This document shows, piece by piece, positions 1-64,000 of a stretch of DNA of 64,000 bases (positions are counted from its first letter, which is position 1; each line of letters begins with the position of its first letter). Location of the stretch: IMG/VR virus record IMGVR_UViG_3300021387_000147, one strand, 5' to 3'. Under the pieces are notes generated by a model. That model did no database searches. It was given only the letters and a program-made list of their open reading frames with translations, and had not been told where the DNA came from. The position numbers and the translations under genes were made by a program. The DNA is from a virus (taxonomy: Duplodnaviria; Caudoviricetes).

Positions 1-385
1 ATGCCATTCCACAAAGACGTTTACGTGCCATAAACATCAATTCTTGTGCATTGACCCACATTATATGGGAAACTGGATGACCTTGTGGTTCTTCATAACG
101 GTCATATTTGTCTTGTCTATCATTTCGCTGAGACTGAACGAAATGTTCTGCACCCATCTTGTGACGGACAAAACAAACTGAATCACAATAAGGAATATCC
201 ATCTTAATAATAAACTGCAAATAACGAATTGGAGAATGCTCTGATTTTAGATATTTCTTCTTTAAGTCAAGAGACATTTCCTTATCCATAAGATAATCTT
301 TACCAACTGTATTCAATGCCAAACGTTTTACCCATTGCCAATCTTCATCAGTTGGATGCTTCAATACTTCAATTTTAAAATCCAT
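1..385 (-). CDS. thyX: FAD-dependent thymidylate synthase ThyX-like (3' end runs off window)
   Basis: Manual translation from ATG at 385: MDFKIEVLKHPTDEDWQWVK...KSEHSPIRYLQF...CFVRHKMGAEHFVQSQRNDR...VNAQELMFMARKRLC; H-S-P, RH-x7-QS-x-R and N-x-x-EL-x5-KRLC motifs typical of ThyX. Confidence 0.75.
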   Translation of the reverse strand, partial: MDFKIEVLKHPTDEDWQWVKRLALNTVGKDYLMDKEMSLDLKKKYLKSEHSPIRYLQFIIKMDIPYCDSVCFVRHKMGAEHFVQSQRNDRQDKYDRYEEPQGHPVSHIMWVNAQELMFMARKRLCGMA

Positions 386-955
386 TTATACTCCTTCACG
401 ATATACGATTACTTCTTTGTTAAAATCAATAGTTTTTAAAAGGTATTTCATATTAGAGATGAATTGTTTTGTTGTTGCAAAATAAAAACCATCATAAGTT
501 ATTTCATCATCTCGTATAAATCTCCACCAATCATAACGTTGCCAATTAAGTTCAACATCTTCATAAGTCACACCATTATAAGCTTTTTCTGCAGCGGCGA
601 CTAACTTTTCTATATCTTTCTTTTTGATTCTTACATAACTATTCTTTAAATCTTCTTGACTAAAGATAGTTCTCATTTTCATTTGAATAGGAGAATAATC
701 TTTAAATCTTAATGCTACTGAATATGAATTCAAGTATTCAAAGATTTTTGTTATTATGATATATTTCTTTCTATCTAATGCTCTATATTCTAATTCTTTT
801 TCTCTATCTTTAAAAGATACTTCACCACCTACATCAGATTTATCTGGATCTTTCATCAATGCTTCTATTTGATTGTCAACCAGTTTTAATCTTCTTTGTA
901 GTGCAGCAACATCATGCCATCTTTCTTTTGATACAGTGTAGAATACAGTTTCCAA
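386..955 (-). CDS. hypothetical protein
   Basis: 189-aa ORF tightly packed in a minus-strand operon; start codon uncertain. Confidence 0.6.
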   Translation of the reverse strand: METVFYTVSKERWHDVAALQRRLKLVDNQIEALMKDPDKSDVGGEVSFKDREKELEYRALDRKKYIIITKIFEYLNSYSVALRFKDYSPIQMKMRTIFSQEDLKNSYVRIKKKDIEKLVAAAEKAYNGVTYEDVELNWQRYDWWRFIRDDEITYDGFYFATTKQFISNMKYLLKTIDFNKEVIVYREGV

Positions 956-956
956 A

Positions 957-1286
957 TCAGTCGTCCTTGTTTATTATATTTTCATTTATATATATTTGAT
1001 TTAATCTTTCTACACCTTCGGCATACGAATATATCTGACCATCAATATTCCAATTAGAATCTACAAAATTTAACGTATGTATATCATTATCTTTTGTATA
1101 GAATGTTATAGATTTAATCTTATCTATTGAGTAATCAGTACCACCAACACATACATAAGCGGTTGATAATGTTGCCTCATAGTTTATCATATTGTCTTTT
1201 AATTTAAATGCATTTACCTTACCACAAACATGTTCGATAATTTCATGACCATTGTCTGTATAAGAATAATTAAATTTTGCTATCAT
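957..1286 (-). CDS. hypothetical protein
   Basis: 109-aa ORF, GAGG SD upstream, overlaps neighbour. Confidence 0.6.
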   Translation of the reverse strand: MIAKFNYSYTDNGHEIIEHVCGKVNAFKLKDNMINYEATLSTAYVCVGGTDYSIDKIKSITFYTKDNDIHTLNFVDSNWNIDGQIYSYAEGVERLNQIYINENIINKDD

Positions 1287-2172
1287 GTTTTATTACCTCG
1301 TCCCAAGCATGTTCTATAAGTGTATCGACTAAATAATTATTATCAGCACAATACGACATTGTAAAATCAGGAACAGAATATCCTCCATAATAAGGGTCTT
1401 TTCTAACATCTTTGTCATACCATTGATGATCAACTGCAGCAGAACCTCTTTCGATTTTCCAATTCCAATCAGCTTGAGATTTTAAATGATAATGATAAAG
1501 TCTTACAGGTCCAGTATAATCAGTAATACCATAAGTTGTTTTTGATACACCAGAACCTACAACTTCTGATACACGTATTCCATTCATCCATGGAACATGA
1601 CCATTTTCTTTATCATTCTTTTTATAGAATTTATATTTTACACCACTATGATAACGGAAAAATGCTTTTCCTTGTGTGGTATAATCATTACGTCTATAGT
1701 AATTATCTTTTATTAAACTTCCATTTCTTGATGATGGAAGATTTTTTGAACTCATCAATATCTGTGGTACCAATACACAATCCAAGTGTCTAAACTGACT
1801 ATCTAACGCAGCTTCCAAATTTGGATAACTAATTACATCCATTGCTGAATGCTTATACCACAAATACTCGTCATCATCCAAGAAATAAATTATATCATTT
1901 TCTTGGAAACCATATCTGTTATCTTTCAATATTTCTTCATATAACTTGTATTGATTTGGCCAACCTTCAATCTTATCATAAGTGACATTTAAATTTACAT
2001 CTTTATTATAAGGCATGCCTAATTTCAAATAATTACTTACAAAGTCAAATATAGGTATTGATGAATCATTATCGATAATATGAATGAAACATCCTAATTT
2101 TAAATACCATTTGAACCAATCTTTAAAGTCTAAATAATTATACGATTTTGTTAAACAAATTACATGAACCAT
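1270..2172 (-). CDS. GT-A fold glycosyltransferase (GT2/GT92-like)
   Basis: DW..WY.KLG..IHIIDNDS, FLDDDEYL DxD motif, C-terminal LYHYHLKS. Confidence 0.7.
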   Translation of the reverse strand: MVHVICLTKSYNYLDFKDWFKWYLKLGCFIHIIDNDSSIPIFDFVSNYLKLGMPYNKDVNLNVTYDKIEGWPNQYKLYEEILKDNRYGFQENDIIYFLDDDEYLWYKHSAMDVISYPNLEAALDSQFRHLDCVLVPQILMSSKNLPSSRNGSLIKDNYYRRNDYTTQGKAFFRYHSGVKYKFYKKNDKENGHVPWMNGIRVSEVVGSGVSKTTYGITDYTGPVRLYHYHLKSQADWNWKIERGSAAVDHQWYDKDVRKDPYYGGYSVPDFTMSYCADNNYLVDTLIEHAWDEVIKHDSKI

Positions 2173-2881
2173 TTATACGCTCTTTAGCTATTTCAAAATA
2201 AGTTAATTCTTTTTCTATTCCAATAAAGTTTCTATTTAAGTTTTTGCATGCAACTCCAGTTGAACCGCTCCCCATACAATTATCTAATACAGTATCACCT
2301 TCATTTGTAAAGGACTTGATAAGATATTCTAATAGTTCAACCGGTTTTTGAGTTGGATGAACTATGTGATGCTTATCTACTCTATTAAATCTTAATACTT
2401 GTTTTGGATAACGGGTACCATCATCTATATATTCTGTAGGTTTGATTTGATTATCTGAAGATAACTTACCAAACTTACCTTTTACAGTATTCTTAACAAG
2501 CTTTCCTTCATGTTTATATTTCTGAGGATTGTAAGTGCATTGTTTCTTATAGAATACTGATATAGTTTCAATGTTCTTTCCAAAACGTTTTTTTAATTGT
2601 AATACGTTTGTTGGAGCTTCTTTTTCCCAATATAAATCGTATTTGTAATCTTTTAAATTACTCATCCTAAGCATAGATGAGAAAGGTTCTTGTCCAAACA
2701 AAACAATTGCCGCGTTTGACTTGCAAACACGATTGTATTCTTTCCAAAGATCTTCAAATGGAATTACTACATCCCATGGACATTTCGTTGTTCCATAGGG
2801 TAAATCGCATAAAACCATATCTACTGAATTATCAGCGATAGATTTCATTGCGTTTAAACAATCATCATTAAATAGATTCAT
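2138..2881 (-). CDS. DNA N6-adenine/N4-cytosine methyltransferase (beta class)
   Basis: Catalytic DLPY motif IV N-terminal, HPTQKP, then SAM-binding VLDNCMGSGSTG. Confidence 0.92.
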   Translation of the reverse strand: MNLFNDDCLNAMKSIADNSVDMVLCDLPYGTTKCPWDVVIPFEDLWKEYNRVCKSNAAIVLFGQEPFSSMLRMSNLKDYKYDLYWEKEAPTNVLQLKKRFGKNIETISVFYKKQCTYNPQKYKHEGKLVKNTVKGKFGKLSSDNQIKPTEYIDDGTRYPKQVLRFNRVDKHHIVHPTQKPVELLEYLIKSFTNEGDTVLDNCMGSGSTGVACKNLNRNFIGIEKELTYFEIAKERINGSCNLFNKIV

Positions 2882-3158
2882 CTAATTTTGATAATACACT
2901 TGAATGAACTTCAGTTCTTGCTTTCCAAAGTCCTAGTTTTACTAATTCTTCTCTTAGTTTAGAAAATGAAACTGTTACAGGTAAAAATAAATCATCTACC
3001 TTTTCAATTGTTGCTTCTTCTTTTTTTAAATCATATTTAATAAAATATGTTTCTAAACCTTTCTTAATTTTAGTTGTTTGGAAATCATAACCGTTGCATT
3101 CAATTAAACCTTCAATATTCTTGAATTTCCAAATTGCGAATGCATCAACTGTCATCAT
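2868..3158 (-). CDS. hypothetical protein
   Basis: 96-aa ORF with AGGAAG SD. Confidence 0.6.
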   Translation of the reverse strand: MMTVDAFAIWKFKNIEGLIECNGYDFQTTKIKKGLETYFIKYDLKKEEATIEKVDDLFLPVTVSFSKLREELVKLGLWKARTEVHSSVLSKLDESI

Positions 3159-3163
3159 ACTTC

Positions 3164-3514
3164 CTATACTTCCTCGTTTAATACTTGGCAGAAGTCTATA
3201 AAATCATTATAGAAGTCTTCTATATTTTTCTTATACGCTTCTGTCTTACTATACCATTTTGAATTTTTCTTTAATTTAGAATAATCAAATATCTTAATGA
3301 CATTACTTTTATCTTCTTTAACTTCATTAAAGTGTTTACGTGCACATGGAATAAACCTTTCCAAATTTGTGACATTCAGAAATTTCACAAAAATTTCTCG
3401 ATTTTTTACGTTATCTCCTTCTACAAAACATGTAATAGGCAGATTATAATCATGTGCTACTGTGTTTAATTTAGACGTTAATTGTAATAATACATTATCC
3501 CAAGAATTAGACAT
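3164..3514 (-). CDS. hypothetical protein (start re-called to ATG 3514)
   Basis: AGGAG SD precedes ATG at 3514; the longer ORF start lies inside the promoter. Confidence 0.6.
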   Translation of the reverse strand: MSNSWDNVLLQLTSKLNTVAHDYNLPITCFVEGDNVKNREIFVKFLNVTNLERFIPCARKHFNEVKEDKSNVIKIFDYSKLKKNSKWYSKTEAYKKNIEDFYNDFIDFCQVLNEEV

Positions 3515-3533
3515 TTTTTTACTCCTGTTTGAA

Positions 3534-3562
3534 AATATAATAAAAACACTGGACTTTGTCAA
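3534..3562 (-). promoter_or_regulatory. sigma70-type early/middle promoter
   Basis: TTGACA-N17-TATATT on the minus strand, upstream of the operon containing the methylase, GT and thyX. Confidence 0.75.
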
Positions 3563-3592
3563 CCAGTGTTTTTAAAATATGATTCTAGTTTT

Positions 3593-4360
3593 TTACTTTT
3601 CAGAAACGTCGATAGTGTCCAATTTAATTACTGCATCACGAGATGTATTCAAATCATTCTTTTGGTCAGCTATATCCTGCTTGATTTCATCACGCTTTAG
3701 AATTAATGGCTCTTTCAACTTTCTAATTAAGTATGCACTTGTTTTAATATCCAACTTTTTACAGATATTTTCTACCAAGAAAATTGCATTCTGCACATTC
3801 TTAAATTCCAAATCTTCAGGTTTCAAGATTTTTCCATTAAAAATAAGTTCCACACATTTCTTAACTTGTTTATATTCAACTAATTGGTCTTCAGATAAAG
3901 TAGATACTAATGAAGCTGTTGCTTGCATTACTTCATCTAAATCAAACATTGTTCCTGCTGCAGGTTCATCAGGCAAAGTCACATCATCTTTGTTCTTCTT
4001 TCCAAATGTGAAGTCTGGGTCGTCTTCATGACCGTCTAAATCCAATTCTTCTTTTTTCTTATCATCTTCGGATTTACCGTCATCTTCCTCTTCACCACTT
4101 TCTCCATCTGATCCGCCATCACCGCCGGCTCCACTGCCGCCTCCTCCAGCATCATCACCAAATGGATCTCCTCCACCTGCATCATCTCCGAATGGGTCAT
4201 CACCTCCACCCATATCATCTCCACCGCCCATGTCGTCTCCGCCACCGGCGTCATCTCCTCCAAAGTCATCTTCTTCAAATAAGAACTGTTTATCAAGTTT
4301 GTCTGATAAAGTAATAGTCTTACTTGTTATTTCACCTAAAATATCGGTTAAGTTTTTCAT
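3593..4360 (-). CDS. acidic Gly/Asp-rich protein, possible prohead core/internal protein
   Basis: LFEE followed by GGDD(A/M)G and GGDPFGDD repeats; strong GAGGAG SD. Confidence 0.55.
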   Translation of the reverse strand: MKNLTDILGEITSKTITLSDKLDKQFLFEEDDFGGDDAGGGDDMGGGDDMGGGDDPFGDDAGGGDPFGDDAGGGGSGAGGDGGSDGESGEEEDDGKSEDDKKKEELDLDGHEDDPDFTFGKKNKDDVTLPDEPAAGTMFDLDEVMQATASLVSTLSEDQLVEYKQVKKCVELIFNGKILKPEDLEFKNVQNAIFLVENICKKLDIKTSAYLIRKLKEPLILKRDEIKQDIADQKNDLNTSRDAVIKLDTIDVSEK

Positions 4361-4371
4361 ATTACTCCTCT

Positions 4372-4671
4372 TTAATCTAAAACCTCGTCTAATCTAGAAA
4401 GTATAACGTCCTTATTTGAATTTCTAATATTGGAACAAGTAAGATAATTAAAAAATGTTCTTGCTGTTTTTGTATTAGAACGAGTCAACATAATTAGTAA
4501 ACCCTCTTTATCTTTATTTATGATCATTTGGACGAGAGTTTCCATTAAATCTTCCATCTTTTCACGAGTAATTTCGATATATGAGACAGAAAGCTGTTTC
4601 TTGTACTTTTCAAAGAAACGTTCAAAATACTCATCTCTATTTTCGATTTTATAAAAAACTGAATACAACAA
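4372..4671 (-). CDS. hypothetical protein
   Basis: 99-aa ORF filling the operon gap. Confidence 0.55.
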   Translation of the reverse strand: MLYSVFYKIENRDEYFERFFEKYKKQLSVSYIEITREKMEDLMETLVQMIINKDKEGLLIMLTRSNTKTARTFFNYLTCSNIRNSNKDVILSRLDEVLD

Positions 4672-4683
4672 CTTATATACCTA

Positions 4684-5229
4684 TTAACTTAAATCAAATT
4701 CTGGCTGTTCATCCTTTAATTGAAGAGAATTTTCCTTTGCCTTATTTATCATGTTCTGAATTAGATCTAATGTTTGGCTAGAATCCATTGTATATGCATT
4801 TATTTGAGTATTCATTGTTCCTGGCTTAGACTGACGCATCTGTGCAATACGTTCTCTCTGTTCTAATGCCTCTTTACGTAAGTTTTCATTAGTTTCAACA
4901 ACTTGATAATCAGTCATTTGTTTATGAAGCTGGAACAACTTCATAATCTGATTACTTATTGTTTCTGTTAAATTTCTAAATACATCATACATGTGTGGAG
5001 GACAACCTATCTTCAATTGATCTGCCAAGCCTGCTAATACAGTCTGATTTGTAGCAATCAAAGACATTAGCTCTGTCTTCATGTATTCTATATCATCAAT
5101 ATTATACTTCTGATTTTTTAATTTTTCTTCTACTTTTTGAATATACTTAGGAGATTCAGAAACGGCTTCTGCCTTTTCTTCTTCTATATTAAACTCATTT
5201 TTCAATGTATCAAATATATCACCTTCCAT
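4684..5229 (-). CDS. probable terminase small subunit (gp16-like)
   Basis: Helical protein with P(H)MYDVFRNL motif resembling the gp16 PRAYEV motif, coiled coil and TQINAY tail; late promoter upstream. Confidence 0.5.
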   Translation of the reverse strand: MEGDIFDTLKNEFNIEEEKAEAVSESPKYIQKVEEKLKNQKYNIDDIEYMKTELMSLIATNQTVLAGLADQLKIGCPPHMYDVFRNLTETISNQIMKLFQLHKQMTDYQVVETNENLRKEALEQRERIAQMRQSKPGTMNTQINAYTMDSSQTLDLIQNMINKAKENSLQLKDEQPEFDLS

Positions 5230-5255
5230 AAATTAACCTCACTAAGTATTTATAA

Positions 5256-5774
5256 TCACCTATATTTCAATCCAAACTGTTCTTCTGTCAATACCTTAAA
5301 AAGATAACCATGTTGTCGACACCAACGTTTAGCGGCTTCCCACTTCTCATAGTTTCTTCTCAATGTATTACATCTCTCCTGCCAATTTTCTATTGCCTTC
5401 TTTGATTTCTTTTGAGGTGGATCTGGATATTTAATCTGACCCGCCTCATTCAATATAGGTGTCTGACTTTCTGGCTTTACTTCCAAAATATACTTCTTTA
5501 CTTGTCCATCTTTATCTTTACAAACAAATAAAAAATCAGTCACATATACATGATTCTTTCCATCAATCTGTGAATAATATGGAACTTCCAATACTTCAGA
5601 ACCCCATTCAATTACCGAATTTGTTCTATCACAGAAGTTGCAAAAAATCTTTTCCCAAGAACTTCTAAATGTAATAGGTTTTGCTCTAGGCATTCTCCCA
5701 TTATAATTTAGACATTTTTCAGGATGATCTGGCTTAAAACAGCCTTGTAAATAATTACCACTAAATATACTCAT
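5256..5774 (-). CDS. head completion nuclease (T4 gp4-like, TnsA-type fold)
   Basis: G.FKP.HPEK, FRSSWE, WGSE, Y.TDF, EVKP, KWEAAKRWC...F.VLTE. Confidence 0.88.
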   Translation of the reverse strand: MSIFSGNYLQGCFKPDHPEKCLNYNGRMPRAKPITFRSSWEKIFCNFCDRTNSVIEWGSEVLEVPYYSQIDGKNHVYVTDFLFVCKDKDGQVKKYILEVKPESQTPILNEAGQIKYPDPPQKKSKKAIENWQERCNTLRRNYEKWEAAKRWCRQHGYLFKVLTEEQFGLKYR

Positions 5775-5777
5775 TTT

Positions 5778-6542
5778 TTACCATCCTGTAAAAGGGTCTA
5801 TAGTTGTTTTTTCCTCGATTTTCTCCTTAGGTTTATATTCAACGTCATATACATTTGCATTTGGATGTTCTTCAACAATATCATTCAATTTCAAAATATC
5901 ATTGTATTGATATTGTGCTGGCGCTGCACTTGGTGCAATATCCCAAATTGGATCATCCTTAGGAATTGTAGGATTGTCTGCAATAGTATATTTATCATCC
6001 TTATAAACCTTAAGAGTCAATGTATAAGTATGTGACTTTAAACCAAAAGCTTCATCCCAATATTTTACATCTCTAATTTGGTAGAAAATTCCATTATAAG
6101 GTAAGTAGATAATATCATCAATTTTAGGTTCCCATGTATCATAAACATCTGGTGTATTTTTATCAGGGCCACCATATCTTGAATAATACTTAAAACTTCC
6201 TTTACCTACATATAAGGTCATCATATCTTCACCCCAAATACCTTGTAATTGATATGATCTTACATTAGGAGGAATTGAATTTGTATATCCTATGAAATAC
6301 CAACTTCTTAAAATCCATCTTAGTTGGTCTTCAGCAAATAATTGGTCTCTTTCTAAATCTTTAGAAACTGCGTAGTAAACAAGTTTTAAACCATATTTAC
6401 CATACGCATCTTCTGTAGCAATATCTTGTTCAGCGGCATCTTGGTCAGATACTAAACCTTGCGCATCAGAATAACAATCGTCATGATAACCTGACAATGT
6501 TGAACATAACCAAGGATATGATGATATTTTTGTATCTGCCAT
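5778..6542 (-). CDS. neck protein (T4 gp14-like)
   Basis: YG..L.YY, D.LFAED, PKIDDIIYLP...FYQI..V, C-terminal DPF. Confidence 0.75.
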   Translation of the reverse strand: MADTKISSYPWLCSTLSGYHDDCYSDAQGLVSDQDAAEQDIATEDAYGKYGLKLVYYAVSKDLERDQLFAEDQLRWILRSWYFIGYTNSIPPNVRSYQLQGIWGEDMMTLYVGKGSFKYYSRYGGPDKNTPDVYDTWEPKIDDIIYLPYNGIFYQIRDVKYWDEAFGLKSHTYTLTLKVYKDDKYTIADNPTIPKDDPIWDIAPSAAPAQYQYNDILKLNDIVEEHPNANVYDVEYKPKEKIEEKTTIDPFTGW

Positions 6543-7300
6543 TATTCTAACCTCAAAAATCCATTGTTATTCCATAGAATATTCATTGTTCCATTCTTTG
6601 CATCATGGAATCTATCAAATTCTATATAAGCTACTGGAATTTCTTGTTCAGGTTTCCAGTTTTTTGCTGGTGCATCTTTATGAACAGTAGTTATCATAAT
6701 ACCATATCCACACATGTGATGCTTAGTAGTTTTATCATTTACTGTGCTTGATGCTGAAATAGCGTTATCACCACCTAAAACTTTAATTACATCTTCTGTT
6801 AATGGAGTTGTCTTTAAATTATAACTATCATATTCTTCTTGCACAAATTCTGGTGCAAAACCATAATTCAAATTCCAATATTCAGAATTAAAGTATTCTG
6901 TATTTGTACCAGCTTTGATTGTATCTTTTACTACATTTGGAGTTATACCATATTGAGAATATTCATAATCTCTTTTTACCCAACATGTAGCTGGACATTC
7001 TTTAGAAAAGATTACAGCTGAAGCTGGCATATATTCCATTTCTTCATAACAAGAATCAGACTCCATACCAGTTCTACTGTTTATACTTTCAAATGATGGA
7101 TTTAACATTTCACCAATCTTGAATAAGTTGTATTTATTTATCCAATTTTCTTTATTATTAAAATTATCAATATTATTTCTATCAGTTTCAGATAATAATG
7201 GAGAAAGATAGACTGTGAATGGTCTATTCCAATCTATCGCTCTAGCGCCAAGCATAAACTTGAATTTTTTAAAAACATATTTCACTTGTTTATCTGACAT
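6542..7300 (-). CDS. putative virion structural protein
   Basis: N-terminal VFKKFK..L...IDW and C-terminal VAYIEF...NGTMNILWNNNGFLRL, a pattern common in phage structural proteins. Confidence 0.5.
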   Translation of the reverse strand: MSDKQVKYVFKKFKFMLGARAIDWNRPFTVYLSPLLSETDRNNIDNFNNKENWINKYNLFKIGEMLNPSFESINSRTGMESDSCYEEMEYMPASAVIFSKECPATCWVKRDYEYSQYGITPNVVKDTIKAGTNTEYFNSEYWNLNYGFAPEFVQEEYDSYNLKTTPLTEDVIKVLGGDNAISASSTVNDKTTKHHMCGYGIMITTVHKDAPAKNWKPEQEIPVAYIEFDRFHDAKNGTMNILWNNNGFLRLE

Positions 7301-10300
7301 TACTTAATCTCCAAGACACAACCCATTTGTTTATTGTCTACTTTACCTGAATCTAATTGCATAGACCAAGTAGATAGACCATCACAATCACCTACACTTG
7401 TATCTATATACATTACGTTATTACCATCTTTATCATATACATAAAGACCAGCAAAATCTTCACCAGAAATAGCAGATGTATAACATATACCCTTTTCCAT
7501 AATTTCTTTTCTTATTTGTTCAGGGGACTTAGTCAAACCTAAGTGCATAATGTTATGATTATAAACAAAGTTATCACCTGAAATTCCTGCAATTGGATCT
7601 TCCAACCAATAACCAATTTTACCATTATCAGCCATTGCAAATTTTACATTATATGAATATTCACCTAATTTAGCTGGTTCACCATTATCATTTATATCAG
7701 ATATTGCTGAATATGTATATGTAAAATATTGATCAACTTCATTATTTCTCTTAAATAATGTTAATGGATAATTTGGTAATTTTGCATTAGTCAAATCTGG
7801 TCCATTTGTTGAACATACAGACCAATCATCCTGATATGATATATACAAATCATTATCTACTTTTTTACCTGATTCATCAGTATAAATCTTTAAATCAGAA
7901 CCAAAATATGAATATGTTGATTCATGCTTTGATGTTTGATATTGATCTGAATAATAATCATAATTATTTTTTCCTGTACCTCTATGCACATGAATATGAG
8001 ACATATTCAAACTTAAATCTCTACATATAGCAGCAGGATAATGTACAGTTGATAATGCATTTGCAAATCTTCTATAACCTGGACCTTGTACAAATTGATT
8101 ATTTTGGAAATATCCATAATAATTTTGTTTAATGTTTATACCTCTAAATAATGATTGAGCTAAGAATGGTAAACCACCTAAATCATCACCATTTGGTTTT
8201 CTCATTCCAGGTAACCAACCATACTTATATCCAGTAGAATCAGCATTACCTTCATTATTATCAATATTCATATTTTTAATTGGTGTATCAACATTCAAAT
8301 CTAATGTATTGATACCCAAATTAAAATCATTATACATTAAACCTAAATCATTTGAGAAATTACCATAATAACAATATCCCCAAGCTTCTGATGCATTATC
8401 ACTTTTATTATTAGTACCAGACCATGTATTAATATATGAATTAATACCAGGGAACATATTATATGTTGGCTTAATTTCTGCAACAATTGGAGAACCAACA
8501 CCAAATGGACATTCTGATGCACCTCCATTTAACTGTATTGGACCATAGAAATCTCTCTTAGCATAATATGCAGAATTTTCTGAAGTATCAACTTTATCCC
8601 ATGGTTTTTGAACACCACTATCTTCTTCATAATGCAAATTAACATTATTACATACTAATGGACGAGGTGCATCATCACCAATATTAGAAGTATTAAATTC
8701 ACAAATTGCTGCAAGTCCACCAAATCTATTCATAAATGAATAATTCTTTGATTTTGCATTATTGAAAATATATTGTGTTGCAGTCTTATCTGGATTAGCA
8801 CTTACAATTACACCTTCTGAAATATGATTATCCAAGAATGCAGAAGTATTATAAATTTCTGTAACTTGTGGAGCAAATGCCATAGAACCAATCAAACCAC
8901 CTACGTTATAGATTGATTGTAATTCTGTTCTAAATGATTCACCTATAGCACCAACTCTTACATTCAATAAGTACTGAGGTTTCTTTACTGATGAAAATGG
9001 ATCTATATAAGTATCATCATTTAAATCAAATATATCATTATAAGGCAATGCACAGTTTCCAATAAATACAGGTTCACGACCTTGTCTTTGATAATTATAA
9101 GCCCAATCATAGAATATAATATCACGACTTATTTTACTTTGTGATATAGATGGAAATTGTGTATTTAAATTAACACGACTATATACAGTACCATATACAC
9201 CAAAATCTTTAATATACAATTCATAATCTGTAATAGTAATTACAGTCTTTGTATCATTTGAAGTCTTTGGTGTAATGTGACTATATCTATTTTTAATGTG
9301 TACACCTTTTATTTTTGTAATTGCTAATGGGAAACCTTCAATATATTCAGTTTCATTGTTAATGAATTTCTTTATATTTTCATTCTTAGCATCATTTGTA
9401 AATGGTGTTAAATAAATTTCATCAATTGTTATTGTTGGTTTTACTATTGTACCAGCTGATACAAAATCTACTGAGTTATCATAGAATGTATCTGAAAATG
9501 TTGCGTTTTGATCGAATTCAATTCCGCAAGTAAAATTACCTTTAGATGCATTTAATCTATCAATCTTTACATTATAATTTTCATTATAAGTAGCACTCCA
9601 TGTATTATTAAGATAACTTTTTCCAGTAGTCTGGATTGGATGGTTATACTTAGAATCCTTTTGAGTTCTAACTAAATAATTGTTAGATGCATCATAGAAA
9701 TCTGGATATACTTGGTCAACAATAAAATTATCAAACTTTTTACTATCATTATTACCACTTGTCAAATAATAATTATTTGGCAATATAGTATAACCACAAC
9801 CTAAATCAAATTGTGCATTTTTAATTACATAACAATTTGTATCTGGATCATATTTAAAATCAGTCCATACAGATGCATCTTGTTCTGATTTTTTAACTAA
9901 TGGGAACCAACATGATTTTGCACTTGGTACATTATCATCATATACTTTTTTAGTATTATTATCATAAGTAAATTGATCATAATAATCTTTATGTATACGT
10001 GAACGTGTATGTATTTTTGATACACCACCAATTATTGCATTTCCTTCAACTAAAGTATAACCTGCACCTGATGTATAGTTACCAGTTTTCATTGCGGCAT
10101 TATAAATGTTTAATGCTGAATTACCTCCTGGTGAAGTTTCAGATGTATTACTATTATAGACAGAACTATCAAATGTATAAGTAACAGTTTTTGAATATGA
10201 ACTTGTTGCTGATAGTCCATCAAACTGCAACATTATACCTTGTGTTGATTTATGCCATGGACATTGTGAAATACCAGCATTATCATGATAATGATTTACT

Positions 10301-12078
10301 CTACTTACATCTTCATCCCATCTTAAAACGTCTGCTGCAGATGCAATACTATTACCAGATAAAACTGCTGCAGAAGATGATACTTGATCTTCTGAAAATT
10401 GTCTATGAACTATATCATCTATATCTTGATGATATATGTTTTGCCAATTCCATAAATCAGTTCTTAAATCAATTAAAGGTGAATTTTCTGCTATATTTGA
10501 AGTTGCAGAAGACATAAAAATTGTACGAGAACATTTATCATCATCGTTTGGTGAAATATAAGAATTACATCCTACAATTTTACCACCTGCTGATTTACCT
10601 ACTAAACCACCACAGAAACCTACGAAAGTTCCTTCAAATACTGCTTTAGCTTTTGATTCACAATTTTGAATTGTACCTTTATTCCATCCACAGAATGGTG
10701 AAATATAATATGCAGAACGAGCAAATTGATGTAATTTAACAGGTTGATTTACCCAATTACATGTTCTTGTATGACATATTTGATGTGTATTTCTTAAACT
10801 TGTATTATCTTTATCTAAACAGTTATATCCAAAATGATCATCAAATACACTTGCATAACCTAATGATTTTGCTGTTTCTAATGTATTATTGTAATCCATT
10901 ATGAATTCATTACCATAACCATAAGCACTTGCAGGAATACCAGCAACAGGTGGTTTATCACCTCTATCACCAACTAATATAGTTCCATTCCAATCAGTAT
11001 TTTTATCATTTACTTCATCTAACCAAAAGTTTTTTGTTGTTTCACTACCAGATGTGACTGCTATAACACCTTCATTGAAATAACCAACATAAGGAATTAT
11101 ATTACCTGGTGAGTTAATACAGAAATAGTTAGGATAAAATTCATTATCTTTAGAACTTACAACTGGTTCATTTTGATTTTCAGTTTTATTTTGTACCATA
11201 TAAACTTGTGGTACAAATCCTTTAAATAATACTTTAGGTATATAATTTTGTGTTTTTTTAGATGTTGAAGAATAACGACATTCTTCAATTAAACCTTTAT
11301 TACATGCACAAATAGCACCAAAATATACATCGGTACCTTGATTCTTAATATGTGTTAAATTAATCTTCTTTGTACATTCTACTTCCATATCGCCAAAGAT
11401 ATTAACACCATATATTCTTCCAAAATGGCCTAAATAACCAACTATACCACCTACATCTTGTGATACATTGAAAATTAAATTTTGAAATACATAACCATTA
11501 CCAAATAATAAACCTTCAAATGGTCTATCTGGATAACGACCAATTACAAAATCAATTTTTGTTTTTGCATTTTCTTCGCCAATATCATCACCTAATACAA
11601 TGGCAATATGATTATTAAAATTGTCACCTCTTTCACCATCATCATTATCACCATTTACTCTATTAGCGCACCATTTTAATTCTTCTTTTGTTTTAATATA
11701 ATAGAAACCACCATAATTTGAAAAGATACCATTATTAAAAAAGATACCAGCTAAATCACGTTCGTTTGAATTATTTTTTATAAAATCAGAAAAATTATCT
11801 TGAGTAATATATGCAGGTTTATTTGAATACTTTACTTCTACTAACTTTGAATATGCATATTCAATTTTATAAAGTTCAGCAATATTTTTACTATAATCAC
11901 CATTTAAATATGTTTCAATAGATTGTTTAGTCTTAAACTGTTCAGGCTTGATATTCTCTCCAGATAGATTTTCAATAAAATCTTTCTTAACTGGCTGGAA
12001 GAACCACTTCGTGCCATTGTTTTCTACTTCACCGTTTAAGAATCTCTTTTTAAATTCGTTAAAAATAAATGAACTCAT
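7300..12078 (-). CDS. large putative virion appendage/fibre protein (1592 aa) with GLUG-like motifs
   Basis: Asn/Ser/Tyr-rich; VGGIVG, CGGLVG, VGGLIG, FGGLAA motifs; located in the neck-gene operon. Confidence 0.55.
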   Translation of the reverse strand: MSSFIFNEFKKRFLNGEVENNGTKWFFQPVKKDFIENLSGENIKPEQFKTKQSIETYLNGDYSKNIAELYKIEYAYSKLVEVKYSNKPAYITQDNFSDFIKNNSNERDLAGIFFNNGIFSNYGGFYYIKTKEELKWCANRVNGDNDDGERGDNFNNHIAIVLGDDIGEENAKTKIDFVIGRYPDRPFEGLLFGNGYVFQNLIFNVSQDVGGIVGYLGHFGRIYGVNIFGDMEVECTKKINLTHIKNQGTDVYFGAICACNKGLIEECRYSSTSKKTQNYIPKVLFKGFVPQVYMVQNKTENQNEPVVSSKDNEFYPNYFCINSPGNIIPYVGYFNEGVIAVTSGSETTKNFWLDEVNDKNTDWNGTILVGDRGDKPPVAGIPASAYGYGNEFIMDYNNTLETAKSLGYASVFDDHFGYNCLDKDNTSLRNTHQICHTRTCNWVNQPVKLHQFARSAYYISPFCGWNKGTIQNCESKAKAVFEGTFVGFCGGLVGKSAGGKIVGCNSYISPNDDDKCSRTIFMSSATSNIAENSPLIDLRTDLWNWQNIYHQDIDDIVHRQFSEDQVSSSAAVLSGNSIASAADVLRWDEDVSRVNHYHDNAGISQCPWHKSTQGIMLQFDGLSATSSYSKTVTYTFDSSVYNSNTSETSPGGNSALNIYNAAMKTGNYTSGAGYTLVEGNAIIGGVSKIHTRSRIHKDYYDQFTYDNNTKKVYDDNVPSAKSCWFPLVKKSEQDASVWTDFKYDPDTNCYVIKNAQFDLGCGYTILPNNYYLTSGNNDSKKFDNFIVDQVYPDFYDASNNYLVRTQKDSKYNHPIQTTGKSYLNNTWSATYNENYNVKIDRLNASKGNFTCGIEFDQNATFSDTFYDNSVDFVSAGTIVKPTITIDEIYLTPFTNDAKNENIKKFINNETEYIEGFPLAITKIKGVHIKNRYSHITPKTSNDTKTVITITDYELYIKDFGVYGTVYSRVNLNTQFPSISQSKISRDIIFYDWAYNYQRQGREPVFIGNCALPYNDIFDLNDDTYIDPFSSVKKPQYLLNVRVGAIGESFRTELQSIYNVGGLIGSMAFAPQVTEIYNTSAFLDNHISEGVIVSANPDKTATQYIFNNAKSKNYSFMNRFGGLAAICEFNTSNIGDDAPRPLVCNNVNLHYEEDSGVQKPWDKVDTSENSAYYAKRDFYGPIQLNGGASECPFGVGSPIVAEIKPTYNMFPGINSYINTWSGTNNKSDNASEAWGYCYYGNFSNDLGLMYNDFNLGINTLDLNVDTPIKNMNIDNNEGNADSTGYKYGWLPGMRKPNGDDLGGLPFLAQSLFRGINIKQNYYGYFQNNQFVQGPGYRRFANALSTVHYPAAICRDLSLNMSHIHVHRGTGKNNYDYYSDQYQTSKHESTYSYFGSDLKIYTDESGKKVDNDLYISYQDDWSVCSTNGPDLTNAKLPNYPLTLFKRNNEVDQYFTYTYSAISDINDNGEPAKLGEYSYNVKFAMADNGKIGYWLEDPIAGISGDNFVYNHNIMHLGLTKSPEQIRKEIMEKGICYTSAISGEDFAGLYVYDKDGNNVMYIDTSVGDCDGLSTWSMQLDSGKVDNKQMGCVLEIK

Positions 12079-12079
12079 A

Positions 12080-13699
12080 TTACCACTTTACTGCATAATC
12101 AGGTTTCTTTTCTTCTGTAATTTCTACAGCCACATCTTCTGTAGATAATGTCATACTTAGTTTATCTGATGTTGATTTATTTATCTGAGGATTTAATGTT
12201 TTATCTAATGATGTTTCATATAATGTTTGAATATCACCAGATGGTAATTCATCATTTGTATTTATATTATCACCGAACTTCAACCAATGTTGTGCACATG
12301 TTTTATTCAATCCATCGCCAAAGAATTCCTTACATATATCATTTAAGAAATTTACAGGTGCTGTATCAAAACCATTACCATGATCACCAAATAATTGCAT
12401 TACTCCACCATAAACTAACATAGTTGCTAATGCTAATTCACCTGTTGCTGTTCTAAATATACCAGGATTTCCAGTAGACATACCTTGTCTAACTGCTGCT
12501 CTATCTTTTGCAACTTCAAAAGATGATCGATCTAAATCTTCCCAATTTGCTGGATAATATGCATACAAAGGTTTACCAAGTCTTCTACATTGAAAACTTG
12601 TTTTATCATAGATAGAATAATTTTTATTTGATTCTAATATAATAGCATGTAAAATTGAAACTGGTGATTGATACCAAGATTCTCCTTTTAATGTTGCTTT
12701 TTGTGCTTTTGAATATACTGTCACATTTGGATCATAAGAAAAATACCATTGTGGATTTCCATATCCTGTTAAATCTTGTGCAGAATTATAATTATAAACA
12801 CCTCTATGTTTTGTTATATTACCATTAATACTCATTACTGTAGCAGTAATATAATTTTGCATAATAGCAACTTCTTTATATGCTCCATCCATTTGATATG
12901 AATTTAATGGTACAAATGCATCAACACCATTCCATACACATAATTGTAATGCAGTTTCACCTATATCTTTAAGATATGATAATTCATTATGTGGAACGAA
13001 ATGATTATTTTCCCAAACAACAGATGATCTATAACCAGGAGCAGACGTTGTTTCTTCAACACTATATAAACATGCAGATGATGAAAAATTTTTCATAGCT
13101 GTTGCTGCTATAAAATTTCCACTTGTCCATTTAGATGTATTAGATGTAATATAATCATAAACTGATTGTTTATAATCATTAATAAATTTCTTTTCATCAT
13201 TATATTCATGATATTCTGCTATATCACCAAATTTACCATCATTTGCAGTAAATGTATACTTAAAAGTATAATTATAATAACTTCCTGGACCAGAAGCAGC
13301 TCCACCAGAACCAGTTAATCTTACAGTCCATTGAATACCATCTATAGTTAATGGACATCCTGCCCATACTCTATATGTACACCAATTTTTTAATTCTTCA
13401 ACCCAAAAATATTTACTTTGTGTTGGATCTGATTTTTCTGTACTACCAATTTTTAAATAACCATTATCATTTGGACTACTACAATATTCTGTTTTATTTT
13501 GCCAATTATAAGGTTCTACATATTCACCATTAGCAATCTTTTCTGCTAATGTTTCTTTTACATCTTCTATTGTTTCACTATTATAAGAAACTTTATCTAA
13601 ACCAAAATCAATTACTTTACTACTATTATGAATACTATTCTGTGTAGTTATTGTTTGATTTCGTTTAGTAGCTTCAACTGTTTTAAAATATCCTATCAT
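12080..13699 (-). CDS. putative virion structural protein
   Basis: 539-aa ORF directly behind the late promoter TATAAATA. Confidence 0.5.
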   Translation of the reverse strand: MIGYFKTVEATKRNQTITTQNSIHNSSKVIDFGLDKVSYNSETIEDVKETLAEKIANGEYVEPYNWQNKTEYCSSPNDNGYLKIGSTEKSDPTQSKYFWVEELKNWCTYRVWAGCPLTIDGIQWTVRLTGSGGAASGPGSYYNYTFKYTFTANDGKFGDIAEYHEYNDEKKFINDYKQSVYDYITSNTSKWTSGNFIAATAMKNFSSSACLYSVEETTSAPGYRSSVVWENNHFVPHNELSYLKDIGETALQLCVWNGVDAFVPLNSYQMDGAYKEVAIMQNYITATVMSINGNITKHRGVYNYNSAQDLTGYGNPQWYFSYDPNVTVYSKAQKATLKGESWYQSPVSILHAIILESNKNYSIYDKTSFQCRRLGKPLYAYYPANWEDLDRSSFEVAKDRAAVRQGMSTGNPGIFRTATGELALATMLVYGGVMQLFGDHGNGFDTAPVNFLNDICKEFFGDGLNKTCAQHWLKFGDNINTNDELPSGDIQTLYETSLDKTLNPQINKSTSDKLSMTLSTEDVAVEITEEKKPDYAVKW

Positions 13700-13703
13700 A
13701 CTT

Positions 13704-13711
13704 TATTTATA
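13704..13711 (-). promoter_or_regulatory. T4-type late promoter
   Basis: TATAAATA, 4 nt upstream of ATG 13699. Confidence 0.75.
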
Positions 13712-13715
13712 AACA

Positions 13716-13738
13716 AAAAGTGGCCTTATCGGCCACTT
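13716..13738 (-). terminator. rho-independent terminator after neck protein gene
   Basis: AAGTGGCC/GGCCACTT stem followed by a T-run on the minus strand. Confidence 0.7.
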
Positions 13739-13761
13739 CATAAATTCATCTCTTACCAAAA

Positions 13762-14763
13762 TTATGCTATTTCAAAGAATCCTAATGGAGATTCCAATCT
13801 TATCTGTTCTCTACAATCATCCCATTCTTCTTTATAAGATGAATACAAAGAATCAGCATTCAAAGAACCACCGCCTGCAATTGATAAAGTATACTTACGC
13901 AATGCATTAGTCCATATCATACCTGCTCTTGCAACTACCATACGTCTAAAGATTACATCATTAAATAACTTACTTGACTTCTGTCTCTTGTATACTTCCA
14001 TCAATCCTCTTACAGGATGGTCAGGTTGAGGCCATACAGATAATTCCTTTTCTTTCTCATTATATCTTACGGTATATGATTCACCGAAATCCATCTTAGC
14101 CTGTTCCAACCATACAAGTGCAGCATTCCAATGACCTAGAACATCACCAAATCCACCAGCATTACTATAACAAGAACCTGTAAAGGAACTACCCATACTC
14201 ATTACTGTGTTATACAAAGCATTGTGTGGTAGAGTAAACAAATCATTGATTGTTCCCATCCAATCTGAAACTTGGAAATCTACAATAGACTCTAATTCAT
14301 CACAGATTTTATAGTGTGATTTTCCTGGTACTAAGTCCATAACAAGATAATCTCTATAATTACCTTCTCTGAAATAATACTTCCACATGTATTTAACTGT
14401 ATCAGCAATAATGAAATTCAATTGCTGATCTGAAATTTCAATACAAATTACTGGAGCACCTAACATCATCTTAATGTAGTTTCTCATTTGAGCTACATTC
14501 TGAATGTTCATCGCATCCATAAACTCATCCCTAACAGGAGGTTTAAATGGAGGATGTGGAGGTGCAGGTGGATGAGGTGGAATTATATCAGGTTTTGGTC
14601 CTGTTCCTGGCCATGGTCCATCTGCTGGAGGGAATGGTCCTCTTATTTCATTTCCTGGAAGCATACCATCCATTGGAGGATGCATTGGAAACATTCCACC
14701 TGGAGGTGGAGGAGGTTTTGGAAATGGTCCTTTCTTAGTAATTTCTTGTGTTATATTAGCCAT
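13762..14763 (-). CDS. neck protein (T4 gp13-like) with Pro-rich N-terminal extension
   Basis: YIKMMLGAPVICIEISDQQL, W...L.KY....AGG.SLN...LY. Confidence 0.85.
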   Translation of the reverse strand: MANITQEITKKGPFPKPPPPPGGMFPMHPPMDGMLPGNEIRGPFPPADGPWPGTGPKPDIIPPHPPAPPHPPFKPPVRDEFMDAMNIQNVAQMRNYIKMMLGAPVICIEISDQQLNFIIADTVKYMWKYYFREGNYRDYLVMDLVPGKSHYKICDELESIVDFQVSDWMGTINDLFTLPHNALYNTVMSMGSSFTGSCYSNAGGFGDVLGHWNAALVWLEQAKMDFGESYTVRYNEKEKELSVWPQPDHPVRGLMEVYKRQKSSKLFNDVIFRRMVVARAGMIWTNALRKYTLSIAGGGSLNADSLYSSYKEEWDDCREQIRLESPLGFFEIA

Positions 14764-14767
14764 ATAC

Positions 14768-14775
14768 TATTTATA
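14768..14775 (-). promoter_or_regulatory. T4-type late promoter
   Basis: TATAAATA, 4 nt upstream of ATG 14763. Confidence 0.75.
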
Positions 14776-14784
14776 ACACAAAAT

Positions 14785-14809
14785 AAAAAAGATGGTATTA
14801 ACCATCTTT
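14785..14809 (-). terminator. rho-independent terminator ending the early small-gene array
   Basis: AAAGATGGT/ACCATCTTT stem with T-run. Confidence 0.65.
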
Positions 14810-15164
14810 ATTTCTTTTTCTTAGGAGCTCTCTTCCTTTCTGTTGTAATTTTCTTTTGCAACTTCTCATTAGCCTCTTCCATACTCATTGTTTCTAAGGC
14901 TGATTTCTGTATAATTGCTTTAGGCTTATTCTTCTCAATATATTCTTTATCCTCATCATATTCTTGTGGAGTTTCAAATTTTCTCCAATAAGATACTCTG
15001 TAGATATTACCAATCTGTTGAGACATTGCTAAGAAATTCTTTTTACATTTCTCCTTAAATGCTTGTGCTTCCTTTTCTGTAGCAAACTCTCTATAAGTCG
15101 TATCCTCACGAGGGAATGCTAACCACTTTGGAGCATATTTGCTCACATATTCTTTATTTGCCAT
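14808..15164 (-). CDS. basic hypothetical protein
   Basis: 118-aa Lys-rich ORF, translationally coupled (TAATG). Confidence 0.65.
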   Translation of the reverse strand: MANKEYVSKYAPKWLAFPREDTTYREFATEKEAQAFKEKCKKNFLAMSQQIGNIYRVSYWRKFETPQEYDEDKEYIEKNKPKAIIQKSALETMSMEEANEKLQKKITTERKRAPKKKK

Positions 15165-15538
15165 TAGAACTTCTCCTTACAAATGTTTTGAATTTGTCTT
15201 CTTTTAATTTCAGCTTTCAATTTACGAATATAATCAACTATTGATTGTAAACGATTTACAAGCTTCTTAGGTTTTTTGTAATAATTATATCTATCGTCCA
15301 TCAAAATAAAATACTTCATAACTCCTTCAGCATTTCTTTTTTGAGCCATTTTAGGATGATATACCTTACATTCACCATTCGTTTGACATGAAGCAATTAA
15401 CTTATGACGTGCATTATCATTGTCAACATAAATTCCAATAGTCTCATCCCATGGAGCTATAGAAAAAGTAGTAAAACCAAACTTTTCTGCTATTTGTTTA
15501 AATTCCACTTGAGTCATGTATATGCTCCTGTAAAGCAA
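15164..15538 (-). CDS. array protein with shared C-terminal tag (soluble type)
   Basis: N-term FKQIAEKFGF; C-term KRRQIQNICKEKF; real start probably the second Met. Confidence 0.7.
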   Translation of the reverse strand: MLYRSIYMTQVEFKQIAEKFGFTTFSIAPWDETIGIYVDNDNARHKLIASCQTNGECKVYHPKMAQKRNAEGVMKYFILMDDRYNYYKKPKKLVNRLQSIVDYIRKLKAEIKRRQIQNICKEKF

Positions 15539-15986
15539 TATTCTTTATTTGTGCTTTCTTATAATATCTTGTTCTCTTCTTATATAAATCTTCCAAATGG
15601 TCGACCATACTTTTAAAGTTATGATATTGTCTTAATTTCAAATTCTTATAGAAAACATCATATCTCCACAGTTTATGTTTCTTATACCAATGATAAAATT
15701 CTTTATATGTTTTACAATATTTTTTATAAATAAGTATTTTAAAATCATCATCCTCTCTTATGTAGATATATGGAACACTATCAAAAGTTAGAGCAGTCTC
15801 AAAAAAATTAGAACTGATCATATCATCAACATGTGCTAAAGGACATAATTCTTCTAGCTTTAATTTAATTAGATATAAATCATGTTCATTAAAACTTGTT
15901 TCTTCTTTAATTCTATAATCACATTCAAGTCTTATAGCCCAAATAAAAACAAATACAGCAATAGGTAAAACAGCTATTATAAACAT
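15498..15986 (-). CDS. array protein with N-terminal TM helix and shared C-terminal tag
   Basis: Hydrophobic N-terminus; C-term KKAQIKNIALQE. Confidence 0.7.
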   Translation of the reverse strand: MFIIAVLPIAVFVFIWAIRLECDYRIKEETSFNEHDLYLIKLKLEELCPLAHVDDMISSNFFETALTFDSVPYIYIREDDDFKILIYKKYCKTYKEFYHWYKKHKLWRYDVFYKNLKLRQYHNFKSMVDHLEDLYKKRTRYYKKAQIKNIALQEHIHDSSGI

Positions 15987-16327
15987 TATTCATCTTGTCC
16001 TATTGATTTAATTAATCTTAATTTATATTGTTTCTTCCAAAATAATGTGTCTTTTTCAACTCTTTTCAAATGATTTTTAAGTGCTTCTTTTGAAGCCAAT
16101 GTTCTTCCATTACCTCTTGTACAAATGGCGCCCATACAATCTAAACGAATATCATAGCATCCACCTCTTTTAGTTTCAGCATCAAGCCATGCAATCAAAT
16201 TATCTGCAGCTCTTTCATTATTCAAATAGATAGCTACATAATTTGAATATTCACCATCTGTATCATAACCAAATTCTTTAGCTACTTCTATGAATTCTTC
16301 TTTAGTCAATTGTTTCGCCATCTGCAA
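15986..16327 (-). CDS. array protein with shared C-terminal tag (soluble type)
   Basis: FIEVAKEFGY; KLRLIKSIGQDE. Confidence 0.7.
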   Translation of the reverse strand: MQMAKQLTKEEFIEVAKEFGYDTDGEYSNYVAIYLNNERAADNLIAWLDAETKRGGCYDIRLDCMGAICTRGNGRTLASKEALKNHLKRVEKDTLFWKKQYKLRLIKSIGQDE

Positions 16328-16637
16328 TACTCTTAATTTGATTTAATTTTATAATACGTTTATAAATGTGTATTCTTTCTGTGACTTCATCAAGCCAATC
16401 AATAAATTCTTTTTGTGTCTTAACTACTTTTGAATTTTGTTCTGTCTCTATAAGATTGATAGCTCTATAAAATATTGGGTTATGTAATTCTACACCATAA
16501 GAACAACATATCGCTAAACACATTTCATTTGTATAAATGTTATCAATGTGTATACGATAATCTCCCATTGATTCTAATAAAGGATTTAATTCAAATCCAT
16601 ATTGTTTAGCTATATTTTTAAAATCTGAGGCTTTCAT
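16302..16637 (-). CDS. array protein with shared C-terminal tag (soluble type)
   Basis: FKNIAKQYGF; KLNQIKSIADGE. Confidence 0.7.
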   Translation of the reverse strand: MKASDFKNIAKQYGFELNPLLESMGDYRIHIDNIYTNEMCLAICCSYGVELHNPIFYRAINLIETEQNSKVVKTQKEFIDWLDEVTERIHIYKRIIKLNQIKSIADGETID

Positions 16638-17110
16638 ACATCTTCCTTACATATATTCTTAATAGCTTCAAGTTTCTTTAACTTATTAAGTTTAGTTTCA
16701 AATGTAGGAACTTGTTTAATAAATTCTTCTAATGTTCGAATACGTGCAAATTCTTTTTGCTTCCATAGTGGATATTCATCAACCTTAACAATAAAGAAAT
16801 ACTTATCTTTAGATTTATGATATTTTAACCATTCTTTATATGTTTTAAAATTGTTCTTGTATAACATACAAAAGAAACGAGTATCATTTAGTCCATAACC
16901 ATGATTTAATCTAGAAATTGTAAAATAATCTTTGCCTTTACAACTTACTTCTAAACCACATCTACGAATAGACCTATCAATCATTGCAACAATCTTTGTA
17001 CCTTCTTCATCACTAACAGTAATTGGCATTGACATTAAACGTAAGCGTCCTAAAAGATAACTTACATAAAAAATTGCCATAATACCAAATATAATTGCTA
17101 AAGGTTCCAT
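16634..17110 (-). CDS. array protein with N-terminal TM helix and shared C-terminal tag
   Basis: Hydrophobic N-terminus; KLEAIKNICKEDV. Confidence 0.7.
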   Translation of the reverse strand: MEPLAIIFGIMAIFYVSYLLGRLRLMSMPITVSDEEGTKIVAMIDRSIRRCGLEVSCKGKDYFTISRLNHGYGLNDTRFFCMLYKNNFKTYKEWLKYHKSKDKYFFIVKVDEYPLWKQKEFARIRTLEEFIKQVPTFETKLNKLKKLEAIKNICKEDV

Positions 17111-17595
17111 TAGTCTTCCTCTTTACAAATACTTTGAATTTTCATTAATTTTTCTTTTCTAACTGCAAGCTTCATTTGATTTGGTATATCATTAAACATT
17201 TGATAAAAATCATCATACTTAGCAACAGGATTCAAATATTGAAATGCTCTTGCTTCAAATACATACGATAAACTAAATCTCAAATCTGGCATTTTTCTTT
17301 TCTTTAAGAAATCAAAAAAACTTGTATAAGTCAATCTATCAAAAGTATAATATAATTTATCTTCAATATAAAACGCATCTTTATATATTGCAAAGTTCAT
17401 TTCATATCCATATTTAGTTTCTACTTTCTTTTTAATTGTATCAAAAAGAAATTTCCTTGTTTGTTGGTCAAAATATGGTAGCTCATCCTTAATAAGATTA
17501 TAATGAATTACTTGGTATATCATCCAAAGAACGCATAACGTTAATGCGGTCATCAAAATAAAAGCTACACCTATACCAATAATCGGAACTAACAT
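17110..17595 (-). CDS. array protein with N-terminal TM helix and shared C-terminal tag
   Basis: Hydrophobic N-terminus; KLMKIQSICKEED. Confidence 0.7.
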   Translation of the reverse strand: MLVPIIGIGVAFILMTALTLCVLWMIYQVIHYNLIKDELPYFDQQTRKFLFDTIKKKVETKYGYEMNFAIYKDAFYIEDKLYYTFDRLTYTSFFDFLKKRKMPDLRFSLSYVFEARAFQYLNPVAKYDDFYQMFNDIPNQMKLAVRKEKLMKIQSICKEED

Positions 17596-18062
17596 ATATC
17601 CTTTTCTTTACAAATACTTTCAATCAATAATTTCTTATAAATTTTCTTTCTATCTCTAATAAGTCTTGGAAATTCTTTTTCAAGCTTAAGAATATCAGTG
17701 TACACTTCAAATAATGTTTCATCAGGATATGGACCAGATATGTATTCATTATACGGCATATAAAAAACTGAATAGTAAATATTGGATTTATGCTTAAGAA
17801 AATGATCTTTAAAAGAGTAAGGGTTTTTCTTAAGATAAATAGCCATCTCACCAATTTCTACTTCCTTATAAGACCATCTACTATAGAATGGACCATATTT
17901 AACCATATTATACTTTTGATACAGTCCATGCATGTGCAAATAAAACCAATGCCATTCCTTTTCTGTAATATGATTTTTATCATCTTTATAATACTTCCAA
18001 ACCATACACAGTACACCGCATATAGCAAGAAAATATAATGGTGCAAGCATAACATTAATCAT
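17589..18062 (-). CDS. array protein with N-terminal TM helix and shared C-terminal tag
   Basis: Hydrophobic N-terminus; KKLLIESICKEKD. Confidence 0.7.
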   Translation of the reverse strand: MINVMLAPLYFLAICGVLCMVWKYYKDDKNHITEKEWHWFYLHMHGLYQKYNMVKYGPFYSRWSYKEVEIGEMAIYLKKNPYSFKDHFLKHKSNIYYSVFYMPYNEYISGPYPDETLFEVYTDILKLEKEFPRLIRDRKKIYKKLLIESICKEKDIC

Positions 18063-18408
18063 CTTTACAAATACTCTCTATTTGAAATTTCTTAATATCT
18101 TTCTTAATAAATTTTACCAATCTTAAATACAATTCTAAATTCTTTTCAAATTCAGATTCATCTTCAGAATCAAAATACGTTGAAGAGCAACCAGTATCAA
18201 TTGCTCCATTTGTATAAATTTCAATAGCATTCTTTAATTTAATCTGATTACAATTAGTGTTTAATTGCGTAATAACTCTATGATGATCTTCAGGTAAAGA
18301 AAAACAAATAAAATGTTTTCCACCAATAATCTGTTTACCAACTTCCTCTTCAGTCAGTTGTTCCAAACCATGTTTCTTACAGATCTCAATAAATTTTTCT
18401 TCACTCAT
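18055..18408 (-). CDS. array protein with shared C-terminal tag (soluble type)
   Basis: FIEICKKHGL; KKFQIESICKDD. Confidence 0.7.
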   Translation of the reverse strand: MSEEKFIEICKKHGLEQLTEEEVGKQIIGGKHFICFSLPEDHHRVITQLNTNCNQIKLKNAIEIYTNGAIDTGCSSTYFDSEDESEFEKNLELYLRLVKFIKKDIKKFQIESICKDD

Positions 18409-18833
18409 ACTGGATCCTTACAAATGTTTCTAATACGACGGAGCTTTTCAGTTATATTAAAAAGCTTAACTTCCTTTGTAATGCTTAACAATTCATCTTT
18501 CAAAATTGCAGGGTCAGTAACAGTAATTCCATTTATTGCAGTTGACAAATAACATTGACCATCGTAATTAACAATTTTTATTTTGTTATAGAGAACACAT
18601 TCGAATAAAGCATTTCTTAAATGCTTTTTATTATAATCAATAGTGAAGACAATTACAATATTTGCTTCAGATGCAGTAGTATATGTCGGTGTATTTAAAG
18701 AAACTACATACTTTTTGCTTAAACTTTTAGTAGTGTCACATTTATCAAAAAGATCTGGCTCATAACCACATTCATGACAAATGTTCAAAAACTTTTCTTC
18801 ATTTAATGTATCTTCTTTAACGTGAGAAAACAT
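18405..18833 (-). CDS. array protein with shared C-terminal tag (soluble type)
   Basis: FLNICHECGY; KLRRIRNICKDPV. Confidence 0.7.
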   Translation of the reverse strand: MFSHVKEDTLNEEKFLNICHECGYEPDLFDKCDTTKSLSKKYVVSLNTPTYTTASEANIVIVFTIDYNKKHLRNALFECVLYNKIKIVNYDGQCYLSTAINGITVTDPAILKDELLSITKEVKLFNITEKLRRIRNICKDPV

Positions 18834-18834
18834 A

Positions 18835-19554
18835 TTATTCCTTACAAATGTGTTTAATTTCGTAGAGCTTTCTTAAGCGAGCAAACTTCTGTTGTAATTC
18901 ATTATTCTTTTGAATTTGCTTTTCAATTTCTTCGTATGCCTTCTTAAATCCATCTACATTCAAACAGTTATCAGTAAACTTAACTGGATATTCTGCGATA
19001 TATTCCTTTGTTGTAGGAAATGCTATTTGATATGCATATTTTTCATTACCTTCATAGAAATAAAGAATACGCAATTTCTGCAAAGTCAGTGTCAATGTAT
19101 GCACAACTTTGTTTGTATACTTTCTTGTCACTGCATCTTTAACAGTTTCAATCGCAGACGTATACTTGATAAATGGATGCTGTGCTTGATGAGCCCAAGG
19201 TTCATTACAATAATGATAAATGAAAGATGTGCCATCACAATTATGATTGAAAAAACTATTGCGCCATAAATCTTCAAGCGTATACTTTTCAAGATAATCA
19301 TCATCTTTAAGTGCATCCATCATGTTAATAGTATATTTCTTTTGAATACCCATAAATGCACCATTTGACCAATTAGCACAGATCTTATTTTCACTTGGAT
19401 GTGCAGTAGAACGTGCCAACTCAGTTCGCACATAAATCTTCAAACATTCAATCATCGCTTGTTTCAATGCATCAGTCATATTCTTTCTATCCTCAATATC
19501 TTGCACAACCTTATTAAACTGTTCAGATACTGACTTCATAAGCAATTCTGTCAT
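18835..19554 (-). CDS. array protein with shared C-terminal tag
   Basis: 239 aa; KLYEIKHICKE. Confidence 0.7.
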   Translation of the reverse strand: MTELLMKSVSEQFNKVVQDIEDRKNMTDALKQAMIECLKIYVRTELARSTAHPSENKICANWSNGAFMGIQKKYTINMMDALKDDDYLEKYTLEDLWRNSFFNHNCDGTSFIYHYCNEPWAHQAQHPFIKYTSAIETVKDAVTRKYTNKVVHTLTLTLQKLRILYFYEGNEKYAYQIAFPTTKEYIAEYPVKFTDNCLNVDGFKKAYEEIEKQIQKNNELQQKFARLRKLYEIKHICKE

Positions 19555-20108
19555 TAATCTTCATCCTTTCCAATAGAATGGATGGCGGCATATTTTGCAT
19601 TTCGAACAGAAGCCTTAATCATTGCTTCATTCTTTTCCTGCGTATCTCGAATTAAATCAACTGCCAACTTCCAATCTTCAAAATCTACTTTCTTAGAAAA
19701 ATCAAAATCATATCTTTCACGATAACCACCACATGCAAGCTGAACAGGAAGTTTCTTTTCATCTACATACTGATAAATGAAATTGGGAACCATCATTGTC
19801 AAAGAAATTTGCCATGGATGCCAATTCTGTCCACTTGCTCTCCAAACACTGCAAGTAATATCCTTATAAGTATACAAATTCCAATAAGTATTATCAGCAA
19901 TTTCTAAATAATAGGCTTTGCGGATTTTTTCGAACTTTTTAATAGGGTCGAAAATCACGTGATAGTCATGATGAAAATCACCATTCAAAATCAGCTTTTC
20001 TTCAGACGCTTCATAACGGTCGATAATATACAACTGTTTGGAATGCTCCTTAGACAAATACTGGAGCATATCCACGATTTTCATTTGAGCATCCCATTCG
20101 TTATACAT
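19554..20108 (-). CDS. array protein with shared C-terminal tag
   Basis: 184 aa; KYAAIHSIGKDED. Confidence 0.7.
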   Translation of the reverse strand: MYNEWDAQMKIVDMLQYLSKEHSKQLYIIDRYEASEEKLILNGDFHHDYHVIFDPIKKFEKIRKAYYLEIADNTYWNLYTYKDITCSVWRASGQNWHPWQISLTMMVPNFIYQYVDEKKLPVQLACGGYRERYDFDFSKKVDFEDWKLAVDLIRDTQEKNEAMIKASVRNAKYAAIHSIGKDED

Positions 20109-20278
20109 TATTCAACTTCTCTTCCGTCAATTTCAGTGTCAGCCAAGAAAGAACCAAACTTCTTGATAATCTTCTGACGATTTTCCTCGGCCTTAGCCTT
20201 GTCATGATACACGCCCCAAATCATACGGCGTTCGGGCTTGTCCATAGTGTTATAAGTCAAAACATATACCTTTTCCAT
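20108..20278 (-). CDS. small hypothetical protein (56 aa, below ORF-track cutoff)
   Basis: GAGGT SD; MEKVYVLTY...IWGVYHDKAKAEE, a common small phage-protein pattern; coupled to next gene by TAATG. Confidence 0.65.
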   Translation of the reverse strand: MEKVYVLTYNTMDKPERRMIWGVYHDKAKAEENRQKIIKKFGSFLADTEIDGREVE

Positions 20279-20292
20279 AATTTACCTCTTAA

Positions 20293-20478
20293 TTATTCAG
20301 CAGGCCAAATTGCTTCAATGTGATTAATTCCTACGACAATGGTCGTTCCACTAATTCGCAAATCTTTACAATTAACGAATTTTACGAAATGTTCATCCAT
20401 GGCTTCAATAGTACCGGTAAAACGAGCACCCATGTTAAACTTGCCATGCAACCAGTATCTTTTTCCAATTTCAAGCAT
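20293..20478 (-). CDS. small beta-barrel-like hypothetical protein
   Basis: 61 aa, first gene after an early promoter, GAGGT SD. Confidence 0.65.
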   Translation of the reverse strand: MLEIGKRYWLHGKFNMGARFTGTIEAMDEHFVKFVNCKDLRISGTTIVVGINHIEAIWPAE

Positions 20479-20480
20479 CT

Positions 20481-20593
20481 TAACCTCTTTTATTTTAACA
20501 AGTAAAATATACTAAAAAAGAGGTTTCTTGGAAACCCCTTTTAATGTAAAATAAAGTTTACAGAACTATAAAATATGTAAATTATAGTTTACT
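20481..20593 (-). promoter_or_regulatory. early promoter cassette copy 1 with palindromic boxes
   Basis: GGGTTTCCA-N17-TATATT; boxes TGTAAA-N6-TTTAC at 20545-20562 and 20576-20593. Confidence 0.75.
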
Positions 20594-21017
20594 TAAGCAA
20601 CGTTTTTCCTTCCTTCATGCGCTGTTCATACAACTTTCCAAATTCCTCAGCGCTATCCGGAATGTCTTCGTCTTCCATATTCATATTAAACAATTCCCAT
20701 TGATCACGCGGGAAAGACTCCTTATCGGCTTCAATCTTCGCAAGCGTCATAGAATTTACTTCATCAAGCTGATTATATTCATCATTTGGATTAATATCAT
20801 CATAGCTGATTTCAAATGGAACATTAGTTTCCGTATAGAATGAGGCCTTAATAAGCGGCGTATTCTTATCCTTCAGTTCCTCAATAATTTCTTTCTTGAT
20901 TTGCTGGAACGTTGCTTCATCAGGAACGTCCTTATATTCATATCGAGTTTCGTCACCACCTACACAAGCAGAGCGACCCTTTCCATTGACAGCGAGAGTA
21001 TAAATTACCTTAACCAT
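20589..21017 (-). CDS. hypothetical protein
   Basis: 142-aa acidic ORF with AAGGA SD. Confidence 0.65.
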   Translation of the reverse strand: MVKVIYTLAVNGKGRSACVGGDETRYEYKDVPDEATFQQIKKEIIEELKDKNTPLIKASFYTETNVPFEISYDDINPNDEYNQLDEVNSMTLAKIEADKESFPRDQWELFNMNMEDEDIPDSAEEFGKLYEQRMKEGKTLLK

Positions 21018-21228
21018 GTCTTATTCCTTTTTTGTATTGTTTCCAAGTTGGATGTTTATCTTGATGTGTTAAATGAAAATTCTGACAGAGCTGACAAAAA
21101 TAAACATTCTTCTCATGTCGATTATTATTTCCATTTAACTGATTAATTCTTTGACAGCGATATAATGCAAACTCTGCATCTATCTTTGTCTTATAACAAA
21201 TTTTTCCAGAAGGGCATTCAGTCATCAA
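21010..21228 (-). CDS. small Zn-binding phage protein
   Basis: CPSGKICY...A...YFCQLCQNFHLT motif. Confidence 0.65.
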   Translation of the reverse strand: MMTECPSGKICYKTKIDAEFALYRCQRINQLNGNNNRHEKNVYFCQLCQNFHLTHQDKHPTWKQYKKGIRHG

Positions 21229-21674
21229 TCCCCCTTTACAGCCAAAGTTAAAAGTTCAAATTTCTTTTTGTATTTCTTGTTTGTTTCTTCTTCCTCATGA
21301 ATTCGTTGAGCCATCTTACGGAACTTTTCCTTAGTACTTTCCCATGCAGCGACAGAATATGTACCATCTTCCGTAATTGTTTCCACATTATCTAACTTGA
21401 AACAAAGGTATTTCTTTTTGTCCTCTTCCTCAAGCGCAAAATGGCCAGACGTTCCAAACTTGATGCAATACGGATAAGTTAATTCACCATGCTTATAGGC
21501 GAAATACATACGTATCTGCCAATATTTGTCTTCCTTACTGAAAGAATAATCTCTCTTTAATTTGTCTTTACTAATGGATTCATCCATGCTGAATTCCTTA
21601 ATCATATCGATAAAGTCATCAACAATGGTAAGCCAACTTACGCGTTGAAAACGCTTCTTAAAATTTTCAAACAT
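21225..21674 (-). CDS. hypothetical protein
   Basis: 149-aa ORF in a coupled operon. Confidence 0.65.
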   Translation of the reverse strand: MFENFKKRFQRVSWLTIVDDFIDMIKEFSMDESISKDKLKRDYSFSKEDKYWQIRMYFAYKHGELTYPYCIKFGTSGHFALEEEDKKKYLCFKLDNVETITEDGTYSVAAWESTKEKFRKMAQRIHEEEETNKKYKKKFELLTLAVKGD

Positions 21675-21949
21675 TACTCGTCACCTCTTAGACGAAGCTG
21701 GATGCAGTGACAAGTTAACCAATCAAAATCACCAACACCAATCTTCTGCACAAAACCATCAACAATCTTCTGAGTACGGACTTCATCATCGTCATTTTCA
21801 AGAATAGTCACAAATGGATATTTCGTAGTGGAAAGAATTTCAGTCACTTCCTTCTCAACCTTTTCATCATTTGCACAGACAATAATGCCAGGAACCTGAG
21901 GTTCAGTGGGATAATACTTGAGCATTTCTTTGAACTGATACATTTGCAT
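21674..21949 (-). CDS. hypothetical protein
   Basis: 91-aa ORF, AGGAG SD. Confidence 0.65.
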   Translation of the reverse strand: MQMYQFKEMLKYYPTEPQVPGIIVCANDEKVEKEVTEILSTTKYPFVTILENDDDEVRTQKIVDGFVQKIGVGDFDWLTCHCIQLRLRGDE

Positions 21950-21963
21950 AATAAAGTCTCCTA

Positions 21964-22200
21964 TTAAAGATGGAAGTTAAACCAAGCCTTAAGCTGATCA
22001 AAATCTTTGTATTCGAGAGTGCAGTCATTCAAGTTAGTCTTAAACTTGAGTGCAAACATTGCACCATTCTTCTGAGTTTCCGGATATTCAACAAATTCCT
22101 CAATCTTGCAGAAAGTACGGTGACCCTTGCGAGGATGGCCATAAGCCTTGTTATAAGCAGCGATGCAGTTAGAAATATGAAGTGCTTTATCACCAGTCAT
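21964..22200 (-). CDS. hypothetical protein
   Basis: 78-aa ORF, AAGGAG SD. Confidence 0.65.
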   Translation of the reverse strand: MTGDKALHISNCIAAYNKAYGHPRKGHRTFCKIEEFVEYPETQKNGAMFALKFKTNLNDCTLEYKDFDQLKAWFNFHL

Positions 22201-22210
22201 TGTAAACTCC

Positions 22211-22369
22211 TTAGAACATTAAAGATGTGATGCTATCAGCAGCGATTACGCCGAGGATAAGAACTACGCCAAGGAAGTATTCGCCAAACTGCTTAATTTT
22301 AGCAACCTTAGCCTTATGCTGATAATAAGCAGTCCAGTTTTCAAATCCTTTAGGCATTATTTCGTTCAT
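22211..22369 (-). CDS. small membrane protein (52 aa, below ORF-track cutoff)
   Basis: MNEIMPKGFENW...YFLGVVLILGVIAADSITSLMF; first gene after early promoter, GAGGT SD. Confidence 0.65.
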   Translation of the reverse strand: MNEIMPKGFENWTAYYQHKAKVAKIKQFGEYFLGVVLILGVIAADSITSLMF

Positions 22370-22371
22370 CT

Positions 22372-22502
22372 TTAACCTCTTTTATTTTAACAAGTAAAAT
22401 ATAAGTATATTTGGATTCTTTGGAAACCCTGTTTTTCGTAAAATAATGTTTACAAAAGGCCTTGGAATGTAAACATTTTGTTTACGTAAACTAAAATTTA
22501 CA
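22372..22502 (-). promoter_or_regulatory. early promoter cassette copy 2 with palindromic boxes
   Basis: GGGTTTCCA-N17-TATATT; leader identical to copy 1; boxes at 22437-22454, 22468-22486 and 22485-22502. Confidence 0.75.
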
Positions 22503-22567
22503 TAAAATGATGCCATGGAGCGCATCCAGGGCATTCTTTTCCAGGGCTATTTAGTTGTTCGGCTAAT

Positions 22568-22593
22568 AAAAAAGAGCGCTTCTGGAGCGCTCT
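22568..22593 (-). terminator. rho-independent terminator
   Basis: AGAGCGCT/AGCGCTCT stem plus T-run on the minus strand, separating late genes from the early cassette. Confidence 0.7.
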
Positions 22594-22616
22594 AAAATAG
22601 CTTATTTTATGACTTT

Positions 22617-23042
22617 TTAGTCTTCATTACATATTTTATAAATCTTATTGGCAAGAGCTACATTTGTCATATCTACTGGGCCTCTAAAACTTTCACCATT
22701 TATTTCCAACCATTGAATATATGGAGCTCCTGATAGTTTTTCATATAGATTACTTGTACTAAAAGTAATTTCAATTTTATTTTTATCAATATTACCTTTA
22801 ACTATAACACGCCAATCTACTGTTGCTTTTCCAGTAGCTTTTATATTAGTCATATTTAAAGTTTCAGCACAGAAATTCTTAATGTATTCTTTAATCTTTT
22901 TATCTGTTGAATTTGCTGGTCTATCGTAATCTATATCTGGTGCACCACACATACTTGATGAAGAACCATAACAACCTTCATTCAATTGGTGAATTACATA
23001 ACCATGTTCAATTAATTCTTTTTTAGCTTCTAGTAAATTCAT
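22617..23042 (-). CDS. putative internal head protein
   Basis: N-term MNLLEAKKELIEHGY...LNE, shared with 25649-26728 and 47533-47796. Confidence 0.5.
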   Translation of the reverse strand: MNLLEAKKELIEHGYVIHQLNEGCYGSSSSMCGAPDIDYDRPANSTDKKIKEYIKNFCAETLNMTNIKATGKATVDWRVIVKGNIDKNKIEITFSTSNLYEKLSGAPYIQWLEINGESFRGPVDMTNVALANKIYKICNED

Positions 23043-23392
23043 GCTTCTGTCTCCTTGAGATATTTATACGAATTAGCATATTCTTCTTCAAATATCCATT
23101 CCTTTTCTTTCTTCTTAAAGGCATTTCTTATTTTATGTTTTTCAGTCTCCTTAATTTCAATATACTCTCTCAAAGATAGGTGTCTATAGCAATACTTTAG
23201 ACACATTCTCATTTTAATTAAAAGAAGATGACACAAATGGTGTTCTTTAGGAGTTAATTCTACTTTGTTTGTTTTCTTATTACTTCCACCTTCTGAACGT
23301 GGTATAATATGATGATTTTCTATATAAGTTCCGTATAATACTCTTGTTTGTCCTCTTCTAATCAGTTTATCATAGATTGCCTGATAATTCAA
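23039..23392 (-). CDS. HNH endonuclease-like protein
   Basis: MNY..IY..LI, ENHHIIPRSEGGSN...N.VELTPKEHHLCH. Confidence 0.8.
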   Translation of the reverse strand: MNYQAIYDKLIRRGQTRVLYGTYIENHHIIPRSEGGSNKKTNKVELTPKEHHLCHLLLIKMRMCLKYCYRHLSLREYIEIKETEKHKIRNAFKKKEKEWIFEEEYANSYKYLKETEA

Positions 23393-23404
23393 AAAGACTC
23401 CTTT

Positions 23405-23866
23405 TTATTTAAGTGATTTACGAGAATGCAAAGCATATTCGATTGCTTTTTGTGAAGGATTTGACATATATAATTGTCCATCTTCAAAAAGATATTTGGC
23501 AACAGCCTCATTTTTTACTCGATATATTTGTCTTGCGTTTCTTCTATCATAAACTCTAATGCCTGCAATTTTTGGATCTTGTTCATGCAGATATGCCATT
23601 AAAGTTTCTTTATTATAAAAATACCTTTTTTCGTCTCGTATAAACTGCTGATCAGATAACATTTTTTCAAATAATCTAATTCTATTGGATAATGTTAAAT
23701 GGTGTAAATTTAAACCAATAAAGCAATTGATATTCTTTTCAAAAGGACCGATACAATAGATGAAACAATCTCTATCGTATCCTTCCTTTTCATGTTTTGA
23801 ATTATAATGAAAAGTATACCAATATCCATTTACTACATAATTAGTTAATTCGAAATCTTCTTCCAT
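23405..23866 (-). CDS. DNA end protector protein (T4 gp2-like)
   Basis: G..YTF.Y.SKH...YDR, FIGLNLHHL...R. Confidence 0.7.
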   Translation of the reverse strand: MEEDFELTNYVVNGYWYTFHYNSKHEKEGYDRDCFIYCIGPFEKNINCFIGLNLHHLTLSNRIRLFEKMLSDQQFIRDEKRYFYNKETLMAYLHEQDPKIAGIRVYDRRNARQIYRVKNEAVAKYLFEDGQLYMSNPSQKAIEYALHSRKSLK

Positions 23867-23869
23867 ATA

Positions 23870-24943
23870 TTATCTATCATAGTCTGTATGTATCTTTAAA
23901 CCACCTTTTCCTATAGAAATTGTAGTTGTCTTTCCATGATTATGATGATGGTGATGACGTGGAGGTGGAGCAATACGTCTATCATGTGGTGGACGATAAT
24001 CTCTTGGATCCACATAATCATTTGTTGGATCATCATCTTGGAAACGAACATCTCTTCTATCTGGTCCATCATGATATACTGTTCTTGAAGGTATAACTTC
24101 TTGAGAAGTATATGTATGATTTAATCTATGCATGTATCTATCTGCTTGATGGAAATCACCAGCAACAGCCATATTTGATGCCATCAATAAAATAGCAATT
24201 GCACCTAAGATTGTAGTTTTACTTGTTGTAAACTTATCAGAATTCTTTACTTCTTTCTTAAATTGTTCAATATCACCTTGGGTAGCTTCTGCTTCTGTAG
24301 AGTCTTGTCTACGAATAGCAGTAGTAATACTGTCTTTAAATCTTGTCAATACTTCCTTTGCTCTTGATAGAATATCAGCTTCATTTAGACTTTCATCCAA
24401 GAACTGATTTTCTTCAGTCAAATAATCATAACAAGATTCTTTGAAAACTTTTTTCTTTTTCTTCTTCTTTTTCTTCTTTGGTAATTGATTTAACCAATAC
24501 TGTGGATAATGTGCTGCTTTAACACCTGTTGGAGCAGATTGACCCCACTTTACCATAGCAACACCTTTACAATCTCCACTATGAGGAATTCCTTGATCTA
24601 AACCACATGGAGCTCCTACTCCCATAGAGAAATCTTCATTGACTTCATCGTCTTGAATTGCTTTAACTTTCTTCATGTAAGATTTTAGCATTGGTATGCT
24701 AAATGCTATCTGAGTAAATCCACCTTTATTGTTCTGAATAATACGCCATGGATAAACGTTTCCTCTCCACCAGAATCCTTGGCCTCTGCGGAATTCAACT
24801 TCCCAAACAGTATCATCTTGCATGACAATTTCAAACTGTACTTTGACGTAATCTCCATCAGGATCTACTTCATAATAGTTCTTAACATGCTTGACTTTTT
24901 CAATTTCATCGACGATTTGGTCAACTATTTCTTCATAATTCAT
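23870..24943 (-). CDS. mosaic protein carrying a capsid N-arm-like segment
   Basis: Contains EDFSMGVGAPCGLDQGIPHSGDCKGV, a poly-Lys tract, a hydrophobic helix and a Pro/His-rich tail. Confidence 0.65.
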   Translation of the reverse strand: MNYEEIVDQIVDEIEKVKHVKNYYEVDPDGDYVKVQFEIVMQDDTVWEVEFRRGQGFWWRGNVYPWRIIQNNKGGFTQIAFSIPMLKSYMKKVKAIQDDEVNEDFSMGVGAPCGLDQGIPHSGDCKGVAMVKWGQSAPTGVKAAHYPQYWLNQLPKKKKKKKKKKVFKESCYDYLTEENQFLDESLNEADILSRAKEVLTRFKDSITTAIRRQDSTEAEATQGDIEQFKKEVKNSDKFTTSKTTILGAIAILLMASNMAVAGDFHQADRYMHRLNHTYTSQEVIPSRTVYHDGPDRRDVRFQDDDPTNDYVDPRDYRPPHDRRIAPPPRHHHHHNHGKTTTISIGKGGLKIHTDYDR

Positions 24944-24946
24944 TTG

Positions 24947-25423
24947 CTACCTCAAATGTATATTTAAATCATATATTTTATTTATTAAAGAAGCAATGTT
25001 TTTAAATTTATCAGAATGGACATATTCACCTTGAAACATTAATTTATTATAGGTTTCCATATCACCATCATCTTTATACCATAATGCTTGTTTAATATCT
25101 GATTGAGGTATCTCAGACATAATTTTATAATGTATCATTTCATGAACTAAAGTAGATACATATTCTTTTTTAGTTCTTTCATGATTATCAGCAATCTTTA
25201 TATGACAATTATCAATTCCTTTTGGAGTTATATCATAATAGAATTCACCATAATTTACATCATTATGTTCAAATTCAATAGGAATTTCTTTTAATTCATC
25301 ATTAAAATACAGATGATTGCATTCTGCGAACATCATCTGTAAATTTAAATCTTTAGGCTGAACTATTTGTGCAGCTCTTCTTTTATCATTTGCAAATTTC
25401 ATATTAATAAGAATCAAAATCAC
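24947..25423 (-). CDS. SprT-like zinc metalloprotease
   Basis: CN.LYF..EL, TLVHEMIH (HExxH), downstream H...FK. Confidence 0.75.
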   Translation of the reverse strand: MILILINMKFANDKRRAAQIVQPKDLNLQMMFAECNHLYFNDELKEIPIEFEHNDVNYGEFYYDITPKGIDNCHIKIADNHERTKKEYVSTLVHEMIHYKIMSEIPQSDIKQALWYKDDGDMETYNKLMFQGEYVHSDKFKNIASLINKIYDLNIHLR

Positions 25424-25637
25424 GCCAGGAACTTGTCATAAAATCTTTATATGATTTGGTATAAGTAGTTCCATTATAATCAACTTGGATTTGTCCTGAA
25501 TTATGTGATATAAGTTTTACTTTTATAGGACAACATTTTCTAACTTCTTCTATCTTTGTATAATAATACTCTCCATCAATTAAAGTAAAACCATATCTTG
25601 CATAATCTCTTGCGTCACATTCAGGACATCTAACCAT
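25404..25637 (-). CDS. small Cys-containing hypothetical protein
   Basis: 77 aa, CPEC motif, GAGG SD. Confidence 0.55.
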   Translation of the reverse strand: MVRCPECDARDYARYGFTLIDGEYYYTKIEEVRKCCPIKVKLISHNSGQIQVDYNGTTYTKSYKDFMTSSWRDFDSY

Positions 25638-25648
25638 ATTAAACCTCT

Positions 25649-26728
25649 TTATTCATGAATGTATTGTTCAATAAATGCATACACATACTTTGTAGGAATA
25701 TCTGTAATTGGTCCATCACTTGTTTGAATACGCACTGCTTCTGGATGTAACTTAGCAGTCTTAACTAATTCTGCTTTTCCAAAAGGTGTTAACCAAGTAA
25801 TATATTCCCAAGGAGTTTCTTCTTTACGAGCATCTACACGAACATGATTTGTAAATTTATCTTTCTTTACAGCTTGATGCAATGCATCTCTTGCATTTTC
25901 ATCTGAGCCTTTATAAATGTTCGATACCTTAGAATTCTTTACTCCAGATTTATTTATAATTACGAAATCTGTAGGTTCACCATGGACGAATTTCTGTGCA
26001 TAACACTGTAGGCCTAAAATCTTAAATTGGACAGAACGGTTTTTATATTTTTCAAACCATATTTCTGCAGGCTTCTTAGGCTTTTCAGCTTTATGTTCTG
26101 CATCCTTTGCACCAAGTACTTTTACTTCTGCATATTCATCAGCACGAGTCCAAGCATGCTTCAATTCATCTACCTTATAATCAGGAATAGTTGCAGTTAT
26201 CTCATAAAAACCTTCTTCACCATCATGGTCATCACGCAATTTAAAACTAATTTCATTTCTTATAGATGAACCATTATAATCAGCTTTTAATTTATCAACC
26301 ATTGCTTGTGCTGCGTCATAAGAAGCAGATCTTAAATTATCAAACCAATCTGTTTCATACTTATAACCAGTAAAGTGATATGTTTGAATGGTAACTAACT
26401 TAACTGTCTTTGGAGCTTTCTTAGCTGGCTTAGGAGTTTGAGCTGGAGTAGAGGTTCCATCTGAAGGTCCCATCTTACCAACCATCTTCTGAATTTTCTT
26501 AATTGCAGAAGCGTTTTTCATTTTACTTGCTATATCATTTAAAATAGCAGAATACTTTGCCAAATTCTTTGCATTACCAGATTTACGTGCTGTATATGCA
26601 CCATTCATTGCTTTAGTCAAAGTGACTTTATCTTCTGGTGATAATTCATCAAAATCTGGAGTTGCCTTCCATTCATTAAGAAGATAACCATGTTCTTCTA
26701 ATTCGGTAATAGCTTCATTCAATTCCAT
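25649..26728 (-). CDS. putative internal head protein
   Basis: N-term MELNEAITELEEHGYLLNE; basic Ala/Lys/Pro linker. Confidence 0.55.
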   Translation of the reverse strand: MELNEAITELEEHGYLLNEWKATPDFDELSPEDKVTLTKAMNGAYTARKSGNAKNLAKYSAILNDIASKMKNASAIKKIQKMVGKMGPSDGTSTPAQTPKPAKKAPKTVKLVTIQTYHFTGYKYETDWFDNLRSASYDAAQAMVDKLKADYNGSSIRNEISFKLRDDHDGEEGFYEITATIPDYKVDELKHAWTRADEYAEVKVLGAKDAEHKAEKPKKPAEIWFEKYKNRSVQFKILGLQCYAQKFVHGEPTDFVIINKSGVKNSKVSNIYKGSDENARDALHQAVKKDKFTNHVRVDARKEETPWEYITWLTPFGKAELVKTAKLHPEAVRIQTSDGPITDIPTKYVYAFIEQYIHE

Positions 26729-26729
26729 A

Positions 26730-27269
26730 TTAACCCTTCTTTAATAACTTATTTAATTCATCATTAAGTTTACGAATAATATAATGCTTAGCTACCATAT
26801 CTGTATTAGAAAAATAATTTTGGTATCTTACATTATTTGCAACATTCTTTACCCAGGAAACTGTAGAAAGATAACCCATTTTAGGCTTTAACCAATCTCT
26901 TAATTTAAACATCAATAAATCAAGATTTGATATACATTCATTTTCTTCTTTTGTTTTTGGCTGTCTTATAAGTTTACCATTTATATCAATTAAACCAAGA
27001 CGATATGCCTTAGTCTTTGATGGTAAAGTCTGTAAACCTTTTAAGAAAATATAAACCAAAACATTATCAACATCTCTATAGTGTGTTGATAAATCAATCT
27101 TCTTATTTCTTTGTTGTAGAGAAAACAAAGTATTCTGTGCTTCAGTTATCATTCCATTTGCTTCAAACATTGCAGAAATAGTAGTTGCATTATTCACCAA
27201 ACGGCGAATTCCATGCAATCCACTATCATCATCCAATGATTGATCAAATCTTTTCCATAGTCTATTCAT
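26730..27269 (-). CDS. conserved T4-like phage protein
   Basis: KAYRLGLIDINGKLIR motif seen in T4-like hypothetical proteins; AATAAATA-N4-ATG start. Confidence 0.55.
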   Translation of the reverse strand: MNRLWKRFDQSLDDDSGLHGIRRLVNNATTISAMFEANGMITEAQNTLFSLQQRNKKIDLSTHYRDVDNVLVYIFLKGLQTLPSKTKAYRLGLIDINGKLIRQPKTKEENECISNLDLLMFKLRDWLKPKMGYLSTVSWVKNVANNVRYQNYFSNTDMVAKHYIIRKLNDELNKLLKKG

Positions 27270-27283
27270 ATTCTATTTATTGT

Positions 27284-27988
27284 TTACTTAATTGTTTCAA
27301 CAAATCCGTGTCCTGTATATACAGTTCCATTACCTTTAATACCAATTGCAACTATTGGGTAGTCAGTTGTCCAAGCAAATGGAATGAATGTATATGAATT
27401 TGATGGTAAATTATAATTGTTAATGTTATCTGATACTTTATCCCAACTACCATTATATGTGGATATATCAGTCTGACCAGCACTCAATGGCATAATACTT
27501 GCACCACCATTTTCTGGCATAACTGAAACAAAGCCTCTTACATTATATGCAGATTCTGACAAGAAAAGTACTTTTTGTTTAGATGCATTCGAACCAATAT
27601 TAACTGCATAACTCTTATACAAATTATAATGAACATCTTCATGTTGTGTTTCTTGTTCTTTCCATTCATAATAAGGTGCGATTTGGCCGCCTGGTTCTAC
27701 CACTGTCAATACTTTGCCGCCATCTCCTTCTGCAGGCTCTTTGACCATGCTTACTTTACTATTCTCATTATTGAATGTAACACCAGCCATAGCACCAGTT
27801 GTACTATCTTCGTAAATAGTCATCAAGTTCTTGTGAACAGTTTTTGAACCTTCAAATACTTTAATTTCTGACTTATTAGTAGGAATGTCTGTTGCAGCGG
27901 CTGCACCAATATTCTGACGAGCTTGTGCTTTTGCATCTTCACCTAAACCTTGATCTGTTGTCCATAATACACTTGTTGTTTGTGCCAT
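27284..27988 (-). CDS. putative fibre/structural protein
   Basis: QGL....KAQARQNIGA and DGGKVLTV motifs typical of phage fibre proteins. Confidence 0.55.
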   Translation of the reverse strand: MAQTTSVLWTTDQGLGEDAKAQARQNIGAAAATDIPTNKSEIKVFEGSKTVHKNLMTIYEDSTTGAMAGVTFNNENSKVSMVKEPAEGDGGKVLTVVEPGGQIAPYYEWKEQETQHEDVHYNLYKSYAVNIGSNASKQKVLFLSESAYNVRGFVSVMPENGGASIMPLSAGQTDISTYNGSWDKVSDNINNYNLPSNSYTFIPFAWTTDYPIVAIGIKGNGTVYTGHGFVETIK

Positions 27989-27999
27989 ATTAATACCTC

Positions 28000-28644
28000 T
28001 TATTCTTCAGATGATGCAGTATAAAAATATTCTTCCTTAGTAGCATAAGTTATTGCATCTGCTGAATCTAACATATCTTCATATTTTTTTAATCTTTCAG
28101 CTGTTAAAAATGCATCTGGTTCAATTTGTTTAAGAACAATTTTTGCTTCTCTAAATGAACCTGTTTGAACTAATGAAATTACTGTCAATAACTTCTGTGC
28201 AATTTCTAATGGAGTCACTGTTTCAAAATCTGTAAAGATACATTCTTCACGGAATAATGAAATGAATTCATTTCCAATTGTTATATTATAATCTACTTCT
28301 CCAGCTACACCATCAATAGCAGATATTCTTGATACATTAGAATTATATTCAGTCTTAAAACGATATGAATCTATAGATTTTCCCATAAAATCCAACACTT
28401 CATGCTTATCATATTCTTCTAAAATTTTTTGTGCGTTTTTAGACCAAAAATCTTTATTATTATAAACACATTCACCATCTACATAAACAATTCTTGAAAT
28501 GTATTTCATATCGGCATCCTGTAAAATATAAAAATCTTCTAGTATTTTTCCATCATCTTTTATTCTTTCTTTTAATGTAAAAAGATTATCAGAAATGTAT
28601 AGAAGTTTTTCTGTTGATTTTTCAACTGCGTAAATTTTTGTCAT
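28000..28644 (-). CDS. hypothetical protein (possible fibre assembly factor)
   Basis: 214-aa ORF between fibre-like genes. Confidence 0.5.
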   Translation of the reverse strand: MTKIYAVEKSTEKLLYISDNLFTLKERIKDDGKILEDFYILQDADMKYISRIVYVDGECVYNNKDFWSKNAQKILEEYDKHEVLDFMGKSIDSYRFKTEYNSNVSRISAIDGVAGEVDYNITIGNEFISLFREECIFTDFETVTPLEIAQKLLTVISLVQTGSFREAKIVLKQIEPDAFLTAERLKKYEDMLDSADAITYATKEEYFYTASSEE

Positions 28645-28645
28645 T

Positions 28646-29986
28646 TTAAACCTCTATATTATTTAATTTTAAATAGAAATGCTTACCTGGAGTTTCTACT
28701 GATTTATTTGCAAAGTTAGAATCTACTGTATAATTTACATTCAAATCTTCAAAATCTTTATTCCACCAATCAGGATAATTTATATAATCGTTAATCTGTG
28801 CTTGTGACATATACCATTGTCCTACTCTATCCCAGTTATTATTATGATATACAACAAATTCATAATCATACTGGCCACGACCGTTGGGCAACACAGATCC
28901 ATCTATGTAATATAAGCCTTTATCTTGTGGATTTGATGGTAAAGTAGTTAATGCTATTGGTTCATTATTTGTATCAACATCTATATACGATGTATAATCT
29001 TTTGCCATTTCAGCGATATTTCCGTCATAGTCACCTCCATTTGTTAACTGACCATTTTGTAAGATAGTAGTATATTTTTTAATGTTTCCAAATAGTTTTG
29101 CTGCTTTATAATGGTCATTGCCTGAAGTTATACTTACAGTAGTTACATTATTATATGTTTTACTTTTTCTTTTATAAAAATGATTTTGAACTAATCTAGG
29201 ATCCCAACCAGGAGCATCATTATATCCAAGATACATAAAGCTATCATTTATATTTAATGATAAAAGATAAACTTTATCATCTTTTGTAGGATGTCTGTTC
29301 TGAAATAACCCGCCTAAGAAATTTCCTAATACACTTAAATCACCTACATTAATTTGTGTAGCTGCAGTTGTATTAGAATATAATTTATAATTTCCATCAG
29401 TATCTCCTTGGAAATATGCTGGATAAAAGGCTTCATTTGTATCACCTTGATATACAAAATAATACTTATGACCTTTATAAAGTGTTATATTTAAACCATT
29501 TACTGAGCGTGTTCTACCTGTCATTTCATATTTTTCTGTCTCACTTCCTCTATTATCACCATCAATAGCAGCAATAAATACACCACTTTCATGTAGTATT
29601 TTTATTTTAGCGCTAGATGTAGATGAACTATCTGTAAAAATCTCAATAGAGTTTATGACCAAATCTTCAGTAGCATCAGTCATATCATACTCAATAGCAA
29701 CATTCTGAGTACCAGCAACCAATTTTTTCTGAGATGGAGGTTCTTCCCAATATCTTTCCCAAACATCATATTTACCAGAAGTAAGTTCTGCTAACTGTGC
29801 TTCTGTTGTAGATAATGAACTTATATAAGATGCATCAGCTGGTGTTAAGAAATATACCTTCTTTATTTCTTGTAAATTACTTTGAACACCATCTGATGAA
29901 TATACTATTCTATAAGTATCTTGATTAGGATTTCCACCTGCATTTGGGAAATGTAAACCTATTTTGCCTTTTATTTTCCAAGTCAT
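28646..29986 (-). CDS. putative fibre/receptor-binding structural protein
   Basis: 446 aa, beta-rich composition, follows the collagen-repeat gene. Confidence 0.45.
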   Translation of the reverse strand: MTWKIKGKIGLHFPNAGGNPNQDTYRIVYSSDGVQSNLQEIKKVYFLTPADASYISSLSTTEAQLAELTSGKYDVWERYWEEPPSQKKLVAGTQNVAIEYDMTDATEDLVINSIEIFTDSSSTSSAKIKILHESGVFIAAIDGDNRGSETEKYEMTGRTRSVNGLNITLYKGHKYYFVYQGDTNEAFYPAYFQGDTDGNYKLYSNTTAATQINVGDLSVLGNFLGGLFQNRHPTKDDKVYLLSLNINDSFMYLGYNDAPGWDPRLVQNHFYKRKSKTYNNVTTVSITSGNDHYKAAKLFGNIKKYTTILQNGQLTNGGDYDGNIAEMAKDYTSYIDVDTNNEPIALTTLPSNPQDKGLYYIDGSVLPNGRGQYDYEFVVYHNNNWDRVGQWYMSQAQINDYINYPDWWNKDFEDLNVNYTVDSNFANKSVETPGKHFYLKLNNIEV

Positions 29987-29987
29987 A

Positions 29988-31916
29988 TTATTGATGTCCG
30001 CTAACTACAAAAAATAATGAACCTTTACCATCACATGCACCGCCATTAACTAAGTTAGTTATTTCAGTATCACCATTAACTACAAATAATTGTTGTGCAT
30101 TCCAACCAGTATGACCTTCTTTATAATTTACAGCTGATATTGCAGAACTATTATTACCATCTGTATACTTTATCAAATTTGTATTTGCATTTATTTCTAA
30201 TTGTGATTTATTTACAAAATTCTGTTGATTAACCCAAGATTCTGCTTGATTCAAAGCATTAGCACTAGCATCATTAGCGTAGGTCTTAGTAGCATATTCA
30301 GCAGGAACAGCAGTTAGGTAATGTTTGTTTTCAACCCATGTCTCAGCTTCACTTAAAGCATTAGCACTTGCTGCTTCAACATCAGTTTTTAAAGCATAAG
30401 TATTAGGAATAGAAGTTAAATAACCTTGTTGTCCTACCCATGTCTGAGCTTGACTTAATGCAGCCGCACTAGCTTCATTTGCATATGTTTTTGTTGCATA
30501 GTCAGTTAAATCTGTATTCTTTAAAAATCCTTGTTCTCCAACCCAATCATGTGTAGCAATTACTTCAGTATTAACACCATAAGGTGAATTTTGAGTACCT
30601 TCACCACTAATTGTATTTGGTGTATCAAAAACATAACTTGCACCAGTTCCATCAATACCATTTCTTACATCAAATGTTAATGGATGTTCTGCATCATGTG
30701 TAGCATCAGTAATTATTACTGTTGTTCCACCTGGAGTTCCAGGAATTGCTGAATATGAAATAGATGGAGAAACACCATTTGAACCAGGTTCACCTGATAC
30801 ACCACTCATAACATCAATTGATTCTGTAGAAGGAGTTCCACCATCATCATAAGTAAATGTGACTCTATTACCGCCAGGAATTGCAGATGTTGAAACAGTT
30901 GGTGAAATACCATCTTTACCATTATCACCATCTAATACAGTAAATGAATCTGTATGTGTTGCATCTGTAATTGATACTGTATGTTGACCTGTGACTGTGT
31001 CATCAATTGTTATAATTGGTGAGAAACCACTTGCACCAGTATCACCTTTAGTGCCGGCATCACCCTTATCACCTTTATCACCTTTTTCACCAGATACACC
31101 TTGAGGACCTATTGGGCCTTGTGGACCAGTTGGACCTTGTGGACCAGTTGGACCTTGTGGACCTCTAGGACCTTCAGGACCTACAGAACCTGCAATACTA
31201 CTAATATAGATATTATTTAATTTATATCTACCTTGTGCTGATTCACCCTTAACTAAGAATTTTAAAGTAGTAGGTACTTCTTTTAAATTAATAATACCAG
31301 TTATCCATTCTGACTGCACATCTATTTTCTGTGGATTACTTGTAGTATCTTTAATTAAACTATCATCAAATAAAATAAATGTTTGATATAAAGCATCATC
31401 AATACTTGTGCTTTTTGAAATAGCAATATCTAATTTGTTATTGATACTACTCTGTGTAGGTTCATATAATACTTCAATTTTAACATCATAGATACCAGCT
31501 GGAATAGTAAGACTCTCAGATAATGCGCCAGCTTCATGATTAAAATCAGCTGCAGTTTCTGTATATGTAGCTAATACAGAATCATACTCATTCTGTTTAA
31601 ATAATGACCATAAAGAATCATCACTTGTACTAGATGATTCTATTGGCTGATATGTAACATTAAGACTACCATCAGCATTTTGTTCAATAGTTTGAATAGT
31701 CTGGTTTGGTTCACATGACCATGCAGATGGAGTAATTTCTGGAGTAAAATGTTCCATTGCGGCAGAAACACTTTCAATTGCTTCTGCCAATGTTTTATCA
31801 TTTTCATTAAATTTCTGTACTGTATTTGAATTTAGCCAATTACCATCAGCTACAGTATTTCTACTCCATTGTTTACCAGCATTACTTACAATTTTTCCTA
31901 CTAAACTTTCAGCCAT
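29988..31916 (-). CDS. collagen-repeat fibre protein
   Basis: Gly-X-Y run [15 protein letters not shown]...[14 protein letters not shown] repeats, three YATK-type ~35-aa repeats. Confidence 0.75.
31030..31190 (-). repeat. collagen-like Gly-X-Y coding repeat
   Basis: Tandem 18-nt unit ggaccttgtggaccagtt and 9-nt unit atcaccttt. Confidence 0.85.
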
Positions 31917-31963
31917 TATATTACCTCTTATTCTTATTTATAATAAGAAAATGGACAGAAGAT

Positions 31964-32560
31964 TTACTTCTGCCCATAGATTTTACTTAATGGAAATTCA
32001 TAATTCATCAAAGTTAAATGATATTTTATGTCTTCACATTTTACTTTGTCTTGTTTAAGTATATCATTTAAATATCGGTCATCTTCAACTAAATCAATCA
32101 TCTCTTTCGGTGTCAATTCAAAGATATTAGTTTCTTTAAAGTATGTAGGATGATATATTGCTGCAAATCCATGAATCCAATTACCACAAATTCCAGGATT
32201 TATTATTTTACCAAAGTTATTTTCTGCATCATTTACGATTGTTTCTATATAGGTATTATCGTAAACAACGTCATCATCTATTGTTAATATCCAACAATCT
32301 TCATCTTTATGTCTTGATAAAACAGGTATAAGTTTTTTAAAGGCTTTTGTATTTTCTTTTACCCATATTATCTCAAAGTTTAAAATAGTTTCTAATTCCT
32401 TAAGAGATTCTGGTATTTCCTTATTTGGAAATTCATCAGTTGATAAAGTTAAATAAATTTTATCTGGTTGTAAAGTTTGTTCTGTTAGATAAAATAAAGT
32501 ATCACAAACGTGGTGTATTCTTTTACTCCATGATGTAAAACTTACATATATCTTTCTCAT
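31964..32560 (-). CDS. GT-A glycosyltransferase-like protein
   Basis: VSFTSW..RI, KKLIP, ILTIDDDVVY. Confidence 0.72.
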   Translation of the reverse strand: MRKIYVSFTSWSKRIHHVCDTLFYLTEQTLQPDKIYLTLSTDEFPNKEIPESLKELETILNFEIIWVKENTKAFKKLIPVLSRHKDEDCWILTIDDDVVYDNTYIETIVNDAENNFGKIINPGICGNWIHGFAAIYHPTYFKETNIFELTPKEMIDLVEDDRYLNDILKQDKVKCEDIKYHLTLMNYEFPLSKIYGQK

Positions 32561-33300
32561 AGTTTCTTTGTATACTTTAAATTATGTTCAGGTTTTACTT
32601 GCTCATAAGTTGTTGGTGTTATATGGTCAGGTGTTAACATTCCCATCTTTCTTTCCATTTCTTTTTTAGATTTTCTCCAATAATGAACGAGTTTAATATC
32701 ATCATTAGATGGATCTCTTACCTTAAATGGTTCTTCTGGATTTACCATCAAACCATCTACTGTATTTACCGCACAACTCCAAGTCATAAACGTATGAGGA
32801 TTCCATTTAAATCCACCTACTTGTCCTTTTCTTACAAAAGACTTATAGTGAGTTAAGTATTCTCCTTCTGGAGTATATCTAAATGATTGTGACATTGATT
32901 GAGTTCTATCTTCTATTTCACAACCATCTTTATATGAAGCAAATTGCCAATATACACCAAATACTTTCACATCATTATCTAAAGATGATAAGAATTCATT
33001 TATATTCTTCCATTTAGATTTGTTGATGCGTAAGTATTCGTCATCATCACAAAAGAATATCCAATCATATTCTGTATTTCTTGAATAATGATTGTCATAT
33101 ATCTGTAATTGATTTGGAAATCCTTTTACTAGATACATAGATACATTCTTATAATTCTCATCTGTCATTTCATATACAGGTTCATAATCATTTAAATACA
33201 AAGTAATATGATCGAAACCTAATTTTTGATAATGATGAATTAAATCAAGAGTATCTTCTTGACGATATGCTTTTGTTAAAATGACGACTTCACTTTTCAT
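32557..33300 (-). CDS. GT-A glycosyltransferase (GT2/GT92-like)
   Basis: Y.KLGFDHI.LY.ND, WIFFCDDDEYL, LVHYWRKS; paralog of 1270-2172. Confidence 0.75.
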   Translation of the reverse strand: MKSEVVILTKAYRQEDTLDLIHHYQKLGFDHITLYLNDYEPVYEMTDENYKNVSMYLVKGFPNQLQIYDNHYSRNTEYDWIFFCDDDEYLRINKSKWKNINEFLSSLDNDVKVFGVYWQFASYKDGCEIEDRTQSMSQSFRYTPEGEYLTHYKSFVRKGQVGGFKWNPHTFMTWSCAVNTVDGLMVNPEEPFKVRDPSNDDIKLVHYWRKSKKEMERKMGMLTPDHITPTTYEQVKPEHNLKYTKKL

Positions 33301-34046
33301 TAGGCCAATTTCTTCAATACTTCTTCACTCGTAAATAGTTGTTGCTTAACGTTCTCAAATTCTGCATCTTTCTGAAGACCTAATCTAATAAATCCTTGAT
33401 GACCATGTTCCATGTACCAAGAACTACCTTCCTTATGCCAATATGGGAAACGTTCACCTATATCTCCTACAGAACCACGATAACCAATTACATCTTCATA
33501 CATTGTAGAACCTACATCGTAATAAATGAATCGAGGATCGCGAACACTTGCTAACTGCTTAAAGTCATAGAATGACATTGAGTTAGTCATTTGGACACGT
33601 TTAAAATCTGTAAATGGGATATTATGCTTCTTCAAAAATTCTACATTCATGAAACAATACCAAGGATGAACTCTCTTATGAAGACGATAACCACCACGGT
33701 CACCACAAATATCTCCAAATAAATCATATCCCTTATTCTTTACATGTTGCAAAATTTCATGTGGATCTGCCAAACAAATACAGTCACTATCCAATAATAA
33801 AGCATACTTTGTCTTTACTTCTTGTAGTGCCTTATTTACTGTATCTGCATGACCACCACCTGGATTGTCAATAAACTTAATTCCATACTTATTCAATAAG
33901 TTTCTATTTTCTGAATAATAAGCTGGAGAATTTTCATAAATCAACAATTCATCTTTAGTAACTCCAAACTGTGCAAGTTGATGCAAGCATAGAGTCAATT
34001 CTTTTGTTGCTTTATAAGCACAAATTATAATTGTTAAATCTGACAT
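33300..34046 (-). CDS. GT2-family glycosyltransferase
   Basis: LTIIICAY, IYENS, KTKYALLLDSD, YYDVGS. Confidence 0.78.
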   Translation of the reverse strand: MSDLTIIICAYKATKELTLCLHQLAQFGVTKDELLIYENSPAYYSENRNLLNKYGIKFIDNPGGGHADTVNKALQEVKTKYALLLDSDCICLADPHEILQHVKNKGYDLFGDICGDRGGYRLHKRVHPWYCFMNVEFLKKHNIPFTDFKRVQMTNSMSFYDFKQLASVRDPRFIYYDVGSTMYEDVIGYRGSVGDIGERFPYWHKEGSSWYMEHGHQGFIRLGLQKDAEFENVKQQLFTSEEVLKKLA

Positions 34047-34053
34047 TTATACC

Positions 34054-34596
34054 TTACTTCAATTCAACTTCGTAATCGCCAATCTTAAAATCAACAACTA
34101 CATTCAACTTTTGTGTATCTGTCATACTCAAACACAAATCATTCAATTTATCAATTGTGCAATTCTTGAAATGATAAATCATTGTTGACTTCTTACCACC
34201 AGTTAGAGTAACATCAAAATCAAAAGAAATTTTATAATCTTCCTTATTCTGTTTCCATAGAGTCTTATGGAAGAAGTAATACAAATCATATTCTTCACAC
34301 TTAAAAATCATCTCAAGTGTCTTTGTATTAAGATCCTTAAAGATTAAATCTTCTTTTTCATTAGCTTCTTCTGTTTTCCATGCTGTTTCTGTTAGAAGAC
34401 GTTTACTTAGAGGTTTCTTTGCAACCTGGAATTTATCGACAAAAATTGTAGAAATATGCTTCTCCATATTTTCTTCAACATTTCCAGGAACAACATTAGA
34501 AACCTTAACGTTTAACTTAAACTGATTTACTGTTGGATATACTGGCTGTTCTTTCTTACCAGTTTCAAATACACTATTATCTACTTCTTGTATCAT
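34054..34596 (-). CDS. tail-tube-fold protein (gp19/gp54-like, divergent)
   Basis: NQF.L.V, Y.F.NC.I..L..L.LS...V.V.F pattern. Confidence 0.4.
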   Translation of the reverse strand: MIQEVDNSVFETGKKEQPVYPTVNQFKLNVKVSNVVPGNVEENMEKHISTIFVDKFQVAKKPLSKRLLTETAWKTEEANEKEDLIFKDLNTKTLEMIFKCEEYDLYYFFHKTLWKQNKEDYKISFDFDVTLTGGKKSTMIYHFKNCTIDKLNDLCLSMTDTQKLNVVVDFKIGDYEVELK

Positions 34597-34666
34597 ATTT
34601 CACCTCACTAATCTTAAATATAAAAAATATTGCAATTTTGTTATTGCAATATTATATATTTTCATT

Positions 34667-34795
34667 CTAATTTTTCTTTTCTTTTTTGTCAGGCTTTTTG
34701 TCGAGCTTTTCTATAATCTCCATAAGAATCTCCTGTGTCTTAGCGAGATTAACTTCATCTGACTTCTTTTTCTTTTTATTTTCATTCTTATCCAT
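34667..34795 (-). CDS. small Lys-rich peptide (42 aa)
   Basis: GGAGG SD; MDKNENKKKKKSDEVNLAKTQEILMEIIEKLDKKP... Confidence 0.45.
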   Translation of the reverse strand: MDKNENKKKKKSDEVNLAKTQEILMEIIEKLDKKPDKKEKKN

Positions 34796-34824
34796 AAACA
34801 CCCTCCAAAAAAACCTATACAAAA

Positions 34825-35385
34825 TTATTCTACTGTTTCAGTTGCTTCAACCACCTTTTTCTTCTTTGACTTTTTCTTTGGTTTAGTTTCAACAATCTGG
34901 ATTTCTTCACTGTTTTCACTTGTGGTGTCTGCTTCACTAATAACTTCATCCTTTACCTCTTCAACTGGTTCAGTTTCACCTTCAGTCTCCCATCCTACAA
35001 ATACTGGTTCATCGACATCAACTTCAGACGCTGTTGTTTCTGTCTGTTCAGCTGCAGCCTTCATTGCTGCTTCCTTAGCTTCACGTTCAGCTTTTAAACG
35101 TCTCTGTTCAGCTATAAATGCTTCATATTCTTTTTCAAATTCATCTAACTTTGGTTGTGGTGCAATAGCAGGTGCTGATGCTTTATGATTATGAATTGCT
35201 TGCAACATTCTTTCTCTTTCATTTGAACGTTGTGCCTGCTGGTTTCTTAGTGCCTCTCTACGTCTAATTATATCGGCAAGTATTTTATTTGACATTTGAT
35301 CTCCTTGTTTTAAATTCTCTATTTCTTTTTCTGCAATTTCTTTAAAGATAATCTTTGATTTTGTTTTTGAAATGTATTTTGACAT
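34825..35385 (-). CDS. hypothetical coiled-coil/low-complexity protein
   Basis: 186 aa, Glu/Ala-rich with Lys tail; start may be the internal Met after an AAGGAG SD. Confidence 0.6.
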   Translation of the reverse strand: MSKYISKTKSKIIFKEIAEKEIENLKQGDQMSNKILADIIRRREALRNQQAQRSNERERMLQAIHNHKASAPAIAPQPKLDEFEKEYEAFIAEQRRLKAEREAKEAAMKAAAEQTETTASEVDVDEPVFVGWETEGETEPVEEVKDEVISEADTTSENSEEIQIVETKPKKKSKKKKVVEATETVE

Positions 35386-35751
35386 TTATACCTCACAATG
35401 ATCGATCATCGTTTCAGGAACATTCAATATTGTATATCCAACTGGATCTTTTGCTCGTGTAGATATAATTCGTAAATTAAATAATCTTACACCTTGAATT
35501 GGATCTGCTTCTGAAACTACTTCGTAAACACATGTATCTCCTGGTGTTGTTGAATGAACATGCATACCAGGATATAGTTCACAATATTTCTTTTCTACAG
35601 CTCCTACTTCATTACCGGTTGGCTTATATTCCTTTGCTTCTTTTACGGCCGCATTCAACTTATAGGCTACCCAATCTGGGCAACCTTTTGTTTGAACTAC
35701 AGCTTTCATAGCATGTAATAAAATATTGAGTTGTTCTCTATACACTTCCAT
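35386..35751 (-). CDS. hypothetical protein
   Basis: 121-aa ORF in operon. Confidence 0.6.
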   Translation of the reverse strand: MEVYREQLNILLHAMKAVVQTKGCPDWVAYKLNAAVKEAKEYKPTGNEVGAVEKKYCELYPGMHVHSTTPGDTCVYEVVSEADPIQGVRLFNLRIISTRAKDPVGYTILNVPETMIDHCEV

Positions 35752-35911
35752 TTGCTTTTTCCTTAGCCTTCTTCATTAGCTTTTTTATTGCTTCTTCCGA
35801 TGGCTTTTCCTCTTTATTTATATTTTCTTGAGGCTTTTCTTCAACTTTTGGAAGCTGAACTTTTTTAATGACTCTTTTGTAAGCCTTATTATTTCCAATC
35901 CACTTTGCCAT
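35738..35911 (-). CDS. small basic protein (57 aa, below cutoff)
   Basis: MAKWIGNNKAYKRVIKK...; fills the operon gap. Confidence 0.5.
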   Translation of the reverse strand: MAKWIGNNKAYKRVIKKVQLPKVEEKPQENINKEEKPSEEAIKKLMKKAKEKANGSV

Positions 35912-35914
35912 AAA

Positions 35915-36733
35915 CTATCCATTTAAAAAGTTATATAATTCTCTAGGTACTGCTTGTCTAATTCTTTCTTTATCATAATCAGATAACTGCTTAAAGTCTT
36001 GCTTTGCAAAACCTTTAAAAGCCATATCATCCATTAAACACTTACATATATATGACTTAGGCATAGCATGTAAATTCAATAGCAAACCTTCATTTCTATC
36101 TGGTCTTAATGAATGAACATCCTTTCCTGTAAATAAAGGAATTAACTGCAATAACCAACGACCATCTTCCCATCCAGCTTCAGAACAGAAATCCCACCAA
36201 ATTTCATCAGAGAATTCTACGTGAGGACTTTCAACTAAATAAGATTCTTTTACAACTGGATGAATTAATCTTGGACCTGAATTTTTCTTTGCATTCTTTT
36301 CATATTCTTTTGGATCATATTCTTGACCCTTAGAATCTCCTCTATCACGAGATGCGTTTTGAATTACATACTTTTCTTTATCTCTATCTTTATAATGTAA
36401 ATCACGAACTTCAGCTCCACGCTTCTTAATAAGATTTAATTTAGACTTCCATTTAATTAAACCACCCATTTTTCTAGCTAAACTTCTTCTACGACGTTCA
36501 CCAGCAGTAATCTTCTTTAATTCCTTAACATTACCTGTTTTAGGGTCAATTACTACTCGATAATTTGGGTCTGATGAAATCCATTTAGCTTTCTTCACAG
36601 ATGGACCATAAGGGTGACCATTCTTGTCACGCTTTCTTTGATAGACCCAACGTTTATGCACAGTAGCTTCATCTACTTCATCTGTGCACAAATCTGCAAT
36701 ATCTTCTAAATAGTCATCTAAATAATTATCCAT
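35915..36733 (-). CDS. basic protein, possible prohead core (gp68-like N-half)
   Basis: Arg/Lys-rich ITAGERRRRSLARKMG segment after VDE; late promoter. Confidence 0.4.
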   Translation of the reverse strand: MDNYLDDYLEDIADLCTDEVDEATVHKRWVYQRKRDKNGHPYGPSVKKAKWISSDPNYRVVIDPKTGNVKELKKITAGERRRRSLARKMGGLIKWKSKLNLIKKRGAEVRDLHYKDRDKEKYVIQNASRDRGDSKGQEYDPKEYEKNAKKNSGPRLIHPVVKESYLVESPHVEFSDEIWWDFCSEAGWEDGRWLLQLIPLFTGKDVHSLRPDRNEGLLLNLHAMPKSYICKCLMDDMAFKGFAKQDFKQLSDYDKERIRQAVPRELYNFLNG

Positions 36734-36737
36734 ATAT

Positions 36738-36752
36738 TATTTATTATAAATA
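36738..36752. promoter_or_regulatory. back-to-back late promoters
   Basis: AATAAATA on minus (36738-36745) and TATAAATA on plus (36745-36752). Confidence 0.65.
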
Positions 36753-36772
36753 TAATATAAAGGAGTAAATTC

Positions 36773-37294
36773 ATGAAATCATTAGTTATTAAATATAAAT
36801 CAAAAAAGAAAGGTAAAGTTGTCACAAAATGGGGAGTTTTGGATCCTCAGAATCCTGGCAAAATTTTACGTTCTTATGATAAGAAGGAAGATGCTGATAA
36901 ATCAGCTAAGGTCACTAATGTAGGTAAAGCAACCGATACTCGTTCAATGCATGCAGGTTCCTATAATAACATTATGAAGAAACCTCTAAATGAAGAAATG
37001 GGTGAAGGTAAAACTACATGGAATGCAAATGAATGGAAACCTAATTTTGAATACTTAGCAGGCAGAGCATCTGAAGCCGCTTCTGAATGGCTAGATGATA
37101 ATGATGATGCAAATGCTGAAGAATTAGGTCATTACATTGCAGATTTTGTTGTTGAACATCAAGACACTGTCTTAAAAGAATTTGGTAAAGCAGTCATATT
37201 TGAAATTCTAAATAACTGGTATACCGGAGACGATGATGACGTCCATGAATTAGCTGACAGTGTAGATGCTTATGTTGATGATAATTTAGCTTAA
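36773..37294 (+). CDS. putative internal head protein
   Basis: Basic N-half, PLNEE junction, acidic C-half. Confidence 0.55.
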   Translation: MKSLVIKYKSKKKGKVVTKWGVLDPQNPGKILRSYDKKEDADKSAKVTNVGKATDTRSMHAGSYNNIMKKPLNEEMGEGKTTWNANEWKPNFEYLAGRASEAASEWLDDNDDANAEELGHYIADFVVEHQDTVLKEFGKAVIFEILNNWYTGDDDDVHELADSVDAYVDDNLA

Positions 37295-37343
37295 ACAAAT
37301 AACTAGAGTTTTCATGTTATAAATAATTATAGAGGTAATTAAT

Positions 37344-37745
37344 ATGGCAGAAAAAGTACCAGGATTTGAAGAATTTATTAAAGGACTAAAGAAGTCTCTA
37401 AACGAAGAAGAAGAAACTACTGAAACAACTGATAACAAGGAAGATATGTCTGAACTTGACGCTGAAAAAGCTAAGACTTCCGTTCAGTCTATTGTTGATG
37501 CTTACATGAACAAGGACCCAAAGGATGGTCTTAAAGAACTAGGTGAAGATATTGGTAAAGCAATTGTCTACTTCGCTTGTAAAGAATATGTAACTTTCGA
37601 TATGTTCAACTCTGATGTTGAACAAAAGGCATACGAAAAAATCGTTAGAGACAAAATTGAAGAAGCATATAATAAGACTTTAGTGGAATTACTACGTAAT
37701 ATTGGTATTACACTAAAGAACGCTAAAAATACTTCTACAAACTAA
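37344..37745 (+). CDS. putative internal head/prohead core protein
   Basis: FEEF...SLNEE leader resembling a T4 capsid-targeting sequence; TATAAATA at 37318-37325. Confidence 0.55.
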   Translation: MAEKVPGFEEFIKGLKKSLNEEEETTETTDNKEDMSELDAEKAKTSVQSIVDAYMNKDPKDGLKELGEDIGKAIVYFACKEYVTFDMFNSDVEQKAYEKIVRDKIEEAYNKTLVELLRNIGITLKNAKNTSTN

Positions 37746-37822
37746 TTACAACCGGGGCAAAGGATTCGTGCAAGGTTGGGAATATGGAGGAACACTCCAT
37801 ATTCTTTTTTTATAAATATAGT

Positions 37823-38230
37823 ATGCTAACATTAGATAAAAACTCAGATTTTAAACGAATTGAAACTTCCAAGGTCCAATCCAATTATTATGATTTGGAT
37901 GTTAATATAGTAGATACAGAAGTATGGTCTTTTGATGCATTAGACCAAGCTATCGAAAATGTTCTATTAACAAATAAAGGCGAACGCATTTTCAATTATT
38001 CTTTTGGAACTCCTTTAATAGAACTCTTATTTGAAAATGATGTAAATACAGATTATATCGTTGATAAAGCCTTGGATGTTATAGAAACATGGGTTCCAAT
38101 AAAAATCATTAGAAGTAAAACACAATTACAAAGAGATAAAGAAAACCATGCAATTTCATTCTTTATCTACTATAATTCTAATGACGGAATGATTAGAGAC
38201 CACTGTTTTGCTAGACGCCTAAGAAAATAA
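37823..38230 (+). CDS. baseplate wedge subunit (T4 gp25-like); start re-called to 37823
   Basis: Y.DL, AL.QAIENVLLT.KGER.F...FG, I.TW.P; TATAAATA at 37811-37818. Confidence 0.85.
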   Translation: MLTLDKNSDFKRIETSKVQSNYYDLDVNIVDTEVWSFDALDQAIENVLLTNKGERIFNYSFGTPLIELLFENDVNTDYIVDKALDVIETWVPIKIIRSKTQLQRDKENHAISFFIYYNSNDGMIRDHCFARRLRK

Positions 38231-38243
38231 GAATCTTTTTACT

Positions 38244-38276
38244 AAGGTCCATTTTACAACTAAATGGATCTTTTTT
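38244..38276 (+). terminator. rho-independent terminator after gp25-like gene
   Basis: AAGGTCCATTT/AAATGGATCTT stem plus T-run. Confidence 0.65.
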
Positions 38277-38319
38277 ATATTAACTGCAAAAATCGAGAGA
38301 TTTATTTTATAAATAATAA

Positions 38320-38920
38320 TAAAATGGTAAAAGAGAATAGCATATAAATAGCAAATTTTTAGCAACTTTTCTTTTTTCGCAGATTTTTAAGCACATACAT
38401 AAGCAAATTATCTCTTTTACCTTAGGTTGATGACTATACCATCTGTTATGTTATTTCAGAAAAATAGTTACCATAGAAGAGGTTTTTTGTAATACGAATC
38501 CTTACAAACTATTTTATAAAGTTTATTTTTATAAAGAGAAAAGGATCCTCGGCTCAACCCAATGAGTTTTAGGTGAAGTGGACCCCAGAAGAAATTCTGA
38601 ATATAATAACACAAAAGAACAGCAAGTGTTCAGTGATAAAAGTTTAACGAGCTTTTTATACGCCGTCTTGAGTATTTTTGAATAGTTAAGTCCTTGTACA
38701 GGAAGACCACCAGGGTAAAGTCAAAATGTAAATCTCCTTATACGTGAGAGTCCGATATACTGAAAAGTATTATCCCCATGTTCTATAAGTCTAAAATAGG
38801 CTTATAGTTTCAAGGTCCTCTACCTGAAAAAATAGTTATCCTATAACATTTAATTCTATAATAATTAAATACATTGGATAACAGAGTTATCCAATGTGTC
38901 AATTCCTTAGGAATTGACAA
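38320..38920 (+). ncRNA. candidate large structured non-coding RNA (class unknown)
   Basis: ORF-free, preceded by TATAAATA (38308-38315 and 38343-38350); about ten hairpins, two GAAA tetraloops, G-U wobbles that work on the plus strand. Confidence 0.5.
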
Positions 38921-38966
38921 TTTTACTATAATAAATATTCTATAAGAATTATTATATAGGGTTTAT

Positions 38967-40505
38967 ATGTTTAGTGATTATTTGAATAAACAATTTTATT
39001 CTTTTATGGATTCTTTAAAGATAAATTCTTTAAAGAAGAAAAAACATAAACCAATTAATGAAAAGTTTAATTTAATTGGATCAATTGAAATAAGTAAAGA
39101 TAATCCATATAAAGAAATAGTTTTATTTAATTTATTAGTTAATCAAACAAAACCTTTAAATGGTTTATATATTCATTTGAATCTAATAGATTATCCTAAT
39201 AAAGAAAAAGATTTAGAATTATCATTACAGTCATTATTACTTGAATTTAGTGATATTATAATAGTCAAATGGCATGATTATCCATCTGAATTTAATGTAT
39301 TATCAGTCTATCCTTTTCATAGTGTAGACCATGTTTATCTATTTGACCAATATACAGAATATGATAATGATACAGTCAATTATTTCTTTGAAAATAGAAA
39401 AGATAGAGTAATACAGAATTTAAGTAGTGATAACTTCCATAAAAAAAGAATTTATAAAAATAGTATCTTTCTTTATAATTTAAATGATGATACTTATGAA
39501 TGTAAAGAAAGAGAAAATGTAAAAATACCATGTATTGAAAACATGGTCAAAAAAGATGTATTCATTCCAGCATTTACAATAGATGAAAAATTTGATATAG
39601 ATGCTTTACATAGATTCTATAATAATCATATAGAATTGTTTAATATAGTTAATTCATTTAAGAATGAATACAGTATTGCAATTACAGATAAGAATTATAA
39701 TAACTATAAAGAAAAAGGTCTTGAAATGGACCTTTATAGAATATTGCATGATAGCGATATAAAAGAAGCTTGGCAAAAAGTATTTCCAGGTTATGATTTT
39801 TCTTTATATGGAAATATAAACATTCAAGGTATTTTGAATAGTACCATTGAAGTTGCTTCTATTGGATATAATTTCCCAGAATTTTTAATTGAGAATTTAA
39901 ATACAATTAGACATAAGATAATTGGTAAGATTGATAAGATAACATTATTGGAAAATAGTCATCATTATCAATTGAGTATGAATAGTAATGTTAGAGATGT
40001 ATTAGCTCTACGTATGCAAAATATCAATTATCTTAATAATATGACTAACCAATATTTTGATAGAACTTGGCCTAATAGAGATGAGAAACCATATTATGGT
40101 TTCCACATGTATGAAGATAGTGTCAAGTATCTTTATGATAACTGTGAACAAGATTATTTGATTATCTTTAATACTAAGGTTATATTAAAGAGTGAATTAT
40201 TATATGATGAAAATGATGTATATTGTGAATATGGCGATTACATCAAAATCTTTAATATGAAAAAGTTGAAAGAATTAAATATAAAATTTGATTCATTTGA
40301 TCAGTTTTTGAAAGAACTTGAACAAAAAGATATAAAGATAACTAAATTGGAAATGGATGCAAAGACAATTACATTGCCAATAGATTTTGATAAATACAAT
40401 GGTGTAATGTTTATCTTTGCAAGATTGAGATATAGAGTAATACAGAAATACTTGCGTGATCATGGAGTGAGCTTAGTTTATGATAAATTTTGGAATAGTC
40501 GATAA
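38967..40505 (+). CDS. hypothetical protein with degenerate GT-A-like segments
   Basis: LVNQTKP...I.L.L segment and ITLLENS...DYLIIF segment resemble the neighbouring GTs but lack an intact DxD. Confidence 0.5.
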   Translation: MFSDYLNKQFYSFMDSLKINSLKKKKHKPINEKFNLIGSIEISKDNPYKEIVLFNLLVNQTKPLNGLYIHLNLIDYPNKEKDLELSLQSLLLEFSDIIIVKWHDYPSEFNVLSVYPFHSVDHVYLFDQYTEYDNDTVNYFFENRKDRVIQNLSSDNFHKKRIYKNSIFLYNLNDDTYECKERENVKIPCIENMVKKDVFIPAFTIDEKFDIDALHRFYNNHIELFNIVNSFKNEYSIAITDKNYNNYKEKGLEMDLYRILHDSDIKEAWQKVFPGYDFSLYGNINIQGILNSTIEVASIGYNFPEFLIENLNTIRHKIIGKIDKITLLENSHHYQLSMNSNVRDVLALRMQNINYLNNMTNQYFDRTWPNRDEKPYYGFHMYEDSVKYLYDNCEQDYLIIFNTKVILKSELLYDENDVYCEYGDYIKIFNMKKLKELNIKFDSFDQFLKELEQKDIKITKLEMDAKTITLPIDFDKYNGVMFIFARLRYRVIQKYLRDHGVSLVYDKFWNSR

Positions 40506-41613
40506 TGAGAATGCTCAGCAAGTATATTACTTGTTGAAGAGTATTAAAAAGAATTGTAAGTTTGATTATACGATAACATTAATAGAATGTAGTAAAAACA
40601 ATCCTATCAAGAATGTAATTGATGGTGTTACAAAATATGTAACTGATTTTGACAAAGCACATTCTACATTAAAATACTATATCAAAGAAAATCTTTGTAT
40701 TTTAAATCCTAACATCCTAATAAAGAAAGATTTTAGAATAGAAGACGTGTCAGAGCCATTCATTTTTGGAGAAAATTGTTATTTTTTACCTAGAACAGAT
40801 GAGCTAGAAGAATATAAAAAGACAGTAGATTTACCTGTAGAAATATGGGATAAAGAGTCTAATTATATAGATTGGCTTTATAAACATGAACATGATTGGA
40901 AATTCTATTATGAAGATTTTATTGTGTCTATGACAACATGGCATAAGAGAATTCATGATAATGCAACCTATGAAGCATTAGAGAGTTTTGTAAATCAGAA
41001 ATGTGATTATACTTATAAAGTTATAATTGTTCTTGCTGAAGAAGAATTTGGAAAAGAAGTTCCAGCTAGAATGAAAGAATTTGTAGATAATCATAGTGAT
41101 AAGGTTGAAATTTTATGGACTTATAAAGATACACGTCCATTAAAGAAATTAGACCCTACAATGGAAAAATATCCTGAATGTCCTATTGTTACATTAGACG
41201 ATGATGATATTCTAGATGAGAATGATTTACAAAAGTTATACATACAACACATGGAAGATCCATGGTCTGTATATGGTTCTTTAATTGAGAATGGATATGG
41301 AATAGAAAATTTCGATTATGTCTGTAAATGGGTAGCAAATTGTAGAATATGGCCACCACATTGTTTATATAATTTTCCATTAAATGATTTTTATGAATAC
41401 TTTGGTGGAATACTTGATGATAACTTCAATGCGGTAAGATGTTTATATAAGATGACACCTGTAAAAGAAATAAAGAATATTCTAAGTCATAAGAAGAATG
41501 ACAGTGAAATTAAGTTGACTTATGAATATGCAGATACAGACTGGCCTAATTTGTATTCTAACTTTATTATGCAACATTTAGAAGAGTTGCCACCGGATTT
41601 ATTGTATGAGTGA
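40480..41613 (+). CDS. GT-A glycosyltransferase-like protein
   Basis: IVSMTTWHKRI, KKLDP, IVTLDDD; C-half paralogous to 31964-32560. Confidence 0.72.
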   Translation: MINFGIVDNENAQQVYYLLKSIKKNCKFDYTITLIECSKNNPIKNVIDGVTKYVTDFDKAHSTLKYYIKENLCILNPNILIKKDFRIEDVSEPFIFGENCYFLPRTDELEEYKKTVDLPVEIWDKESNYIDWLYKHEHDWKFYYEDFIVSMTTWHKRIHDNATYEALESFVNQKCDYTYKVIIVLAEEEFGKEVPARMKEFVDNHSDKVEILWTYKDTRPLKKLDPTMEKYPECPIVTLDDDDILDENDLQKLYIQHMEDPWSVYGSLIENGYGIENFDYVCKWVANCRIWPPHCLYNFPLNDFYEYFGGILDDNFNAVRCLYKMTPVKEIKNILSHKKNDSEIKLTYEYADTDWPNLYSNFIMQHLEELPPDLLYE

Positions 41614-43126
41614 TATAGTTTATTTAGAAAAAGTAAATGAAACAGTAGTTAAAGTAGATTGTAATGACGAAGTAGCACATAATTTATATTGTCGTTATTC
41701 TGCTTATTCTCCTGGTTATATTTTCAATCCTAGATATAAGATGCACGTCTGGGATGGTATGATACACATGTATACTCCAAGAAGTAGTACCATTCCTATG
41801 GGTCTTTTACCTGACGTTATTCGTTATTTTGATAAAGAAGGTATTGAATATAAATTATCTAATTTCACCAATATGATTGATGAAAATATAGATGATTGGT
41901 TTGAACAACAAATGAAAGCAAATATGGTTAATGCACCATATCCTTTACGTGATTATCAGAAAGAAGCTATTTACGCAGCATTAAAGAATAAGAAAGGTAT
42001 TCTACTTTCTTGTACTTCTTCTGGTAAATCCTTAATGATTTTCAATATCATTGTGACTTTATTGACACAAAAGAAATTAAAGAAGACTATGATTGTTGTT
42101 CCTAACAAAACCCTAGTTGAACAGTTGTATAAAGATTTTATTGACTATGGATGGAAGAACATTGATATTTGTGTCACAAAATTATATGATGAAGAAAAGA
42201 AGAATGTAGATTTTAGAAAGCCAGTATTGATTACAACTTGGCAATCAATCTATAAGAAAGAAAAATCTTTCTTTGAAGATTATCAAGCAGTAATATGTGA
42301 TGAAGCTCACCAGAGTAAAGCACAAGCATTATCTACAATCTTAAAATCATGTACAAATGCAAGTTATAAGATTGGTACTACTGGTACTTTATCTACAGAA
42401 GCATCAGATAATTTGACTATTCAGAGTATTTTAGGAGATATTCTATTTGAACTTAGAAGTAAGGATTTGATTGAAAAAGGTTATTTAACAAAGATTACTA
42501 TTGCAAATATCTTAGTCAAATATCCTATGGAGTTTATTAAGACTCATAAGAATTTGCAATATCCTGAAGAAGTTAGATATGTAGAAGAATATCCTGAACG
42601 TAATAAAGCGCTAGATTTAATCCTGGACCATACTCCAGAGACTCATAATATCTTATTGCTAGTAAACCATCGTGATCATGAAAAAAGCCTCCAGGAATAC
42701 CTGAAAGCGAAATATCCTAATAAGAAAGTAAGTATTATTGATGGCTCTGTAAAAGCAAAAGAAAGAGAAAGTATTAGAACTGGAATTGAAAATGAAGATG
42801 GAACTATTTTGTTAGCAACTTTTGGAACTATGTCTACTGGTGTTAACATTCCTAAACTTCATGCAGTTGTATTATATTCTAATTCTAAGAGTAAGATTAA
42901 GGTTTTACAGAGTATTGGACGTGGATTGAGAAAGCATAATACAAAGTCTCATGTTATCTTATATGATATTATTGATGATTTGTCTTATTTTACACCAAGA
43001 GGTAAACATAAGAAGAATTACTTATATCAGCATTGGGAAGAAAGAACAAAGTATTATGTTGAACAAGAATTCCCACAAATTACAACTAATTTAAAGTTGG
43101 AGTATCATCCTGAGGATCAGGAATAA
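41606..43126 (+). CDS. uvsW: UvsW-like SF2 DNA helicase
   Basis: WDG.I, LRDYQ, TSSGKS (Walker A), DEAH, GTTGT, STGVNI, LQSIGRGLR. Confidence 0.93.
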   Translation: MSDIVYLEKVNETVVKVDCNDEVAHNLYCRYSAYSPGYIFNPRYKMHVWDGMIHMYTPRSSTIPMGLLPDVIRYFDKEGIEYKLSNFTNMIDENIDDWFEQQMKANMVNAPYPLRDYQKEAIYAALKNKKGILLSCTSSGKSLMIFNIIVTLLTQKKLKKTMIVVPNKTLVEQLYKDFIDYGWKNIDICVTKLYDEEKKNVDFRKPVLITTWQSIYKKEKSFFEDYQAVICDEAHQSKAQALSTILKSCTNASYKIGTTGTLSTEASDNLTIQSILGDILFELRSKDLIEKGYLTKITIANILVKYPMEFIKTHKNLQYPEEVRYVEEYPERNKALDLILDHTPETHNILLLVNHRDHEKSLQEYLKAKYPNKKVSIIDGSVKAKERESIRTGIENEDGTILLATFGTMSTGVNIPKLHAVVLYSNSKSKIKVLQSIGRGLRKHNTKSHVILYDIIDDLSYFTPRGKHKKNYLYQHWEERTKYYVEQEFPQITTNLKLEYHPEDQE

Positions 43127-43448
43127 ACTCTTGATCTGCTATATGTTTGATAGCTTCTAATTTGTGATATTTTTTATTTCTATGATATATTTTAGTTATA
43201 TCATAGATTTTTTTTGTAAATTTTTCTTTGTCCCAATTGAATGTATCAATATTGGGTTTATTTGATAATAAATCTACGTAGATAAAGCGGACTACTATAT
43301 TATCTTTATTTTCACAGATGAAACCAAATGTATCATCTTTTTCATATCCAAAATAAAAATAATTGTCACCAAATGGATATACATTTATACCCAATGTTTT
43401 TATATAATCAATTACTTCTTGACTTGCATTAGAGAAAAAGACGTCCAT
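43086..43448 (-). CDS. isolated member of the C-terminal-tag family
   Basis: KYHKLEAIKHIADQE near the C-terminus; TATAAATA-N4-ATG start. Confidence 0.65.
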   Translation of the reverse strand: MDVFFSNASQEVIDYIKTLGINVYPFGDNYFYFGYEKDDTFGFICENKDNIVVRFIYVDLLSNKPNIDTFNWDKEKFTKKIYDITKIYHRNKKYHKLEAIKHIADQEFIPDPQDDTPTLN

Positions 43449-43460
43449 AAAGTATTTATA

Positions 43461-43492
43461 AAAAAAGAACCACTCTTGCGAGTGGTCTTTTT
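43461..43492 (-). terminator. terminator of the capsid operon
   Basis: ACCACTC/GAGTGGT stem flanked by A- and T-runs. Confidence 0.75.
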
Positions 43493-43511
43493 AATTTTGT
43501 TTAATCAAAGA

Positions 43512-43961
43512 TTAGACAGTCTTGTCAACATCTTCCTTAGATGCTACTGGACGGAAAGAAGCTACGTCAATTCCCTGAGGAACTTTTTCAATATCTTCAA
43601 CCTTGTAGTATGCATCTGTTGGAGCTTCGAATACCTTTTCTGAAACTGCGGAAGTTGCAGAGAATGGCTGTCCGAAAGATACTGCTGTTGCGTAATCTGG
43701 TGAGAACAATGCAGAACCGTCAGTATCACCTGATAGAGTTTCTACACCCTTGAAATCACCTGGATTCCAACCTGACTGTGGTGTGTTAACAGTACGCTTA
43801 TTATAACCTTCTGGGTCCTTAATATCGTATGCTAACTTTGTGTAAATACCATCACGCCATGTTGTCTTACCATCTTTTTCTGTAACTACGTACTTCAAAT
43901 CTTGTTCGTAGTCATTTCCCATTCCGTATAGACCTGGATTCTGTAATGTTTTGTAAGCCAT
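43512..43961 (-). CDS. putative capsid accessory/decoration protein
   Basis: Immediately downstream of MCP, strong AGGAGG SD, codon usage like the MCP. Confidence 0.5.
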   Translation of the reverse strand: MAYKTLQNPGLYGMGNDYEQDLKYVVTEKDGKTTWRDGIYTKLAYDIKDPEGYNKRTVNTPQSGWNPGDFKGVETLSGDTDGSALFSPDYATAVSFGQPFSATSAVSEKVFEAPTDAYYKVEDIEKVPQGIDVASFRPVASKEDVDKTV

Positions 43962-43985
43962 TATATATTTCCTCCTACTAAAAAA

Positions 43986-45290
43986 TTACCATACTAGATC
44001 TGTAGACATGCCGTCTGAGAATAGACCATTGAACTTCAATAGACGATAGTAGTTTTCAGCTCCCAACATATTTGTTGCGAATCCATAACGAGACATAATA
44101 CCAACACGTGGTGAGAAGTCGTTTGGATCAACTGCCTGGTTGATAACACCAGTTACGTATGGGCAGAATACTACACCAGCATCAGACAATGAAGAACCCT
44201 TATATGCTAATAGAACTTCACCGTTATCAGTTGTACCATCTTCAGATACAGCGTACTGATCACAGTATACCTTGATTGAATTGTTTAGAGTACCGATTTC
44301 TGGAGTGACTAGAGAACCGTTAACGTCGTGCTGAATCTTGTTGAAGAATGGAGCAGCTGACTGTAGAACTGTAGCCATATCTGGAGAAACTACTGCGATG
44401 TTTGCAGCGCCTCTACGAGTAGCGGTACGAATATCGTTTGCAGCCTTTTGGATCTGTGTAACGATGTTTGAATATCTTTCCTGAGACCAACGTCCGATGA
44501 TACCATCGTAATTAGACTTATAATCTTCACCAGAAGCCTTATTGTAAATCTTTGGTGTACATAGAGACTTACAACGACCGATTGTTTCACGGTCCATTTC
44601 TGCGGTCATTTCTGCCTGAAGAACGTTAATCATTTCAGACATCATTTCAATACCCTGCATTGCCTTAATATCAGCTGCAGATTCTAGAGAGAATGATGCT
44701 GCTAGTTTACGTGTCTTAGCAACGATAGACTGTCTTGACAACATTAGGCCTAGTTCTGGCATCTTACGATCACCAGTCTTTGTGATTCCCCAACCTTCAC
44801 CGGTCTGAGTATCAACACCAGTACCTGCATCGTATGCTCCATCAGTGTTCTGTGTAGAACCTGTGAAACCAGAGAAACGAGGAACTGCCTTCCATGCTGC
44901 TTCAACTAATTCTGTTGGATCGTTTGTCTTATAAATGTAACGTAGTGCGAATGCCAAACCAACTGGACCATTCAATGGCTGAACACCAACCAATACGTTA
45001 GCGAATAATTGTGGGAATACTCTACGTACTAGTGCCATAGAAATAGGTGCAAAAACACCCTTTGCGTCACCACCGTGTGGAATACCCTGGTCTAGACCAA
45101 GAGGTGCACCAACACCCTGTGTGAAATCTTCTGTTAGAAGATTTTCAGAAAGGTTGCCCTTATTCTGGTTTTCTAGTAGACGAGCAGTGTTCATACGAAC
45201 ATTATAATCTTTAATTGAAGAAACAGACAAAGAACCTGGTGCCTTTGACCATTTATCCAATAATGATGCTTGTGCTTGACTAATTTTCAT
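43986..45290 (-). CDS. major capsid protein (T4 gp23-like); start re-called to 45290
   Basis: ARLLENQ, LVRRVFP.L.A...VGVQP..GP.GL.FALRY, AKTRKL, CPYV, DP..F.P.VG.MSRY; AGGAG SD before MKISQ. Confidence 0.95.
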   Translation of the reverse strand: MKISQAQASLLDKWSKAPGSLSVSSIKDYNVRMNTARLLENQNKGNLSENLLTEDFTQGVGAPLGLDQGIPHGGDAKGVFAPISMALVRRVFPQLFANVLVGVQPLNGPVGLAFALRYIYKTNDPTELVEAAWKAVPRFSGFTGSTQNTDGAYDAGTGVDTQTGEGWGITKTGDRKMPELGLMLSRQSIVAKTRKLAASFSLESAADIKAMQGIEMMSEMINVLQAEMTAEMDRETIGRCKSLCTPKIYNKASGEDYKSNYDGIIGRWSQERYSNIVTQIQKAANDIRTATRRGAANIAVVSPDMATVLQSAAPFFNKIQHDVNGSLVTPEIGTLNNSIKVYCDQYAVSEDGTTDNGEVLLAYKGSSLSDAGVVFCPYVTGVINQAVDPNDFSPRVGIMSRYGFATNMLGAENYYRLLKFNGLFSDGMSTDLVW

Positions 45291-45334
45291 TTGTTTATCT
45301 CCTATAAATAAATTATTTTTTAATTTACTTATTA

Positions 45335-45342
45335 TATTTATA
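45335..45342 (-). promoter_or_regulatory. T4-type late promoter for MCP
   Basis: TATAAATA about 45 nt upstream of the MCP start. Confidence 0.7.
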
Positions 45343-45368
45343 TAATTAACCAATTATTTTTTGCAAAA

Positions 45369-46343
45369 CTACTCATCGTCGCAATAACGAGCGCTTCTTA
45401 GCAAGTCTTCTTCGTTTCTTGATAATGGGCGTGGACGTTTGTAGCCTTCGTTAATGTTTTCTGTTTTGTCTTCGACGAATGCTGACTGACGTTTTGCGCG
45501 TTGAGCACGTTCAAACAAGCGTTGACGGTCTTCACGTAGTGCACGGATTTGGTCTGCTTCTTCATCTAGCATTTCAATACAATTGTCGATGTCTTTCTTT
45601 GTTTCAGAAAAAGTTTTGTTTTCAAATAGACGATTGACTTTTGCTTTCTGACGTGGAGTCATTCCTTCAGTCTTTTCAGCAATCAATGCTTTCTTTGAAT
45701 TAACTTCAGCAACTTCGGCTAAACGAAGATTTTCAGACAATTGCTTCTTCAATGACTTTTGAAGTTCTGCATTTTCTGCCTTCATTTCACGAATCTTCTT
45801 AGCACCGGTTAAGTCAAGTGGAATATACTGTTCTTCAAACAATGACTTAACGCCATCGATGATAGGTGCATACATTTCACTCATAGCTGTCTTCTGAATC
45901 AATTTTGGACCAATCTTTTCCTTGATATTAAATTCTAGATACTTGTCGATACCAGTAATAACTTTGTTTTCGATAGCCTTTAGTTCTTCACCGTATTTTT
46001 CTCTGAACTTTTCTTCTAGTTGGTTGAATACGAATGCTTCTGAAGCTTCATCAAGAGATTTTGCGTATGCCTGAACCTTTTCGTTTGCTTCTTTTTCATA
46101 CTGGTCTTTGATCTTCTGACAGTATAATTTAGCCATTTCTTCAGTTTCAGCGGTAATCTTTTGTTTAGCTTCTGCGATCTGTTTCTTACACCAATCTGCA
46201 GATTTTTCGGCTAGAACTCTTGCTTCTTTATCTGAGTTAATCTTTACTTTAGCTTCAACTGCTTCATCGAATGACTTCTTAATATCATTCAAGTCTTCAG
46301 CTTGAACTCCTAAAGTAGCTAGTTTTTCAAGAATTTTATCCAT
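45369..46343 (-). CDS. prohead core scaffold protein (T4 gp22-like)
   Basis: Coiled coil with F.EAVEAK, ID.YL, G.KSLF.E.YI, GMT..QK.K...L; directly upstream of MCP; GGAGG SD before ATG 46343. Confidence 0.85.
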   Translation of the reverse strand: MDKILEKLATLGVQAEDLNDIKKSFDEAVEAKVKINSDKEARVLAEKSADWCKKQIAEAKQKITAETEEMAKLYCQKIKDQYEKEANEKVQAYAKSLDEASEAFVFNQLEEKFREKYGEELKAIENKVITGIDKYLEFNIKEKIGPKLIQKTAMSEMYAPIIDGVKSLFEEQYIPLDLTGAKKIREMKAENAELQKSLKKQLSENLRLAEVAEVNSKKALIAEKTEGMTPRQKAKVNRLFENKTFSETKKDIDNCIEMLDEEADQIRALREDRQRLFERAQRAKRQSAFVEDKTENINEGYKRPRPLSRNEEDLLRSARYCDDE

Positions 46344-46426
46344 TTTTGATTCCTCCAAATTTAGAAAATAATTTTATTTTTATTTTCATATCTTATTTAT
46401 GACTATTATAGAGCCGAATTTTGCAT

Positions 46427-46460
46427 AAAAAAAGCTCATTGGTTTTCGCGTCCAATGAGC
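46427..46460 (-). terminator. rho-independent terminator
   Basis: Perfect 9-bp stem followed by T7 on the minus strand. Confidence 0.8.
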
Positions 46461-46500
46461 CCGAGAATAGCATTTTCTCTATAGCAATTTAGCAATTTAG
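46427..46500 (-). ncRNA. candidate ~75-nt late small RNA with UGCUA repeats
   Basis: TATAAATA at 46506-46513, then (TTGCTAAA)n, a GAGAA/TTCTC hairpin and a GCTCATTGG/CCAATGAGC-T7 terminator. Confidence 0.5.
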
Positions 46501-46538
46501 CAATATATTTATAACTTTCGTTTTGTCACTTTTTGCAA

Positions 46539-47132
46539 TTAGTTTTCAGTTGGGACTACTTCGAATGATGAATAAGAGAATGTAACTGAACGTTGAATCT
46601 TACCATCATCTTCCATACCCAAGTCTACTGAAGATACAGTCTTTGGCCATACTCTATATAGACGCCATTCAACTGGTAGTTTTCTCTTTAAAGTAGAATC
46701 GAACAAAACAATCTTCATAGTACCACAGTAATCTTTAGCATAATTACTCATAGCACCACCAGTCAAGTTTCCGTTTGCTACGTCAATATCATCACGGAAG
46801 CCATGGTTAAAGATTAAGTTCTGCCAATGGTGGAAAGCTGTAGATACCCATAGGTCTTGGAATTCATCGAAGTTGACAGTTACGTCACCTGCAACGTTTG
46901 CCTTACCTGGATAAATTAGCTTTGAACCCATATATTCAGTAGTCATATCAGTAAATTCCTTCTGAGGAATTGTGACAGTCTTTGCTCTGAACATAAATGG
47001 CTGTTGACCAACCATATCTTGTAATTGCTGTGATTCGAATTCGATTACAACCTGGAATAGATACTTCTTTGCTAAGTCAGGAAGGTTAGCAATTTCGGTT
47101 GTAAATACGCTCATATTATTTTCTACTGGCAT
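46539..47132 (-). CDS. tail tube protein (T4 gp19-like)
   Basis: LAK.YLF.V, F..K.V.IP, Y.G.....PG, WP..VS..DL, VTF.Y. Confidence 0.85.
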   Translation of the reverse strand: MPVENNMSVFTTEIANLPDLAKKYLFQVVIEFESQQLQDMVGQQPFMFRAKTVTIPQKEFTDMTTEYMGSKLIYPGKANVAGDVTVNFDEFQDLWVSTAFHHWQNLIFNHGFRDDIDVANGNLTGGAMSNYAKDYCGTMKIVLFDSTLKRKLPVEWRLYRVWPKTVSSVDLGMEDDGKIQRSVTFSYSSFEVVPTEN

Positions 47133-47144
47133 TTATAACTCTCC

Positions 47145-47522
47145 TTATTGATGTAGAACAATAGTTGGTGCAACCTGTGGCTGACCTGTTGGATCTTCCA
47201 ATTTAGCGTCACCGATATGTGTATCTGTTGCAACTTGTAATGGTGCGTTTAATGTGTGAGTGTGACCATCACCTGCTGGCCATACTTTACCGTCTACAAT
47301 TTGGTGAACGTGACCACCGACACTTGCTTGACCTTGACAATCTGGTGCGGCGATAGCATCACTAGTATAACCATAGCCAAATTCATTCCAGATAATATAA
47401 TCGTGTCTATGAGGTCCCATCCAATTAGAACCTGAGAATACGTCAGTATATCCTAACTGAGATGTATTCTCATTTAGGGTAGCCTTTTCGCATTCATTTT
47501 TCATGTATTCTGCTAAATTCAT
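47145..47522 (-). CDS. His-motif protein (HxH repeats), possibly metal-binding head protein
   Basis: PHRHDY, GHVHQI, GHTHTL; N-terminal MNLAEY...LNE. Confidence 0.6.
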   Translation of the reverse strand: MNLAEYMKNECEKATLNENTSQLGYTDVFSGSNWMGPHRHDYIIWNEFGYGYTSDAIAAPDCQGQASVGGHVHQIVDGKVWPAGDGHTHTLNAPLQVATDTHIGDAKLEDPTGQPQVAPTIVLHQ

Positions 47523-47532
47523 TCATTACCTC

Positions 47533-47796
47533 TTAGTCAAGAAAAGAATGAGATTCCAAGAAATTATTTAGCAATTCTTCATTTGTTTCTGATAAGTATG
47601 CAATAATTTCCTTAGCAAAATCATCACCGTTAATTTCTCCAGCATCGATAGCGTTAATGACAGTTGTTGCCATGTCTAAAGATTCTGCATCGTCATCGAA
47701 ATCATCGATGCCTTCTAGAATAACATCGTAGCCAGCGTCATTTAAAACTTTCTTTGCTTCATCAATTTCTTGCATTGTTTCGCTGAAATTCTTCAT
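47533..47796 (-). CDS. small acidic putative prohead core/internal protein
   Basis: MKNFSE...IDEAKKVLNDAGY..ILE; located downstream of the portal, where T4 has gp67. Confidence 0.5.
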   Translation of the reverse strand: MKNFSETMQEIDEAKKVLNDAGYDVILEGIDDFDDDAESLDMATTVINAIDAGEINGDDFAKEIIAYLSETNEELLNNFLESHSFLD

Positions 47797-47830
47797 AATT
47801 TTATACTCCTATATTCTATTTATATAGTTA

Positions 47831-49444
47831 TTAGAAACCTAAATCGTCTCCACCTTCATTTTCTTGGTCACCACCTTCTTCCTTAGCGGCATCTGCTTTC
47901 TTCTTCATTTCTTCAATTTCTCTATCAAGCATTGCCTTATTTAATAGCATTTCTTCAGTAGATAGACCTAACATCTTTTCCATAAAGAACTGTCTTGAGA
48001 ATAGTGGGCCTAATTCTTCTGCATCTGGCTTGATATTAGTTGGAGTTGGTAGGAACTGAGATAGAGTACCAATTGTAGCACCTCTCTTTTCAGCCAAAGC
48101 CAAATCTCTCATTCTGTCAAAGTCAGTTGCTGGACACAAGTCAATATCATAAATTGCTTTATCCAAGAATTTTTCAGGATAATTTCTAACCTTTAGATGG
48201 ACTAAGAATACTTGTAGAATAATATCAGCAAATCTCTTTCTTAATCTTCTATTCAATTTTTGGAATGCAGCTTCTTCAGAAGGTAAACCATCTACACCTT
48301 GAACGTATTGTTTACCAGAAATTTCATCAGCTTTCCATCTGTCTTGTGGAATTTGTAGAGCATCCATAACCATCTTCTGGAACATATAAAGGTCTTCAAT
48401 CTGACCATTAAATGTTGCACCACCGGTATAAGTATCAATAGTAGTACCATTTCCAGAGTCATCCTTAGGGAAGAAGAAATCTTCTGTCATTGCGGCTACA
48501 TTCTTATTTGAAATAATCATACCAGTATTTGGGTCGATGTTCAAATTCTTTCTATATTTGTTTGTAACTTCTTGAACGAATGCTGCAGCTTTTTCAGGTG
48601 GCATACGTCCACAATAAATGTTGAACAATCTCTTTTCAGTTGCACGAGTAATACGGTAAACTGTCAAAGCATCTTCAATATTTCTTAATTGGTTCAATGG
48701 ACGAATAGCTGACTCTAAGTGTCCTCTAACGTCATTTCTGTTTGCCCAAGTTCTACCATAGTTTACGTATGCAATCTGTTCAGGTAAGAAACGTTGAACT
48801 TCTGGATTTGAATCTCCAGCTTGTTTTAGATAGTTAATATCTTCAATATAACCTCTAATTAAATCAGAGTCTTTATCATAGATGTTAATCATACAATAAG
48901 GTGGAAGAGTATTGATACCTACTACCTTATCTCCTTTATCAGAAAGACAAATTTCCCAATAAAGCTCTGCATCTGTCAACCATTTCTTATAGTAGTCCCA
49001 TAATTGTTCTTTACCAATTACACAGTCTACAATATAATTAAATTCTGTCTTTAATGAATTGAATTCATAATCAGTGAAGTTTGCCTTATGATTTTCATTC
49101 AATTCGAATTTAGCAACTTTACCATCAGCATTAAAACAAACTGCTTCATCTGTCATAACAGTTAGTGCTTTTTGAACAAGTGGATATAGAGCCATATTTC
49201 TATACCACATAATTTTTTGATACTTATTAGTGAATACAGTATCGAAAATTACATTACTTTGTTCATAAGGTTCACCTGGGTCTACATAACCATCGGTATA
49301 ACCATTAACTAAAGCACCCCAGTCGATTTGGTCTTCACCATAACCTACTGAGTTTCTAGCAGTTTCTGTTTTTCTAACAATAGAATGTTCAGGTCCTCTT
49401 TGAAGGAACTTGTCTGAGAATGGGTTTAAGAAATTTAAATTCAT
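47831..49444 (-). CDS. portal protein (T4 gp20-like)
   Basis: YRNMA.YP.V..A, LE.AI.P.NQLR..EDAL..YRI.RA.E.R.F, M.EDFF.P, F.K...RL..RF. Confidence 0.95.
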   Translation of the reverse strand: MNLNFLNPFSDKFLQRGPEHSIVRKTETARNSVGYGEDQIDWGALVNGYTDGYVDPGEPYEQSNVIFDTVFTNKYQKIMWYRNMALYPLVQKALTVMTDEAVCFNADGKVAKFELNENHKANFTDYEFNSLKTEFNYIVDCVIGKEQLWDYYKKWLTDAELYWEICLSDKGDKVVGINTLPPYCMINIYDKDSDLIRGYIEDINYLKQAGDSNPEVQRFLPEQIAYVNYGRTWANRNDVRGHLESAIRPLNQLRNIEDALTVYRITRATEKRLFNIYCGRMPPEKAAAFVQEVTNKYRKNLNIDPNTGMIISNKNVAAMTEDFFFPKDDSGNGTTIDTYTGGATFNGQIEDLYMFQKMVMDALQIPQDRWKADEISGKQYVQGVDGLPSEEAAFQKLNRRLRKRFADIILQVFLVHLKVRNYPEKFLDKAIYDIDLCPATDFDRMRDLALAEKRGATIGTLSQFLPTPTNIKPDAEELGPLFSRQFFMEKMLGLSTEEMLLNKAMLDREIEEMKKKADAAKEEGGDQENEGGDDLGF

Positions 49445-49488
49445 ATTAGTTGCCTCTTATTTTGTTAAGTTTTTATTATCCATATAGA

Positions 49489-49506
49489 TATTTATACGCA
49501 TAAATA
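49489..49506. promoter_or_regulatory. back-to-back late promoters (portal / gp6)
   Basis: TATTTATA-cg-CATAAATA. Confidence 0.7.
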
Positions 49507-49526
49507 AGATAGAGTAGGTATACAAC

Positions 49527-52271
49527 ATGAACTATACAAATATAACATTTGAATCATTATTAGAAGATTTTAAAAATAGATTAGCATCTGATCCAAGATT
49601 TGCTAATATCAGTTCTGCATCTATCTATCAGATGTTTATGGAAATGATATGTGCATGTATGGATATGACTAACTATTATATGCAGAGAACTGCAGAAGAG
49701 TCTTATATTGACACTGCACGTCTAGATAGTTCTTTAATCAAGTTAGGAAAGAATTTGGGATATAACCCAAGAAGAAGAGTACCAGCTAAGTGTAATCTTC
49801 AAATTCAGCTTAAAGGACCTCTTCCACAGGCAACACAGCCTGGTGATACAGTAGTCTTTAATCAAGATGTTGTCGATTTAGTATTCCAAGGACGTCACTT
49901 TATATTAGACTCTTCATATTCATATACTTTCAGTTCTGAAGATATGGAAGGTAAAAACAGTACATCTTGGAAGAAGACACTAGAATTAGCTTGTCCTTCT
50001 CAGTATGTACATTATATGCCTCTACAGGGTAAGAGTTTATATAACGCTGCAAACCTAGTTCCTATATCATGTTTCCAAGGCGTAAAAGTTGTTAAGGAAA
50101 TTTTGGGTAATGCAAACCTTGGAAAGCTAGGTAAGATTGCACAGTATTATGATATTGATGATATTACATTCTCTAACTGGTATGGTAAGAGAGATCCTTA
50201 TGCATTCTATAAAGGCAATTATGCACCACGTCTAAGTTGGACTAAGGTTGGTATCGGTGAAAACCAAGATGAAGCTTTAGATGATAAGCATGTATTCGAT
50301 ATTGAAGATACATCAATCTATCTAAATGAACATCTACAACAGTTAGAAAATATACCTGCATCTCCATTAAAAATTTGTCAGATTGAAACTAACTATGATA
50401 AGACTGTAAGAGTTAGATTTGGTAATGACAACTATATGGTATGTCCAGGTTTGACAAAGAAGAATCAGAATTTGTATGTACAGTATTTGCAGACTGATGG
50501 TAAGGAAGCTAATCAGACTGGTACAGCTGGTGCACAAATGACAAATAATAATTCATTCTATCTACAACATAAGGGTGAAATTATTGATATTACAAATAAC
50601 ATTACTTTTATTATTGCAACAGATATTTATCAGGGTGAAGAGTTCGAATCTCAAGATAGTATTAGAATTAATGCTCCAGCATATTTCTCATCTAGAAATA
50701 AGTTAGTTACAAAGGGAGACTTCATTTCTTACTTCCGTGGTTTATCTACTCCTATCAATGTTCAAACAGCATTGGTATTTGGTCAGCAAGAAATTGAAGA
50801 TTTTGATAACAAGCTTTATAAGTATGTTCAGAATTATGTATTCTACTCTTTAATCGGTCACATGTATGCAAAACAAGGTGGTAATTATTATCCACGAAAT
50901 GTATTGACTGATAAGGATGATGTTGATGATCCATTCTCATTATATTCTGATGAGTATTTGGATCATATTGCAGATTACGTCAAAATGATTAAATCATTTG
51001 ATGGATATTATAATCAGCAATATAATGATACTCCACAAGAACAGTGGTTGAAGAACATTAAGATTATTAGAGATAATTGTCAGGATAGAATGGAAATCAA
51101 TAGTAGAATTCTATCAATTCCTCCTATGGTTCAGTATTTCGATTTAGTTGGTAGAGCTAAGGTTAAATCAAATACAAAACTTCAGGAATATAAGACAAAT
51201 ATCGAAAACAAGATTTATGAATATCTTGATAATAGAAATGGAACTACTCAGAAGATTTATAAGTCTGATTTGATTAAGTTCTATACAGATGCAGAAGATA
51301 CAATTTCAGTCGATTTGGATTTGAAGGTATCAAGTATTATTCGTGCTGATGCAATTCAGTATCACTGGGAAAATCCAACTATCACAGGTCAGACAACTGC
51401 TTATGGTGCTGGATATTTAACTCAAGATACTTCATTAGATTCATTAGCTCAATTTAATCACTCTCCTCAATTAGCTCAACAAGAATGGGGTCAAAACTGG
51501 AGAAACGTAATTAGAGTTACACAAAAAGATTTATATAATGCATTCCTTGATCCTAAAATGTTGGAAGGTTGTAGAGTATTGATTAAGTTAACAAACGTAT
51601 ATAAAAATAATCAGAAAAAGGATGAAGAATACATTATTAAGGTTGACAAAGTAATTGAAAAGAATACTGGAGAAGATGAAGCATATTTTGAAATATGTCC
51701 TCAGAATGCATTAGTCTTTAATGCAAATTATGAAGATACTGCAGTAATTACAATCAATGTTCCTAAGGAAACTGACTTCTTTAGTAAATCTTCTTTCTCA
51801 ACATATAAGACAGATGAATATAAGTTGAGTCATGCACAAATTACTGGTATTGAAAGAATGTTGAACAATTGGTTAAATCATGGTTTAACAATTGATGAAG
51901 CTGACAGAGCAATTCCTCTTCCATATAAGGTATATGCAAATGAAACAGTCACTCATGAAGAAACTTATATGAGAAAAGGTTATGAATTGACCAACTATGA
52001 AAACACAATTTCAGAAAAGGCATTCTGGATGTATTTCGTTCCTAAGATTATTAGAACATATTATTACAAACATATTCAAGAAGATACTGCTATGGATTCT
52101 CCTTGGTGGAAAGCAATTACAATTCTAATTCAGGATTTGTATTGCTTATGTAAACCAGCATTCTGTGATAATATCTTGGATGAAGGAAATAATATTGTAA
52201 ACTTCTCAATGTCAAATGAAGTTGCAGTTGTTAGAATTAATGTTGAATACGGATATGATACAACAGGTTAA
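49527..52271 (+). CDS. baseplate wedge subunit (T4 gp6-like)
   Basis: ESYIDTA.L.SS...LGKNLGY.P, V.FG, G...ES.DSIR.NAP......N.LVT..D. Confidence 0.85.
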   Translation: MNYTNITFESLLEDFKNRLASDPRFANISSASIYQMFMEMICACMDMTNYYMQRTAEESYIDTARLDSSLIKLGKNLGYNPRRRVPAKCNLQIQLKGPLPQATQPGDTVVFNQDVVDLVFQGRHFILDSSYSYTFSSEDMEGKNSTSWKKTLELACPSQYVHYMPLQGKSLYNAANLVPISCFQGVKVVKEILGNANLGKLGKIAQYYDIDDITFSNWYGKRDPYAFYKGNYAPRLSWTKVGIGENQDEALDDKHVFDIEDTSIYLNEHLQQLENIPASPLKICQIETNYDKTVRVRFGNDNYMVCPGLTKKNQNLYVQYLQTDGKEANQTGTAGAQMTNNNSFYLQHKGEIIDITNNITFIIATDIYQGEEFESQDSIRINAPAYFSSRNKLVTKGDFISYFRGLSTPINVQTALVFGQQEIEDFDNKLYKYVQNYVFYSLIGHMYAKQGGNYYPRNVLTDKDDVDDPFSLYSDEYLDHIADYVKMIKSFDGYYNQQYNDTPQEQWLKNIKIIRDNCQDRMEINSRILSIPPMVQYFDLVGRAKVKSNTKLQEYKTNIENKIYEYLDNRNGTTQKIYKSDLIKFYTDAEDTISVDLDLKVSSIIRADAIQYHWENPTITGQTTAYGAGYLTQDTSLDSLAQFNHSPQLAQQEWGQNWRNVIRVTQKDLYNAFLDPKMLEGCRVLIKLTNVYKNNQKKDEEYIIKVDKVIEKNTGEDEAYFEICPQNALVFNANYEDTAVITINVPKETDFFSKSSFSTYKTDEYKLSHAQITGIERMLNNWLNHGLTIDEADRAIPLPYKVYANETVTHEETYMRKGYELTNYENTISEKAFWMYFVPKIIRTYYYKHIQEDTAMDSPWWKAITILIQDLYCLCKPAFCDNILDEGNNIVNFSMSNEVAVVRINVEYGYDTTG

Positions 52272-52274
52272 TAG

Positions 52275-55200
52275 ATGAATTACACAATCAATGAAACATT
52301 TGAAATGAGTGGATATACAGCAGTAATTGAAGCGGACCAGAATTTGGCTTCGCTTATTACTGATAATTTCCGTATGGAAGTTAGAGATATTCTTACTAAC
52401 CAAGTTGAAGAAATTACAAAAGAAGACCTTATGAAATGGGGTACTTCTGTTGATACTAGCTTAGACCCAAGTTTGTGGGAAACTCAATCATGTATCAATA
52501 ATGGTGGAATGTATATTAACTTCAATGGAAATACTCTTACATTTAAACAAATTATTCCTTGTTTAAGTGGTGATATTCCAATGGGATATAATTCATCACA
52601 AGTAAGTGTTGTTTTTAATGATAATGACAGTATAAATTTCTATAGTAAAACTCTTCCTTTCTTTAAAAGAGATTTACCAAAATCAGATAATTATGATGTA
52701 GAACCTATTTTACCAGAAGGTTCTGCTCGTCCTGATTATGACTTCGATAACTTTAGAAATAATATATTGATGAGTGGATGTAAATCCAATTTTGAATATA
52801 ATACTGTTGGTGACTTATATGTTAATAATGAACAAGGTCATATTAAGAAATATAACAATAAGAGTTTAACTGAATATACAAGAATTTACGATAATAAACA
52901 AACACCTAAATTCTATTCAGATATTTCTGCATTCTATATTACAACCAATCAGCTTGGTGGTATTACTCCTTATGAATTTAAGGATGAATATAAAGGCAAA
53001 CATTGGAAATCAACAATATGGAATGAAACTACAGATGAAGAAAGTGATATTCCTGTATCTCAAATAAATTCAGATCCATTATCAGCAACAGTTGAATTTA
53101 ATGGTTTAACATCTGATGTTGTCTATAATGTATATAGACAATTTATCAATGATAGATATTTCCCATTAGATTATAGAAAGAATGTTTTAAAATTCTATAT
53201 TGATTTTGAAAATCATGGTATTCATGTAGCTAATGAACCACAACCACTTGATATTAAGATTTTTAGACAAGGTAATGATAAAGTAATTCATGTTAGAATT
53301 ACAAATCCTAATCAATATGATGGTGATGAACCACATCCATTGAAGGATGCTAAAATACATTTTGAAGAAATTCAAAAAACTGGTATTAGCGATCCTTATG
53401 AAGTTCATCGCGATGGTAATATATTAACATTCAAATTAAATGGTGATATTGAATGTGGTTATTCTTTTATTGAAACAGCATGGCTTGAATTAGCATATCC
53501 AGGTTATAGCTCAGATTATGTAAAATTAAGAACTTATGCAGCAGTTGGTGCTGATGATCAACCATCATCTTCAAAACCAGGTTATGAAAAGAATAGTGTA
53601 TTTGCTACTGTAGTTGGATATAAAAAATATAATAAAGATACAACTCCTCCTACAAACATAGATGATTTTAATGCTGCTACTAATGCAGAAGACCCAGATT
53701 CTCATAATTTGTTATTAGAAGAAGATGAACGTGGTATTATTTGTTTTGAAATAACAAATAAAAATTATGATAAAGAATGGATAAATACAAATTTAATTCA
53801 AGTTATTTTAAATGATGAAAATTTGCAAGTATCACCATCTGTTCCATTTGATATTTCAAATGAAAAAACATATTTCTTTGTTTATGGTATTACTTGTTCA
53901 GAATTAATTGAAACAATAACAAATGTCGAAATAACATTTGAAATTACTGGAACAGCAGCATGTTCAGGTGATTGGATTGACCAAGATAAATCTAAATTTT
54001 CATCTAAATGGTATTTCTTTAAACCAGATGAACCATTACAACAAATTAGATGTTTAACCTGTGAAGATACAGCAGATACAAATCCATGCTATGAATATCT
54101 TGGTGCTTCTAGAAATCCAACTATTGAAACATCAACACATACATACGACCATATATTAGATGTTTATAGTAGACAAGATGGTACTATCATAATTGAAAAA
54201 ACTCAATATGGTATTCAGAGATTTAAGATTGTAAATCCAAACAAAAGAGATTATTCTGATAAAATTAAAATAACAATTTATAAAGATACTTTATCAGAAA
54301 GTTTCGAATTTACACTTAATAATATACCAGTTATAGGATATACATTAGAAACATTAGGTTTATTAGTTAAAGATTTTAATGTTATTTATTCAGATCCAAA
54401 TAATTATGGAACAGTAAAATTTAATGTATATGGTATTACTCCATCTAAAATTAAAGCTCATGTAGAAGTTACAACAAATGAGATGCCTATTGCAAGTGAT
54501 TTCTTTAAAGCAGATTCTTCAACAGTGACATGGACAGAAAAATCTTTTATTCCTAAAGAATGGGAAGAATTTAATAACTATGTAATTTTCACAAAATCTA
54601 AATTACATTTAGATGGTGCAAAAATTGGTGTTCGTTCAATTTATTGTACAGCTATCAATATTGATAACGCATCTACTGTTAATACAAGTTATTCTGATAA
54701 TCCAGATTTCCCAGCTGGTATATATGTAGATTGTCGTGAACAATGGTCTGATGGTTCTTGTATCATTCTAAATAATGCTAATGTTACCGACCAAGGTTTG
54801 CAAGGTAGTGTTAAATATGCAAATTTAAATCCACCTATTGATTTGAAAGATAATGGTGAAAATCAAGTTTGGTATAACGCTGCAAGTAAGAATATAATTT
54901 ATTTAACAAAAAATATTGATAAGACACAATACGTCACTGCAGTCAACAATAACTATGTTGGTTCTAAGATGGAAGTTAAATCTATGACAGTTCCTGATTT
55001 ACCAAGATTTAATATAAATTATGATGGAACAGAAAATGTTAATATGAATGACCGTCAATCTATTACATTAAATGCAGGTGGAAATATCCAATCATATAAT
55101 CAGTTTAGTGCAGGTAATGATTGTGTATTGACATTAGGTGCAGGTGAATATTACTTCAAATCATTTACTGCAGGTACAAATTTACAGATTGTTATTCCAC

Positions 55201-55505
55201 AATTGCAATCAGGTGAATACGTAAGAATTTGTGTTCAAGGTAAAGTTGAAGTAAGTAATGGTGTTAACTTACAAAATAATAATGGTGACTACACAACATT
55301 CATGCTTTATTCTGATTATCAAAGTAATGATGATACTGACTATGCAATTAAATTTGCATCTTATCATGGACAACAACAGAACTATGGTGTTATTGTTGCT
55401 CCAGATGGTGGTGTCCGTTTTGAAAATGGTATTATATGGACAGGCGCAATTTGGTCTAAAGGCTTATCAATGGCAAATGGATGTTCATTACAATCAGTAG
55501 TTTAA
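52275..55505 (+). CDS. large baseplate-associated structural protein with C-terminal beta-helix-like domain
   Basis: Follows gp6; C-terminal TLGAGEYYF...GVIVAP...WTGAIW pattern of adhesin-type beta-solenoids. Confidence 0.55.
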   Translation: MNYTINETFEMSGYTAVIEADQNLASLITDNFRMEVRDILTNQVEEITKEDLMKWGTSVDTSLDPSLWETQSCINNGGMYINFNGNTLTFKQIIPCLSGDIPMGYNSSQVSVVFNDNDSINFYSKTLPFFKRDLPKSDNYDVEPILPEGSARPDYDFDNFRNNILMSGCKSNFEYNTVGDLYVNNEQGHIKKYNNKSLTEYTRIYDNKQTPKFYSDISAFYITTNQLGGITPYEFKDEYKGKHWKSTIWNETTDEESDIPVSQINSDPLSATVEFNGLTSDVVYNVYRQFINDRYFPLDYRKNVLKFYIDFENHGIHVANEPQPLDIKIFRQGNDKVIHVRITNPNQYDGDEPHPLKDAKIHFEEIQKTGISDPYEVHRDGNILTFKLNGDIECGYSFIETAWLELAYPGYSSDYVKLRTYAAVGADDQPSSSKPGYEKNSVFATVVGYKKYNKDTTPPTNIDDFNAATNAEDPDSHNLLLEEDERGIICFEITNKNYDKEWINTNLIQVILNDENLQVSPSVPFDISNEKTYFFVYGITCSELIETITNVEITFEITGTAACSGDWIDQDKSKFSSKWYFFKPDEPLQQIRCLTCEDTADTNPCYEYLGASRNPTIETSTHTYDHILDVYSRQDGTIIIEKTQYGIQRFKIVNPNKRDYSDKIKITIYKDTLSESFEFTLNNIPVIGYTLETLGLLVKDFNVIYSDPNNYGTVKFNVYGITPSKIKAHVEVTTNEMPIASDFFKADSSTVTWTEKSFIPKEWEEFNNYVIFTKSKLHLDGAKIGVRSIYCTAINIDNASTVNTSYSDNPDFPAGIYVDCREQWSDGSCIILNNANVTDQGLQGSVKYANLNPPIDLKDNGENQVWYNAASKNIIYLTKNIDKTQYVTAVNNNYVGSKMEVKSMTVPDLPRFNINYDGTENVNMNDRQSITLNAGGNIQSYNQFSAGNDCVLTLGAGEYYFKSFTAGTNLQIVIPQLQSGEYVRICVQGKVEVSNGVNLQNNNGDYTTFMLYSDYQSNDDTDYAIKFASYHGQQQNYGVIVAPDGGVRFENGIIWTGAIWSKGLSMANGCSLQSVV

Positions 55506-55517
55506 TAGAGGTTTATT

Positions 55518-56066
55518 ATGGCAGGTGTGACAACTGAGATTAACAATTATAATAAGAACAAATGGATATGTAGATTTTCCAACATGGTAGACTTTACTGA
55601 CCTTGAATTAGATACTACTGTCCTTGATAACTATATTCGAACAGTCAATATTCCTGATTTGTCAGTAAATATGTTGACTTCAGAATTCCAACATGAAAGA
55701 CAATTGCATCCAGATCCACGTGGTGCTCGTGATTTACAGACCATCAATATGGAATTTAAGATGGATGAAGAAGGTAAAAACTTCTATTATTTCTGGTGTT
55801 GGCTAATGAGCATGAGAGCAGGTAAACCAATTGGAAAAAAGACAGCTCTTGGTGAAAAGCTGTTGAGAATGGACTGTATCGATGCTATAGAAGTTTGTCT
55901 ATTAAATAACGACAAAGTAATGGTTTCAAAGATGAAATTCTGGCACTGTATACCTACTAACTTGTCAGCATTGAGTCTAGAAACTGGTCAGGCACAAGAA
56001 GCTACATTCATAGTCACATTCGATTATGAAAACATGACGCTTCAACCTGTCACTTCTGAAGAATAA
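55518..56066 (+). CDS. tail tube terminator/completion protein (T4 gp3-like)
   Basis: VNIPDLS, F.MDE...N.Y...CWL, F..C.PT.LS.L, VTF.Y. Confidence 0.7.
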   Translation: MAGVTTEINNYNKNKWICRFSNMVDFTDLELDTTVLDNYIRTVNIPDLSVNMLTSEFQHERQLHPDPRGARDLQTINMEFKMDEEGKNFYYFWCWLMSMRAGKPIGKKTALGEKLLRMDCIDAIEVCLLNNDKVMVSKMKFWHCIPTNLSALSLETGQAQEATFIVTFDYENMTLQPVTSEE

Positions 56067-56094
56067 AAAAAGAGAGACTTTCGTCTCTCTTTTT
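56065..56094. terminator. bidirectional terminator
   Basis: A7-GAGAGAC-TTTC-GTCTCTC-T5 between convergent genes. Confidence 0.8.
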
Positions 56095-56132
56095 CTTTAA
56101 CATATATTGAATTATCTATGATGACATTTTAT

Positions 56133-56777
56133 TTATAATGCGAAGATTTGCGCAGCCTTCTGGATTTTCGCTTCCTTAACAGCAAGCGTATCATTAGTTC
56201 CATAAATCTTCAAGCAGAATGCAAGCCACTTTTCAAAAGCAGTAGAATTCATTGCATCGAACTGAGTGTCCTTCACATCATGCACCTGGATGCCATGACG
56301 GAGGAATGCTTTAAGGCGGCGATAGAATTTGTCAGTATCACAAATAGCCTTCAACTGATTCTTAGCAGCGCGAACAGGGTCCTTCTTTGTGACGCATGTG
56401 TCAGCTCTGAGTTCATCTTTAGAGTCAGGCGTATGATTGTCGTATCGCTTAGCAAAATCGACCAGGAAGCGCTTCTGTGCTTCATCCATGACGTCTTCAT
56501 CATTAATATCAAGGCGTTCATTACGACCATCAGCACCCTGCACCCAAGCAAACTTCTTACCAATTCCAGAAATTTCAAAGGCCTTCAAATAAGCAGGGAA
56601 CTTTTCCCACTTAGTACCGAAAATATCATCATTACCGGCTTGATACCATATCTGGCGAATTAGATCTGCAGCGCAAACTACGCCTTTTTCCTTCAAGAAT
56701 TTTGCAAAGTCTTCCTCTGTAAAGCGTTCGCCATCGAACAGAGTTTCCATTTTTCGATTAAGTTCATTAAAAGTCAT
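56133..56777 (-). CDS. hypothetical early protein
   Basis: 214 aa, AGGAG SD, higher GC. Confidence 0.65.
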   Translation of the reverse strand: MTFNELNRKMETLFDGERFTEEDFAKFLKEKGVVCAADLIRQIWYQAGNDDIFGTKWEKFPAYLKAFEISGIGKKFAWVQGADGRNERLDINDEDVMDEAQKRFLVDFAKRYDNHTPDSKDELRADTCVTKKDPVRAAKNQLKAICDTDKFYRRLKAFLRHGIQVHDVKDTQFDAMNSTAFEKWLAFCLKIYGTNDTLAVKEAKIQKAAQIFAL

Positions 56778-56779
56778 TT

Positions 56780-56959
56780 TTATTCTCCTAAGGCTTCATC
56801 AATAGCCATTGAAAGTTTAAGTCTAATTGGAAGCACATATTTTAAATTACAAGCATTGCAACATTGTCCATTATCAATTACAGGCGCTGCATTATGTGCT
56901 TCCTTTTCTGGATATTTATTTCCGCAGAAACAACAAGTAAAGAGTAAAACATTTTTCAT
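56780..56959 (-). CDS. small Zn-ribbon protein (59 aa, below cutoff)
   Basis: CCFCG...HNAAPV...CCNACN. Confidence 0.65.
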   Translation of the reverse strand: MKNVLLFTCCFCGNKYPEKEAHNAAPVIDNGQCCNACNLKYVLPIRLKLSMAIDEALGE

Positions 56960-56961
56960 AA

Positions 56962-57270
56962 TTATTTCCTATTTTTAGCCCATGGCTTCCAATATCTCAT
57001 AAATTCTTCTGTAGTCCAATATGAATATCCATCCATAGGTGAATTCCATATATTTCCAATATAAGTTAATTCTGGTTTTTCAGGGAATTCGAAATTTTCA
57101 TCACATTCTTCATCAGCAAAATCAAGACACTTAATTAAATTTCTAGTCCTACGTCTGATATATCGATTGTAATCACGTTTCCATTCATGAATACTATCAT
57201 GCTTAGTGCAACACATAGGCAGTCGCACCCAATCAGTTCCTGGAATGTTTTTACGATATGAACGAGACAT
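56962..57270 (-). CDS. MSRSYRK-type small basic protein
   Basis: MSRSYRK...K...NR..RR...W....DG. Confidence 0.65.
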   Translation of the reverse strand: MSRSYRKNIPGTDWVRLPMCCTKHDSIHEWKRDYNRYIRRRTRNLIKCLDFADEECDENFEFPEKPELTYIGNIWNSPMDGYSYWTTEEFMRYWKPWAKNRK

Positions 57271-57280
57271 AAATCCTCAA

Positions 57281-57958
57281 TTAAAATTTATATGTAGGCA
57301 TATTAGGCATTTCTGCATACCACTTACAAAGGTCATATACTTCGTCGAGCGTTTTGCACCTAAAGTAAGAATAATTTAAAGACGGAATTCGAACTCTCCA
57401 ACAATTTTTAGTCAAATCCTTAGTAGGTTCAAAATACCAGTTAATATCAACTCCACTAAATTCCCAAGTTAACAGCTTATGTTCATCTTCTTTAAAACTG
57501 CCATTGTGTTCAATAGCGAGTTTATTCATCTTTTCATAAAAGTCAAAGTACTCTGCTCGCTGACTAACAAAGTTAAGATCTTTCTTCTTAGCATCCTTAT
57601 TTACTTTAGTCGATTTCTTAGCGAAATAGTCAACAATCATATTGACGTAATCTTGAGCCTTTGAAATATCACTAAAATCACATGCTTTCGGAACTTTCCA
57701 CTGAGGGCATTTTCCACTAATATGATAACTAGCACTAATTCTGTCGAGCGGTTTTTCTGAAAAATCAAATTCGAATGTTTCATCACCACCATACCAATGA
57801 CGAAATTCGATATAAACATAAGCAGGATGATCTTCATCATGGCGAGGTGCTTCAATATCAGTCAAAAGATAAAAGCCATCATTGCTATACTTCTGAAATT
57901 TCCAACCCTTAAGTTCGCAAATTTTCTTGAAGACTTTTTCTTGTTTTCTGATACCCAT
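57281..57958 (-). CDS. hypothetical early protein
   Basis: First gene after early cassette copy 3; FKKICELKGW resembles the array N-terminal motif. Confidence 0.65.
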   Translation of the reverse strand: MGIRKQEKVFKKICELKGWKFQKYSNDGFYLLTDIEAPRHDEDHPAYVYIEFRHWYGGDETFEFDFSEKPLDRISASYHISGKCPQWKVPKACDFSDISKAQDYVNMIVDYFAKKSTKVNKDAKKKDLNFVSQRAEYFDFYEKMNKLAIEHNGSFKEDEHKLLTWEFSGVDINWYFEPTKDLTKNCWRVRIPSLNYSYFRCKTLDEVYDLCKWYAEMPNMPTYKF

Positions 57959-57963
57959 TTGAA

Positions 57964-58076
57964 TAACCTCTTTAATTTTTACATGTATAATATAAGTATT
58001 TTGGAATGATTTGTAAACCCTGGTTATGTAAAAAGAAGTTTACAAAGCGCTCCTGGAATGTAAAATATAGTTTACA
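57964..58076 (-). promoter_or_regulatory. early promoter cassette copy 3 with palindromic boxes
   Basis: GGGTTTACA-N17-TATATT; boxes TGTAAA-N6-TTTACA at 58027-58044 and 58059-58076. Confidence 0.75.
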
Positions 58077-58099
58077 ATAAATAGAAATAGAGGTAAACT

Positions 58100-58936
58100 A
58101 TGATAGTTTGTAAACTTTGTGGCAAGGAATTTTCGACTTGGTTTCGTTTTGGTCTTCATTTAAGATTGGACCATGATATGACAACACATGCATATTATGA
58201 TAAATTCTTTAAAAAAGAAGATGAAGGAAAATGCGCAATTTGTGGAAAACCTACTAATTTCGTCGATGCAGTAAAAGGATATAGAGAAACATGCTCACCT
58301 GCATGTCGTAATACTTTACGTGCTCAACAAATGATGGGACAAACATTTAAATGTGAATGTGCAGAATGTGGAAAAGAATTTATATCAAATCAGGATGCAG
58401 GTTTAATTAAAAAGTTAGGTCACCATTTAAATGAAATTCATAATATGTCTTTGAAAGAGTATTATGACAAATACAAAAAGAAAGAAGGTGAAGGTATATG
58501 TCCAATTTGTGGAAAAGAAACTCAATTCTTAGGTTATACTGCAGGATATAATCCTACATGTAGTTTTGAATGTGCAAATAAATTACAGAAACAAAATGGA
58601 ACTGACCAAGGTTCTAGAGATGCTGAGATAATAAAACAAGAAGCAATCAATAAACAAATACGAAATGAAGAAGCTAAACGAATTCAAGATTATTATAAGT
58701 CAATGGTAGATGATGACGAATGTAATAATTTTCCTGAAAAAGAGAAAGTTATTTCAGAAGCATGGGGAGCATTGAGTAAAAATCCACGAAGAAAATTACA
58801 AGATAGAATTTATACCGAAGTAGATACATGTAATTATGATATGCCTGTAGAACATGAATCAACTTCAATGAATCAACGTAGAAGATACTCCTATTTAGAT
58901 GAAGAATCAACTCCAGCATCCGTGGAATGGTTATAA
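58100..58936 (+). CDS. duplicated zinc-finger protein
   Basis: Two copies of CxxCGKEF...H....H.M....YYDK..KK..EG.C.ICGK.T.F.....GY..TCS..C. Confidence 0.75.
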   Translation: MIVCKLCGKEFSTWFRFGLHLRLDHDMTTHAYYDKFFKKEDEGKCAICGKPTNFVDAVKGYRETCSPACRNTLRAQQMMGQTFKCECAECGKEFISNQDAGLIKKLGHHLNEIHNMSLKEYYDKYKKKEGEGICPICGKETQFLGYTAGYNPTCSFECANKLQKQNGTDQGSRDAEIIKQEAINKQIRNEEAKRIQDYYKSMVDDDECNNFPEKEKVISEAWGALSKNPRRKLQDRIYTEVDTCNYDMPVEHESTSMNQRRRYSYLDEESTPASVEWL

Positions 58937-58954
58937 ATAATTTAGAGGTAGTAG

Positions 58955-60796
58955 ATGGCCGCAAATGCAATCACACAATGGATAAATTCTAAGTCTGACC
59001 AAAGTAATGTGTCAACTAATGCTGAACTATTAAAGAACAGCAAAATGATGGAAAAAGATCTAACACAGATCTTGTATGCTATTGTGCCTATGGTTGAGGC
59101 TTTAAATGAAGCTGAATATGAATCTACTACTAAAATTAATGAAACACTAAATAAGATTGGTTATTTAGTTGAATTTGTTGCATCAAGTACTGCTGATGCT
59201 CTTGATGAATTAAAACAAGAAGAAAAAGAACAAAATGAAAAGATTGTTGGTCTATTGAGTTATGAAGATCAAGGTGCTAAAGCATTAGTCACATCAGAAC
59301 CTACAACAGAAACAAAACCTTTAATGATTTCTCATGAATCAATTAATGCTTTAGCTGAAGTAATAACTCCTGAACAAGAAAAGATGACAGAAGCTATTAC
59401 TAATATGGGTAATAATGTTCAGCAAATTACAAATCAGACTACTGAAATTATTAAGAATGAAAGAGAAGCAAAGATTGATAGTCTTGTAAAAGCAACTGAA
59501 AAACCTAAAGAAATAGTAAAACCAGAAAAAGAAAAGAAAGGTGGACCAGACTTCTCAGGTTTCTTTAATGGTGTTAAAGCAATGTTAAAGAAGTTCTTAT
59601 CACCTGTTGCATGGATTGCTGCATTTATTCAAGAAATTCTTCCTTGGGTATTAATCTTTGGTGCATTGTTTATTGGTTTCTGGGAAACTGCTTCAGCAAA
59701 AGTTAAAGCGTATGCTATAGGTATATTCGCTGCTATATTATTATCTTGGCGAGTGTTGACTGGTAAAATCTTTAATGATGTAAAATTACTTATTACATTT
59801 GGTAAAAAACTTTGGGCTGGTGCTATCTGGTTAGTTAATAGTTTACATCTAAAAGAACATGCTTTAAAGTTAGGTAATATAGTAAAAGACTTTGCCATGG
59901 CTGTTATTCGTCATACTGCTGATATGGCAAGAATTGCTTATGCTTTAGCTTGTGAACTTGCTAAATTCATTAAAGATATGTTTGTGACTGGATTTAAACT
60001 TGTCAAAGCTATCGCTTTGTTCATTGCTGATATGGCACGTATTGTATTCCAGATTGCAATGGCTGCAGCTCAGTATCTATTAATCGCTGCTGCAGTTATA
60101 GCTATTGTAGCATTAGTTGGTTTAATCATCTATGGACTTATTAAAGTTATATCAATGATTGTTCCTATGATTGTTAATGCAATTACAACATTCTTATCTG
60201 CTGCATGGAATATTATAAAAGATATTGCTGGAACACTTGTTGAATTCTTAGCACCTGTTGGTAAAGCTGTTATCGATTTCTTAATGGCTTTAAATCCAGT
60301 TTATTTAGTTGTCAAATTAATTACAGGTATTGCAGGAGCAATTAAAGATTTCTTTAGTTCTAATGAAAAAGAAGCTGAAGCTCAAGAAGAACCTGTATCT
60401 GAAGAAGCAGCAACTGCATTAGGTGTTACTGCAGATACGTATAATAATGTTGAACAACAAAAGATGAATTTGTTTGAGTCTAAGATGAATGCTGTATTAA
60501 AACAGATTAAAGACTTGAGTGAAGTAATTTTGTTAAGTGCTACAGCAACTATGGTCACTGCTAAATTCTTTGGTGTAAATCCACAAAATGGTCAAGCTGC
60601 ACCACAAGGAACTTCTATGTTTGCACAAACAGTTGCAACAGATGGTTCTACTGCAAGTAAATCAATAGAAAAAGAAAATGAACCTATTGATTATAATAAA
60701 GTCTTTGAAAAGATGGTTCAATTACTTACCGATATTAAGGATAAGAAGATTGAAATCAAAGATGAAAAGAAGAGTGGATTGTTCAATTTATTCTAA
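58955..60796 (+). CDS. tape measure/baseplate hub-like protein (gp29-like) with hydrophobic helices
   Basis: Coiled-coil N-terminus, long amphipathic/TM Ala-Ile-rich middle; TATAAATA upstream. Confidence 0.6.
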   Translation: MAANAITQWINSKSDQSNVSTNAELLKNSKMMEKDLTQILYAIVPMVEALNEAEYESTTKINETLNKIGYLVEFVASSTADALDELKQEEKEQNEKIVGLLSYEDQGAKALVTSEPTTETKPLMISHESINALAEVITPEQEKMTEAITNMGNNVQQITNQTTEIIKNEREAKIDSLVKATEKPKEIVKPEKEKKGGPDFSGFFNGVKAMLKKFLSPVAWIAAFIQEILPWVLIFGALFIGFWETASAKVKAYAIGIFAAILLSWRVLTGKIFNDVKLLITFGKKLWAGAIWLVNSLHLKEHALKLGNIVKDFAMAVIRHTADMARIAYALACELAKFIKDMFVTGFKLVKAIALFIADMARIVFQIAMAAAQYLLIAAAVIAIVALVGLIIYGLIKVISMIVPMIVNAITTFLSAAWNIIKDIAGTLVEFLAPVGKAVIDFLMALNPVYLVVKLITGIAGAIKDFFSSNEKEAEAQEEPVSEEAATALGVTADTYNNVEQQKMNLFESKMNAVLKQIKDLSEVILLSATATMVTAKFFGVNPQNGQAAPQGTSMFAQTVATDGSTASKSIEKENEPIDYNKVFEKMVQLLTDIKDKKIEIKDEKKSGLFNLF

Positions 60797-60804
60797 GGTA
60801 AAAA

Positions 60805-61656
60805 ATGTCTTTAAGCATTTATACACATGATGAAGATACAACTAATATGAAAAATACACACAAATATCATTCGTGTGCATTTGAAATTGGTTTATCAACA
60901 AAATCATTTAATGGTGCGGTAAAACAATTACCAGAAATTCAAGGCCGTAGAATTATGGAAATTCACGGTATTGCAGATGATGCAATAGAATTAGGTTATT
61001 CAACAGGATGGGGAGAATCTCCAGGTGCAAAAGCAGTTGCTACTATTAAAGAATTTACACGTTCAGATGCATTTAAAATGTTCTCTGGTGGTGTATTCAA
61101 TTCTAATGCGGCTACTGATAAATGGACACAAATCCTTCCTAAAGATGGTGCTAACATTTCTGTAGGAATAAAATTTAGAGCTTATTTTAAAGCAAATTAT
61201 ACGAATACAAATTCATATATGACTATTATTCCATGGCTTACTTTTTTAACATCACCAATGTCAGAATTTTCTCTACAAACAGAAGTAAATAATATTGTAA
61301 ATGCATTAAGTAATGCTAAAGAACAAGGTAATCAATTAGGAAAAGAATTAAATGAAGTAGCAAATAGTAATGGAACAATGACAGAAAAAGCTATAACCGC
61401 TCTTCATAAAATTTATGAAAACATAGAAGCTTTAACAACATATTCCAGAGGAACTGCTGTTTTTACTTTAAAATTTGGTGATTTAATTAAAAAGGCTGAT
61501 GCTGTTGACTGGATAATTAAAGATTGGAGTTTTACTCCTTCAACACAATGTGGTCCAGATAATAACCCACTATGGGTAGATTTTCAAATCAATATGGAAA
61601 CTAATGAAAAATTATCATATAATAATTTATCATTGATTTTTAATTTTATTGAATAG
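60805..61656 (+). CDS. baseplate tube cap-like protein (gp48/gp54-like)
   Basis: Tube-fold pattern; shares ST.W.E.P and DW..TPS with the convergent neighbour. Confidence 0.45.
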   Translation: MSLSIYTHDEDTTNMKNTHKYHSCAFEIGLSTKSFNGAVKQLPEIQGRRIMEIHGIADDAIELGYSTGWGESPGAKAVATIKEFTRSDAFKMFSGGVFNSNAATDKWTQILPKDGANISVGIKFRAYFKANYTNTNSYMTIIPWLTFLTSPMSEFSLQTEVNNIVNALSNAKEQGNQLGKELNEVANSNGTMTEKAITALHKIYENIEALTTYSRGTAVFTLKFGDLIKKADAVDWIIKDWSFTPSTQCGPDNNPLWVDFQINMETNEKLSYNNLSLIFNFIE

Positions 61657-63028
61657 TAGGTTGTTGAGCTTCATATTTAATTACTTGTTTCCAACGTTGC
61701 AATGATTTTACTTGGTCAGGTCTACAAGTAATACTAAAATCATAATAAGCATGAAAACCATCCATCATTTCAAGAGATGGTGTCACTTTCCAGTCAGTTA
61801 TCGCAACGATAATTGGCTTTTTAAATATGAAACGGAAAATATCTAATTGCCACAAATTAGATGATAAGAATTTTACTTTCCATCTTTCTTCAGTTGCAAA
61901 TTGTGATGCAAGAGAATTTTCAATTTTCTTAAGTGTATCAGAATCTGCATCCATCAATGTTTGATAATTAGCATTAAAATCTAATTTTGCAGATTTAATT
62001 TGTTCATTAACATTTTCTAATACACTTCTAAAATAATTTTCTACTTGATCTTTTCCCCAAACATTATTATCCCAATCACCATCACTTGATAGTGCTCCCA
62101 TAATTGATTCTACATCCAATGTGCATGTAGTTGTATCTAATGTTTTATCAGTGACATGTTCAGTAGATGTTGATTTAAATGTATAATCTTGGTCTTTCCA
62201 TTTAAACTTATATGTAAATGGAGTTTCATCAGTTAAATCTACTTTTGATTCATAAGTACCTTTTTCACCAGATTCAATCCATAAATCACATGTATTTAAA
62301 ATATCAGCAATATAAACATTTTCAGATTTTCTGTCATCATCAGAACCTGACCAAACTTTTATTGGTATACCAGCTTGTGTTGTTAACAATTTATCTTTAA
62401 CTGTTGCTTTTGCATTATTTGTAAATTCTACAATTTTAAAAGTAATCTGTGAAATTTTTGTTTTACGTATTTTCTTCATTTCATCAGTTTCAGCATTACC
62501 ATCAGTACCTGCTGCTAAACTTGAAAAAGCTTCACCAATTTCAGCACCTTCTCCTTTCATTGCAATTAGAGAATCTTTTATGTTCTGCTCTAAAGTACCA
62601 ACATTTAAAACACCTGCAGCTGATACAGTTGCAAATTTAGAAAGATATTTCATCCATGTTTTAGGGTCATCTTGACCTAATAAATTCTGTGGATAAATTC
62701 TGAAGTTCAATGTAATATCTTTATTTGTACTACCATTATACATTCTAGATGACCAATGGTCCATTAATAATTGTGTAGTATTAACACCACCAGCTAAGAA
62801 TGTAGCAGTATTAACTAAATCACTCATAAAGAATTCTTGAACCTTCTTACCGAATGTTGCTCTTGGAGCTTCAATCCATTCAGTAGACAATCCGAAACTT
62901 GGCATTTCTTTTACAATGCCAGTTAAAGTAATAGGATTTCCATCCGTATCAATAGTTGTTAAATGGAAACAGTTATTACCAGCAAATTCATTTGGATTGC
63001 CATTTGTTTCAAATCGTTTCATTGCCAT
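61646..63028 (-). CDS. baseplate tube cap-like protein, paralog of 60805-61656; start re-called to 63028
   Basis: LSTEWIEAP, ITLNFRIY, ITDWKVTPS; CATAAATA-N4-ATG. Confidence 0.5.
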   Translation of the reverse strand: MAMKRFETNGNPNEFAGNNCFHLTTIDTDGNPITLTGIVKEMPSFGLSTEWIEAPRATFGKKVQEFFMSDLVNTATFLAGGVNTTQLLMDHWSSRMYNGSTNKDITLNFRIYPQNLLGQDDPKTWMKYLSKFATVSAAGVLNVGTLEQNIKDSLIAMKGEGAEIGEAFSSLAAGTDGNAETDEMKKIRKTKISQITFKIVEFTNNAKATVKDKLLTTQAGIPIKVWSGSDDDRKSENVYIADILNTCDLWIESGEKGTYESKVDLTDETPFTYKFKWKDQDYTFKSTSTEHVTDKTLDTTTCTLDVESIMGALSSDGDWDNNVWGKDQVENYFRSVLENVNEQIKSAKLDFNANYQTLMDADSDTLKKIENSLASQFATEERWKVKFLSSNLWQLDIFRFIFKKPIIVAITDWKVTPSLEMMDGFHAYYDFSITCRPDQVKSLQRWKQVIKYEAQQPTIQ

Positions 63029-63032
63029 ACTA

Positions 63033-63050
63033 TATTTATGTTCATAAATA
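63033..63050. promoter_or_regulatory. palindromic back-to-back late promoters
   Basis: TATTTATG-TT-CATAAATA, each element 4 nt from an ATG. Confidence 0.75.
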
Positions 63051-63054
63051 GAAT

Positions 63055-63366
63055 ATGGAAAGTATAACTTCAAGAACTAGATATTTAGATAAATATACAA
63101 CTAATGGAGTAAATGAATATGATTTAGGTTCATTTACACAAACTGATTTTGATTTCGGAGATCCAATCTATGTTCAAGTAGAACACGAAGAAGTTGGACG
63201 TCCAGATTTGATTTCTCAGAAATGTTATGGAACTACTAACTATTGGTGGTTCATTATGTGGTATAATGGAATAAGTGATGTTTGGAATGACTTATGTGAT
63301 GGAATTATTTTGGAAATTCCACAAATAGATAAAGTCAGAGAATATTTGAAAACGGTAGGAAAATAA
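63055..63366 (+). CDS. baseplate wedge subunit (T4 gp53-like, LysM-like)
   Basis: GRPDLIS...YG...YWW.I...NGI.D...L..G..L.IP. Confidence 0.85.
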   Translation: MESITSRTRYLDKYTTNGVNEYDLGSFTQTDFDFGDPIYVQVEHEEVGRPDLISQKCYGTTNYWWFIMWYNGISDVWNDLCDGIILEIPQIDKVREYLKTVGK

Positions 63367-64000
63367 TGGTAAATTTTAGTGAATTATTTAATGTTAATGC
63401 TACAACTCTTCCTATGGATAAAAAGAGTCTATCCTCTATGATGAATAGAGCTACTCTGGTAGGTTATTATCAGTGTGCTTATAGTTCTTTGATTAGCACA
63501 TTAAAAATGATCCAGAGCGCTTCTGAGCTATCCGTTTCATTAAATCCACAATGGCTATGGAATAATGCAAACAATCCTACAAATAAATTGGAATGTATTA
63601 TTCAAATTGAAGGTATACAGACTTATTCTGAATTCGTAGATAAAGTTGTTAAAAATGATGATGCAAAAGAATGGACAGATTTCTTAACCTATTCTCCTGA
63701 ATTCAGAGATGAAATTAAAGATTTGAAAACAAGAGCTTTTAAGAAGTTCCTTTGGAATTATGATAACATAAACAATTGGATAAATGATAATAACGTAGGA
63801 GTTATTAAATCCGGTAAAAATCAATTAGCTCTAGATTTCGATTATTTCAAACAACAGATTCTTGATACATCTGACTATGAGTCATTTATCAAATCTGCAA
63901 ATAAAGAACAAATTCAGAGAGCAATCGAATATATGACTAGAGAAGGATGTGCTAAATTAAAGAAGTATCAGAATGAATTAAATTTACACATCAAGAATAA
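63366..64000 (+). CDS. hypothetical protein, runs off the right edge
   Basis: ATG overlaps the gp53 stop (TAATG); frame stays open to the window end (MVNFSELFNVNATT...). Confidence 0.6.
   Translation, partial: MVNFSELFNVNATTLPMDKKSLSSMMNRATLVGYYQCAYSSLISTLKMIQSASELSVSLNPQWLWNNANNPTNKLECIIQIEGIQTYSEFVDKVVKNDDAKEWTDFLTYSPEFRDEIKDLKTRAFKKFLWNYDNINNWINDNNVGVIKSGKNQLALDFDYFKQQILDTSDYESFIKSANKEQIQRAIEYMTREGCAKLKKYQNELNLHIKN

Follow-up and report, generated by a model that had tools for sequence, protein, structure and literature searches.

An array of eleven small phage genes with a shared C-terminal tag, and whole-gene indels with breakpoints in the tag codons of related phages

The window analysed here, a stretch of 64,000 nucleotides, comes from a T4-type myovirus of about 300 kb whose habitat is ruminant guts. 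It was found that eleven ORFs on the minus strand (15164-20108) are all translationally coupled and that every one of them bears a C-terminal tag. The eleven ORFs and C-terminal strings listed in a sequence-only reading of this DNA were all recovered. That reading had bounded the block by a promoter cassette and a terminator. The terminator agrees with a motif scan (14788-14809), but three untagged operon genes had been overlooked: two small ones on the upstream side, at 20293-20478 and 20108-20278, and downstream a conserved gene of 118 amino acids (14808-15164). The gene order of the operon is p61-p56-[11 array genes]-p118. Two start codons were also revised in line with the gene calls of relatives; the most likely start of gene 1 is ATG 15517 (MTQVEF...) instead of TTG 15538, and that of gene 3 is ATG 16321 (MAKQL...) instead of TTG 16327. 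The features are listed below, where S, T and L are paralog classes.

20481-20593, minus: putative promoter and stem-loop cassette, intergenic, PeSL-like, at the operon head; G+C-rich stem-loop, then a T run
20293-20478, minus: p61, ORF, first operon gene, 61 aa, untagged
20108-20278, minus: p56, 56 aa, untagged; stop overlaps the gene 11 start (TAATG)
19554-20108, minus: gene 11, class L, 184 aa; tag KYAAIHSIGKD at 19563-19595
18835-19554, minus: gene 10, class L, 239 aa (214 aa in some relatives); tag KLYEIKHICKE at 18838-18870
18405-18833, minus: gene 9, class S, 142 aa; tag KLRRIRNICKD at 18414-18446
18055-18408, minus: gene 8, class S, 117 aa; tag KKFQIESICKD at 18061-18093
17589-18062, minus: gene 7, class T (N-terminal membrane anchor), 157 aa; tag KKLLIESICKE at 17604-17636
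17110-17595, minus: gene 6, class T, 161 aa; tag KLMKIQSICKE at 17119-17151
16634-17110, minus: gene 5, class T, 158 aa; tag KLEAIKNICKE at 16643-16675
16302-16637, minus: gene 4, class S, 111 aa; tag KLNQIKSIADG at 16317-16349
15986-16321, minus: gene 3, class S, 111 aa, from ATG 16321; tag KLRLIKSIGQD at 15992-16024
15498-15986, minus: gene 2, class T, 162 aa; tag KKAQIKNIALQ at 15528-15560, then a 9-residue tail overlapping gene 1
15164-15517, minus: gene 1, class S, 117 aa, from ATG 15517; tag KRRQIQNICKE at 15173-15205
14808-15164, minus: p118, ORF, last operon gene, 118 aa, basic, conserved, untagged
14788-14809, minus: intrinsic-terminator-like hairpin and T run at the operon end (motif scan)
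14768-14775, minus: T4-type late promoter TATAAATA, preceding a gp13-like neck gene (13762-14763)

The consensus K-x3-I-x-[SNH]-I is present in 11 of 11 tags and is mostly followed by [CGA]-K-[ED]. I scanned the last 22 amino acids of stop-to-stop ORFs for the core K...I.[SNH]I and compared the counts with those of 200 codon shuffles. The window has 12 occurrences, of which the array holds 11, while the shuffles have a mean of 0.9 and a maximum of 4; the full motif was observed 9 times against 0.005 expected from codon shuffles of the window. At tightly coupled gene junctions, the strict core was found in 11 of 12 cases in the block and in 0 of 39 in the rest of the window, so it is not a general feature of C-termini overlapping a Shine-Dalgarno (SD) sequence. 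The tag had been described as following a basic amphipathic helix. The preceding 18 residues are indeed strongly basic (net charge +3 to +7), while they are only weakly amphipathic (hydrophobic moment 0.03-0.41).

The translational coupling of the array ORFs is real, as their stop and start codons meet in TAATG, in ATGA or in overlaps of 7-20 nt. The terminal tag codons TGT AAG GAR are the SD sequence of the following gene, with AGGAG or AAGGA located 7-9 nt ahead of the next ATG. Thus, every member is coupled to the next. In gene 4, the K-S codons within the core of the tag contain the SD sequence of the following gene (AAGAG). This double use had been raised as a caveat for the CKE ending, and it was borne out. 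Is the whole motif then kept only as RNA or DNA, for a ribosome-binding context, a coupling hairpin or a recombination site, with the peptide incidental? The enrichment of AAG for Lys at position 10 (5 of 8; 39% in the genome) and of GAG for Glu at position 11 (2 of 5; 7% in the genome) would fit such a signal in the [CGA]-K-[ED] codons, and so would the indel breakpoints in ATTTGTAA described below. However, the spacing between a tag and the start codon that follows is variable (28-43 nt), no common RNA structure was predicted at the 11 junctions (z-scores from -2.2 to +0.9), and the motif is missing at the 39 other coupled junctions.

The codons of the core also argue against this reading. 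The choice at K1, I5 and I8 follows genome usage, with AAA in six and AAG in five Lys codons (K1) and with ATT, ATA and ATC for Ile at genome-wide frequencies, and Ser is encoded by AGT, TCA and TCT. Among orthologs, with non-independent alleles pooled, pN/pS is 0.17 in the tag core (pS 0.149) and 0.38 in the gene bodies (pS 0.123); synonymous change is normal and pN is about half that of the bodies. Among paralog tags, third-position identity is 0.43 versus 0.38 in the preceding 33 nt, while first- and second-position identities are 0.59 and 0.66 versus 0.34 and 0.36. Conservation at the DNA level only was not borne out, and a nucleic-acid-only reading of the K-x3-I-x2-I core is largely refuted by these synonymous-site and codon data; I regard it as very improbable. 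The comparisons clearly indicate that the core is conserved at the protein level, by purifying selection on its amino acids, and that the tag is a functional part of the proteins.

The bodies had been thought to be variable effector or sensor domains. They are not a set of unrelated domains but fall into three paralog classes, namely S (n=5, small and soluble), T (n=4, with an N-terminal membrane anchor) and L (n=2, larger), with an identity of 16-26% within a class. The claim of little overall similarity therefore fails within classes, but it stands between classes, where profile-profile alignments reach only the last 27-35 residues, all in one basic C-terminal helix. A short C-terminal peptide is thus common to proteins with differing bodies. 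The class T proteins have transmembrane-like segments at residues 4-22 (gene 7), 5-23 (gene 6), 3-21 (gene 5) and 2-20 (gene 2). Their bodies are predicted to be cytoplasmic, and the tag is predicted on the cytoplasmic side for soluble and membrane-anchored members alike.

Structure models were made for classes S and L only. The S architecture is an alpha helix, four strands and a long C-terminal alpha helix; in the AF2 model of gene 3 (pLDDT 87.5; helices 7-16 and 78-107), the tag is the end of a 30-residue C-terminal helix. The L architecture is a beta-sheet with a long alpha helix, and the AF2 model of gene 10 (the 214-aa form, start 19479) has a confident C-terminal half with five strands and a 37-residue C-terminal helix. 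The S and L models have more than 20 of their top 50 structural neighbours in common. A significant fold match was found for none of the modelled S or L proteins, and the similarity between the S model and an immunity protein (7zhm_D, Z 5.9) stays below significance. Since the two classes share the sheet, the long helix and overlapping neighbour lists, the tag seems, in these models, to be the end of an ancestral helix that has been retained best, and not a grafted module.

What might the conserved peptide do? It may act purely as a tag for docking or targeting, like a portable address through which varied bodies plug into one host or phage hub, with recombination as a by-product. The alignment of the last 27-35 residues alone, the stronger selection on the tag than on the bodies and its predicted cytoplasmic location in both soluble and anchored members are consistent with this. 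So are an invariant Lys one turn ahead of the I-x2-I stripe with a small residue after it, a natural chimera (P0249) of the gene 3 body with the gene 2 C-terminal helix, and the precedent of T4 internal proteins, whose diverse bodies have only a targeting peptide in common (PMC3012670). On the other hand, a docking partner was not found, no ORF outside the array in the 64-kb window was seen to carry the tag, the family set is missing from the next related clade, and the common architecture of S and L speaks for an ancestral tag. I consider a pure docking tag possible, if somewhat doubtful.

Alternatively, K, I and I may be contacts of the helix with its own beta-sheet, that is, the part of a single diverged fold family that evolves most slowly, with no shared partner. 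The proteins are paralog families, the tag-bearing helix is integral and confidently modelled in S and L, and L85, a helix residue upstream of the tag, is likewise invariant within S. However, the model confidence drops across the tag (block means of 77 then 55 in S; 57 at the L end). The helix end probably overhangs, since a helix of 30-37 residues exceeds the short S strands, and in comparisons across classes the tag is much better conserved than the remainder of the helix. A structural remnant seems doubtful to me. Most likely, the tag would be an exposed helix end with a common contact surface.

Relatives of the phage have arrays of 4, 6, 9 or 11 members with the same flanks on either side. 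Gene 11 was found in all arrays examined, and p56 is 96-100% identical across all relatives; p61 is 93-100% identical and missing in L004, and p118 is 95-100% identical and deleted in L032. For at least five independent indels, one breakpoint lies within the tag codons (ATTTGTAA), and the frame and the coupling are kept, while a junction alone leaves the direction (loss or gain) unreadable. One junction joins the gene 6 body to the gene 1 tail with a crossover in ATTTGTAA, and another joins the gene 9 body to the gene 7 tail with a crossover in AGTATTTGTAA. Further tag-codon junctions join gene 10 to the gene 7 tail, gene 9 to the gene 8 tail, and the gene 2 start to the gene 1 tag; the gene 9 body in relatives carries the gene 7 or gene 8 tail after deletions. 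The gene 1 tag and tail (KF, then stop) form the right-hand breakpoint in two independent deletions. Gene 8 is missing from the 9-, 6- and 4-member arrays, and gene 6 with the gene 1 tail is the last gene of the 4-member arrays. The residues after I-C-K (tails) move with the downstream gene. The microhomology at the junctions is 8-11 bp, and the words common to tags are 8-16 nt. The role of the tag codons as breakpoints for in-frame gain or loss of whole genes in related phages had been overlooked by the earlier reader.

Single cassettes were also exchanged for alleles of 52-73% identity (pS up to 0.58) between flanks of 95-100% identity, and DNA identity returns at the tags. In L010, L012 and L016, a 72%-identical allele of gene 7 was swapped in among near-identical neighbours, and the gene 8 allele of L004 is only 55% identical (pS 0.58). 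Tag-site deletions or indels and allele swaps are thus evident from the sequences of natural relatives. No recent duplication was seen in their arrays, where only contractions and allele swaps were observed; gene gain may follow the same tag-microhomology route, and expansion of such an "accordion" would be its outcome. Pseudogenes or relics occur in L027, L028 and L032, and pN/pS is 0.2-0.7 for array genes versus 0.01-0.15 for gp13.

These arrays bear on the possibility that the tags pair mutually and that the coupled products build a membrane-anchored hetero-complex. The tight translational coupling of all members, the membrane anchors of four of them and the minimal 4-member array, which keeps L, L, S and T, would suit such a complex, as would the I-x2-I-small spacing, which is typical for helix-helix packing. 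However, arrays of 4, 6, 9 and 11 members persist and members decay to pseudogenes, which argues against a fixed stoichiometry, and the hydrophobic moment of the tag region is low. An oligomerisation element is unlikely.

Sigma-70-like hexamers (TTTCCA-17-TATATT, 20534-20506) lie inside the 20481-20593 cassette, which may therefore function as a promoter. The octamer TATAAATA stands before many structural genes of the window, and the motif scan found none on the minus strand from 14776 to 23060. The terminator separates the operon from the late gp13-like gene, whose orthologs are annotated as PF26809 Phage_T4_gp13. Judging from these motif scans, the operon would not be transcribed from a late promoter, and its timing would be early or middle. 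In contigs from four sheep-gut RNA-library runs, the match ends at 20480-20483 and other sequence follows, which points to a strain-variable junction. Since the contigs over the block also span late genes, they do not prove its transcription. Might the tag instead send the proteins into the capsid for injection, like the N-terminal sequence of T4 internal proteins? That precedent (PMC3012670), the hypervariable locus of diverse small proteins with one peptide in a T4-type phage, and the adjoining structural genes would favour it. However, the tag is C-terminal without a protease-site context, four members have an N-terminal membrane anchor, TATAAATA is absent within and before the operon, and the terminator stands between the operon and gp13. 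A virion-packaging signal is highly unlikely.

When 1.84 billion representatives were searched exhaustively with profiles, only 16 matches were obtained, all in the same phage clade, and the array families are restricted to this clade. The array proteins had no match in Pfam, PHROGs or PADLOC. For p61 and p118 no family match was found, and p56 has a weak, sub-threshold match to DUF7336.

Taken together, it is fairly probable that the block is a clade-specific, hyperplastic accessory "cassette accordion", in which the tag has three jobs and the products are probably host-directed. The 11 genes would be old tandem paralogs with three body classes and one retained basic C-terminal helix, whose end, K-x3-I-x2-I-[CGA]-K-[ED], serves three purposes at once. 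First, the helix end is a functional piece of protein kept by purifying selection on its amino acids. Second, its last codons provide the SD sequence of the next cistron and couple each member to the next. Third, the 8-16-nt words common to tags offer microhomology to the phage recombination system, so that whole genes are removed or swapped, and may also be added, with frame, ribosome-binding site and coupling intact. The array proteins are probably host-directed accessory factors for anti-defence, exclusion or takeover, because of their timing, dispensability, fast evolution and mosaicism.

Similar principles are known from other systems. The T4 internal proteins (IPI-III and relatives) have a conserved capsid-targeting sequence and a known role against host defence (PMC3012670). 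They resemble the array in that polymorphic loci of T-even-type phages encode diverse small proteins with only a peptide of about 10 residues conserved. In contrast, their targeting sequence sits at the N-terminus, where the prohead protease cleaves it, and its action is late, while the present tag is C-terminal in an operon without a late promoter and with four membrane-anchored members; they have no sequence similarity to the array proteins. In polymorphic toxin loci, cassettes are exchanged at conserved peptide-coding motifs such as the CdiA and Rhs pre-toxin motifs (Zhang et al. 2012, PMC3482391). As in these loci and in integron cassettes, a short conserved coding motif serves as the recombination point for in-frame module swaps among tandem alternative cassettes. 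However, the present locus has no toxin, immunity or integrase gene, and one large protein with toxin-immunity pairs swaps its C-terminal tip in toxin loci, whereas here the cassettes are whole small genes with the conserved motif at their C-terminus.

Recombination at microhomology of 6-10 bp is established in T4 for the "gene accordion" of tifA (Srikant et al. 2022, PMC9391042), where the copy number of accessory host-directed genes changes in a similar manner (8-11 bp here). The T4 case involves identical tandem repeats, laboratory selection and arbitrary microhomologies, whereas the units here are paralogs of old divergence (16-26% identity) with a conserved in-frame motif as their microhomology, and the arrays showed contractions and allele swaps only. 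Modular shuffling at repeated linkers is established for hyperplastic regions of T4-type phages (Arbiol et al. 2010, PMC2839356), and PeSL-mediated shuffling was also described in these phages by Comeau et al. 2014 (PMC4122927). As in the present locus, a plastic block of small orphan genes lies between conserved T4-type core genes, a short linker is repeated beside each gene, and linker recombination among close relatives deletes, inserts or replaces whole genes with expression unharmed. A PeSL-like promoter and stem-loop even heads the present operon. In contrast to the intergenic promoter-terminator cassette of that system, the genes of this array have no promoters of their own and form a single coupled operon, and the linker is coding, consisting of the last codons of a protein and the next SD sequence, and is also selected as protein.

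The eleven coupled ORFs described in the sequence-only reading were confirmed: they lie head to tail on the minus strand, from 20108 down to 15164, with gene 11 first in the array and gene 1 last. Two starts were corrected to those called in relatives, most likely ATG 15517 for gene 1 and ATG 16321 for gene 3. The C-terminal strings reported earlier are exact in all eleven products. After the core of this shared tag, K-x3-I-x-[SNH]-I, most products have [CGA]-K-[ED] and then 0-9 more residues. The ORFs are joined by a TAATG or ATGA overlap, by a 1-nt gap, or by an overlap of 7-20 nt. Thus, as in a translationally coupled operon, each stop abuts or overlaps the next start, and the Shine-Dalgarno (SD) sequence lies within the upstream ORF. 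The tag motif is far beyond chance. A scan of the last 22 residues of all six-frame ORFs of the window gave 12 hits for the core, all but one in the array, against a codon-shuffle mean of 0.9, and the full motif was observed nine times in the window where 0.005 was expected. Nor is it a general property of coupled C-termini, since the core is found at 11 of the 12 junctions of the block and at none of the 39 other tightly coupled junctions in the window.

The array is a set of tandem paralogs in an operon without a late promoter. Its borders are marked by the following features.

20481-20593, upstream of the operon: stem-loop with sigma-70-like hexamers, found by motif scan
20293-20478, minus strand: p61, untagged operon member upstream of the array
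20108-20278, minus strand: p56, untagged operon member upstream of the array
14808-15164, minus strand: p118, conserved basic 118-aa protein, untagged operon member downstream of the array
14788-14809, between the block and gp13: terminator-like hairpin
14768-14775, minus strand: T4 late-promoter octamer TATAAATA, preceding gp13

An octamer scan found no TATAAATA on the coding strand from 14776 to 23060. Since there is also a terminator before gp13 and a promoter-like cassette upstream, the transcription unit is taken to comprise p61, p56, the 11 genes, and p118. Judged from these signals, the operon is probably an early or middle unit; the missing late promoter and the terminator before gp13 argue against late expression. 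Contigs from RNA libraries of sheep gut span the array, but they span late genes too, and they are no evidence for transcription, operon ends, or timing. Promoter-like sites were not enriched (42 found, 49.5 expected). It was also found that the part of the window upstream of 20483 is matched by contigs from four sheep-gut RNA-library runs, which continue into several different, unrelated sequences beyond 20480-20483. Therefore, the promoter/stem-loop cassette at the operon head is itself a strain-variable recombination junction. One relative, L004, has no p61.

As for the late octamer, TATAAATA starts at 5247, 13704, 14768, 23061, 31935, 35815, 43453, 46506, and 47817 on the minus strand and at 36745, 37318, 37811, and 38308 on the plus strand. 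It lies immediately upstream of many structural genes, although the window total (22 versus 15 expected) is itself not significant. This placement suggests that a gp55-type late transcription system has been kept in this very distant T4 relative.

The window comes from a far-diverged T4-type myovirus. The capsid protein, about 33% identical to the gp23 of T4-type cyanophages, gave the sole match in GenBank phage searches; the portal and tail proteins match PHROGs, and the gene immediately downstream of the block encodes a neck protein like gp13, with PF26809 recorded for its orthologs. A metagenome contig of 299,371 bp, NODE_17_length_299371 of ERZ12302816, is 100% identical across the locus. 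The runs that contain the stretch are mostly animal-gut metagenomes, sheep chief among them. Several observations concern the neighbouring genes. In the gp13-like protein (13762-14763, minus strand), some 80 residues rich in Pro, Gly, and Met (…PFPKPPPPPGGMFPMHPPMDGMLPG…) extend the N-terminus beyond the PHROG and Pfam match, and the relatives differ in length here (317-347 aa). Directly after gp13, a 1592-aa protein (7300-12078, minus strand) and a 539-aa protein (12080-13699, minus strand) are kept in all relatives. Neither has a PHROG or Pfam match at E <=1e-5, and both probably belong to the neck, tail, or fibres. Upstream of the operon, a 72-aa ORF with two Cys pairs (CPSGKIC … CQLCQNFH; 21010-21228, minus strand) looks like a small zinc-ribbon protein. 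It is coupled to the adjacent genes and matches no family.

Is the tag maintained as a peptide or as nucleic acid? Conservation of the DNA alone, which the sequence-only reading had named as a refuting outcome, fits the end of the string. By their sequence, the three codons after the core serve the following gene as its SD: AAG and GAG are over-used in them, and AAGGA or AGGAG lies 7-9 nt ahead of each ATG. The next start follows the tag at a distance that varies from 28 to 43 nt, and RNA folding of the 11 junctions revealed no common or unusually stable structure. Within the core, on the other hand, synonymous codons vary. The invariant Lys is AAA in six genes and AAG in five, the two Ile positions use ATT, ATA, and ATC at genome-wide proportions, and the Ser codons are AGT, TCA, and TCT. 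Among the 11 paralog tags, identity at first and second positions is 0.59 and 0.66, versus 0.34 and 0.36 in the preceding 33 nt, while at third positions it is 0.43 versus 0.38. In orthologs from about 25 loci, which include non-independent alleles, pS is 0.149 and pN/pS 0.17 over the eight core codons, versus 0.123 and 0.38 over the gene bodies. Codon usage and pN/pS together thus place the C-terminal peptide under selection at the amino-acid level, with its last codons overlapping the next SD.

The sequence-only reading had seen little overall similarity among the ORFs; instead, three paralog classes were found. Class S (genes 1, 3, 4, 8, and 9) consists of soluble proteins of 111-142 aa with 19-26% identity and a common N-terminal F-x2-[IV]-[AC]-K-x2-G. 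A Nif11-like N-terminal motif in this class scored 18.5 bits, under the cut-off, and was set aside. Class T (genes 2, 5, 6, and 7; 157-162 aa) has a hydrophobic segment at residues 2-23, followed by basic residues in three of the four, and its members are predicted to be N-out, C-in membrane anchors. Class L comprises the larger genes 10 and 11, 26% identical to each other, and relatives have a third L subgroup. Within the classes, the array paralogs are 16-26% identical. Between classes, profile-profile alignment is limited to the last 27-35 residues, with probabilities of 77-91%.

The AlphaFold2 model of gene 3 (34 homologs; pLDDT 87.5) has a helix at 7-16, four strands, and a helix at 78-107. 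The tag forms the C-terminal end of this 30-residue helix, where confidence drops. In the gene 10 model, confidence is limited to the C-terminal half, where five strands are accompanied by a 37-residue helix whose end is the tag. The sequence-only reading had a basic amphipathic helix before each tag. The segment around the tag carries a strong positive charge (+3 to +7 over 18 residues), but the hydrophobic moment is low, and a membrane-binding amphipathic helix was set aside for that reason. The weak structural neighbours of the S and L models largely coincide: type III secretion class I chaperones, the Med17 C-terminal domain, frataxin/CyaY, YbjN-like proteins, and the TriTu immunity protein. 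VIA-align against the PDB reached Z <=5.9 for S and <=6.2 for L, with many type III secretion chaperones, all within the background of Z <8. Foldseek returned nothing at E <=0.001 in the PDB or BFVD for either model; taken together, the fold searches in the PDB, BFVD, and ESM Atlas gave sub-threshold neighbours or unannotated viral clusters only, and ESM Atlas feature searches gave no usable lead. Since the weak neighbours are shared and none is significant, S and L probably have one common fold, of no recognised family, as far as the models tell. When all members and flanks were scanned, every Pfam match was under the curated cut-offs, PHROGs gave one weak match (E 0.003, below threshold), and PADLOC gave none. 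The cytoplasmic part of gene 5 co-folded with gene 3 scored 0.02, a value that carries no weight on binding either way.

Metagenomic relatives of the three families number in the hundreds, and all fall in one phage clade. When 1.84 billion cluster representatives were searched exhaustively with a profile of the S alignment, only 16 proteins were recovered, namely the five paralog groups and their fragments. A search of related phages for the array, as the sequence-only reading had proposed, yielded about 30 loci in which p56 flanks the array at one end and p118 with gp13 at the other; these arrays have 11, 9, 6, or 4 members. The array was unmatched among GenBank phages by megablast and tblastn, and neither the T profile nor p118 retrieved a relative from IMG/VR. 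In a search that had no positive control, S, T, and L were all unmatched in the next related clade, whose gp13 is about 69% identical and which includes a 411-kb record with an estimated completeness of 98%. A degenerate pattern for the tag DNA gave 79 single matches and no arrays in IMG/VR, two of them at real ORF ends. One 28.6-kb IMG/VR contig (L104), apparently a fragment of an unrelated phage with a GC content of 34%, encodes a 99-aa protein ending in RKILKIKNICKEEIDE (2321-2620, minus strand). In this protein, the tag alone aligns to the S profile (hhalign probability 24%); it is a lead and no established relative, and could be a chance match or a distant tag carrier. A 4-member locus (L001 / L017) lies in GCA_033813855.1 on the contig JAPZCB010000009.1 of 493,984 bp, possibly a mis-binned or concatenated phage; the contig of the window has 299 kb and the related IMG/VR record 411 kb. 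One ortholog carries the NCBI label Succinivibrionaceae. A literature search found no publication on this array or phage clade.

The main new finding is the natural junctions in these relatives, where in-frame indels and allele swaps have their breakpoints in tag codons. The breakpoint lies in the tag in five indels or more. The 4-member arrays have a gene 6 body that continues as the gene 1 tail (…KIQSICKE/KF), the parent switching at ATTTGTAA (8 bp). In the 9-member arrays, the tail of gene 7 is found on gene 9, with the crossover within AGTATTTGTAA (11 bp). In both cases, each parent is identical to the junction on its own side. In locus L030, the tail of gene 7 is on gene 10 and the gene 1 tag follows directly on the gene 2 start, and L032 has the tail of gene 8 on gene 9. 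Because the junction tails match the downstream parent, the residues after I-C-K belong to the downstream cassette. Exact words common to the tags are 5-16 nt long, and this falls in the range used by T4 recombination (6-10 bp; PMC9391042). Single cassettes have also been swapped for diverged alleles between near-identical neighbours, with DNA identity recovering at the tags. The gene 7 allele is 72% identical in L010, L012, and L016; in L004, genes 8 and 4 are 52-55% identical with a pS of 0.54-0.58, and gp13 is 98% identical with a pS of 0.09.

Other events occurred at other short homologies and left a relic ORF, gene 3/gene 1 hybrids, a chimera, truncations, and split genes. Decay products lie at L027:5880-5930, L027:7230-7380, L028:12872-13057, and L032:2548-2664. 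In this set, a relic ORF of 18 codons, the start of gene 8 fused to the tag of gene 7, continues to bridge a pair of genes; gene 6 has been split into two; a gene 3/gene 1 hybrid contains a stop; a gene 2 copy lacks its membrane anchor; and one deletion takes p118 along with most of gene 1. Two metagenome proteins (the P0249/P0002 pair) are in-frame natural chimeras. In one, the body of gene 3 ends in the C-terminal helix and tag from gene 2; in the other, the first 10 residues of gene 3 lead into gene 1, joined at the shared N-terminal motif. The array genes have a pN/pS of 0.2-0.7, versus 0.01-0.15 for gp13. No near-identical duplicate was found among the roughly 30 loci. The array members are dispensable, turn over fast, and are limited to the one clade.

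Three new orphan protein families make up this phage plasticity device; they are now defined, with a confident model of a new small fold, in one clade of ruminant-gut phages of about 300 kb. The sequence-only reading, a modular system of variable domains with a common docking helix, is partly supported: its observation stands and the shared peptide is selected, but the bodies form paralog classes. The tag end of the helix may be an exposed contact surface, either for a common partner or for mutual contact. The array may have grown by the same tag-recombination route, and its products would act on the host early in infection, in anti-defence, exclusion, or takeover. If the tag does dock to one partner, it would be a handle to fish for that partner and to identify the whole host-directed panel at once. 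A far-reaching and rather improbable reading is an integron-like system of in-frame cassettes. The 11-codon element would then have three roles: a docking peptide that brings a changing host-directed panel, soluble and membrane-anchored, to a single hub, a ribosome-binding site that couples the cassettes, and a recombination linker; co-infecting phages would trade or drop cassettes with frame and expression unbroken.

T4-type phages keep their host-adaptation genes in hyperplastic regions, and the known shuffling device is an intergenic promoter-terminator cassette. The closest known mechanism is the modular shuffling mediated by such promoter/stem-loop (PeSL) elements in T4-type hyperplastic regions (PMC2839356). 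As there, recombination at a linker gives insertion, deletion, and replacement of whole ORFs among close relatives. However, a sigma-70-like promoter and stem-loop do not flank each ORF here and are found at the operon head only (20481-20593); within the array, the overlap of stops with starts leaves no intergenic space, and the linker is coding sequence in a coupled operon. At the protein level, the closest analogy is the internal-protein locus of T-even phages, which is polymorphic and whose members share only the capsid-targeting sequence (PMC3012670). That sequence is N-terminal, cleaved by the prohead protease, and late-acting, whereas here the conserved peptide is in the last 11-20 residues and the N-termini are class-specific. 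T4 also recombines at microhomologies of 6-10 bp, with segmental amplification and deletion (PMC9391042). The present loci lack the recent, identical tandem copies of that process, but their junctions likewise keep one copy of a short word present at both parental sites (ATTTGTAA and AGTATTTGTAA). Thus, the locus is a different solution, in which the linker lies within the coding sequence and is constrained as peptide, Shine-Dalgarno sequence, and microhomology, and its use is documented by natural junctions.

What the first reader, a model, noticed from the sequence alone, without database searches (positions are those of the whole stretch)
15164..20108. Tandem array of 11 diverged small proteins sharing a C-terminal tag
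Seen: eleven consecutive, translationally coupled ORFs with little overall similarity all end in K-x3-I-x-[SNH]-I-[CGA]-x-[ED]: KRRQIQNICKE, KKAQIKNIALQE, KLRLIKSIGQDE, KLNQIKSIADGE, KLEAIKNICKED, KLMKIQSICKEE, KKLLIESICKEK, KKFQIESICKDD, KLRRIRNICKD, KLYEIKHICKE, KYAAIHSIGKDE. Each tag follows a basic amphipathic helix. The block lies between an early promoter cassette (20481-20593) and a terminator (14785-14809). Inference: a modular system of variable N-terminal effector/sensor domains with a common docking, assembly or localisation helix, for example a host-takeover or anti-defence panel that plugs into one partner. Caveat: TGT AAG GAR (C-K-E) also encodes the SD of the next gene, which can explain CKE but not the K...I..I core.
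Basis: partly seen in the sequence, partly recalled or inferred. Interest (0 to 1): 0.85.

Follow-up and report, generated by a model that had tools for sequence, protein, structure and literature searches.

The report
Shared tail helix on phage proteins
A giant gut bacteriophage gives at least a dozen fast-evolving small proteins the same short end-helix, and its relatives do the same with their own version (over a hundred proteins in one genome), which suggests a shared 'plug' that lets many different proteins attach to one partner that is still unidentified.

Summary
Real and well beyond chance. All 11 coupled ORFs at 15164-20108 (minus strand) of a T4-like gut jumbo phage end in K-x3-I-x2-I. 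Only 1 of 71 other ORFs does (43086-43448), and it carries the same tag. (1) The proteins are largely diverged paralogues: five soluble and four membrane-anchored members; one of each class was modelled and both show helix, beta-meander, then a ~32-residue helix whose tip is the tag. (2) The tag is genome-wide: at least 10 more occur in near-identical phage contigs. (3) It is clade-wide: related 410-kb phages carry their own lineage-specific tail helices (12-43 each), one sister fragment has a same-register variant on 114 of 414 ORFs, and one genome has four further tag types. Members are dispensable and are lost partly by tag-to-tag crossover. Best reading (inferred, ~0.5): the helix tip docks many variable host-interaction domains on one lineage-specific partner. 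No partner was identified. My searches found no prior description; the closest analogy is the T4 internal proteins, whose shared leader is N-terminal.

The parts
19554..20108 (-). A11, 184 aa, soluble, tagged (tag codons 19595-19563); two allele types in relatives (47% and 90-98% identity)
18835..19554 (-). A10, 239 aa (214-aa form in relatives), soluble, tagged (18870-18838); body not alignable to the others
18405..18833 (-). A9, 142 aa, soluble subfamily A, tagged (18446-18414)
18055..18408 (-). A8, 117 aa, subfamily A; model pLDDT 87: two short helices, six strands, helix 84-115 ending in the tag (18093-18061)
17589..18062 (-). A7, 157 aa, subfamily B (N-terminal transmembrane helix), tagged (17636-17604); often deleted in relatives
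17110..17595 (-). A6, 161 aa, subfamily B, tagged (17151-17119)
16634..17110 (-). A5, 158 aa, subfamily B; model pLDDT 81: TM helix 2-27, helix, five strands, helix 127-157 ending in the tag (16675-16643); found in all relatives fetched with it as query
16302..16637 (-). A4, 111 aa, subfamily A, tagged (16349-16317)
15986..16321 (-). A3, 111 aa, subfamily A, tagged (16024-15992)
15498..15986 (-). A2, 162 aa, subfamily B, tagged (15560-15528), with extra residues after the tag
15164..15517 (-). A1, 117 aa, subfamily A, tagged (15205-15173)
43086..43448 (-). Twelfth tagged ORF, outside the array, two genes downstream of the major capsid gene; its positional orthologues carry this tag (L016) or the G003-type tag (G003)
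20481..20581 (-). Repeated upstream cassette (promoter-like boxes, hairpin, SD); copies at 22373-22473 and 57964-58064
20108..20478 (-). Two small untagged ORFs (61 and 56 aa) at the head of the same run of genes
14808..15164 (-). Untagged 118-aa ORF closing the run
14788..14809 (-). Terminator-like hairpin with T-tail, before the gp13 neck gene (13762-14763)

Best explanation
The array is one cluster of a genome-wide family of accessory proteins in a T4-like gut jumbo phage. Each member is a fast-evolving domain (mostly helix + beta-meander, some with an N-terminal membrane anchor and the domain probably in the cytoplasm) followed by a ~32-residue helix. The first half of that helix probably packs on the domain; the tip, K-x3-I-x2-I-[CGA], is probably left free as a docking site for one common partner. 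The variable domains would engage different host (or rival-phage) molecules and the shared tip would bring them to one hub, as an adaptor library does. Because every member must fit the same pocket, the tips stay alike within a phage lineage and drift together between lineages. SHOWN: enrichment, protein-level selection, common register, same modelled topology in one soluble and one anchored member, lineage-specific tips, dispensability. INFERRED: that the tip protrudes and binds, that there is one partner, and that the bodies act on the host. My leading guess for the hub is a protein-turnover or folding machine (host AAA+ protease, or phage ClpP/GroEL); I give that specific guess only about 0.15-0.2.
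For: Tag pN/pS 0.20 against 0.48 in bodies, with synonymous change not reduced (pS 0.224 against 0.196); Ser uses TCT/TCA/AGT and Ile all three codons. Fixed helix register in 12/12 and the same register in 114 proteins of G013 (basic at -15 and -8, hydrophobic at -4, then D-F), whose bodies fall into 105 BLAST components. Tail matrices are lineage-diagonal: at 15 bits the window type hits 12 window ORFs and none in G002-G005, and the G003, G002 and G004 types hit 38, 13 and 12 ORFs only in their own genomes; internal controls 0-1. Homologous bodies carry different tips in different lineages: A5 and L177:7052-7546 (HHalign 93%, E 3e-7), 43086-43448 and G003:277194 (85%). Ten more window-type tags among 130 ORFs of near-identical phage contigs, 0 in controls. 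The tail also ends all-helical and membrane proteins. Tagged lineages encode two ClpP and/or GroEL/GroES, while two tag-poor 243-248 kb relatives lack ClpP and GroEL (tags were scanned only in G005).
Against: No partner was found. No Pfam, PHROG, NCBIfam or PADLOC family fits. Fold matches are middling and non-diagnostic (best Z 6-7). The positional orthologues in G002 and G004 do not score best on their own array matrices. The ClpP/GroEL link rests on few related genomes and is confounded with genome size; no ClpX/ClpA-type ATPase is encoded and no ClpP was seen in the 56%-complete G013. Protrusion of the tip was inferred from helix length, not measured on coordinates. Codon comparisons all use the window as reference and are not independent. 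Matrix seeds were picked by eye, so own-genome counts are partly circular.
Confidence: 0.5

Rival explanations
1. No common partner. The helix is simply the most constrained element of an expanded paralogue fold, and tips look alike within a lineage because of recent duplication, SD overlap and recombination between tag sequences.
For: Most members share one modelled topology and the whole helix is in register. Tag DNA is a crossover site: A7 is lost between the A8 and A7 tags (L006-L009), A6 between the A7 and A6 tags (L010), and A8+A7 between the A9 and A7 tags (L180, L181). C-K-E codons form the next gene's SD.
Against: Synonymous sites in tags are as diverged as in bodies. Dispersed, uncoupled genes keep the tip (43086-43448; 24 of 114 in G013 are not coupled). 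The tail occurs on bodies that cannot have this fold. Tips stay nearly invariant where bodies have lost all BLAST similarity. G002 has unrelated, non-helical tag classes as well.
Confidence: 0.22
2. The tips bind each other: members form homo- or hetero-oligomers, and membrane-anchored members recruit soluble ones to the inner membrane.
For: Soluble and anchored members are interleaved and translationally coupled; long terminal helices often bundle, and the weakly matching T3SS-chaperone/YbjN class is dimeric (general knowledge).
Against: The tip is strongly basic in all members (+3 to +6), which disfavours like-with-like pairing; members are lost singly; only 3 of 133 candidate-tagged ORFs in G013 are membrane-anchored.
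Confidence: 0.1
3. The tag is a degradation signal that clears early accessory proteins.
For: Near-terminal position; repeated upstream cassette; phage-encoded ClpP pairs in this lineage and G002-G004.
Against: The tag need not be terminal (about 9 and 16 extra residues in 15498-15986 and 43086-43448); the fixed 30-residue register is more than known C-terminal degrons need (general knowledge).
Confidence: 0.1
4. The tag directs packaging into the virion and co-injection, a C-terminal counterpart of the T4 capsid-targeting sequence.
For: T4 Ip1-3 share only a short leader and each inhibits a different defence enzyme (PMC12373910); same overall logic.
Against: Four of 11 members have membrane anchors; more than 100 tagged species in one genome is hard to package; these phages have a separate N-terminal leader family that fits head targeting better (22617, 25649, 47533; that assignment is inference).
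Confidence: 0.08

Closest known systems
T4/T-even internal proteins (Ip1-3) with the capsid-targeting sequence (PMC9958956, PMC12373910)
   Same: Non-essential, variable small proteins of a T4-like phage in a polymorphic locus, united by one short shared peptide under a common constraint.
   Different: Here the shared element is C-terminal and part of a 32-residue helix, occurs on membrane-anchored proteins, numbers 12 to over 100 per genome, has lineage-specific versions, and most bodies share a fold; packaging is not shown.
Hyperplastic regions with PeSL cassettes in RB49/phi1 (PMC2839356)
   Same: Runs of dispensable ORFans behind repeated promoter/stem-loop cassettes, with gene loss by short-homology recombination.
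   Different: The crossover sites within the array are coding tag sequences, not intergenic cassettes; the passages read there describe no shared protein motif.
alpha+beta folds of YbjN/T3SS-chaperone, YjbR/MotA-CTD, AcrIIA11, PsiB
   Same: Helix, beta-meander, helix arrangement; Z 5-6 (AcrIIA11 9utm: Z 6.2, 96 residues, rmsd 3.0 for A5); atlas TM 0.57 to YjbR.
   Different: Scores are in the range of a common arrangement only; identity under 20%; none has the extended conserved tip.
Adaptor libraries with a constant docking motif (SspB/ClpS-type protease adaptors; poxvirus ankyrin-PRANC proteins) - from own knowledge; phage ClpP and ClpS are noted in PMC7824862
   Same: Variable recognition domain plus a constant short docking element.
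   Different: No sequence similarity and no demonstrated hub; analogy only.

Membership tests
T-even internal proteins (Ip/CTS) | Shared ~10-aa N-terminal capsid-targeting leader | tested here: not met
   The shared element is C-terminal; N-termini are a domain helix (5), a transmembrane helix (4) or unique.
T-even internal proteins (Ip/CTS) | Packaged in the head and injected | not testable with these tools
   Needs virion proteomics; membrane anchors argue against for four members.
T-even internal proteins (Ip/CTS) | Non-essential, polymorphic between strains | tested here: met
   Deletions, stops and allele swaps of A1-A3, A6-A8, A11 in relatives.
PeSL-type hyperplastic region | Repeated intergenic promoter + stem-loop cassette upstream of ORFans | tested here: met
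   Three 101-nt copies in the window; 10 and 7 matches in two bins holding a near-identical phage, 0 in controls. Promoter activity not tested.
PeSL-type hyperplastic region | Gene loss by crossover between cassettes | tested here: not met
   Within the array, breakpoints map to tags or short microhomologies; cassette-bounded loss upstream of the array was not examined.
YbjN/T3SS-chaperone or YjbR/MotA-CTD fold families | Significant structural match over the domain | tested here: inconclusive
   Best Z 5-7, no Foldseek E<0.001.
Known anti-defence proteins (e.g. AcrIIA11) | Inhibition of a defence system | not testable with these tools
   Only a middling fold match.
AAA+ protease adaptors | Motif binds an unfoldase and delivers substrate | not testable with these tools
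   Phage ClpP genes present; no phage ClpX/ClpA; host unknown.
SD-overlap artefact | Conservation at DNA level only, without synonymous variation | tested here: not met
   pS in tag 0.224 against 0.196 in bodies; only the tail after the tag shows low pS, 0.073.

The most novel reading that the evidence does not exclude
A clade of gut jumbo phages runs a modular plug-in system: tens to over a hundred rapidly diversifying host-interaction domains per genome (28% of ORFs in one fragment), each ending in a lineage-specific docking peptide for one phage or host hub, with up to five tag classes in a single genome - a bacterial-virus counterpart of adaptor-based targeting such as E3-ligase adaptors.
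Probability: 0.35. Interest if true: 0.92.

Novelty: new variant of a known kind. Interest (0 to 1): 0.76.

Why it matters
Most genes of jumbo phages are small orphans with no handle for study. A shared, selected tail on up to about a quarter of a genome's ORFs groups them into one system and makes it testable: a single pull-down with a 30-residue peptide could reveal the common partner and with it the logic of a hundred orphan genes. Lineage-specific tips give built-in specificity controls. If the hub is a protease or scaffold, the tags would be portable targeting tools and the bodies a library of candidate host-interaction or anti-defence proteins.

Tried and rejected
Family scans (Pfam, PHROGs, NCBIfam, PADLOC): nothing credible. 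Profile search of 1.84 billion representatives with subfamily A: 17 hits, nearly all close relatives; one remote hit led to the D-F lineage. Atlas feature searches: only hypothetical viral clusters for A4 and sub-threshold leads for A11. Foldseek against PDB and BFVD: no E<0.001. Complex prediction A5(29-158) + A8: no answer (score 0.05), no evidence either way. RNA-run contigs from sheep gut cover the array but also structural genes and intergenic DNA, so expression is not shown. Host: near-identical or related phage contigs sit in bins of Coprovivens, Succinivibrionaceae and Methanobrevibacter, which is inconsistent and read as mis-binning. The window's genome is not held. The sigma-70 scan count was not above shuffles (47 against 52). 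Profile comparison links window and D-F tails weakly (E 9e-4) and G002/G003/G004 tails to each other, but not the two groups, so one common origin for all helical tags is not shown. Tail co-variation of the 43086 orthologue holds for window, L016 and G003 but is ambiguous for G002 and G004. No ClpX-type ATPase in five complete genomes; no GroEL found in bin G009 (incomplete). Membrane-targeting or DNA-binding helix: considered, but anchored members would not need the first and the G002-G004 tips are acidic or neutral. A likeness of the G002 P-K-G-I-L-K-I-P tag to the GroES mobile loop is from memory and untested. Seven literature searches on shared C-terminal motifs in phage small proteins found no description; subscription papers are mostly not covered.
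Full report
Context. The window is from a T4-like phage: 43986-45353 is a major capsid protein about 33% identical to cyanophage gp23, and the gene after the array is a gp13 neck protein. Its own genome is not held. The stretch occurs in animal gut, sheep gut and wastewater runs. Complete relatives are 411-424 kb (capsid 76-78% identical; G002, G003, G004) and 243-248 kb (57-58%; G005, G006). The host is unknown.

Observation. Eleven coupled ORFs (A1 at 15164 to A11 at 20108) are present. K-x3-I-x2-I falls in the last 30 residues of 11/11 of them and of 1/71 other ORFs; shuffled tails give a mean of 0.68 and a maximum of 5. The exception, 43086-43448, has the same tag. The upstream cassette is a 101-nt repeat with three copies and there is a hairpin at 14788-14809; three untagged small ORFs share the run.

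Protein or DNA? Against up to 13 alleles per gene, the tag has pS 0.224 and pN 0.045, the bodies pS 0.196 and pN 0.093. Ser uses both codon blocks and Ile all three codons. Only the residues after the tag show low pS (0.073), and the C-K-E codons supply the next gene's SD; Cys is always TGT. The comparisons share one reference and are not independent.

Anatomy. A1, A3, A4, A8 and A9 form a soluble subfamily (tag-trimmed HHalign 93-94% for A1-A3 and A1-A4, weaker for A8 and A9). A2, A5, A6 and A7 have an N-terminal hydrophobic segment. The A8 model (pLDDT 87) has two short helices, six strands and a helix from 84 to 115. The A5 model (pLDDT 81) has a transmembrane helix, a helix, five strands with an inserted helix and a helix from 127 to 157. 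By sequence profile the two subfamilies align only over the last 19 residues, so their kinship rests on the modelled topology. In all 12 proteins hydrophobic positions recur at 19, 15, 12 and 8 residues before the Lys, including A10 and A11, whose bodies do not align to the rest. The tag is therefore the tip of a fixed-length helix, not a free 10-mer. That the tip projects beyond the sheet is my inference from its length. Fold searches give only Z 5-7 matches to the common alpha+beta class (YbjN/T3SS chaperones, YjbR/MotA, AcrIIA11, PsiB, Mediator subunits), which says nothing about function.

Variation among strains. Order is conserved but content is not. A7 is lost by crossover between the A8 and A7 tags in four assemblies, A6 between the A7 and A6 tags, and A8+A7 between the A9 and A7 tags in two assemblies; other deletions use short microhomologies, and premature stops occur. 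A4 and A11 have two deep allele types. The genes are accessory, and tag DNA doubles as a clean excision site.

Genome-wide and clade-wide. Contigs of a near-identical phage (capsid 99-100%) in two bins hold ten more tags among 130 ORFs of 103-289 residues, none in internal controls. A sister phage (capsid 91%) has the same tag at the 43086 position. The 410-kb relatives lack this tag but have their own terminal helices, in arrays and dispersed: 38-43 in G003, 13 in G002, 12 in G004; none was found in G005. G002 also has four other classes: a P-K-G-I-L-K-I-P type (about 19), E-V-E-F-M-D-I (15, always terminal) and two with four members each. A remote hit led to L177 and G013, a 210-kb fragment sharing 60 genes with G003, where 114 of 414 ORFs end in a helix with basic residues at -15 and -8, a hydrophobic residue at -4, then D-F. 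Its register matches the window's position for position, and the two profiles align weakly (E 9e-4). Those 114 bodies form 105 BLAST components and include all-helical 65-71 aa proteins and membrane proteins, so the tail is portable. Tail matrices are lineage-diagonal, and homologous bodies carry the tip of their own lineage in the A5/L177 pair and the 43086/L016/G003 set; G002 and G004 orthologues are ambiguous.

Mechanism. Near-invariant tips on bodies that have lost all similarity, kept in dispersed genes and changed lineage by lineage, are most simply explained by one binding partner per lineage (0.5). The bodies would be the variable working ends and the anchored members would act at the membrane. 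Tagged lineages encode two ClpP proteins (G002-G004 and the window's phage) and GroEL (G002-G004, G013), absent from G005 and G006, with no ClpX-type ATPase. Rivals: conserved structural helix plus duplication and recombination (0.22), tip-to-tip assembly (0.10), degron (0.10), packaging signal (0.08).

Comparison. The logic resembles T4 Ip1-3, which share only an N-terminal packaging leader and each block a different GmrSD (PMC12373910; PMC9958956), but the defining N-terminal leader is absent. The setting resembles PeSL-led hyperplastic regions (PMC2839356). Phage ClpP is known in some jumbo phages (PMC7824862). Seven targeted searches found no description of shared C-terminal tags on phage small proteins.

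Verdict. Real, selected at the protein level, and much larger in scope than the flagged array; function inferred, not shown. Interest 0.76; a new variant of the 'shared tag plus variable domain' kind, with about a one-in-three chance of being a distinct docking system of wide importance.

Noticed in passing
window 22617-23042, 25649-26728, 47533-47796 (minus): A separate N-terminal leader (L-x-E-A-x3-L-x3-G-Y) on unrelated proteins; 16, 5 and 9 copies in G002, G003, G004 and none by this pattern in G005. Possibly a head-targeting leader like the T4 CTS.
   Followed up: partly
window 20481-20581, 22373-22473, 57964-58064: 101-nt cassette with two GTAAAC..TTTACA boxes, a hairpin and a conserved SD; 10 and 7 matches in two bins holding a near-identical phage.
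   Followed up: partly
G002 (L107-L126, L150): 10.7-13.8 kb, 344-352 kb, 380-400 kb, 326-328 kb: Four further C-terminal tag classes in one genome besides the helical one, each on its own set of small variable proteins.
   Followed up: partly
G013 (L249-L259): 114 of 414 ORFs (28%) end in the same D-F helix; about 90 are coupled to the next gene.
   Followed up: yes
L222:5118-5777, L223:16851-17369; G003 83044-83787, 233678-234286, 336081-337709: Phage-encoded ClpP pair, GroEL, two GroES-like genes, IF-1-like gene, SPFH protein and M18 aminopeptidase, without a ClpX/ClpA-type ATPase.
   Followed up: partly
window 21225-21674 (minus): 149-aa ORF ending in a degenerate version of the tag (Leu in place of both Ile); below the matrix threshold.
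   Followed up: partly
window 13762-14763 (minus): gp13 neck protein with a long proline-rich N-terminal extension; in G009 the 3' part of the array and the hairpin are deleted up to this gene.
   Followed up: no
L185-L189: Contigs of this phage group are binned in genomes labelled Coprovivens, Succinivibrionaceae and Methanobrevibacter; probably mis-binning.
   Followed up: partly
window 58100-58936 (plus): ORF with an internal 90-nt repeat and Cys/His pairs, zinc-finger-like.
   Followed up: no

What the first reader, a model, noticed from the sequence alone, without database searches (positions are those of the whole stretch)
15164..20108. Tandem array of 11 diverged small proteins sharing a C-terminal tag
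Seen: eleven consecutive, translationally coupled ORFs with little overall similarity all end in K-x3-I-x-[SNH]-I-[CGA]-x-[ED]: KRRQIQNICKE, KKAQIKNIALQE, KLRLIKSIGQDE, KLNQIKSIADGE, KLEAIKNICKED, KLMKIQSICKEE, KKLLIESICKEK, KKFQIESICKDD, KLRRIRNICKD, KLYEIKHICKE, KYAAIHSIGKDE. Each tag follows a basic amphipathic helix. The block lies between an early promoter cassette (20481-20593) and a terminator (14785-14809). Inference: a modular system of variable N-terminal effector/sensor domains with a common docking, assembly or localisation helix, for example a host-takeover or anti-defence panel that plugs into one partner. Caveat: TGT AAG GAR (C-K-E) also encodes the SD of the next gene, which can explain CKE but not the K...I..I core.
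Basis: partly seen in the sequence, partly recalled or inferred. Interest (0 to 1): 0.85.

Follow-up and report, generated by a model that had tools for sequence, protein, structure and literature searches.

The report
Phage gene array sharing a C-terminal helix motif
An uncultured T4-like gut phage carries 12 fast-evolving small proteins of unknown function that all keep the same short motif (K-x3-I-x2-I plus a small residue) at the end of a long C-terminal helix; the motif is under protein-level selection, and its DNA is also where genes of the array are naturally deleted.

Summary
Eleven overlapping or abutting genes on the minus strand (20108-15164) all end in K-x3-I-x2-I-[C/G/A]. The motif is in 11 of 11 array genes and 1 of 71 other genes, and that one (43086-43448) is a twelfth family member with no coupled downstream gene. 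None of 40 other translationally coupled genes has it (Fisher about 1e-11 to 1e-12).

Conservation is at the protein level. Ser uses AGT, TCA and TCT, the K and I codons follow window usage, and among orthologs the tag has pS 0.30 and pN 0.08.

The "unrelated N-terminal modules" reading holds only in part. The proteins fall into a soluble family (5+1), a family with an N-terminal membrane helix (4) and two larger proteins. AlphaFold gives both families helix, beta-sheet and a 31-residue C-terminal helix that ends in the tag.

The family has no Pfam, PHROG or PDB relative and is confined to one T4-like lineage from ruminant and other gut metagenomes. Array bodies evolve fast (pN/pS 0.36-0.62, flanks 0.07-0.23), and copy number ranges from 6 to 11.

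Three natural deletion junctions lie inside the tag. Function is not shown. My best inference is a shared protein-contact surface on diversifying early accessory proteins.

The parts
19554..20108 (-). g11, 184 aa, first tagged gene; tag KYAAIHSIGKD at 19595-19563
   Evidence: Two allelic types in relatives (85-91% and about 47% identity), and both keep the tag.
18835..19554 (-). g10, 239 aa ORF (relatives start at the Met 25 codons in, giving 214 aa); tag KLYEIKHICKE at 18870-18838
   Evidence: One contig lacks 19475-19549.
18405..18833 (-). g9, 142 aa, family A (soluble); tag KLRRIRNICKD at 18446-18414
18055..18408 (-). g8, 117 aa, family A; tag KKFQIESICKD at 18093-18061
17589..18062 (-). 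g7, 157 aa, family B (N-terminal membrane helix); tag KKLLIESICKE at 17636-17604
17110..17595 (-). g6, 161 aa, family B; tag KLMKIQSICKE at 17151-17119
16634..17110 (-). g5, 158 aa, family B (the modelled member); tag KLEAIKNICKE at 16675-16643
16302..16637 (-). g4, 111 aa, family A; tag KLNQIKSIADG at 16349-16317
15986..16321 (-). g3, 111 aa, family A (the modelled member); tag KLRLIKSIGQD at 16024-15992
15498..15986 (-). g2, 162 aa, family B; tag KKAQIKNIALQ at 15560-15528
15164..15517 (-). g1, 117 aa, family A; tag KRRQIQNICKE at 15205-15173
43086..43448 (-). m12, 120 aa, twelfth family member outside the array; tag KLEAIKHIADQ at 43163-43131, 14 residues before the stop, with no coupled downstream gene
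14808..15164 (-). p118, last gene of the operon; untagged, conserved (90-95%) and present in every related array
20108..20278 (-). p56, small conserved untagged gene just upstream of g11
14788..14809 (-). intrinsic-terminator-like hairpin closing the operon
20480..20562 (-). repeated stem-loop plus promoter-like cassette upstream of the operon (PeSL-like)

Best explanation
The block is a lineage-specific multigene family, not a set of unrelated modules. It sits in a hyperplastic region of an uncultured T4-like gut phage, just upstream of late gene 13. The family has 12 copies in the window, 11 of them in one translationally coupled operon.

Members share one architecture: a short helix, a beta-sheet and a helix of about 31 residues. 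Some carry an added N-terminal membrane anchor and some an extra N-terminal domain. The bodies diversify fast and copies are gained and lost between close relatives.

The tag is the last three turns of the C-terminal helix. K1, I5, I8, the small residue 9 and the acidic residue 12 fall on one helical face. I infer that this face is a protein-protein contact used by every member for the same interaction, either one shared phage or host partner or assembly of the members with each other. On this reading the variable bodies supply specificity, as expected for early host-interaction genes.

The tag DNA, together with the overlapping ribosome-binding site and start of the next gene, is the only sequence shared between neighbours. 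It therefore also serves as the in-frame crossover point at which cassettes are deleted.

Shown: the motif, protein-level selection, the family structure, fast evolution, copy-number variation and recombination inside the tag. Inferred: early expression, cytoplasmic location of all tags, and the contact function.
For: Enrichment:
- The motif is in 11/11 array genes, 1/71 other genes and 0/40 other coupled genes.

Protein-level selection:
- Ser at position 7 uses AGT, TCA and TCT.
- The K and I codons mirror window usage.
- In orthologs the tag has pS 0.295, similar to the body (0.261), but pN 0.080 against 0.126.
- No K-to-R or I-to-V/L change appears in any intact tail of about 150 homologs.
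- m12 keeps the K, I, I and small-residue core without a downstream gene and without an SD-like C-K-E.

Beyond fold maintenance:
- Families A and B align only over the last 31 residues (probability 92%).
- Their bodies do not align (P 0.04).
- P0043, a distant homolog of the A domain in another T4-like phage, lacks the motif.

Architecture:
- AlphaFold models have pLDDT 88 (A) and 75 (B).
- Both end in a 31-residue helix.

Arms-race pattern:
- Body pN/pS is 0.36-0.62, against 0.07 for gp13 and about 0.2 for p56 and p118.
- Related arrays hold 6 to 11 copies.

Recombination in the tag:
- L009 joins g10 to the g7 tail, with the crossover inside ATTTGTAA[A/G]GAA. That contig is seen in 8 samples.
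- Proteins exist with g8 plus the g7 tail and with g4 plus the g2 tail.
Against: No partner has been identified. No fold or family match gives a function. The hydrophobic stripe of the helix runs continuously into the tag, and the tag is modelled with fair confidence as part of the domain. It could therefore simply pack against the protein's own N-terminal helix. Early timing rests only on position and promoter-like repeats.
Confidence: 0.45

Rival explanations
1. The tag is purely structural. It is the part of the C-terminal helix that packs against the conserved N-terminal helix (the F..IA..FG[FY] motif) and closes the fold. On this reading the family is an ordinary diverged paralog expansion with no shared partner.
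For: In family A the other invariant residues are F10 and G18 in or just after the N-terminal helix and L85 in the C-terminal helix. The hydrophobic periodicity continues through the tag. pLDDT is 81 over residues 101-110. Another T4-like phage (L016) has paralogs that conserve both an N-terminal helix motif and a C-terminal motif.
Against: The rest of the core has diverged beyond alignment between families A, B and g10/g11, while the tag stays nearly identical. K, I and I show no conservative substitutions. The distant homolog P0043 keeps the domain without the motif.
Confidence: 0.3
2. The conservation is at the nucleic-acid level. The tag would be a ribosome-binding or translational-coupling signal, an RNA structure, or a recombination linker kept for cassette shuffling, and the peptide would be incidental.
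For: The C-K-E codons (TGT AAG GAR) do supply the SD of the next gene. Members whose next start lies further downstream (g2, g4) or is absent (m12) lack C-K-E. Crossovers do occur in the tag.
Against: The Ser codon family switches, Ile uses ATT, ATA and ATC, and Lys uses AAA and AAG at window frequencies. Synonymous divergence in the tag equals that of the bodies. m12 keeps the core with no downstream gene. Junction RNAs have no shared fold, with z-scores from -2.4 to +1.6. The exactly shared DNA is only about 11-12 nt.
Confidence: 0.07
3. The tag is a membrane-targeting amphipathic helix of the MinD/FtsA type that brings all members to the inner membrane.
For: The helix is C-terminal, basic and amphipathic. 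Four members are membrane-anchored anyway.
Against: Positions 11-12 are acidic in nearly all copies. Specific invariant K, I and I residues and a small residue are not needed for lipid binding. Family B already has a transmembrane helix. m12 carries 14 more residues after the tag.
Confidence: 0.05
4. The tag acts as a nascent peptide inside the ribosome exit tunnel and tunes termination and re-initiation at the overlapping stop and start codons.
For: In the array the tag ends 0-8 codons before the stop, which places it in the tunnel at termination. All eleven genes are coupled.
Against: m12 has the tag but no coupled gene, and its tag lies 14 codons before the stop. The 40 other coupled genes in the window lack any such peptide. 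The tag is modelled as part of a folded helix.
Confidence: 0.03

Closest known systems
PeSL regulatory cassettes of T4-type hyperplastic regions (Arbiol et al. 2010, PMC2839356; Comeau et al. 2014, PMC4122927)
   Same: A short sequence repeated at the boundaries of small non-essential genes in a T4-type hyperplastic region. Recombination between copies deletes gene cassettes between close relatives. A PeSL-like stem-loop and promoter repeat also flanks this operon.
   Different: PeSLs are intergenic promoter-terminator units. The tag is coding, is conserved as a peptide, and has no promoter or stem-loop. Crossovers in it are in frame and produce hybrid C-termini.
Viral multigene families with a variable body and a conserved C-terminal docking motif, such as poxvirus ankyrin/PRANC (F-box-like) proteins (from my own knowledge, not tested here)
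   Same: Many fast-evolving paralogs in one virus, each ending in the same short helical motif.
   Different: There is no sequence or fold relation. No hub partner is known here. The bodies here share one small alpha/beta architecture, not repeats. The analogy is functional only.
Small alpha-beta-alpha proteins such as the TriTu immunity protein (7zhm_D), frataxin/CyaY, YjbR/MotA C-terminal domain and type III secretion chaperones
   Same: The same order of elements: N-terminal helix, 4-5 strand sheet, C-terminal helix. The best Z is 5.8 over 79 residues at rmsd 3.1.
   Different: The scores are in the range the tool calls a common arrangement (Z under 8). There is no sequence signal. No shared function can be drawn from this.
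Uncharacterised viral protein clusters of the ESM Atlas (106-111 aa)
   Same: TM-score 0.75-0.77 over 101-104 residues to the family A model.
   Different: They are unnamed and carry no Pfam family. They may be this same lineage or relatives such as P0043.

Membership tests
PeSL (promoter-early stem-loop) shuffling cassette | Lies between genes (non-coding) | tested here: not met
   The tag lies inside the reading frame of every member.
PeSL (promoter-early stem-loop) shuffling cassette | Sigma-70-like promoter plus a terminator stem-loop | tested here: not met
   No consistent promoter or hairpin at the tags.
PeSL (promoter-early stem-loop) shuffling cassette | Recombination between copies creates insertions and deletions between close relatives | tested here: met
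   The g10|g7 junction lies inside the tag in L009. Proteins with g8|g7 and g4|g2 hybrid tails exist.
Any curated protein family (Pfam-A, PHROGs) | Profile match above threshold | tested here: not met
   No PHROG hit. Only sub-threshold Pfam hits.
MinD/FtsA-type membrane-targeting helix | Terminal amphipathic helix, basic, with no acidic cluster, on otherwise soluble proteins | tested here: not met
   Acidic residues at positions 11-12. The tag is also present on four proteins with a transmembrane helix, and it is internal in m12.
T4 capsid-targeting sequence of internal proteins | N-terminal peptide of about 10 residues, removed at an (L/I)-x-E site by the prohead protease | tested here: not met
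   The tag is C-terminal, and its I-C-K-E spacing does not fit I-x-E. The definition of the family comes from my own knowledge.
TriTu-like or other immunity-protein fold | Significant structural match over the domain | tested here: inconclusive
   Z 5.8, 79 residues, rmsd 3.1, tied with an unrelated Mediator subunit.
Hub-docking multigene family (works like poxvirus PRANC proteins) | Conserved terminal motif on many diverged paralogs | tested here: met
Hub-docking multigene family (works like poxvirus PRANC proteins) | The motif binds one common partner | not testable with these tools
   No candidate partner.

The most novel reading that the evidence does not exclude
The twelve proteins are a phage-encoded panel of adaptors. 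Each uses its fast-evolving alpha/beta body to bind a different host or defence target. All plug through the invariant K/I/I helix face into a single hub, for example a host protease, RNA polymerase or a phage complex. This would be a bacterial-virus counterpart of the poxvirus ankyrin/F-box families. The tag would double as an in-frame recombination joint that lets adaptors be swapped between co-infecting phages.
Probability: 0.2. Interest if true: 0.8.

Novelty: new variant of a known kind. Interest (0 to 1): 0.55.

Why it matters
Arrays of small ORFan early genes in the plastic regions of T4-type phages are where host-takeover and counter-defence functions usually sit. They are normally impossible to group or to attack experimentally. 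Here one invariant 9-residue helix face links twelve otherwise unalignable proteins. That gives a single handle for finding what the whole set touches: a tag peptide, a tag mutant, or one bait.

The array also shows a coding counterpart to the intergenic PeSL cassettes. A conserved peptide-coding joint allows in-frame gene loss, and presumably exchange, in a hyperplastic region.

The phage lineage is common in gut samples: its array was found in ruminant (sheep and bovine) gut metagenomes and sheep-gut metatranscriptome libraries. It has no cultured relative, and its major capsid protein is about 33% identical to any GenBank phage.

Tried and rejected
- **Near-identical DNA in GenBank phages:** none found.
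- **Syntenic region next to gp13 in more distant IMG/VR relatives (69% gp13 identity):** no array and no tag in the 20-kb loci. The 411-kb record behind L001 has only a 12-bit chance hit to the tag profile.
- **Nearest held record G001:** a 25-kb fragment with one weak hit, probably the m12 ortholog.
- **Family and sequence searches:** PHROGs, Pfam and PDB sequence searches gave nothing usable for families A and B, g10 and g11.
- **Fold searches:** PDB by Foldseek, PDB by VIA-align wide, BFVD and ESM Atlas gave no match that assigns a function.
- **Language-model look-alikes:** all scores were 0.80 or below, so they are leads only.
- **Homodimer of g3 by complex prediction:** no verdict (score 0.00, controls not run). 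This is neither for nor against binding.
- **Tag profile search of 5.8 billion proteins:** the 120 listed hits of 403 were all members of this lineage. The weaker tail was not shown, so tags in other lineages are neither found nor excluded.
- **RNA structure at the eleven junctions:** no shared fold.
- **Pattern hit at 27401:** in a frame with many stops, so treated as chance.
- **Metatranscriptome contigs covering the array:** these show presence in RNA libraries but do not prove transcription. A 4173-nt 'skip' joint in one DNA run has a 24-nt side and low depth, and I did not use it.
- **Whole genome:** not held, so a genome-wide census of tags outside the 64-kb window was not possible.
Full report
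**1. What the window is**

The window is from an uncultured T4-like myovirus with about 30% G+C. The gene just downstream of the array (13762-14763, minus strand) matches Pfam Phage_T4_gp13 in its orthologs and PHROG 211. The major head protein (43986-45353) matches PHROG 138. It is only about 32-33% identical to gp23 of any GenBank phage. No near-identical DNA exists in GenBank phages and no whole genome is held. Close relatives occur on metagenomic contigs of 150-180 kb. The array DNA is found in sheep and other animal gut metagenomes and in sheep-gut metatranscriptome libraries.

**2. The observation**

Every neighbouring pair overlaps (TAATG, ATGA, or 7-20 nt) or is 1 nt apart. For g3 and g1 the ATG starts at 16321 and 15517 give N-termini that match their paralogs and orthologs. 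Most relatives of g10 start 25 codons further in.

| Test | Result |
|---|---|
| Strict pattern, in-frame hits in the array | 9, against 0.03 per shuffled window |
| Core K...I..I in the last 20-25 residues, array genes | 11 of 11 |
| Same, all other genes in a crude set of 82 | 1 of 71 (Fisher 8.6e-13) |
| Same, other translationally coupled genes | 0 of 40 (Fisher 2.1e-11) |

The motif is therefore not a by-product of stop and start overlap. The one outside hit, 43086-43448(-), is a real twelfth member (m12). It has the family A type of N-terminal helix and the tag KLEAIKHIADQE, followed by 14 more residues. It converges on a plus-strand gene, so no coupled gene follows it.

**3. Protein or DNA?**

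- Among the 12 copies the Ser/Asn/His position uses AGT, TCA, TCT, AAC, AAT, CAC and CAT.
- Lys uses AAA 7 and AAG 5. The two Ile positions use ATT, ATA and ATC. All are in roughly the proportions used by the large genes of the window.
- Across orthologs from eleven related loci (seven distinct arrays), synonymous divergence in the nine core codons is 0.295, as high as in the bodies (0.261). Non-synonymous divergence is lower, 0.080 against 0.126. That holds even with two frameshifted tails from L012 left in.
- In about 150 homologs every intact tail keeps K1, I5 and I8. Not one K-to-R or I-to-V/L change appears, while positions 2-4, 6, 7 and 9-12 vary.
- The 47%-identity allele of g11 still ends in KLAQIISIN.
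- RNA folding of the eleven junctions shows no shared structure.

C-K-E (TGT AAG GAR) provides the next gene's Shine-Dalgarno. It is replaced in g2, g4 and m12, where the next start is further away or absent. The K...I..I-small core is a peptide-level constraint.

**4. What the proteins are**

- **Family A** (g1, g3, g4, g8, g9, and probably m12) is soluble, 111-142 aa, with an N-terminal F..IA..FG[FY] motif.
- **Family B** (g2, g5, g6, g7) has an N-terminal hydrophobic helix and a mid-protein Y-x-[ST]-F..[FW]LK.[HR]K motif.
- **g10 and g11** are larger. They align weakly with each other over their last 82 residues (73% probability).

Profile comparison aligns A with B only over the last 31 residues (91.8%). 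With the tail removed the bodies do not align (P 0.04).

AlphaFold with the ortholog and paralog alignments gives the following:

| Family | Model | pLDDT | Predicted elements |
|---|---|---|---|
| A | g3 | 88 | helix 7-16, four strands, helix 78-108 |
| B | g5 | 75 | membrane helix 3-26, helix 34-49, five strands with a short helix, helix 127-157 |

The two families thus share the order of elements and a 31-residue terminal helix whose last three turns are the tag. On a helical wheel K1, I5, I8, residue 9 and residue 12 lie within about 100 degrees of each other. This is my calculation from the sequence. Basic residues follow the membrane helix of family B, so I infer that the tagged end is cytoplasmic, like the soluble members.

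**5. Relatives and known families**

- There are no Pfam or PHROG matches.
- PDB sequence searches found nothing.
- Foldseek found nothing significant in PDB or BFVD.
- The exhaustive structural search peaks at Z 5.8 (a Mediator subunit and the TriTu immunity protein). The tool itself rates that as a common arrangement.
- The ESM Atlas holds unnamed viral clusters of the same shape, with TM-scores of 0.75-0.77.
- A full HMMER scan of 1.84 billion representatives with the family A profile finds only 17 proteins. These are essentially the five paralogs and fragments of them.
- One of the 17 is a distant homolog, P0043. It lies in another T4-like phage from a bovine sample, near UvsW, and its helix ends RLAAIELDFK, so it lacks the motif.
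- g10 and g11 are equally confined to this lineage.
- More distant relatives of the phage (gp13 69% identical) have no array beside gp13, and one 411-kb record has no tag anywhere.

**6. Evolutionary behaviour**

Synonymous divergence is similar in the array and its flanks. The array bodies have pN/pS of 0.36-0.62, against 0.07 for gp13, 0.23 for p118 and 0.19 for p56.

Gene content differs between loci whose flanks are 95-100% identical. All eleven genes are present in L008 and L014/L015. Other loci differ as follows:

| Locus | Difference from the full array |
|---|---|
| L005-L007 | g8 absent, g7 broken |
| L012 | g6 absent, g4 truncated, g9 and g1 with frameshifted tails |
| L013 | g8, g3 and g2 absent |
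| L009-L010 | only g11, g10, g6, g5, g4 and g3 remain |

Only g11, g10 and g5 are intact in every locus.

**7. The tag as a recombination joint**

In L009, g10 ends KLYEIKHICKEKDIC and runs straight into g6. DNA alignment shows g10 sequence up to ATTTGTAA and g7 sequence from there on. The g9-g8-g7 deletion therefore crossed over within the 11-12 nt shared by the two tags. That contig is seen in 8 samples, and two further contigs carry the same form. The shared stretch is far shorter than assembly k-mers, so I judge misassembly unlikely.

Two further hybrids exist as database proteins: g8 with the g7 tail (P0116), and g4 with the g2 tail. L013 lost g3-g2 by a crossover in a 5-nt TGACT match within the overlapping start regions of the paralogs g3 and g1. 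P0038 is a chimera of the g3 N-terminus and the g2 C-terminus.

This works like the PeSL-mediated shuffling described for T4-type hyperplastic regions (PMC2839356; PMC4122927). Here, however, the repeat is coding and the products stay in frame. A true PeSL-like unit also bounds the operon. A stem-loop and promoter-like stretch at 20480-20562 has 32 nt repeated exactly at 22372-22403 and about 87% at 57964-57994. Many metagenomic contigs break exactly there. The operon ends at the hairpin 14788-14809.

**8. Interpretation**

The data reject a nucleic-acid-only explanation, and they reject the idea of unrelated modules. What remains is a choice between two readings. Either the tag is a contact surface common to all members, or it is a fold-closing element.

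I favour the contact surface (0.45 against 0.30) for three reasons:
- The tag is far better conserved than any other core element across the three sub-groups.
- Not even conservative substitutions occur at K, I and I.
- A distant homolog of the domain does without it.

I could not test burial, because no coordinates are returned. The one complex prediction allowed, a g3 homodimer, gave no verdict. Host takeover or counter-defence is suggested only by position in an apparently early operon, fast protein evolution and copy-number flux. No member has a recognisable activity. The blocks FHHDY, NWHPW and GGYRERYDF in g11 are conserved even in the 47% allele and would be the first place to look for one.

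**9. Verdict**

This is a real, statistically overwhelming, protein-level motif on a new, lineage-restricted multigene family in a T4-type hyperplastic region. The function is unknown. The docking-helix idea is plausible but unproven. The in-frame recombination role of the tag is a new and documented twist on a known mechanism.

Noticed in passing
window 43086-43448 (-): A twelfth tagged family member sits far from the array, next to the head-gene region. Its tag is internal (14 residues before the stop) and no coupled gene follows it.
   Followed up: yes
window 20480-20562, 22372-22403, 57964-57994: A dispersed stem-loop plus promoter-like cassette. 32 nt are identical at two sites and about 87% identical at a third. 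Many metagenomic contigs end or switch context exactly at 20481-20562, as expected of a PeSL-like repeat.
   Followed up: partly
window 27369-27401 (-): The pattern KFIYIHSICLD followed by a stop occurs in a frame riddled with upstream stops, overlapping the 234-aa gene 27284-27988 in another frame. It is either chance (0.03 expected per window) or a decayed remnant.
   Followed up: partly
window 19479-19554 (-): The first 25 codons of the 239-aa g10 ORF are absent from most relatives (214-aa forms), and one contig skips 19475-19549. The start and the coupling to g11 therefore differ between strains.
   Followed up: partly
window 19554-20108 (-), alignment A8: g11 has strongly conserved blocks (LNGDFHHDY, NWHPWxISL, GGYRERYDF) that survive in the 47%-identity allele. 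This looks like an active site or binding site, but no family match was found.
   Followed up: partly
L012:5111-6571: One relative carries an extra 338-aa gene and a 55-aa gene on the opposite strand, inserted between p118 and gp13. Neither has a Pfam match. This may be a mobile insertion.
   Followed up: partly
L016:868-2197 (-): Another T4-like phage, from a bovine sample, has three adjacent paralogs that start with an EAKEILKxNGYLxE-type helix. Two of them end in NLPxxxExxFxE. This is a second case of paralogs that conserve both terminal helices.
   Followed up: no
window 14768-14775 (-): TATAAATA, the T4 late-promoter consensus, lies only 4 nt upstream of the gp13 ATG, right after the operon terminator. 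The spacing is unusually short and was not examined further.
   Followed up: no
P0038 (database protein): A 96-aa natural chimera joins the first 61 or so residues of g3 (family A) to the C-terminal helix of g2 (family B), at a GTATGG microhomology.
   Followed up: partly

Follow-up and report, generated by a model that had tools for sequence, protein, structure and literature searches.

ORF357, which encodes a protein of 357 aa on the minus strand of a jumbo phage (positions 23870-24943 of the window, i.e., the whole 64-kb stretch of DNA that was analysed), carries a copy of the segment that is predicted to form the mature N-terminus of the major capsid protein (MCP) of the same phage, the equivalent of the N-fist of T4 gp23. 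It is a local, module-expanded member of a conserved family of single-copy phage genes, which appears to include gene 61.1 of phage T4. On balance, we consider it probable that the ORF357 protein gets into the prohead, where the prohead protease cuts it, and that it mimics the N-terminus of the MCP; the copy of the capsid-protein tip probably serves to bring a peptide that binds DNA into the head.

The preliminary description of this DNA had noted that 21 of 26 residues are identical between ORF357 and the MCP from the Glu onward, and this was borne out. The pairwise BLASTP E-value is 3e-12, both ORFs are on the minus strand, and the positions given there deviate by 1-3 nt at most. Beyond about 30 residues the alignment becomes weaker, but it continues to about 60 residues. 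ORF357 contains VNEDFSMGVGAPCGLDQGIPHSGDCKGV, and the MCP contains LTEDFTQGVGAPLGLDQGIPHGGDAKGV. In ORF357, the stretch V101-V128 (24560-24643) comprises V101-N102-E103 (24635..24643, minus strand), a predicted prohead-protease site of the type hydrophobic-x-E, and D104-V128 (24560..24634, minus strand), the copy of the N-fist. The corresponding stretch of the MCP, L73-V100 when numbered from an upstream TTG (45054-45137), comprises L-T-E (45129..45137, minus strand), the predicted maturation cleavage site to which V-N-E is aligned, and the N-fist equivalent D76-V100 in the same numbering (45054..45128, minus strand). A six-frame motif scan of the 64-kb window revealed exactly these two copies. 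The DNA of the shared segment is 64% identical, 14 of the 21 codons for identical residues differ synonymously, and the codon alignment that had been proposed as a check yielded a dN of 0.155 and a saturated dS. The saturation of the silent sites excludes a recent gene conversion, so that a recent duplication or gene conversion was rejected, and the likeness is kept at the protein level, as had been claimed.

The MCP is encoded on the minus strand at 43986-45290, and its translation probably begins with the ATG at 45290, which lies downstream of a late promoter; the ORF that starts at the upstream TTG spans 43986-45353. It matches Pfam Gp23 (4.6e-75) and the major head protein of PHROG. The Pfam Gp23 model, which represents the HK97-fold body, matches the MCP only and has no match in ORF357, and a gp24-like vertex paralog was rejected as identity of ORF357 because it lacks the Gp23 domain. 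In the MCP, the Gp23 model starts right after the motif. That the shared segment corresponds to the mature N-terminus of the capsid protein had been suggested before, and this prediction was strengthened because L-T-E aligns gap-free with the cleavage site of T4 gp23 and lies exactly 33 residues before a conserved VRR, a spacing that is identical for L-T-E65 of T4 gp23. The motif does not vary among MCPs that are 76-97% identical, it can be recognised in MCPs with identities as low as 56%, and in all of these it is preceded by L/I-x-E. In T4, the protease gp21 removes residues 1-65 of gp23, and the N-fist consists of residues 66-91; it is disordered inside the prohead, where it probably touches the scaffolding core, and upon expansion it moves to the outer surface and helps to form the Soc site (PMC7136217, PMC9546572, PMC9958956). 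The T4 N-fist contacts four subunits and stabilises the expanded lattice only (PMC9958956).

In ORF357, additional modules surround the copy. Residues 1-98 (24650..24943, minus strand) form a folded N-terminal domain (AF2 pLDDT 80-90), an accessory module that is also present in motif-less proteins; P0029-P0047 share this domain only. The motif region is disordered in the monomer AF2 model (pLDDT 30-40). A run of ten lysines (K156-K165; 24449..24478, minus strand) follows, with YWLNQLP just before it. A frameshift artefact at this run was rejected, because its codons are a mixture of AAG and AAA and because the tract is found family-wide. The variable C-terminal part contains a hydrophobic, signal- or TM-like helix (aa 243-262; 24158..24217, minus strand), and ORF357 also has a tail rich in Asp, Arg, Pro and His (23933..24058, minus strand). 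At two related loci, L108 and L109, a similar His/Pro-rich segment is a gene of its own, directly upstream of the gene for the non-MCP copy (the partner gene). Fold searches with the model of ORF357 resulted in generic helical-bundle matches only, and there was no match for ORF357 in the ESM Atlas, in a tblastn search of 50,697 phage records, or in an IMG/VR scan with peptides of ORF357.

The preliminary description had proposed to look for the pair in related genomes. Each of six near-complete relatives (243-424 kb) contains exactly one non-MCP copy, and an 87-kb fragment (G011) likewise contains the MCP and one further copy. In these seven genomes the partner is a small ORF of 142-222 aa, and ORF357 is the expanded positional ortholog of jumbo-phage proteins of 142-195 aa. 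A profile search with the 38-residue motif in 1.84 billion representative proteins revealed 91 clusters with the motif, about 75-80 of which are non-MCP. The layout of the family consists of a variable N-terminal part, hydrophobic-x-E followed by D-F, the motif and, after a spacer (median 24 residues), a Lys/Arg run. The variable part often has a leader of the type M-x-L-x-E-A-x3-L-x3-G-Y, and the partners of the rumen clade have a recurring leader of about 20 residues, which ends in hydrophobic-x-E. A classification script left 85 rows as non-MCP (about six of them are N-terminal fragments of MCPs). Among these, P3 is L, V, I or M in 69 of 83 cases, P1 is a Glu in 72 of 84, and the motif is followed by a polybasic tract in 61 of the 85; 39 of these 61 proteins end no more than 15 residues from the tract. 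The smallest members have 52-78 residues. The flanks of the module are hypervariable, with at least 27 unrelated sequences, and neither Pfam nor PHROGs contains a family for the rumen partner proteins. The family-wide presence of the basic run suggests that it might bind DNA or, alternatively, an acidic core.

Phage T4 itself seems to have a member of this family. Gene 61.1 (NC_000866, 18966-19130) encodes a protein of 54 aa that is annotated as hypothetical and that aligns to residues 57-93 of gp23 (17/37 identical, E=6e-9). It has, in this order, MKTFKEFIKE, the N-fist-like segment DMVAGDSGG...GAVVNKGP, and EQIPKKKK. In the whole T4 genome, the pattern of its first eight codons occurs elsewhere only at ipII and ipIII, and the reversed pattern, used as a control, had zero matches in that genome. 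The internal proteins IPII and IPIII begin with MKTYQEFIAE, and their N-terminus is an experimentally defined capsid-targeting sequence, which brings internal proteins to the scaffolding core and which gp21 cuts off (PMC3012670); for this role, PMC9958956 cites Mullaney and Black (1996). Homologs of gp61.1 are found in 1432 phage records, mostly as "hypothetical", and some have automatically been labelled "major capsid protein", so the likeness has been noticed by annotation pipelines, but not explained. In a literature search gp61.1 was present merely as an annotation label, and the N-fist copy was not discussed. The long forms of KVP40, RB43, CC2, Ac42 and KP27 (135-166 aa) have a conserved N-domain and belong to PHROG 2086, and their tails comprise M/L/V-x-E, an N-fist-like segment close to that of their own gp23, and a basic C-terminus. 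T4 gp61.1 matches the last 47 positions of PHROG 2086, and PHROG 1823 represents the short form. T4 gp61.2 was considered as the missing N-domain and rejected on comparison. In cyanophage Syn1 there is no detectable second copy of the N-fist.

The connection of ORF357 to gp61.1 goes through its neighbourhood. An ORF of 179 aa (26730..27269, minus strand) is homologous to the N-domain of the long gp61.1 proteins (PHROG 2086 positions 6-88, E=4.9e-8; RB43 gp61.1, E=2e-8), and its homologs are located upstream of the partner gene, at a distance of one to three genes, in the window, in three relatives (G002, G003 and G005), and at L108 and L109. Because the N-domain genes lie just upstream of the partner genes, the gp61.1 gene seems to be split in two in the rumen clade, and ORF357 would be the tail half. 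A comparison of ORF357 with the PHROG HMMs resulted in a weak match to phrog_7001 and in none to PHROG 2086 or PHROG 1823. This does not speak decisively against homology, since a missing match is expected if the tail follows a divergent MCP, and N-fist sequences vary from clade to clade. By its architecture and the split synteny, without a direct HMM match, ORF357 is a putative member of the gp61.1 family. In the window and in the relatives, the gene is situated among structural genes and not between the genes for helicase (41) and primase (61), which is its place in Straboviridae; it adjoins the primase gene in T4, KVP40, RB43, CC2 and Ac42. The late-promoter motif TATAAATA is not found near T4 61.1, and, together with the location at replication genes, this indicates that the timing there may be early or middle. 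The predicted mature form of T4 gp61.1 is slightly acidic overall, which weakens the case for a universal DNA-binding role.

The window comes from a T4-like but divergent jumbo phage, which has a portal of the gp20 type, a scaffold of the T4 type and an MCP of the gp23 type; the GC content is about 31%. The best cultured relatives of its MCP are only 33% identical, and its close relatives are uncultured IMG/VR contigs, several of which are complete genomes of 243-424 kb. Immediately upstream of ORF357 lies a gene for a SprT-like Zn-metalloprotease (HEMIH; 24947..25423, minus strand), and this adjacency is kept in three related genomes; immediately downstream lies a gene for a gp2-like DNA end protector (23405..23866, minus strand), and this neighbourhood is also present at L108 and L109. 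In G002, G003 and G005, the 179-aa gene, a 77-aa gene, the SprT-like gene and the partner gene, the positional ortholog of ORF357, form a block with structural genes on its flanks, among them portal and baseplate genes. The octamer AATAAATA (24979..24986, minus strand), 35 nt before the start codon of ORF357, has one mismatch to the T4 late-promoter motif. The motif TATAAATA is present upstream of the MCP gene (45335..45342, minus strand), and exact copies are found 20-34 nt upstream of the partner gene in four relatives (G002, G003, G005 and G006). In the window, 11 of the 22 exact occurrences are located 1-70 nt upstream of an ORF of at least 100 aa on the same strand, compared to 0.9 expected by chance, and the sites at the MCP and portal genes are among them.

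A gene for the prohead protease was not found within the 64-kb window, and all five relatives tested contain one Peptidase_S77 gene, i.e., a gene for a T4 gp21-type protease. Three leader-bearing ORFs in the window (22617-23042, 25649-26728 and 47533-47796) encode other predicted substrates of the protease, and one leader-bearing ORF occupies the gp67/68 position of the head module. In all three, the residues that follow the Glu of hydrophobic-x-E are unrelated to the N-fist, and therefore the N-fist copy is not simply a requirement of the protease on the P' side.

The copy has stayed in step with the capsid protein. When the motifs of the MCP and of the partner were compared within each of the seven genomes, dN was 0.11-0.23 and dS was saturated. 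The value of 0.11 within G006 is smaller than the dN between lineages, which is 0.20-0.27 for MCP versus MCP or partner versus partner. In G006 and G007, the MCP has ...GATGLNQGIPHGGPGKGVL and the partner has ...GPTGLNQGIP(H/L)GGPGKG(V/C)(I/L); the two have Thr, Asn, Pro, Gly and Leu/Ile states in common where the window lineage has others. The copy in these two genomes is identical to its own MCP in 23 of 27 positions, compared to 17 of 27 for the MCP of the other lineage. These two lineages are the source of all MCP-partner pairs from the same genome, and the other matched variants are unlinked metagenome proteins: P0134 and P0136 match in 23 of 27 positions, including a change from D-F to V-P, and IPYGGDGKAV, as well as GLTNGIP, occurs both in partners and in MCPs. 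Searches of IMG/VR and JGI metagenomes with lineage-specific DNA patterns for pairs on the same contig resulted in nothing, in contigs with the partner only, or in random matches. MCPs and partners are interleaved in the motif tree, with at least seven label changes, and an AU test of MCP monophyly, based on 27 columns only, yielded a delta lnL of 44 and a p-AU of 0.079, a suggestive value that falls short of significance in a test of low power. A segment of a capsid protein was thus duplicated onto another protein and then kept matching the original over a very long divergence, and this long-term co-variation points to a binding partner that the copy shares with the real N-fist. Before expansion, this binding partner could be the prohead's scaffold or protease; after it, the lattice.

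The mechanism that we favour would proceed as follows. The ORF357 protein would be made late and would enter the prohead, where the gp21-type protease would cut it after V-N-E103, as it would cut the MCP after L-T-E. The product of the cut would begin with the same residues as the mature MCP, and the copy might then engage the targets of the MCP N-fist, which in T4 are the scaffolding core or protease of the prohead and the neighbouring subunits of the expanded lattice, while the basic tract would bind packaged DNA. The prohead-entry model is based on the conserved site, the targeting sequence of the T4 homolog, the late promoter, the structural neighbourhood and the adjacency to the gp2-like gene; for the family as a whole, we infer cleavage, encapsidation, docking and DNA binding from sequence. 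The preliminary description had offered docking into the shell lattice, co-processing by the prohead protease and a decoy function as possible roles of the copy. Co-processing is the best supported of the three, due to the identity of the segment with the predicted mature N-terminus, the hydrophobic-x-E site, which is conserved across about 80 clusters, and the IPII/IPIII-type targeting sequence in T4, while the cleavage itself is a prediction. Docking into the lattice is plausible, but the position of the T4 N-fist on the outer surface counts against docking by a free internal peptide. Similarly, ORF357 starts with MNYEEIV and lacks a capsid-targeting leader of the MKTYQEFIAE type, and this missing leader counts against its entry into the prohead. 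More tentatively, the copy may be a lattice-mimicry tag that is kept throughout the T4 superfamily and that, once exposed by the prohead protease, occupies contact sites of the N-fist, and the basic tail would then link the shell to the packaged DNA, or only to the end of this DNA; candidate sites are the contacts without a partner at the portal or at the vertices.

The co-variation with the MCP would also be expected if both sequences had to fit one and the same protease. The copy could then be an extended substrate or exosite mimic, a competing substrate, a timer or a regulator, without any later structural role. The cleavage consensus directly before the copy is conserved, and the T4 minor head protein Inh, which is annotated as a gp21 inhibitor, is a precedent for such a regulation. 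However, the other predicted substrates in the window as well as IPII and IPIII of T4 have unrelated residues after the Glu, which indicates that the protease does not need an N-fist on the P' side, and the universal polybasic tail would be left unexplained. A role that is directed only at the protease is therefore rather unlikely. The same tail would be unexplained if the copy were a decoy or shield, i.e., if a free copy of the MCP N-terminus soaked up or blocked a host sensor of newly made capsid protein. An analogy exists in the Lit protease, which is activated by the Gol peptide of gp23, but the Gol region, which we take to be located just after the N-fist, is beyond the end of the copy. 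The mimicry of the phage's own MCP, the hypervariable flanks and the clustering of T4 61.1 with dmd and sp, which are genes of the host-interaction type, would fit a decoy. On the other hand, a decoy would not need a conserved cleavage site, the capsid-targeting sequence of T4 gp61.1, or the late-promoter motif and the structural-gene surroundings in the rumen clade. The decoy function that had been proposed for evasion of capsid-sensing immunity fits least and is quite unlikely.

A free N-fist peptide might also act in the cytoplasm, where it would cap the N-fist-binding surfaces of MCP that is unassembled or is assembling aberrantly, and prevent polyheads or a premature expansion, without being packaged. 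The contacts of the T4 N-fist to four subunits and its stabilisation of only the expanded lattice (PMC9958956) are in agreement with such an assembly factor, and so is the co-variation with the MCP. Nevertheless, a cytoplasmic factor would need neither the conserved protease site nor the capsid-targeting sequence of T4, and no phenotype is known, so that we regard it as very improbable. Finally, the fading of the alignment between ORF357 and the MCP after about 30 residues and weak Gp23-like fragments in other ORFs of G002 are what a functionless relic of a partial duplication of the MCP gene, kept similar by occasional gene conversion, might look like. But all complete relatives have kept intact ORFs, the saturated dS goes along with a dN/dS far below 1, and the family, found in 1432 phage records, has members in the rumen clade as well as in T4, KVP40 and Acinetobacter phages; the relic is effectively refuted by the data on selection and distribution.

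With respect to its predicted function, and returning to entry into the prohead and cleavage as the favoured reading, the ORF357 family most resembles the internal proteins IPI, IPII and IPIII of T4, in which diverse cargo is combined with a short conserved targeting element that is removed by gp21 at L/I-x-E and which are encoded at a hypervariable locus (PMC3012670). In contrast, the internal proteins do not carry a copy of a capsid protein, whereas the conserved element of the ORF357 family corresponds to the co-evolving mature N-terminus of the MCP. In addition, ORF357 has no N-terminal leader, and the rumen partners have a different leader of about 20 residues. T4 gp61.1 and its homologs in Straboviridae share with ORF357 the hydrophobic-x-E, a copy of the N-fist of their own MCP, and the Lys/Arg tract, which is preceded by Ile-Pro in T4 gp61.1 and by Leu-Pro in ORF357; unlike T4 gp61.1, ORF357 has extra N- and C-terminal modules and a late structural neighbourhood. 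Basic DNA-associated peptides that are matured by a capsid protease are also known from adenovirus (pVII and pre-Mu), but virus and protease are unrelated and there is no mimicry of a capsid protein. A looser likeness exists to DarA/Hdf of phage P1, the N-terminus of which is also removed by a prohead protease and which are located on the inner capsid surface at penton-hexon junctions, in contact with DNA (PMC12810830). However, they are large folded proteins without a sequence relation and without an MCP-derived segment.

Two features seem to be new, namely, a conserved element that is a putative co-evolving copy of the mature N-terminus of a capsid protein, and the combination of the N-fist copy with the internal proteins' predicted targeting sequence in T4 gp61.1. 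They lead to a testable hypothesis for T4 gene 61.1, which is present in more than 1400 sequenced T4-like phages without an assigned function. Should the copy serve in docking or targeting, it would represent a new principle for the loading of cargo into HK97-fold shells, it could be used in phage engineering beside the capsid-targeting sequence of T4, and it would bear on the organisation of DNA in jumbo phages. If the lattice mimicry were true, a structural component of the best-studied phage head would have been overlooked in T4 gp61.1, and a copied capsid-protein N-terminus would be a new means of directing proteins to a capsid.

A constraining role had also been considered for the two Cys of the copy, which are real in ORF357. 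At the first of the two positions, members of the family have Cys, Leu, Thr, Val, Ala or Met, and at the second Cys, Gly, Ala or Ser. Both Cys are missing from one entire lineage. Because the residues are not conserved, a disulfide- or metal-constrained peptide was rejected as a general feature of the family, and the Cys pair of ORF357 is lineage-specific.

Comparison of ORF357 (23870-24943 in the window), which carries a copy of the N-fist, the mature N-terminus of the major capsid protein (MCP), with the related proteins P0002, P0003, and P0012 revealed that the gain or loss of whole modules falls exactly at the V-N-E, V-D-E, or L-T-E sites. Relative to ORF357, P0002 contains an insert of 150 aa and P0012 an extra leader, and the forms of ORF357 with a length of 584-614 aa have a second helix-plus-signal-like module. 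This pattern is polyprotein-like shuffling at the presumed cleavage sites.

A recurrent leader, M-x-L-x-E-A-x3-L-x3-G-Y, is found at the start of three ORFs on the minus strand of the window (22617-23042, 25649-26728, and 47533-47796), in each case followed by hydrophobic-x-E no more than 10 residues on, while only 0.16 such ORFs are expected from shuffling. One of the three is in the gp67/68 position, adjoining the portal gene and downstream of a late promoter. The same leader is present at the N-termini of many partner proteins, i.e., the non-MCP proteins with an N-fist copy and a Lys/Arg tract, and of three further proteins (P0031, P0033, and P0049). It is a candidate for a clade-specific capsid-targeting propeptide.

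Directly upstream of ORF357 a SprT-like Zn-metalloprotease with a HEMIH motif is encoded (24947-25423, minus strand), and the 3' end of its gene contains a late-promoter motif. The adjacency to the partner gene is kept in three related jumbo phage genomes (G002, G003, and G005). Any link of the protease to the processing of the lysine-rich partner is speculative. Genes for an HNH endonuclease and a gp2-like DNA end protector occur alongside the partner gene in each of three distinct lineages (23039-23392 and 23405-23866 in the window, 120-901 in contig L108, and 6354-7203 in contig L109). A His/Pro-rich segment with His runs, PPPP, and C-P-N-C, which in the window is joined C-terminally to ORF357 (23933-24058), is a gene of its own directly upstream of the partner gene in one lineage (L108 1144-1542, L109 7320-7757).

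In the region 45290-45353, the listed MCP ORF begins at a TTG upstream of the MCP gene's own TATAAATA (45335-45342); translation probably initiates at the ATG at position 45290 (MKISQ...). Each of five related genomes contains one full Gp23 gene, and a gp24-like vertex paralog was not detected in these five. Other small ORFs in the related jumbo genomes G002 (148199-148426, 149401-149739, and 232984-233103) and G007 (184074-184388) match Pfam Gp23 weakly (20-28 bits) over internal portions of the capsid fold, and these may be further capsid-derived fragments. The window also contains two tail-tube (gp19-like) paralogs (46539-47132 and 55518-56066). According to the T4 record (NC_000866, 123065-123450), alt.-1 and alt.-2 are an old duplication of the initial portion of alt, a gene whose product is likewise packaged into the head. 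T4 offers here a second example of a head-protein gene with a duplicated 5' segment.
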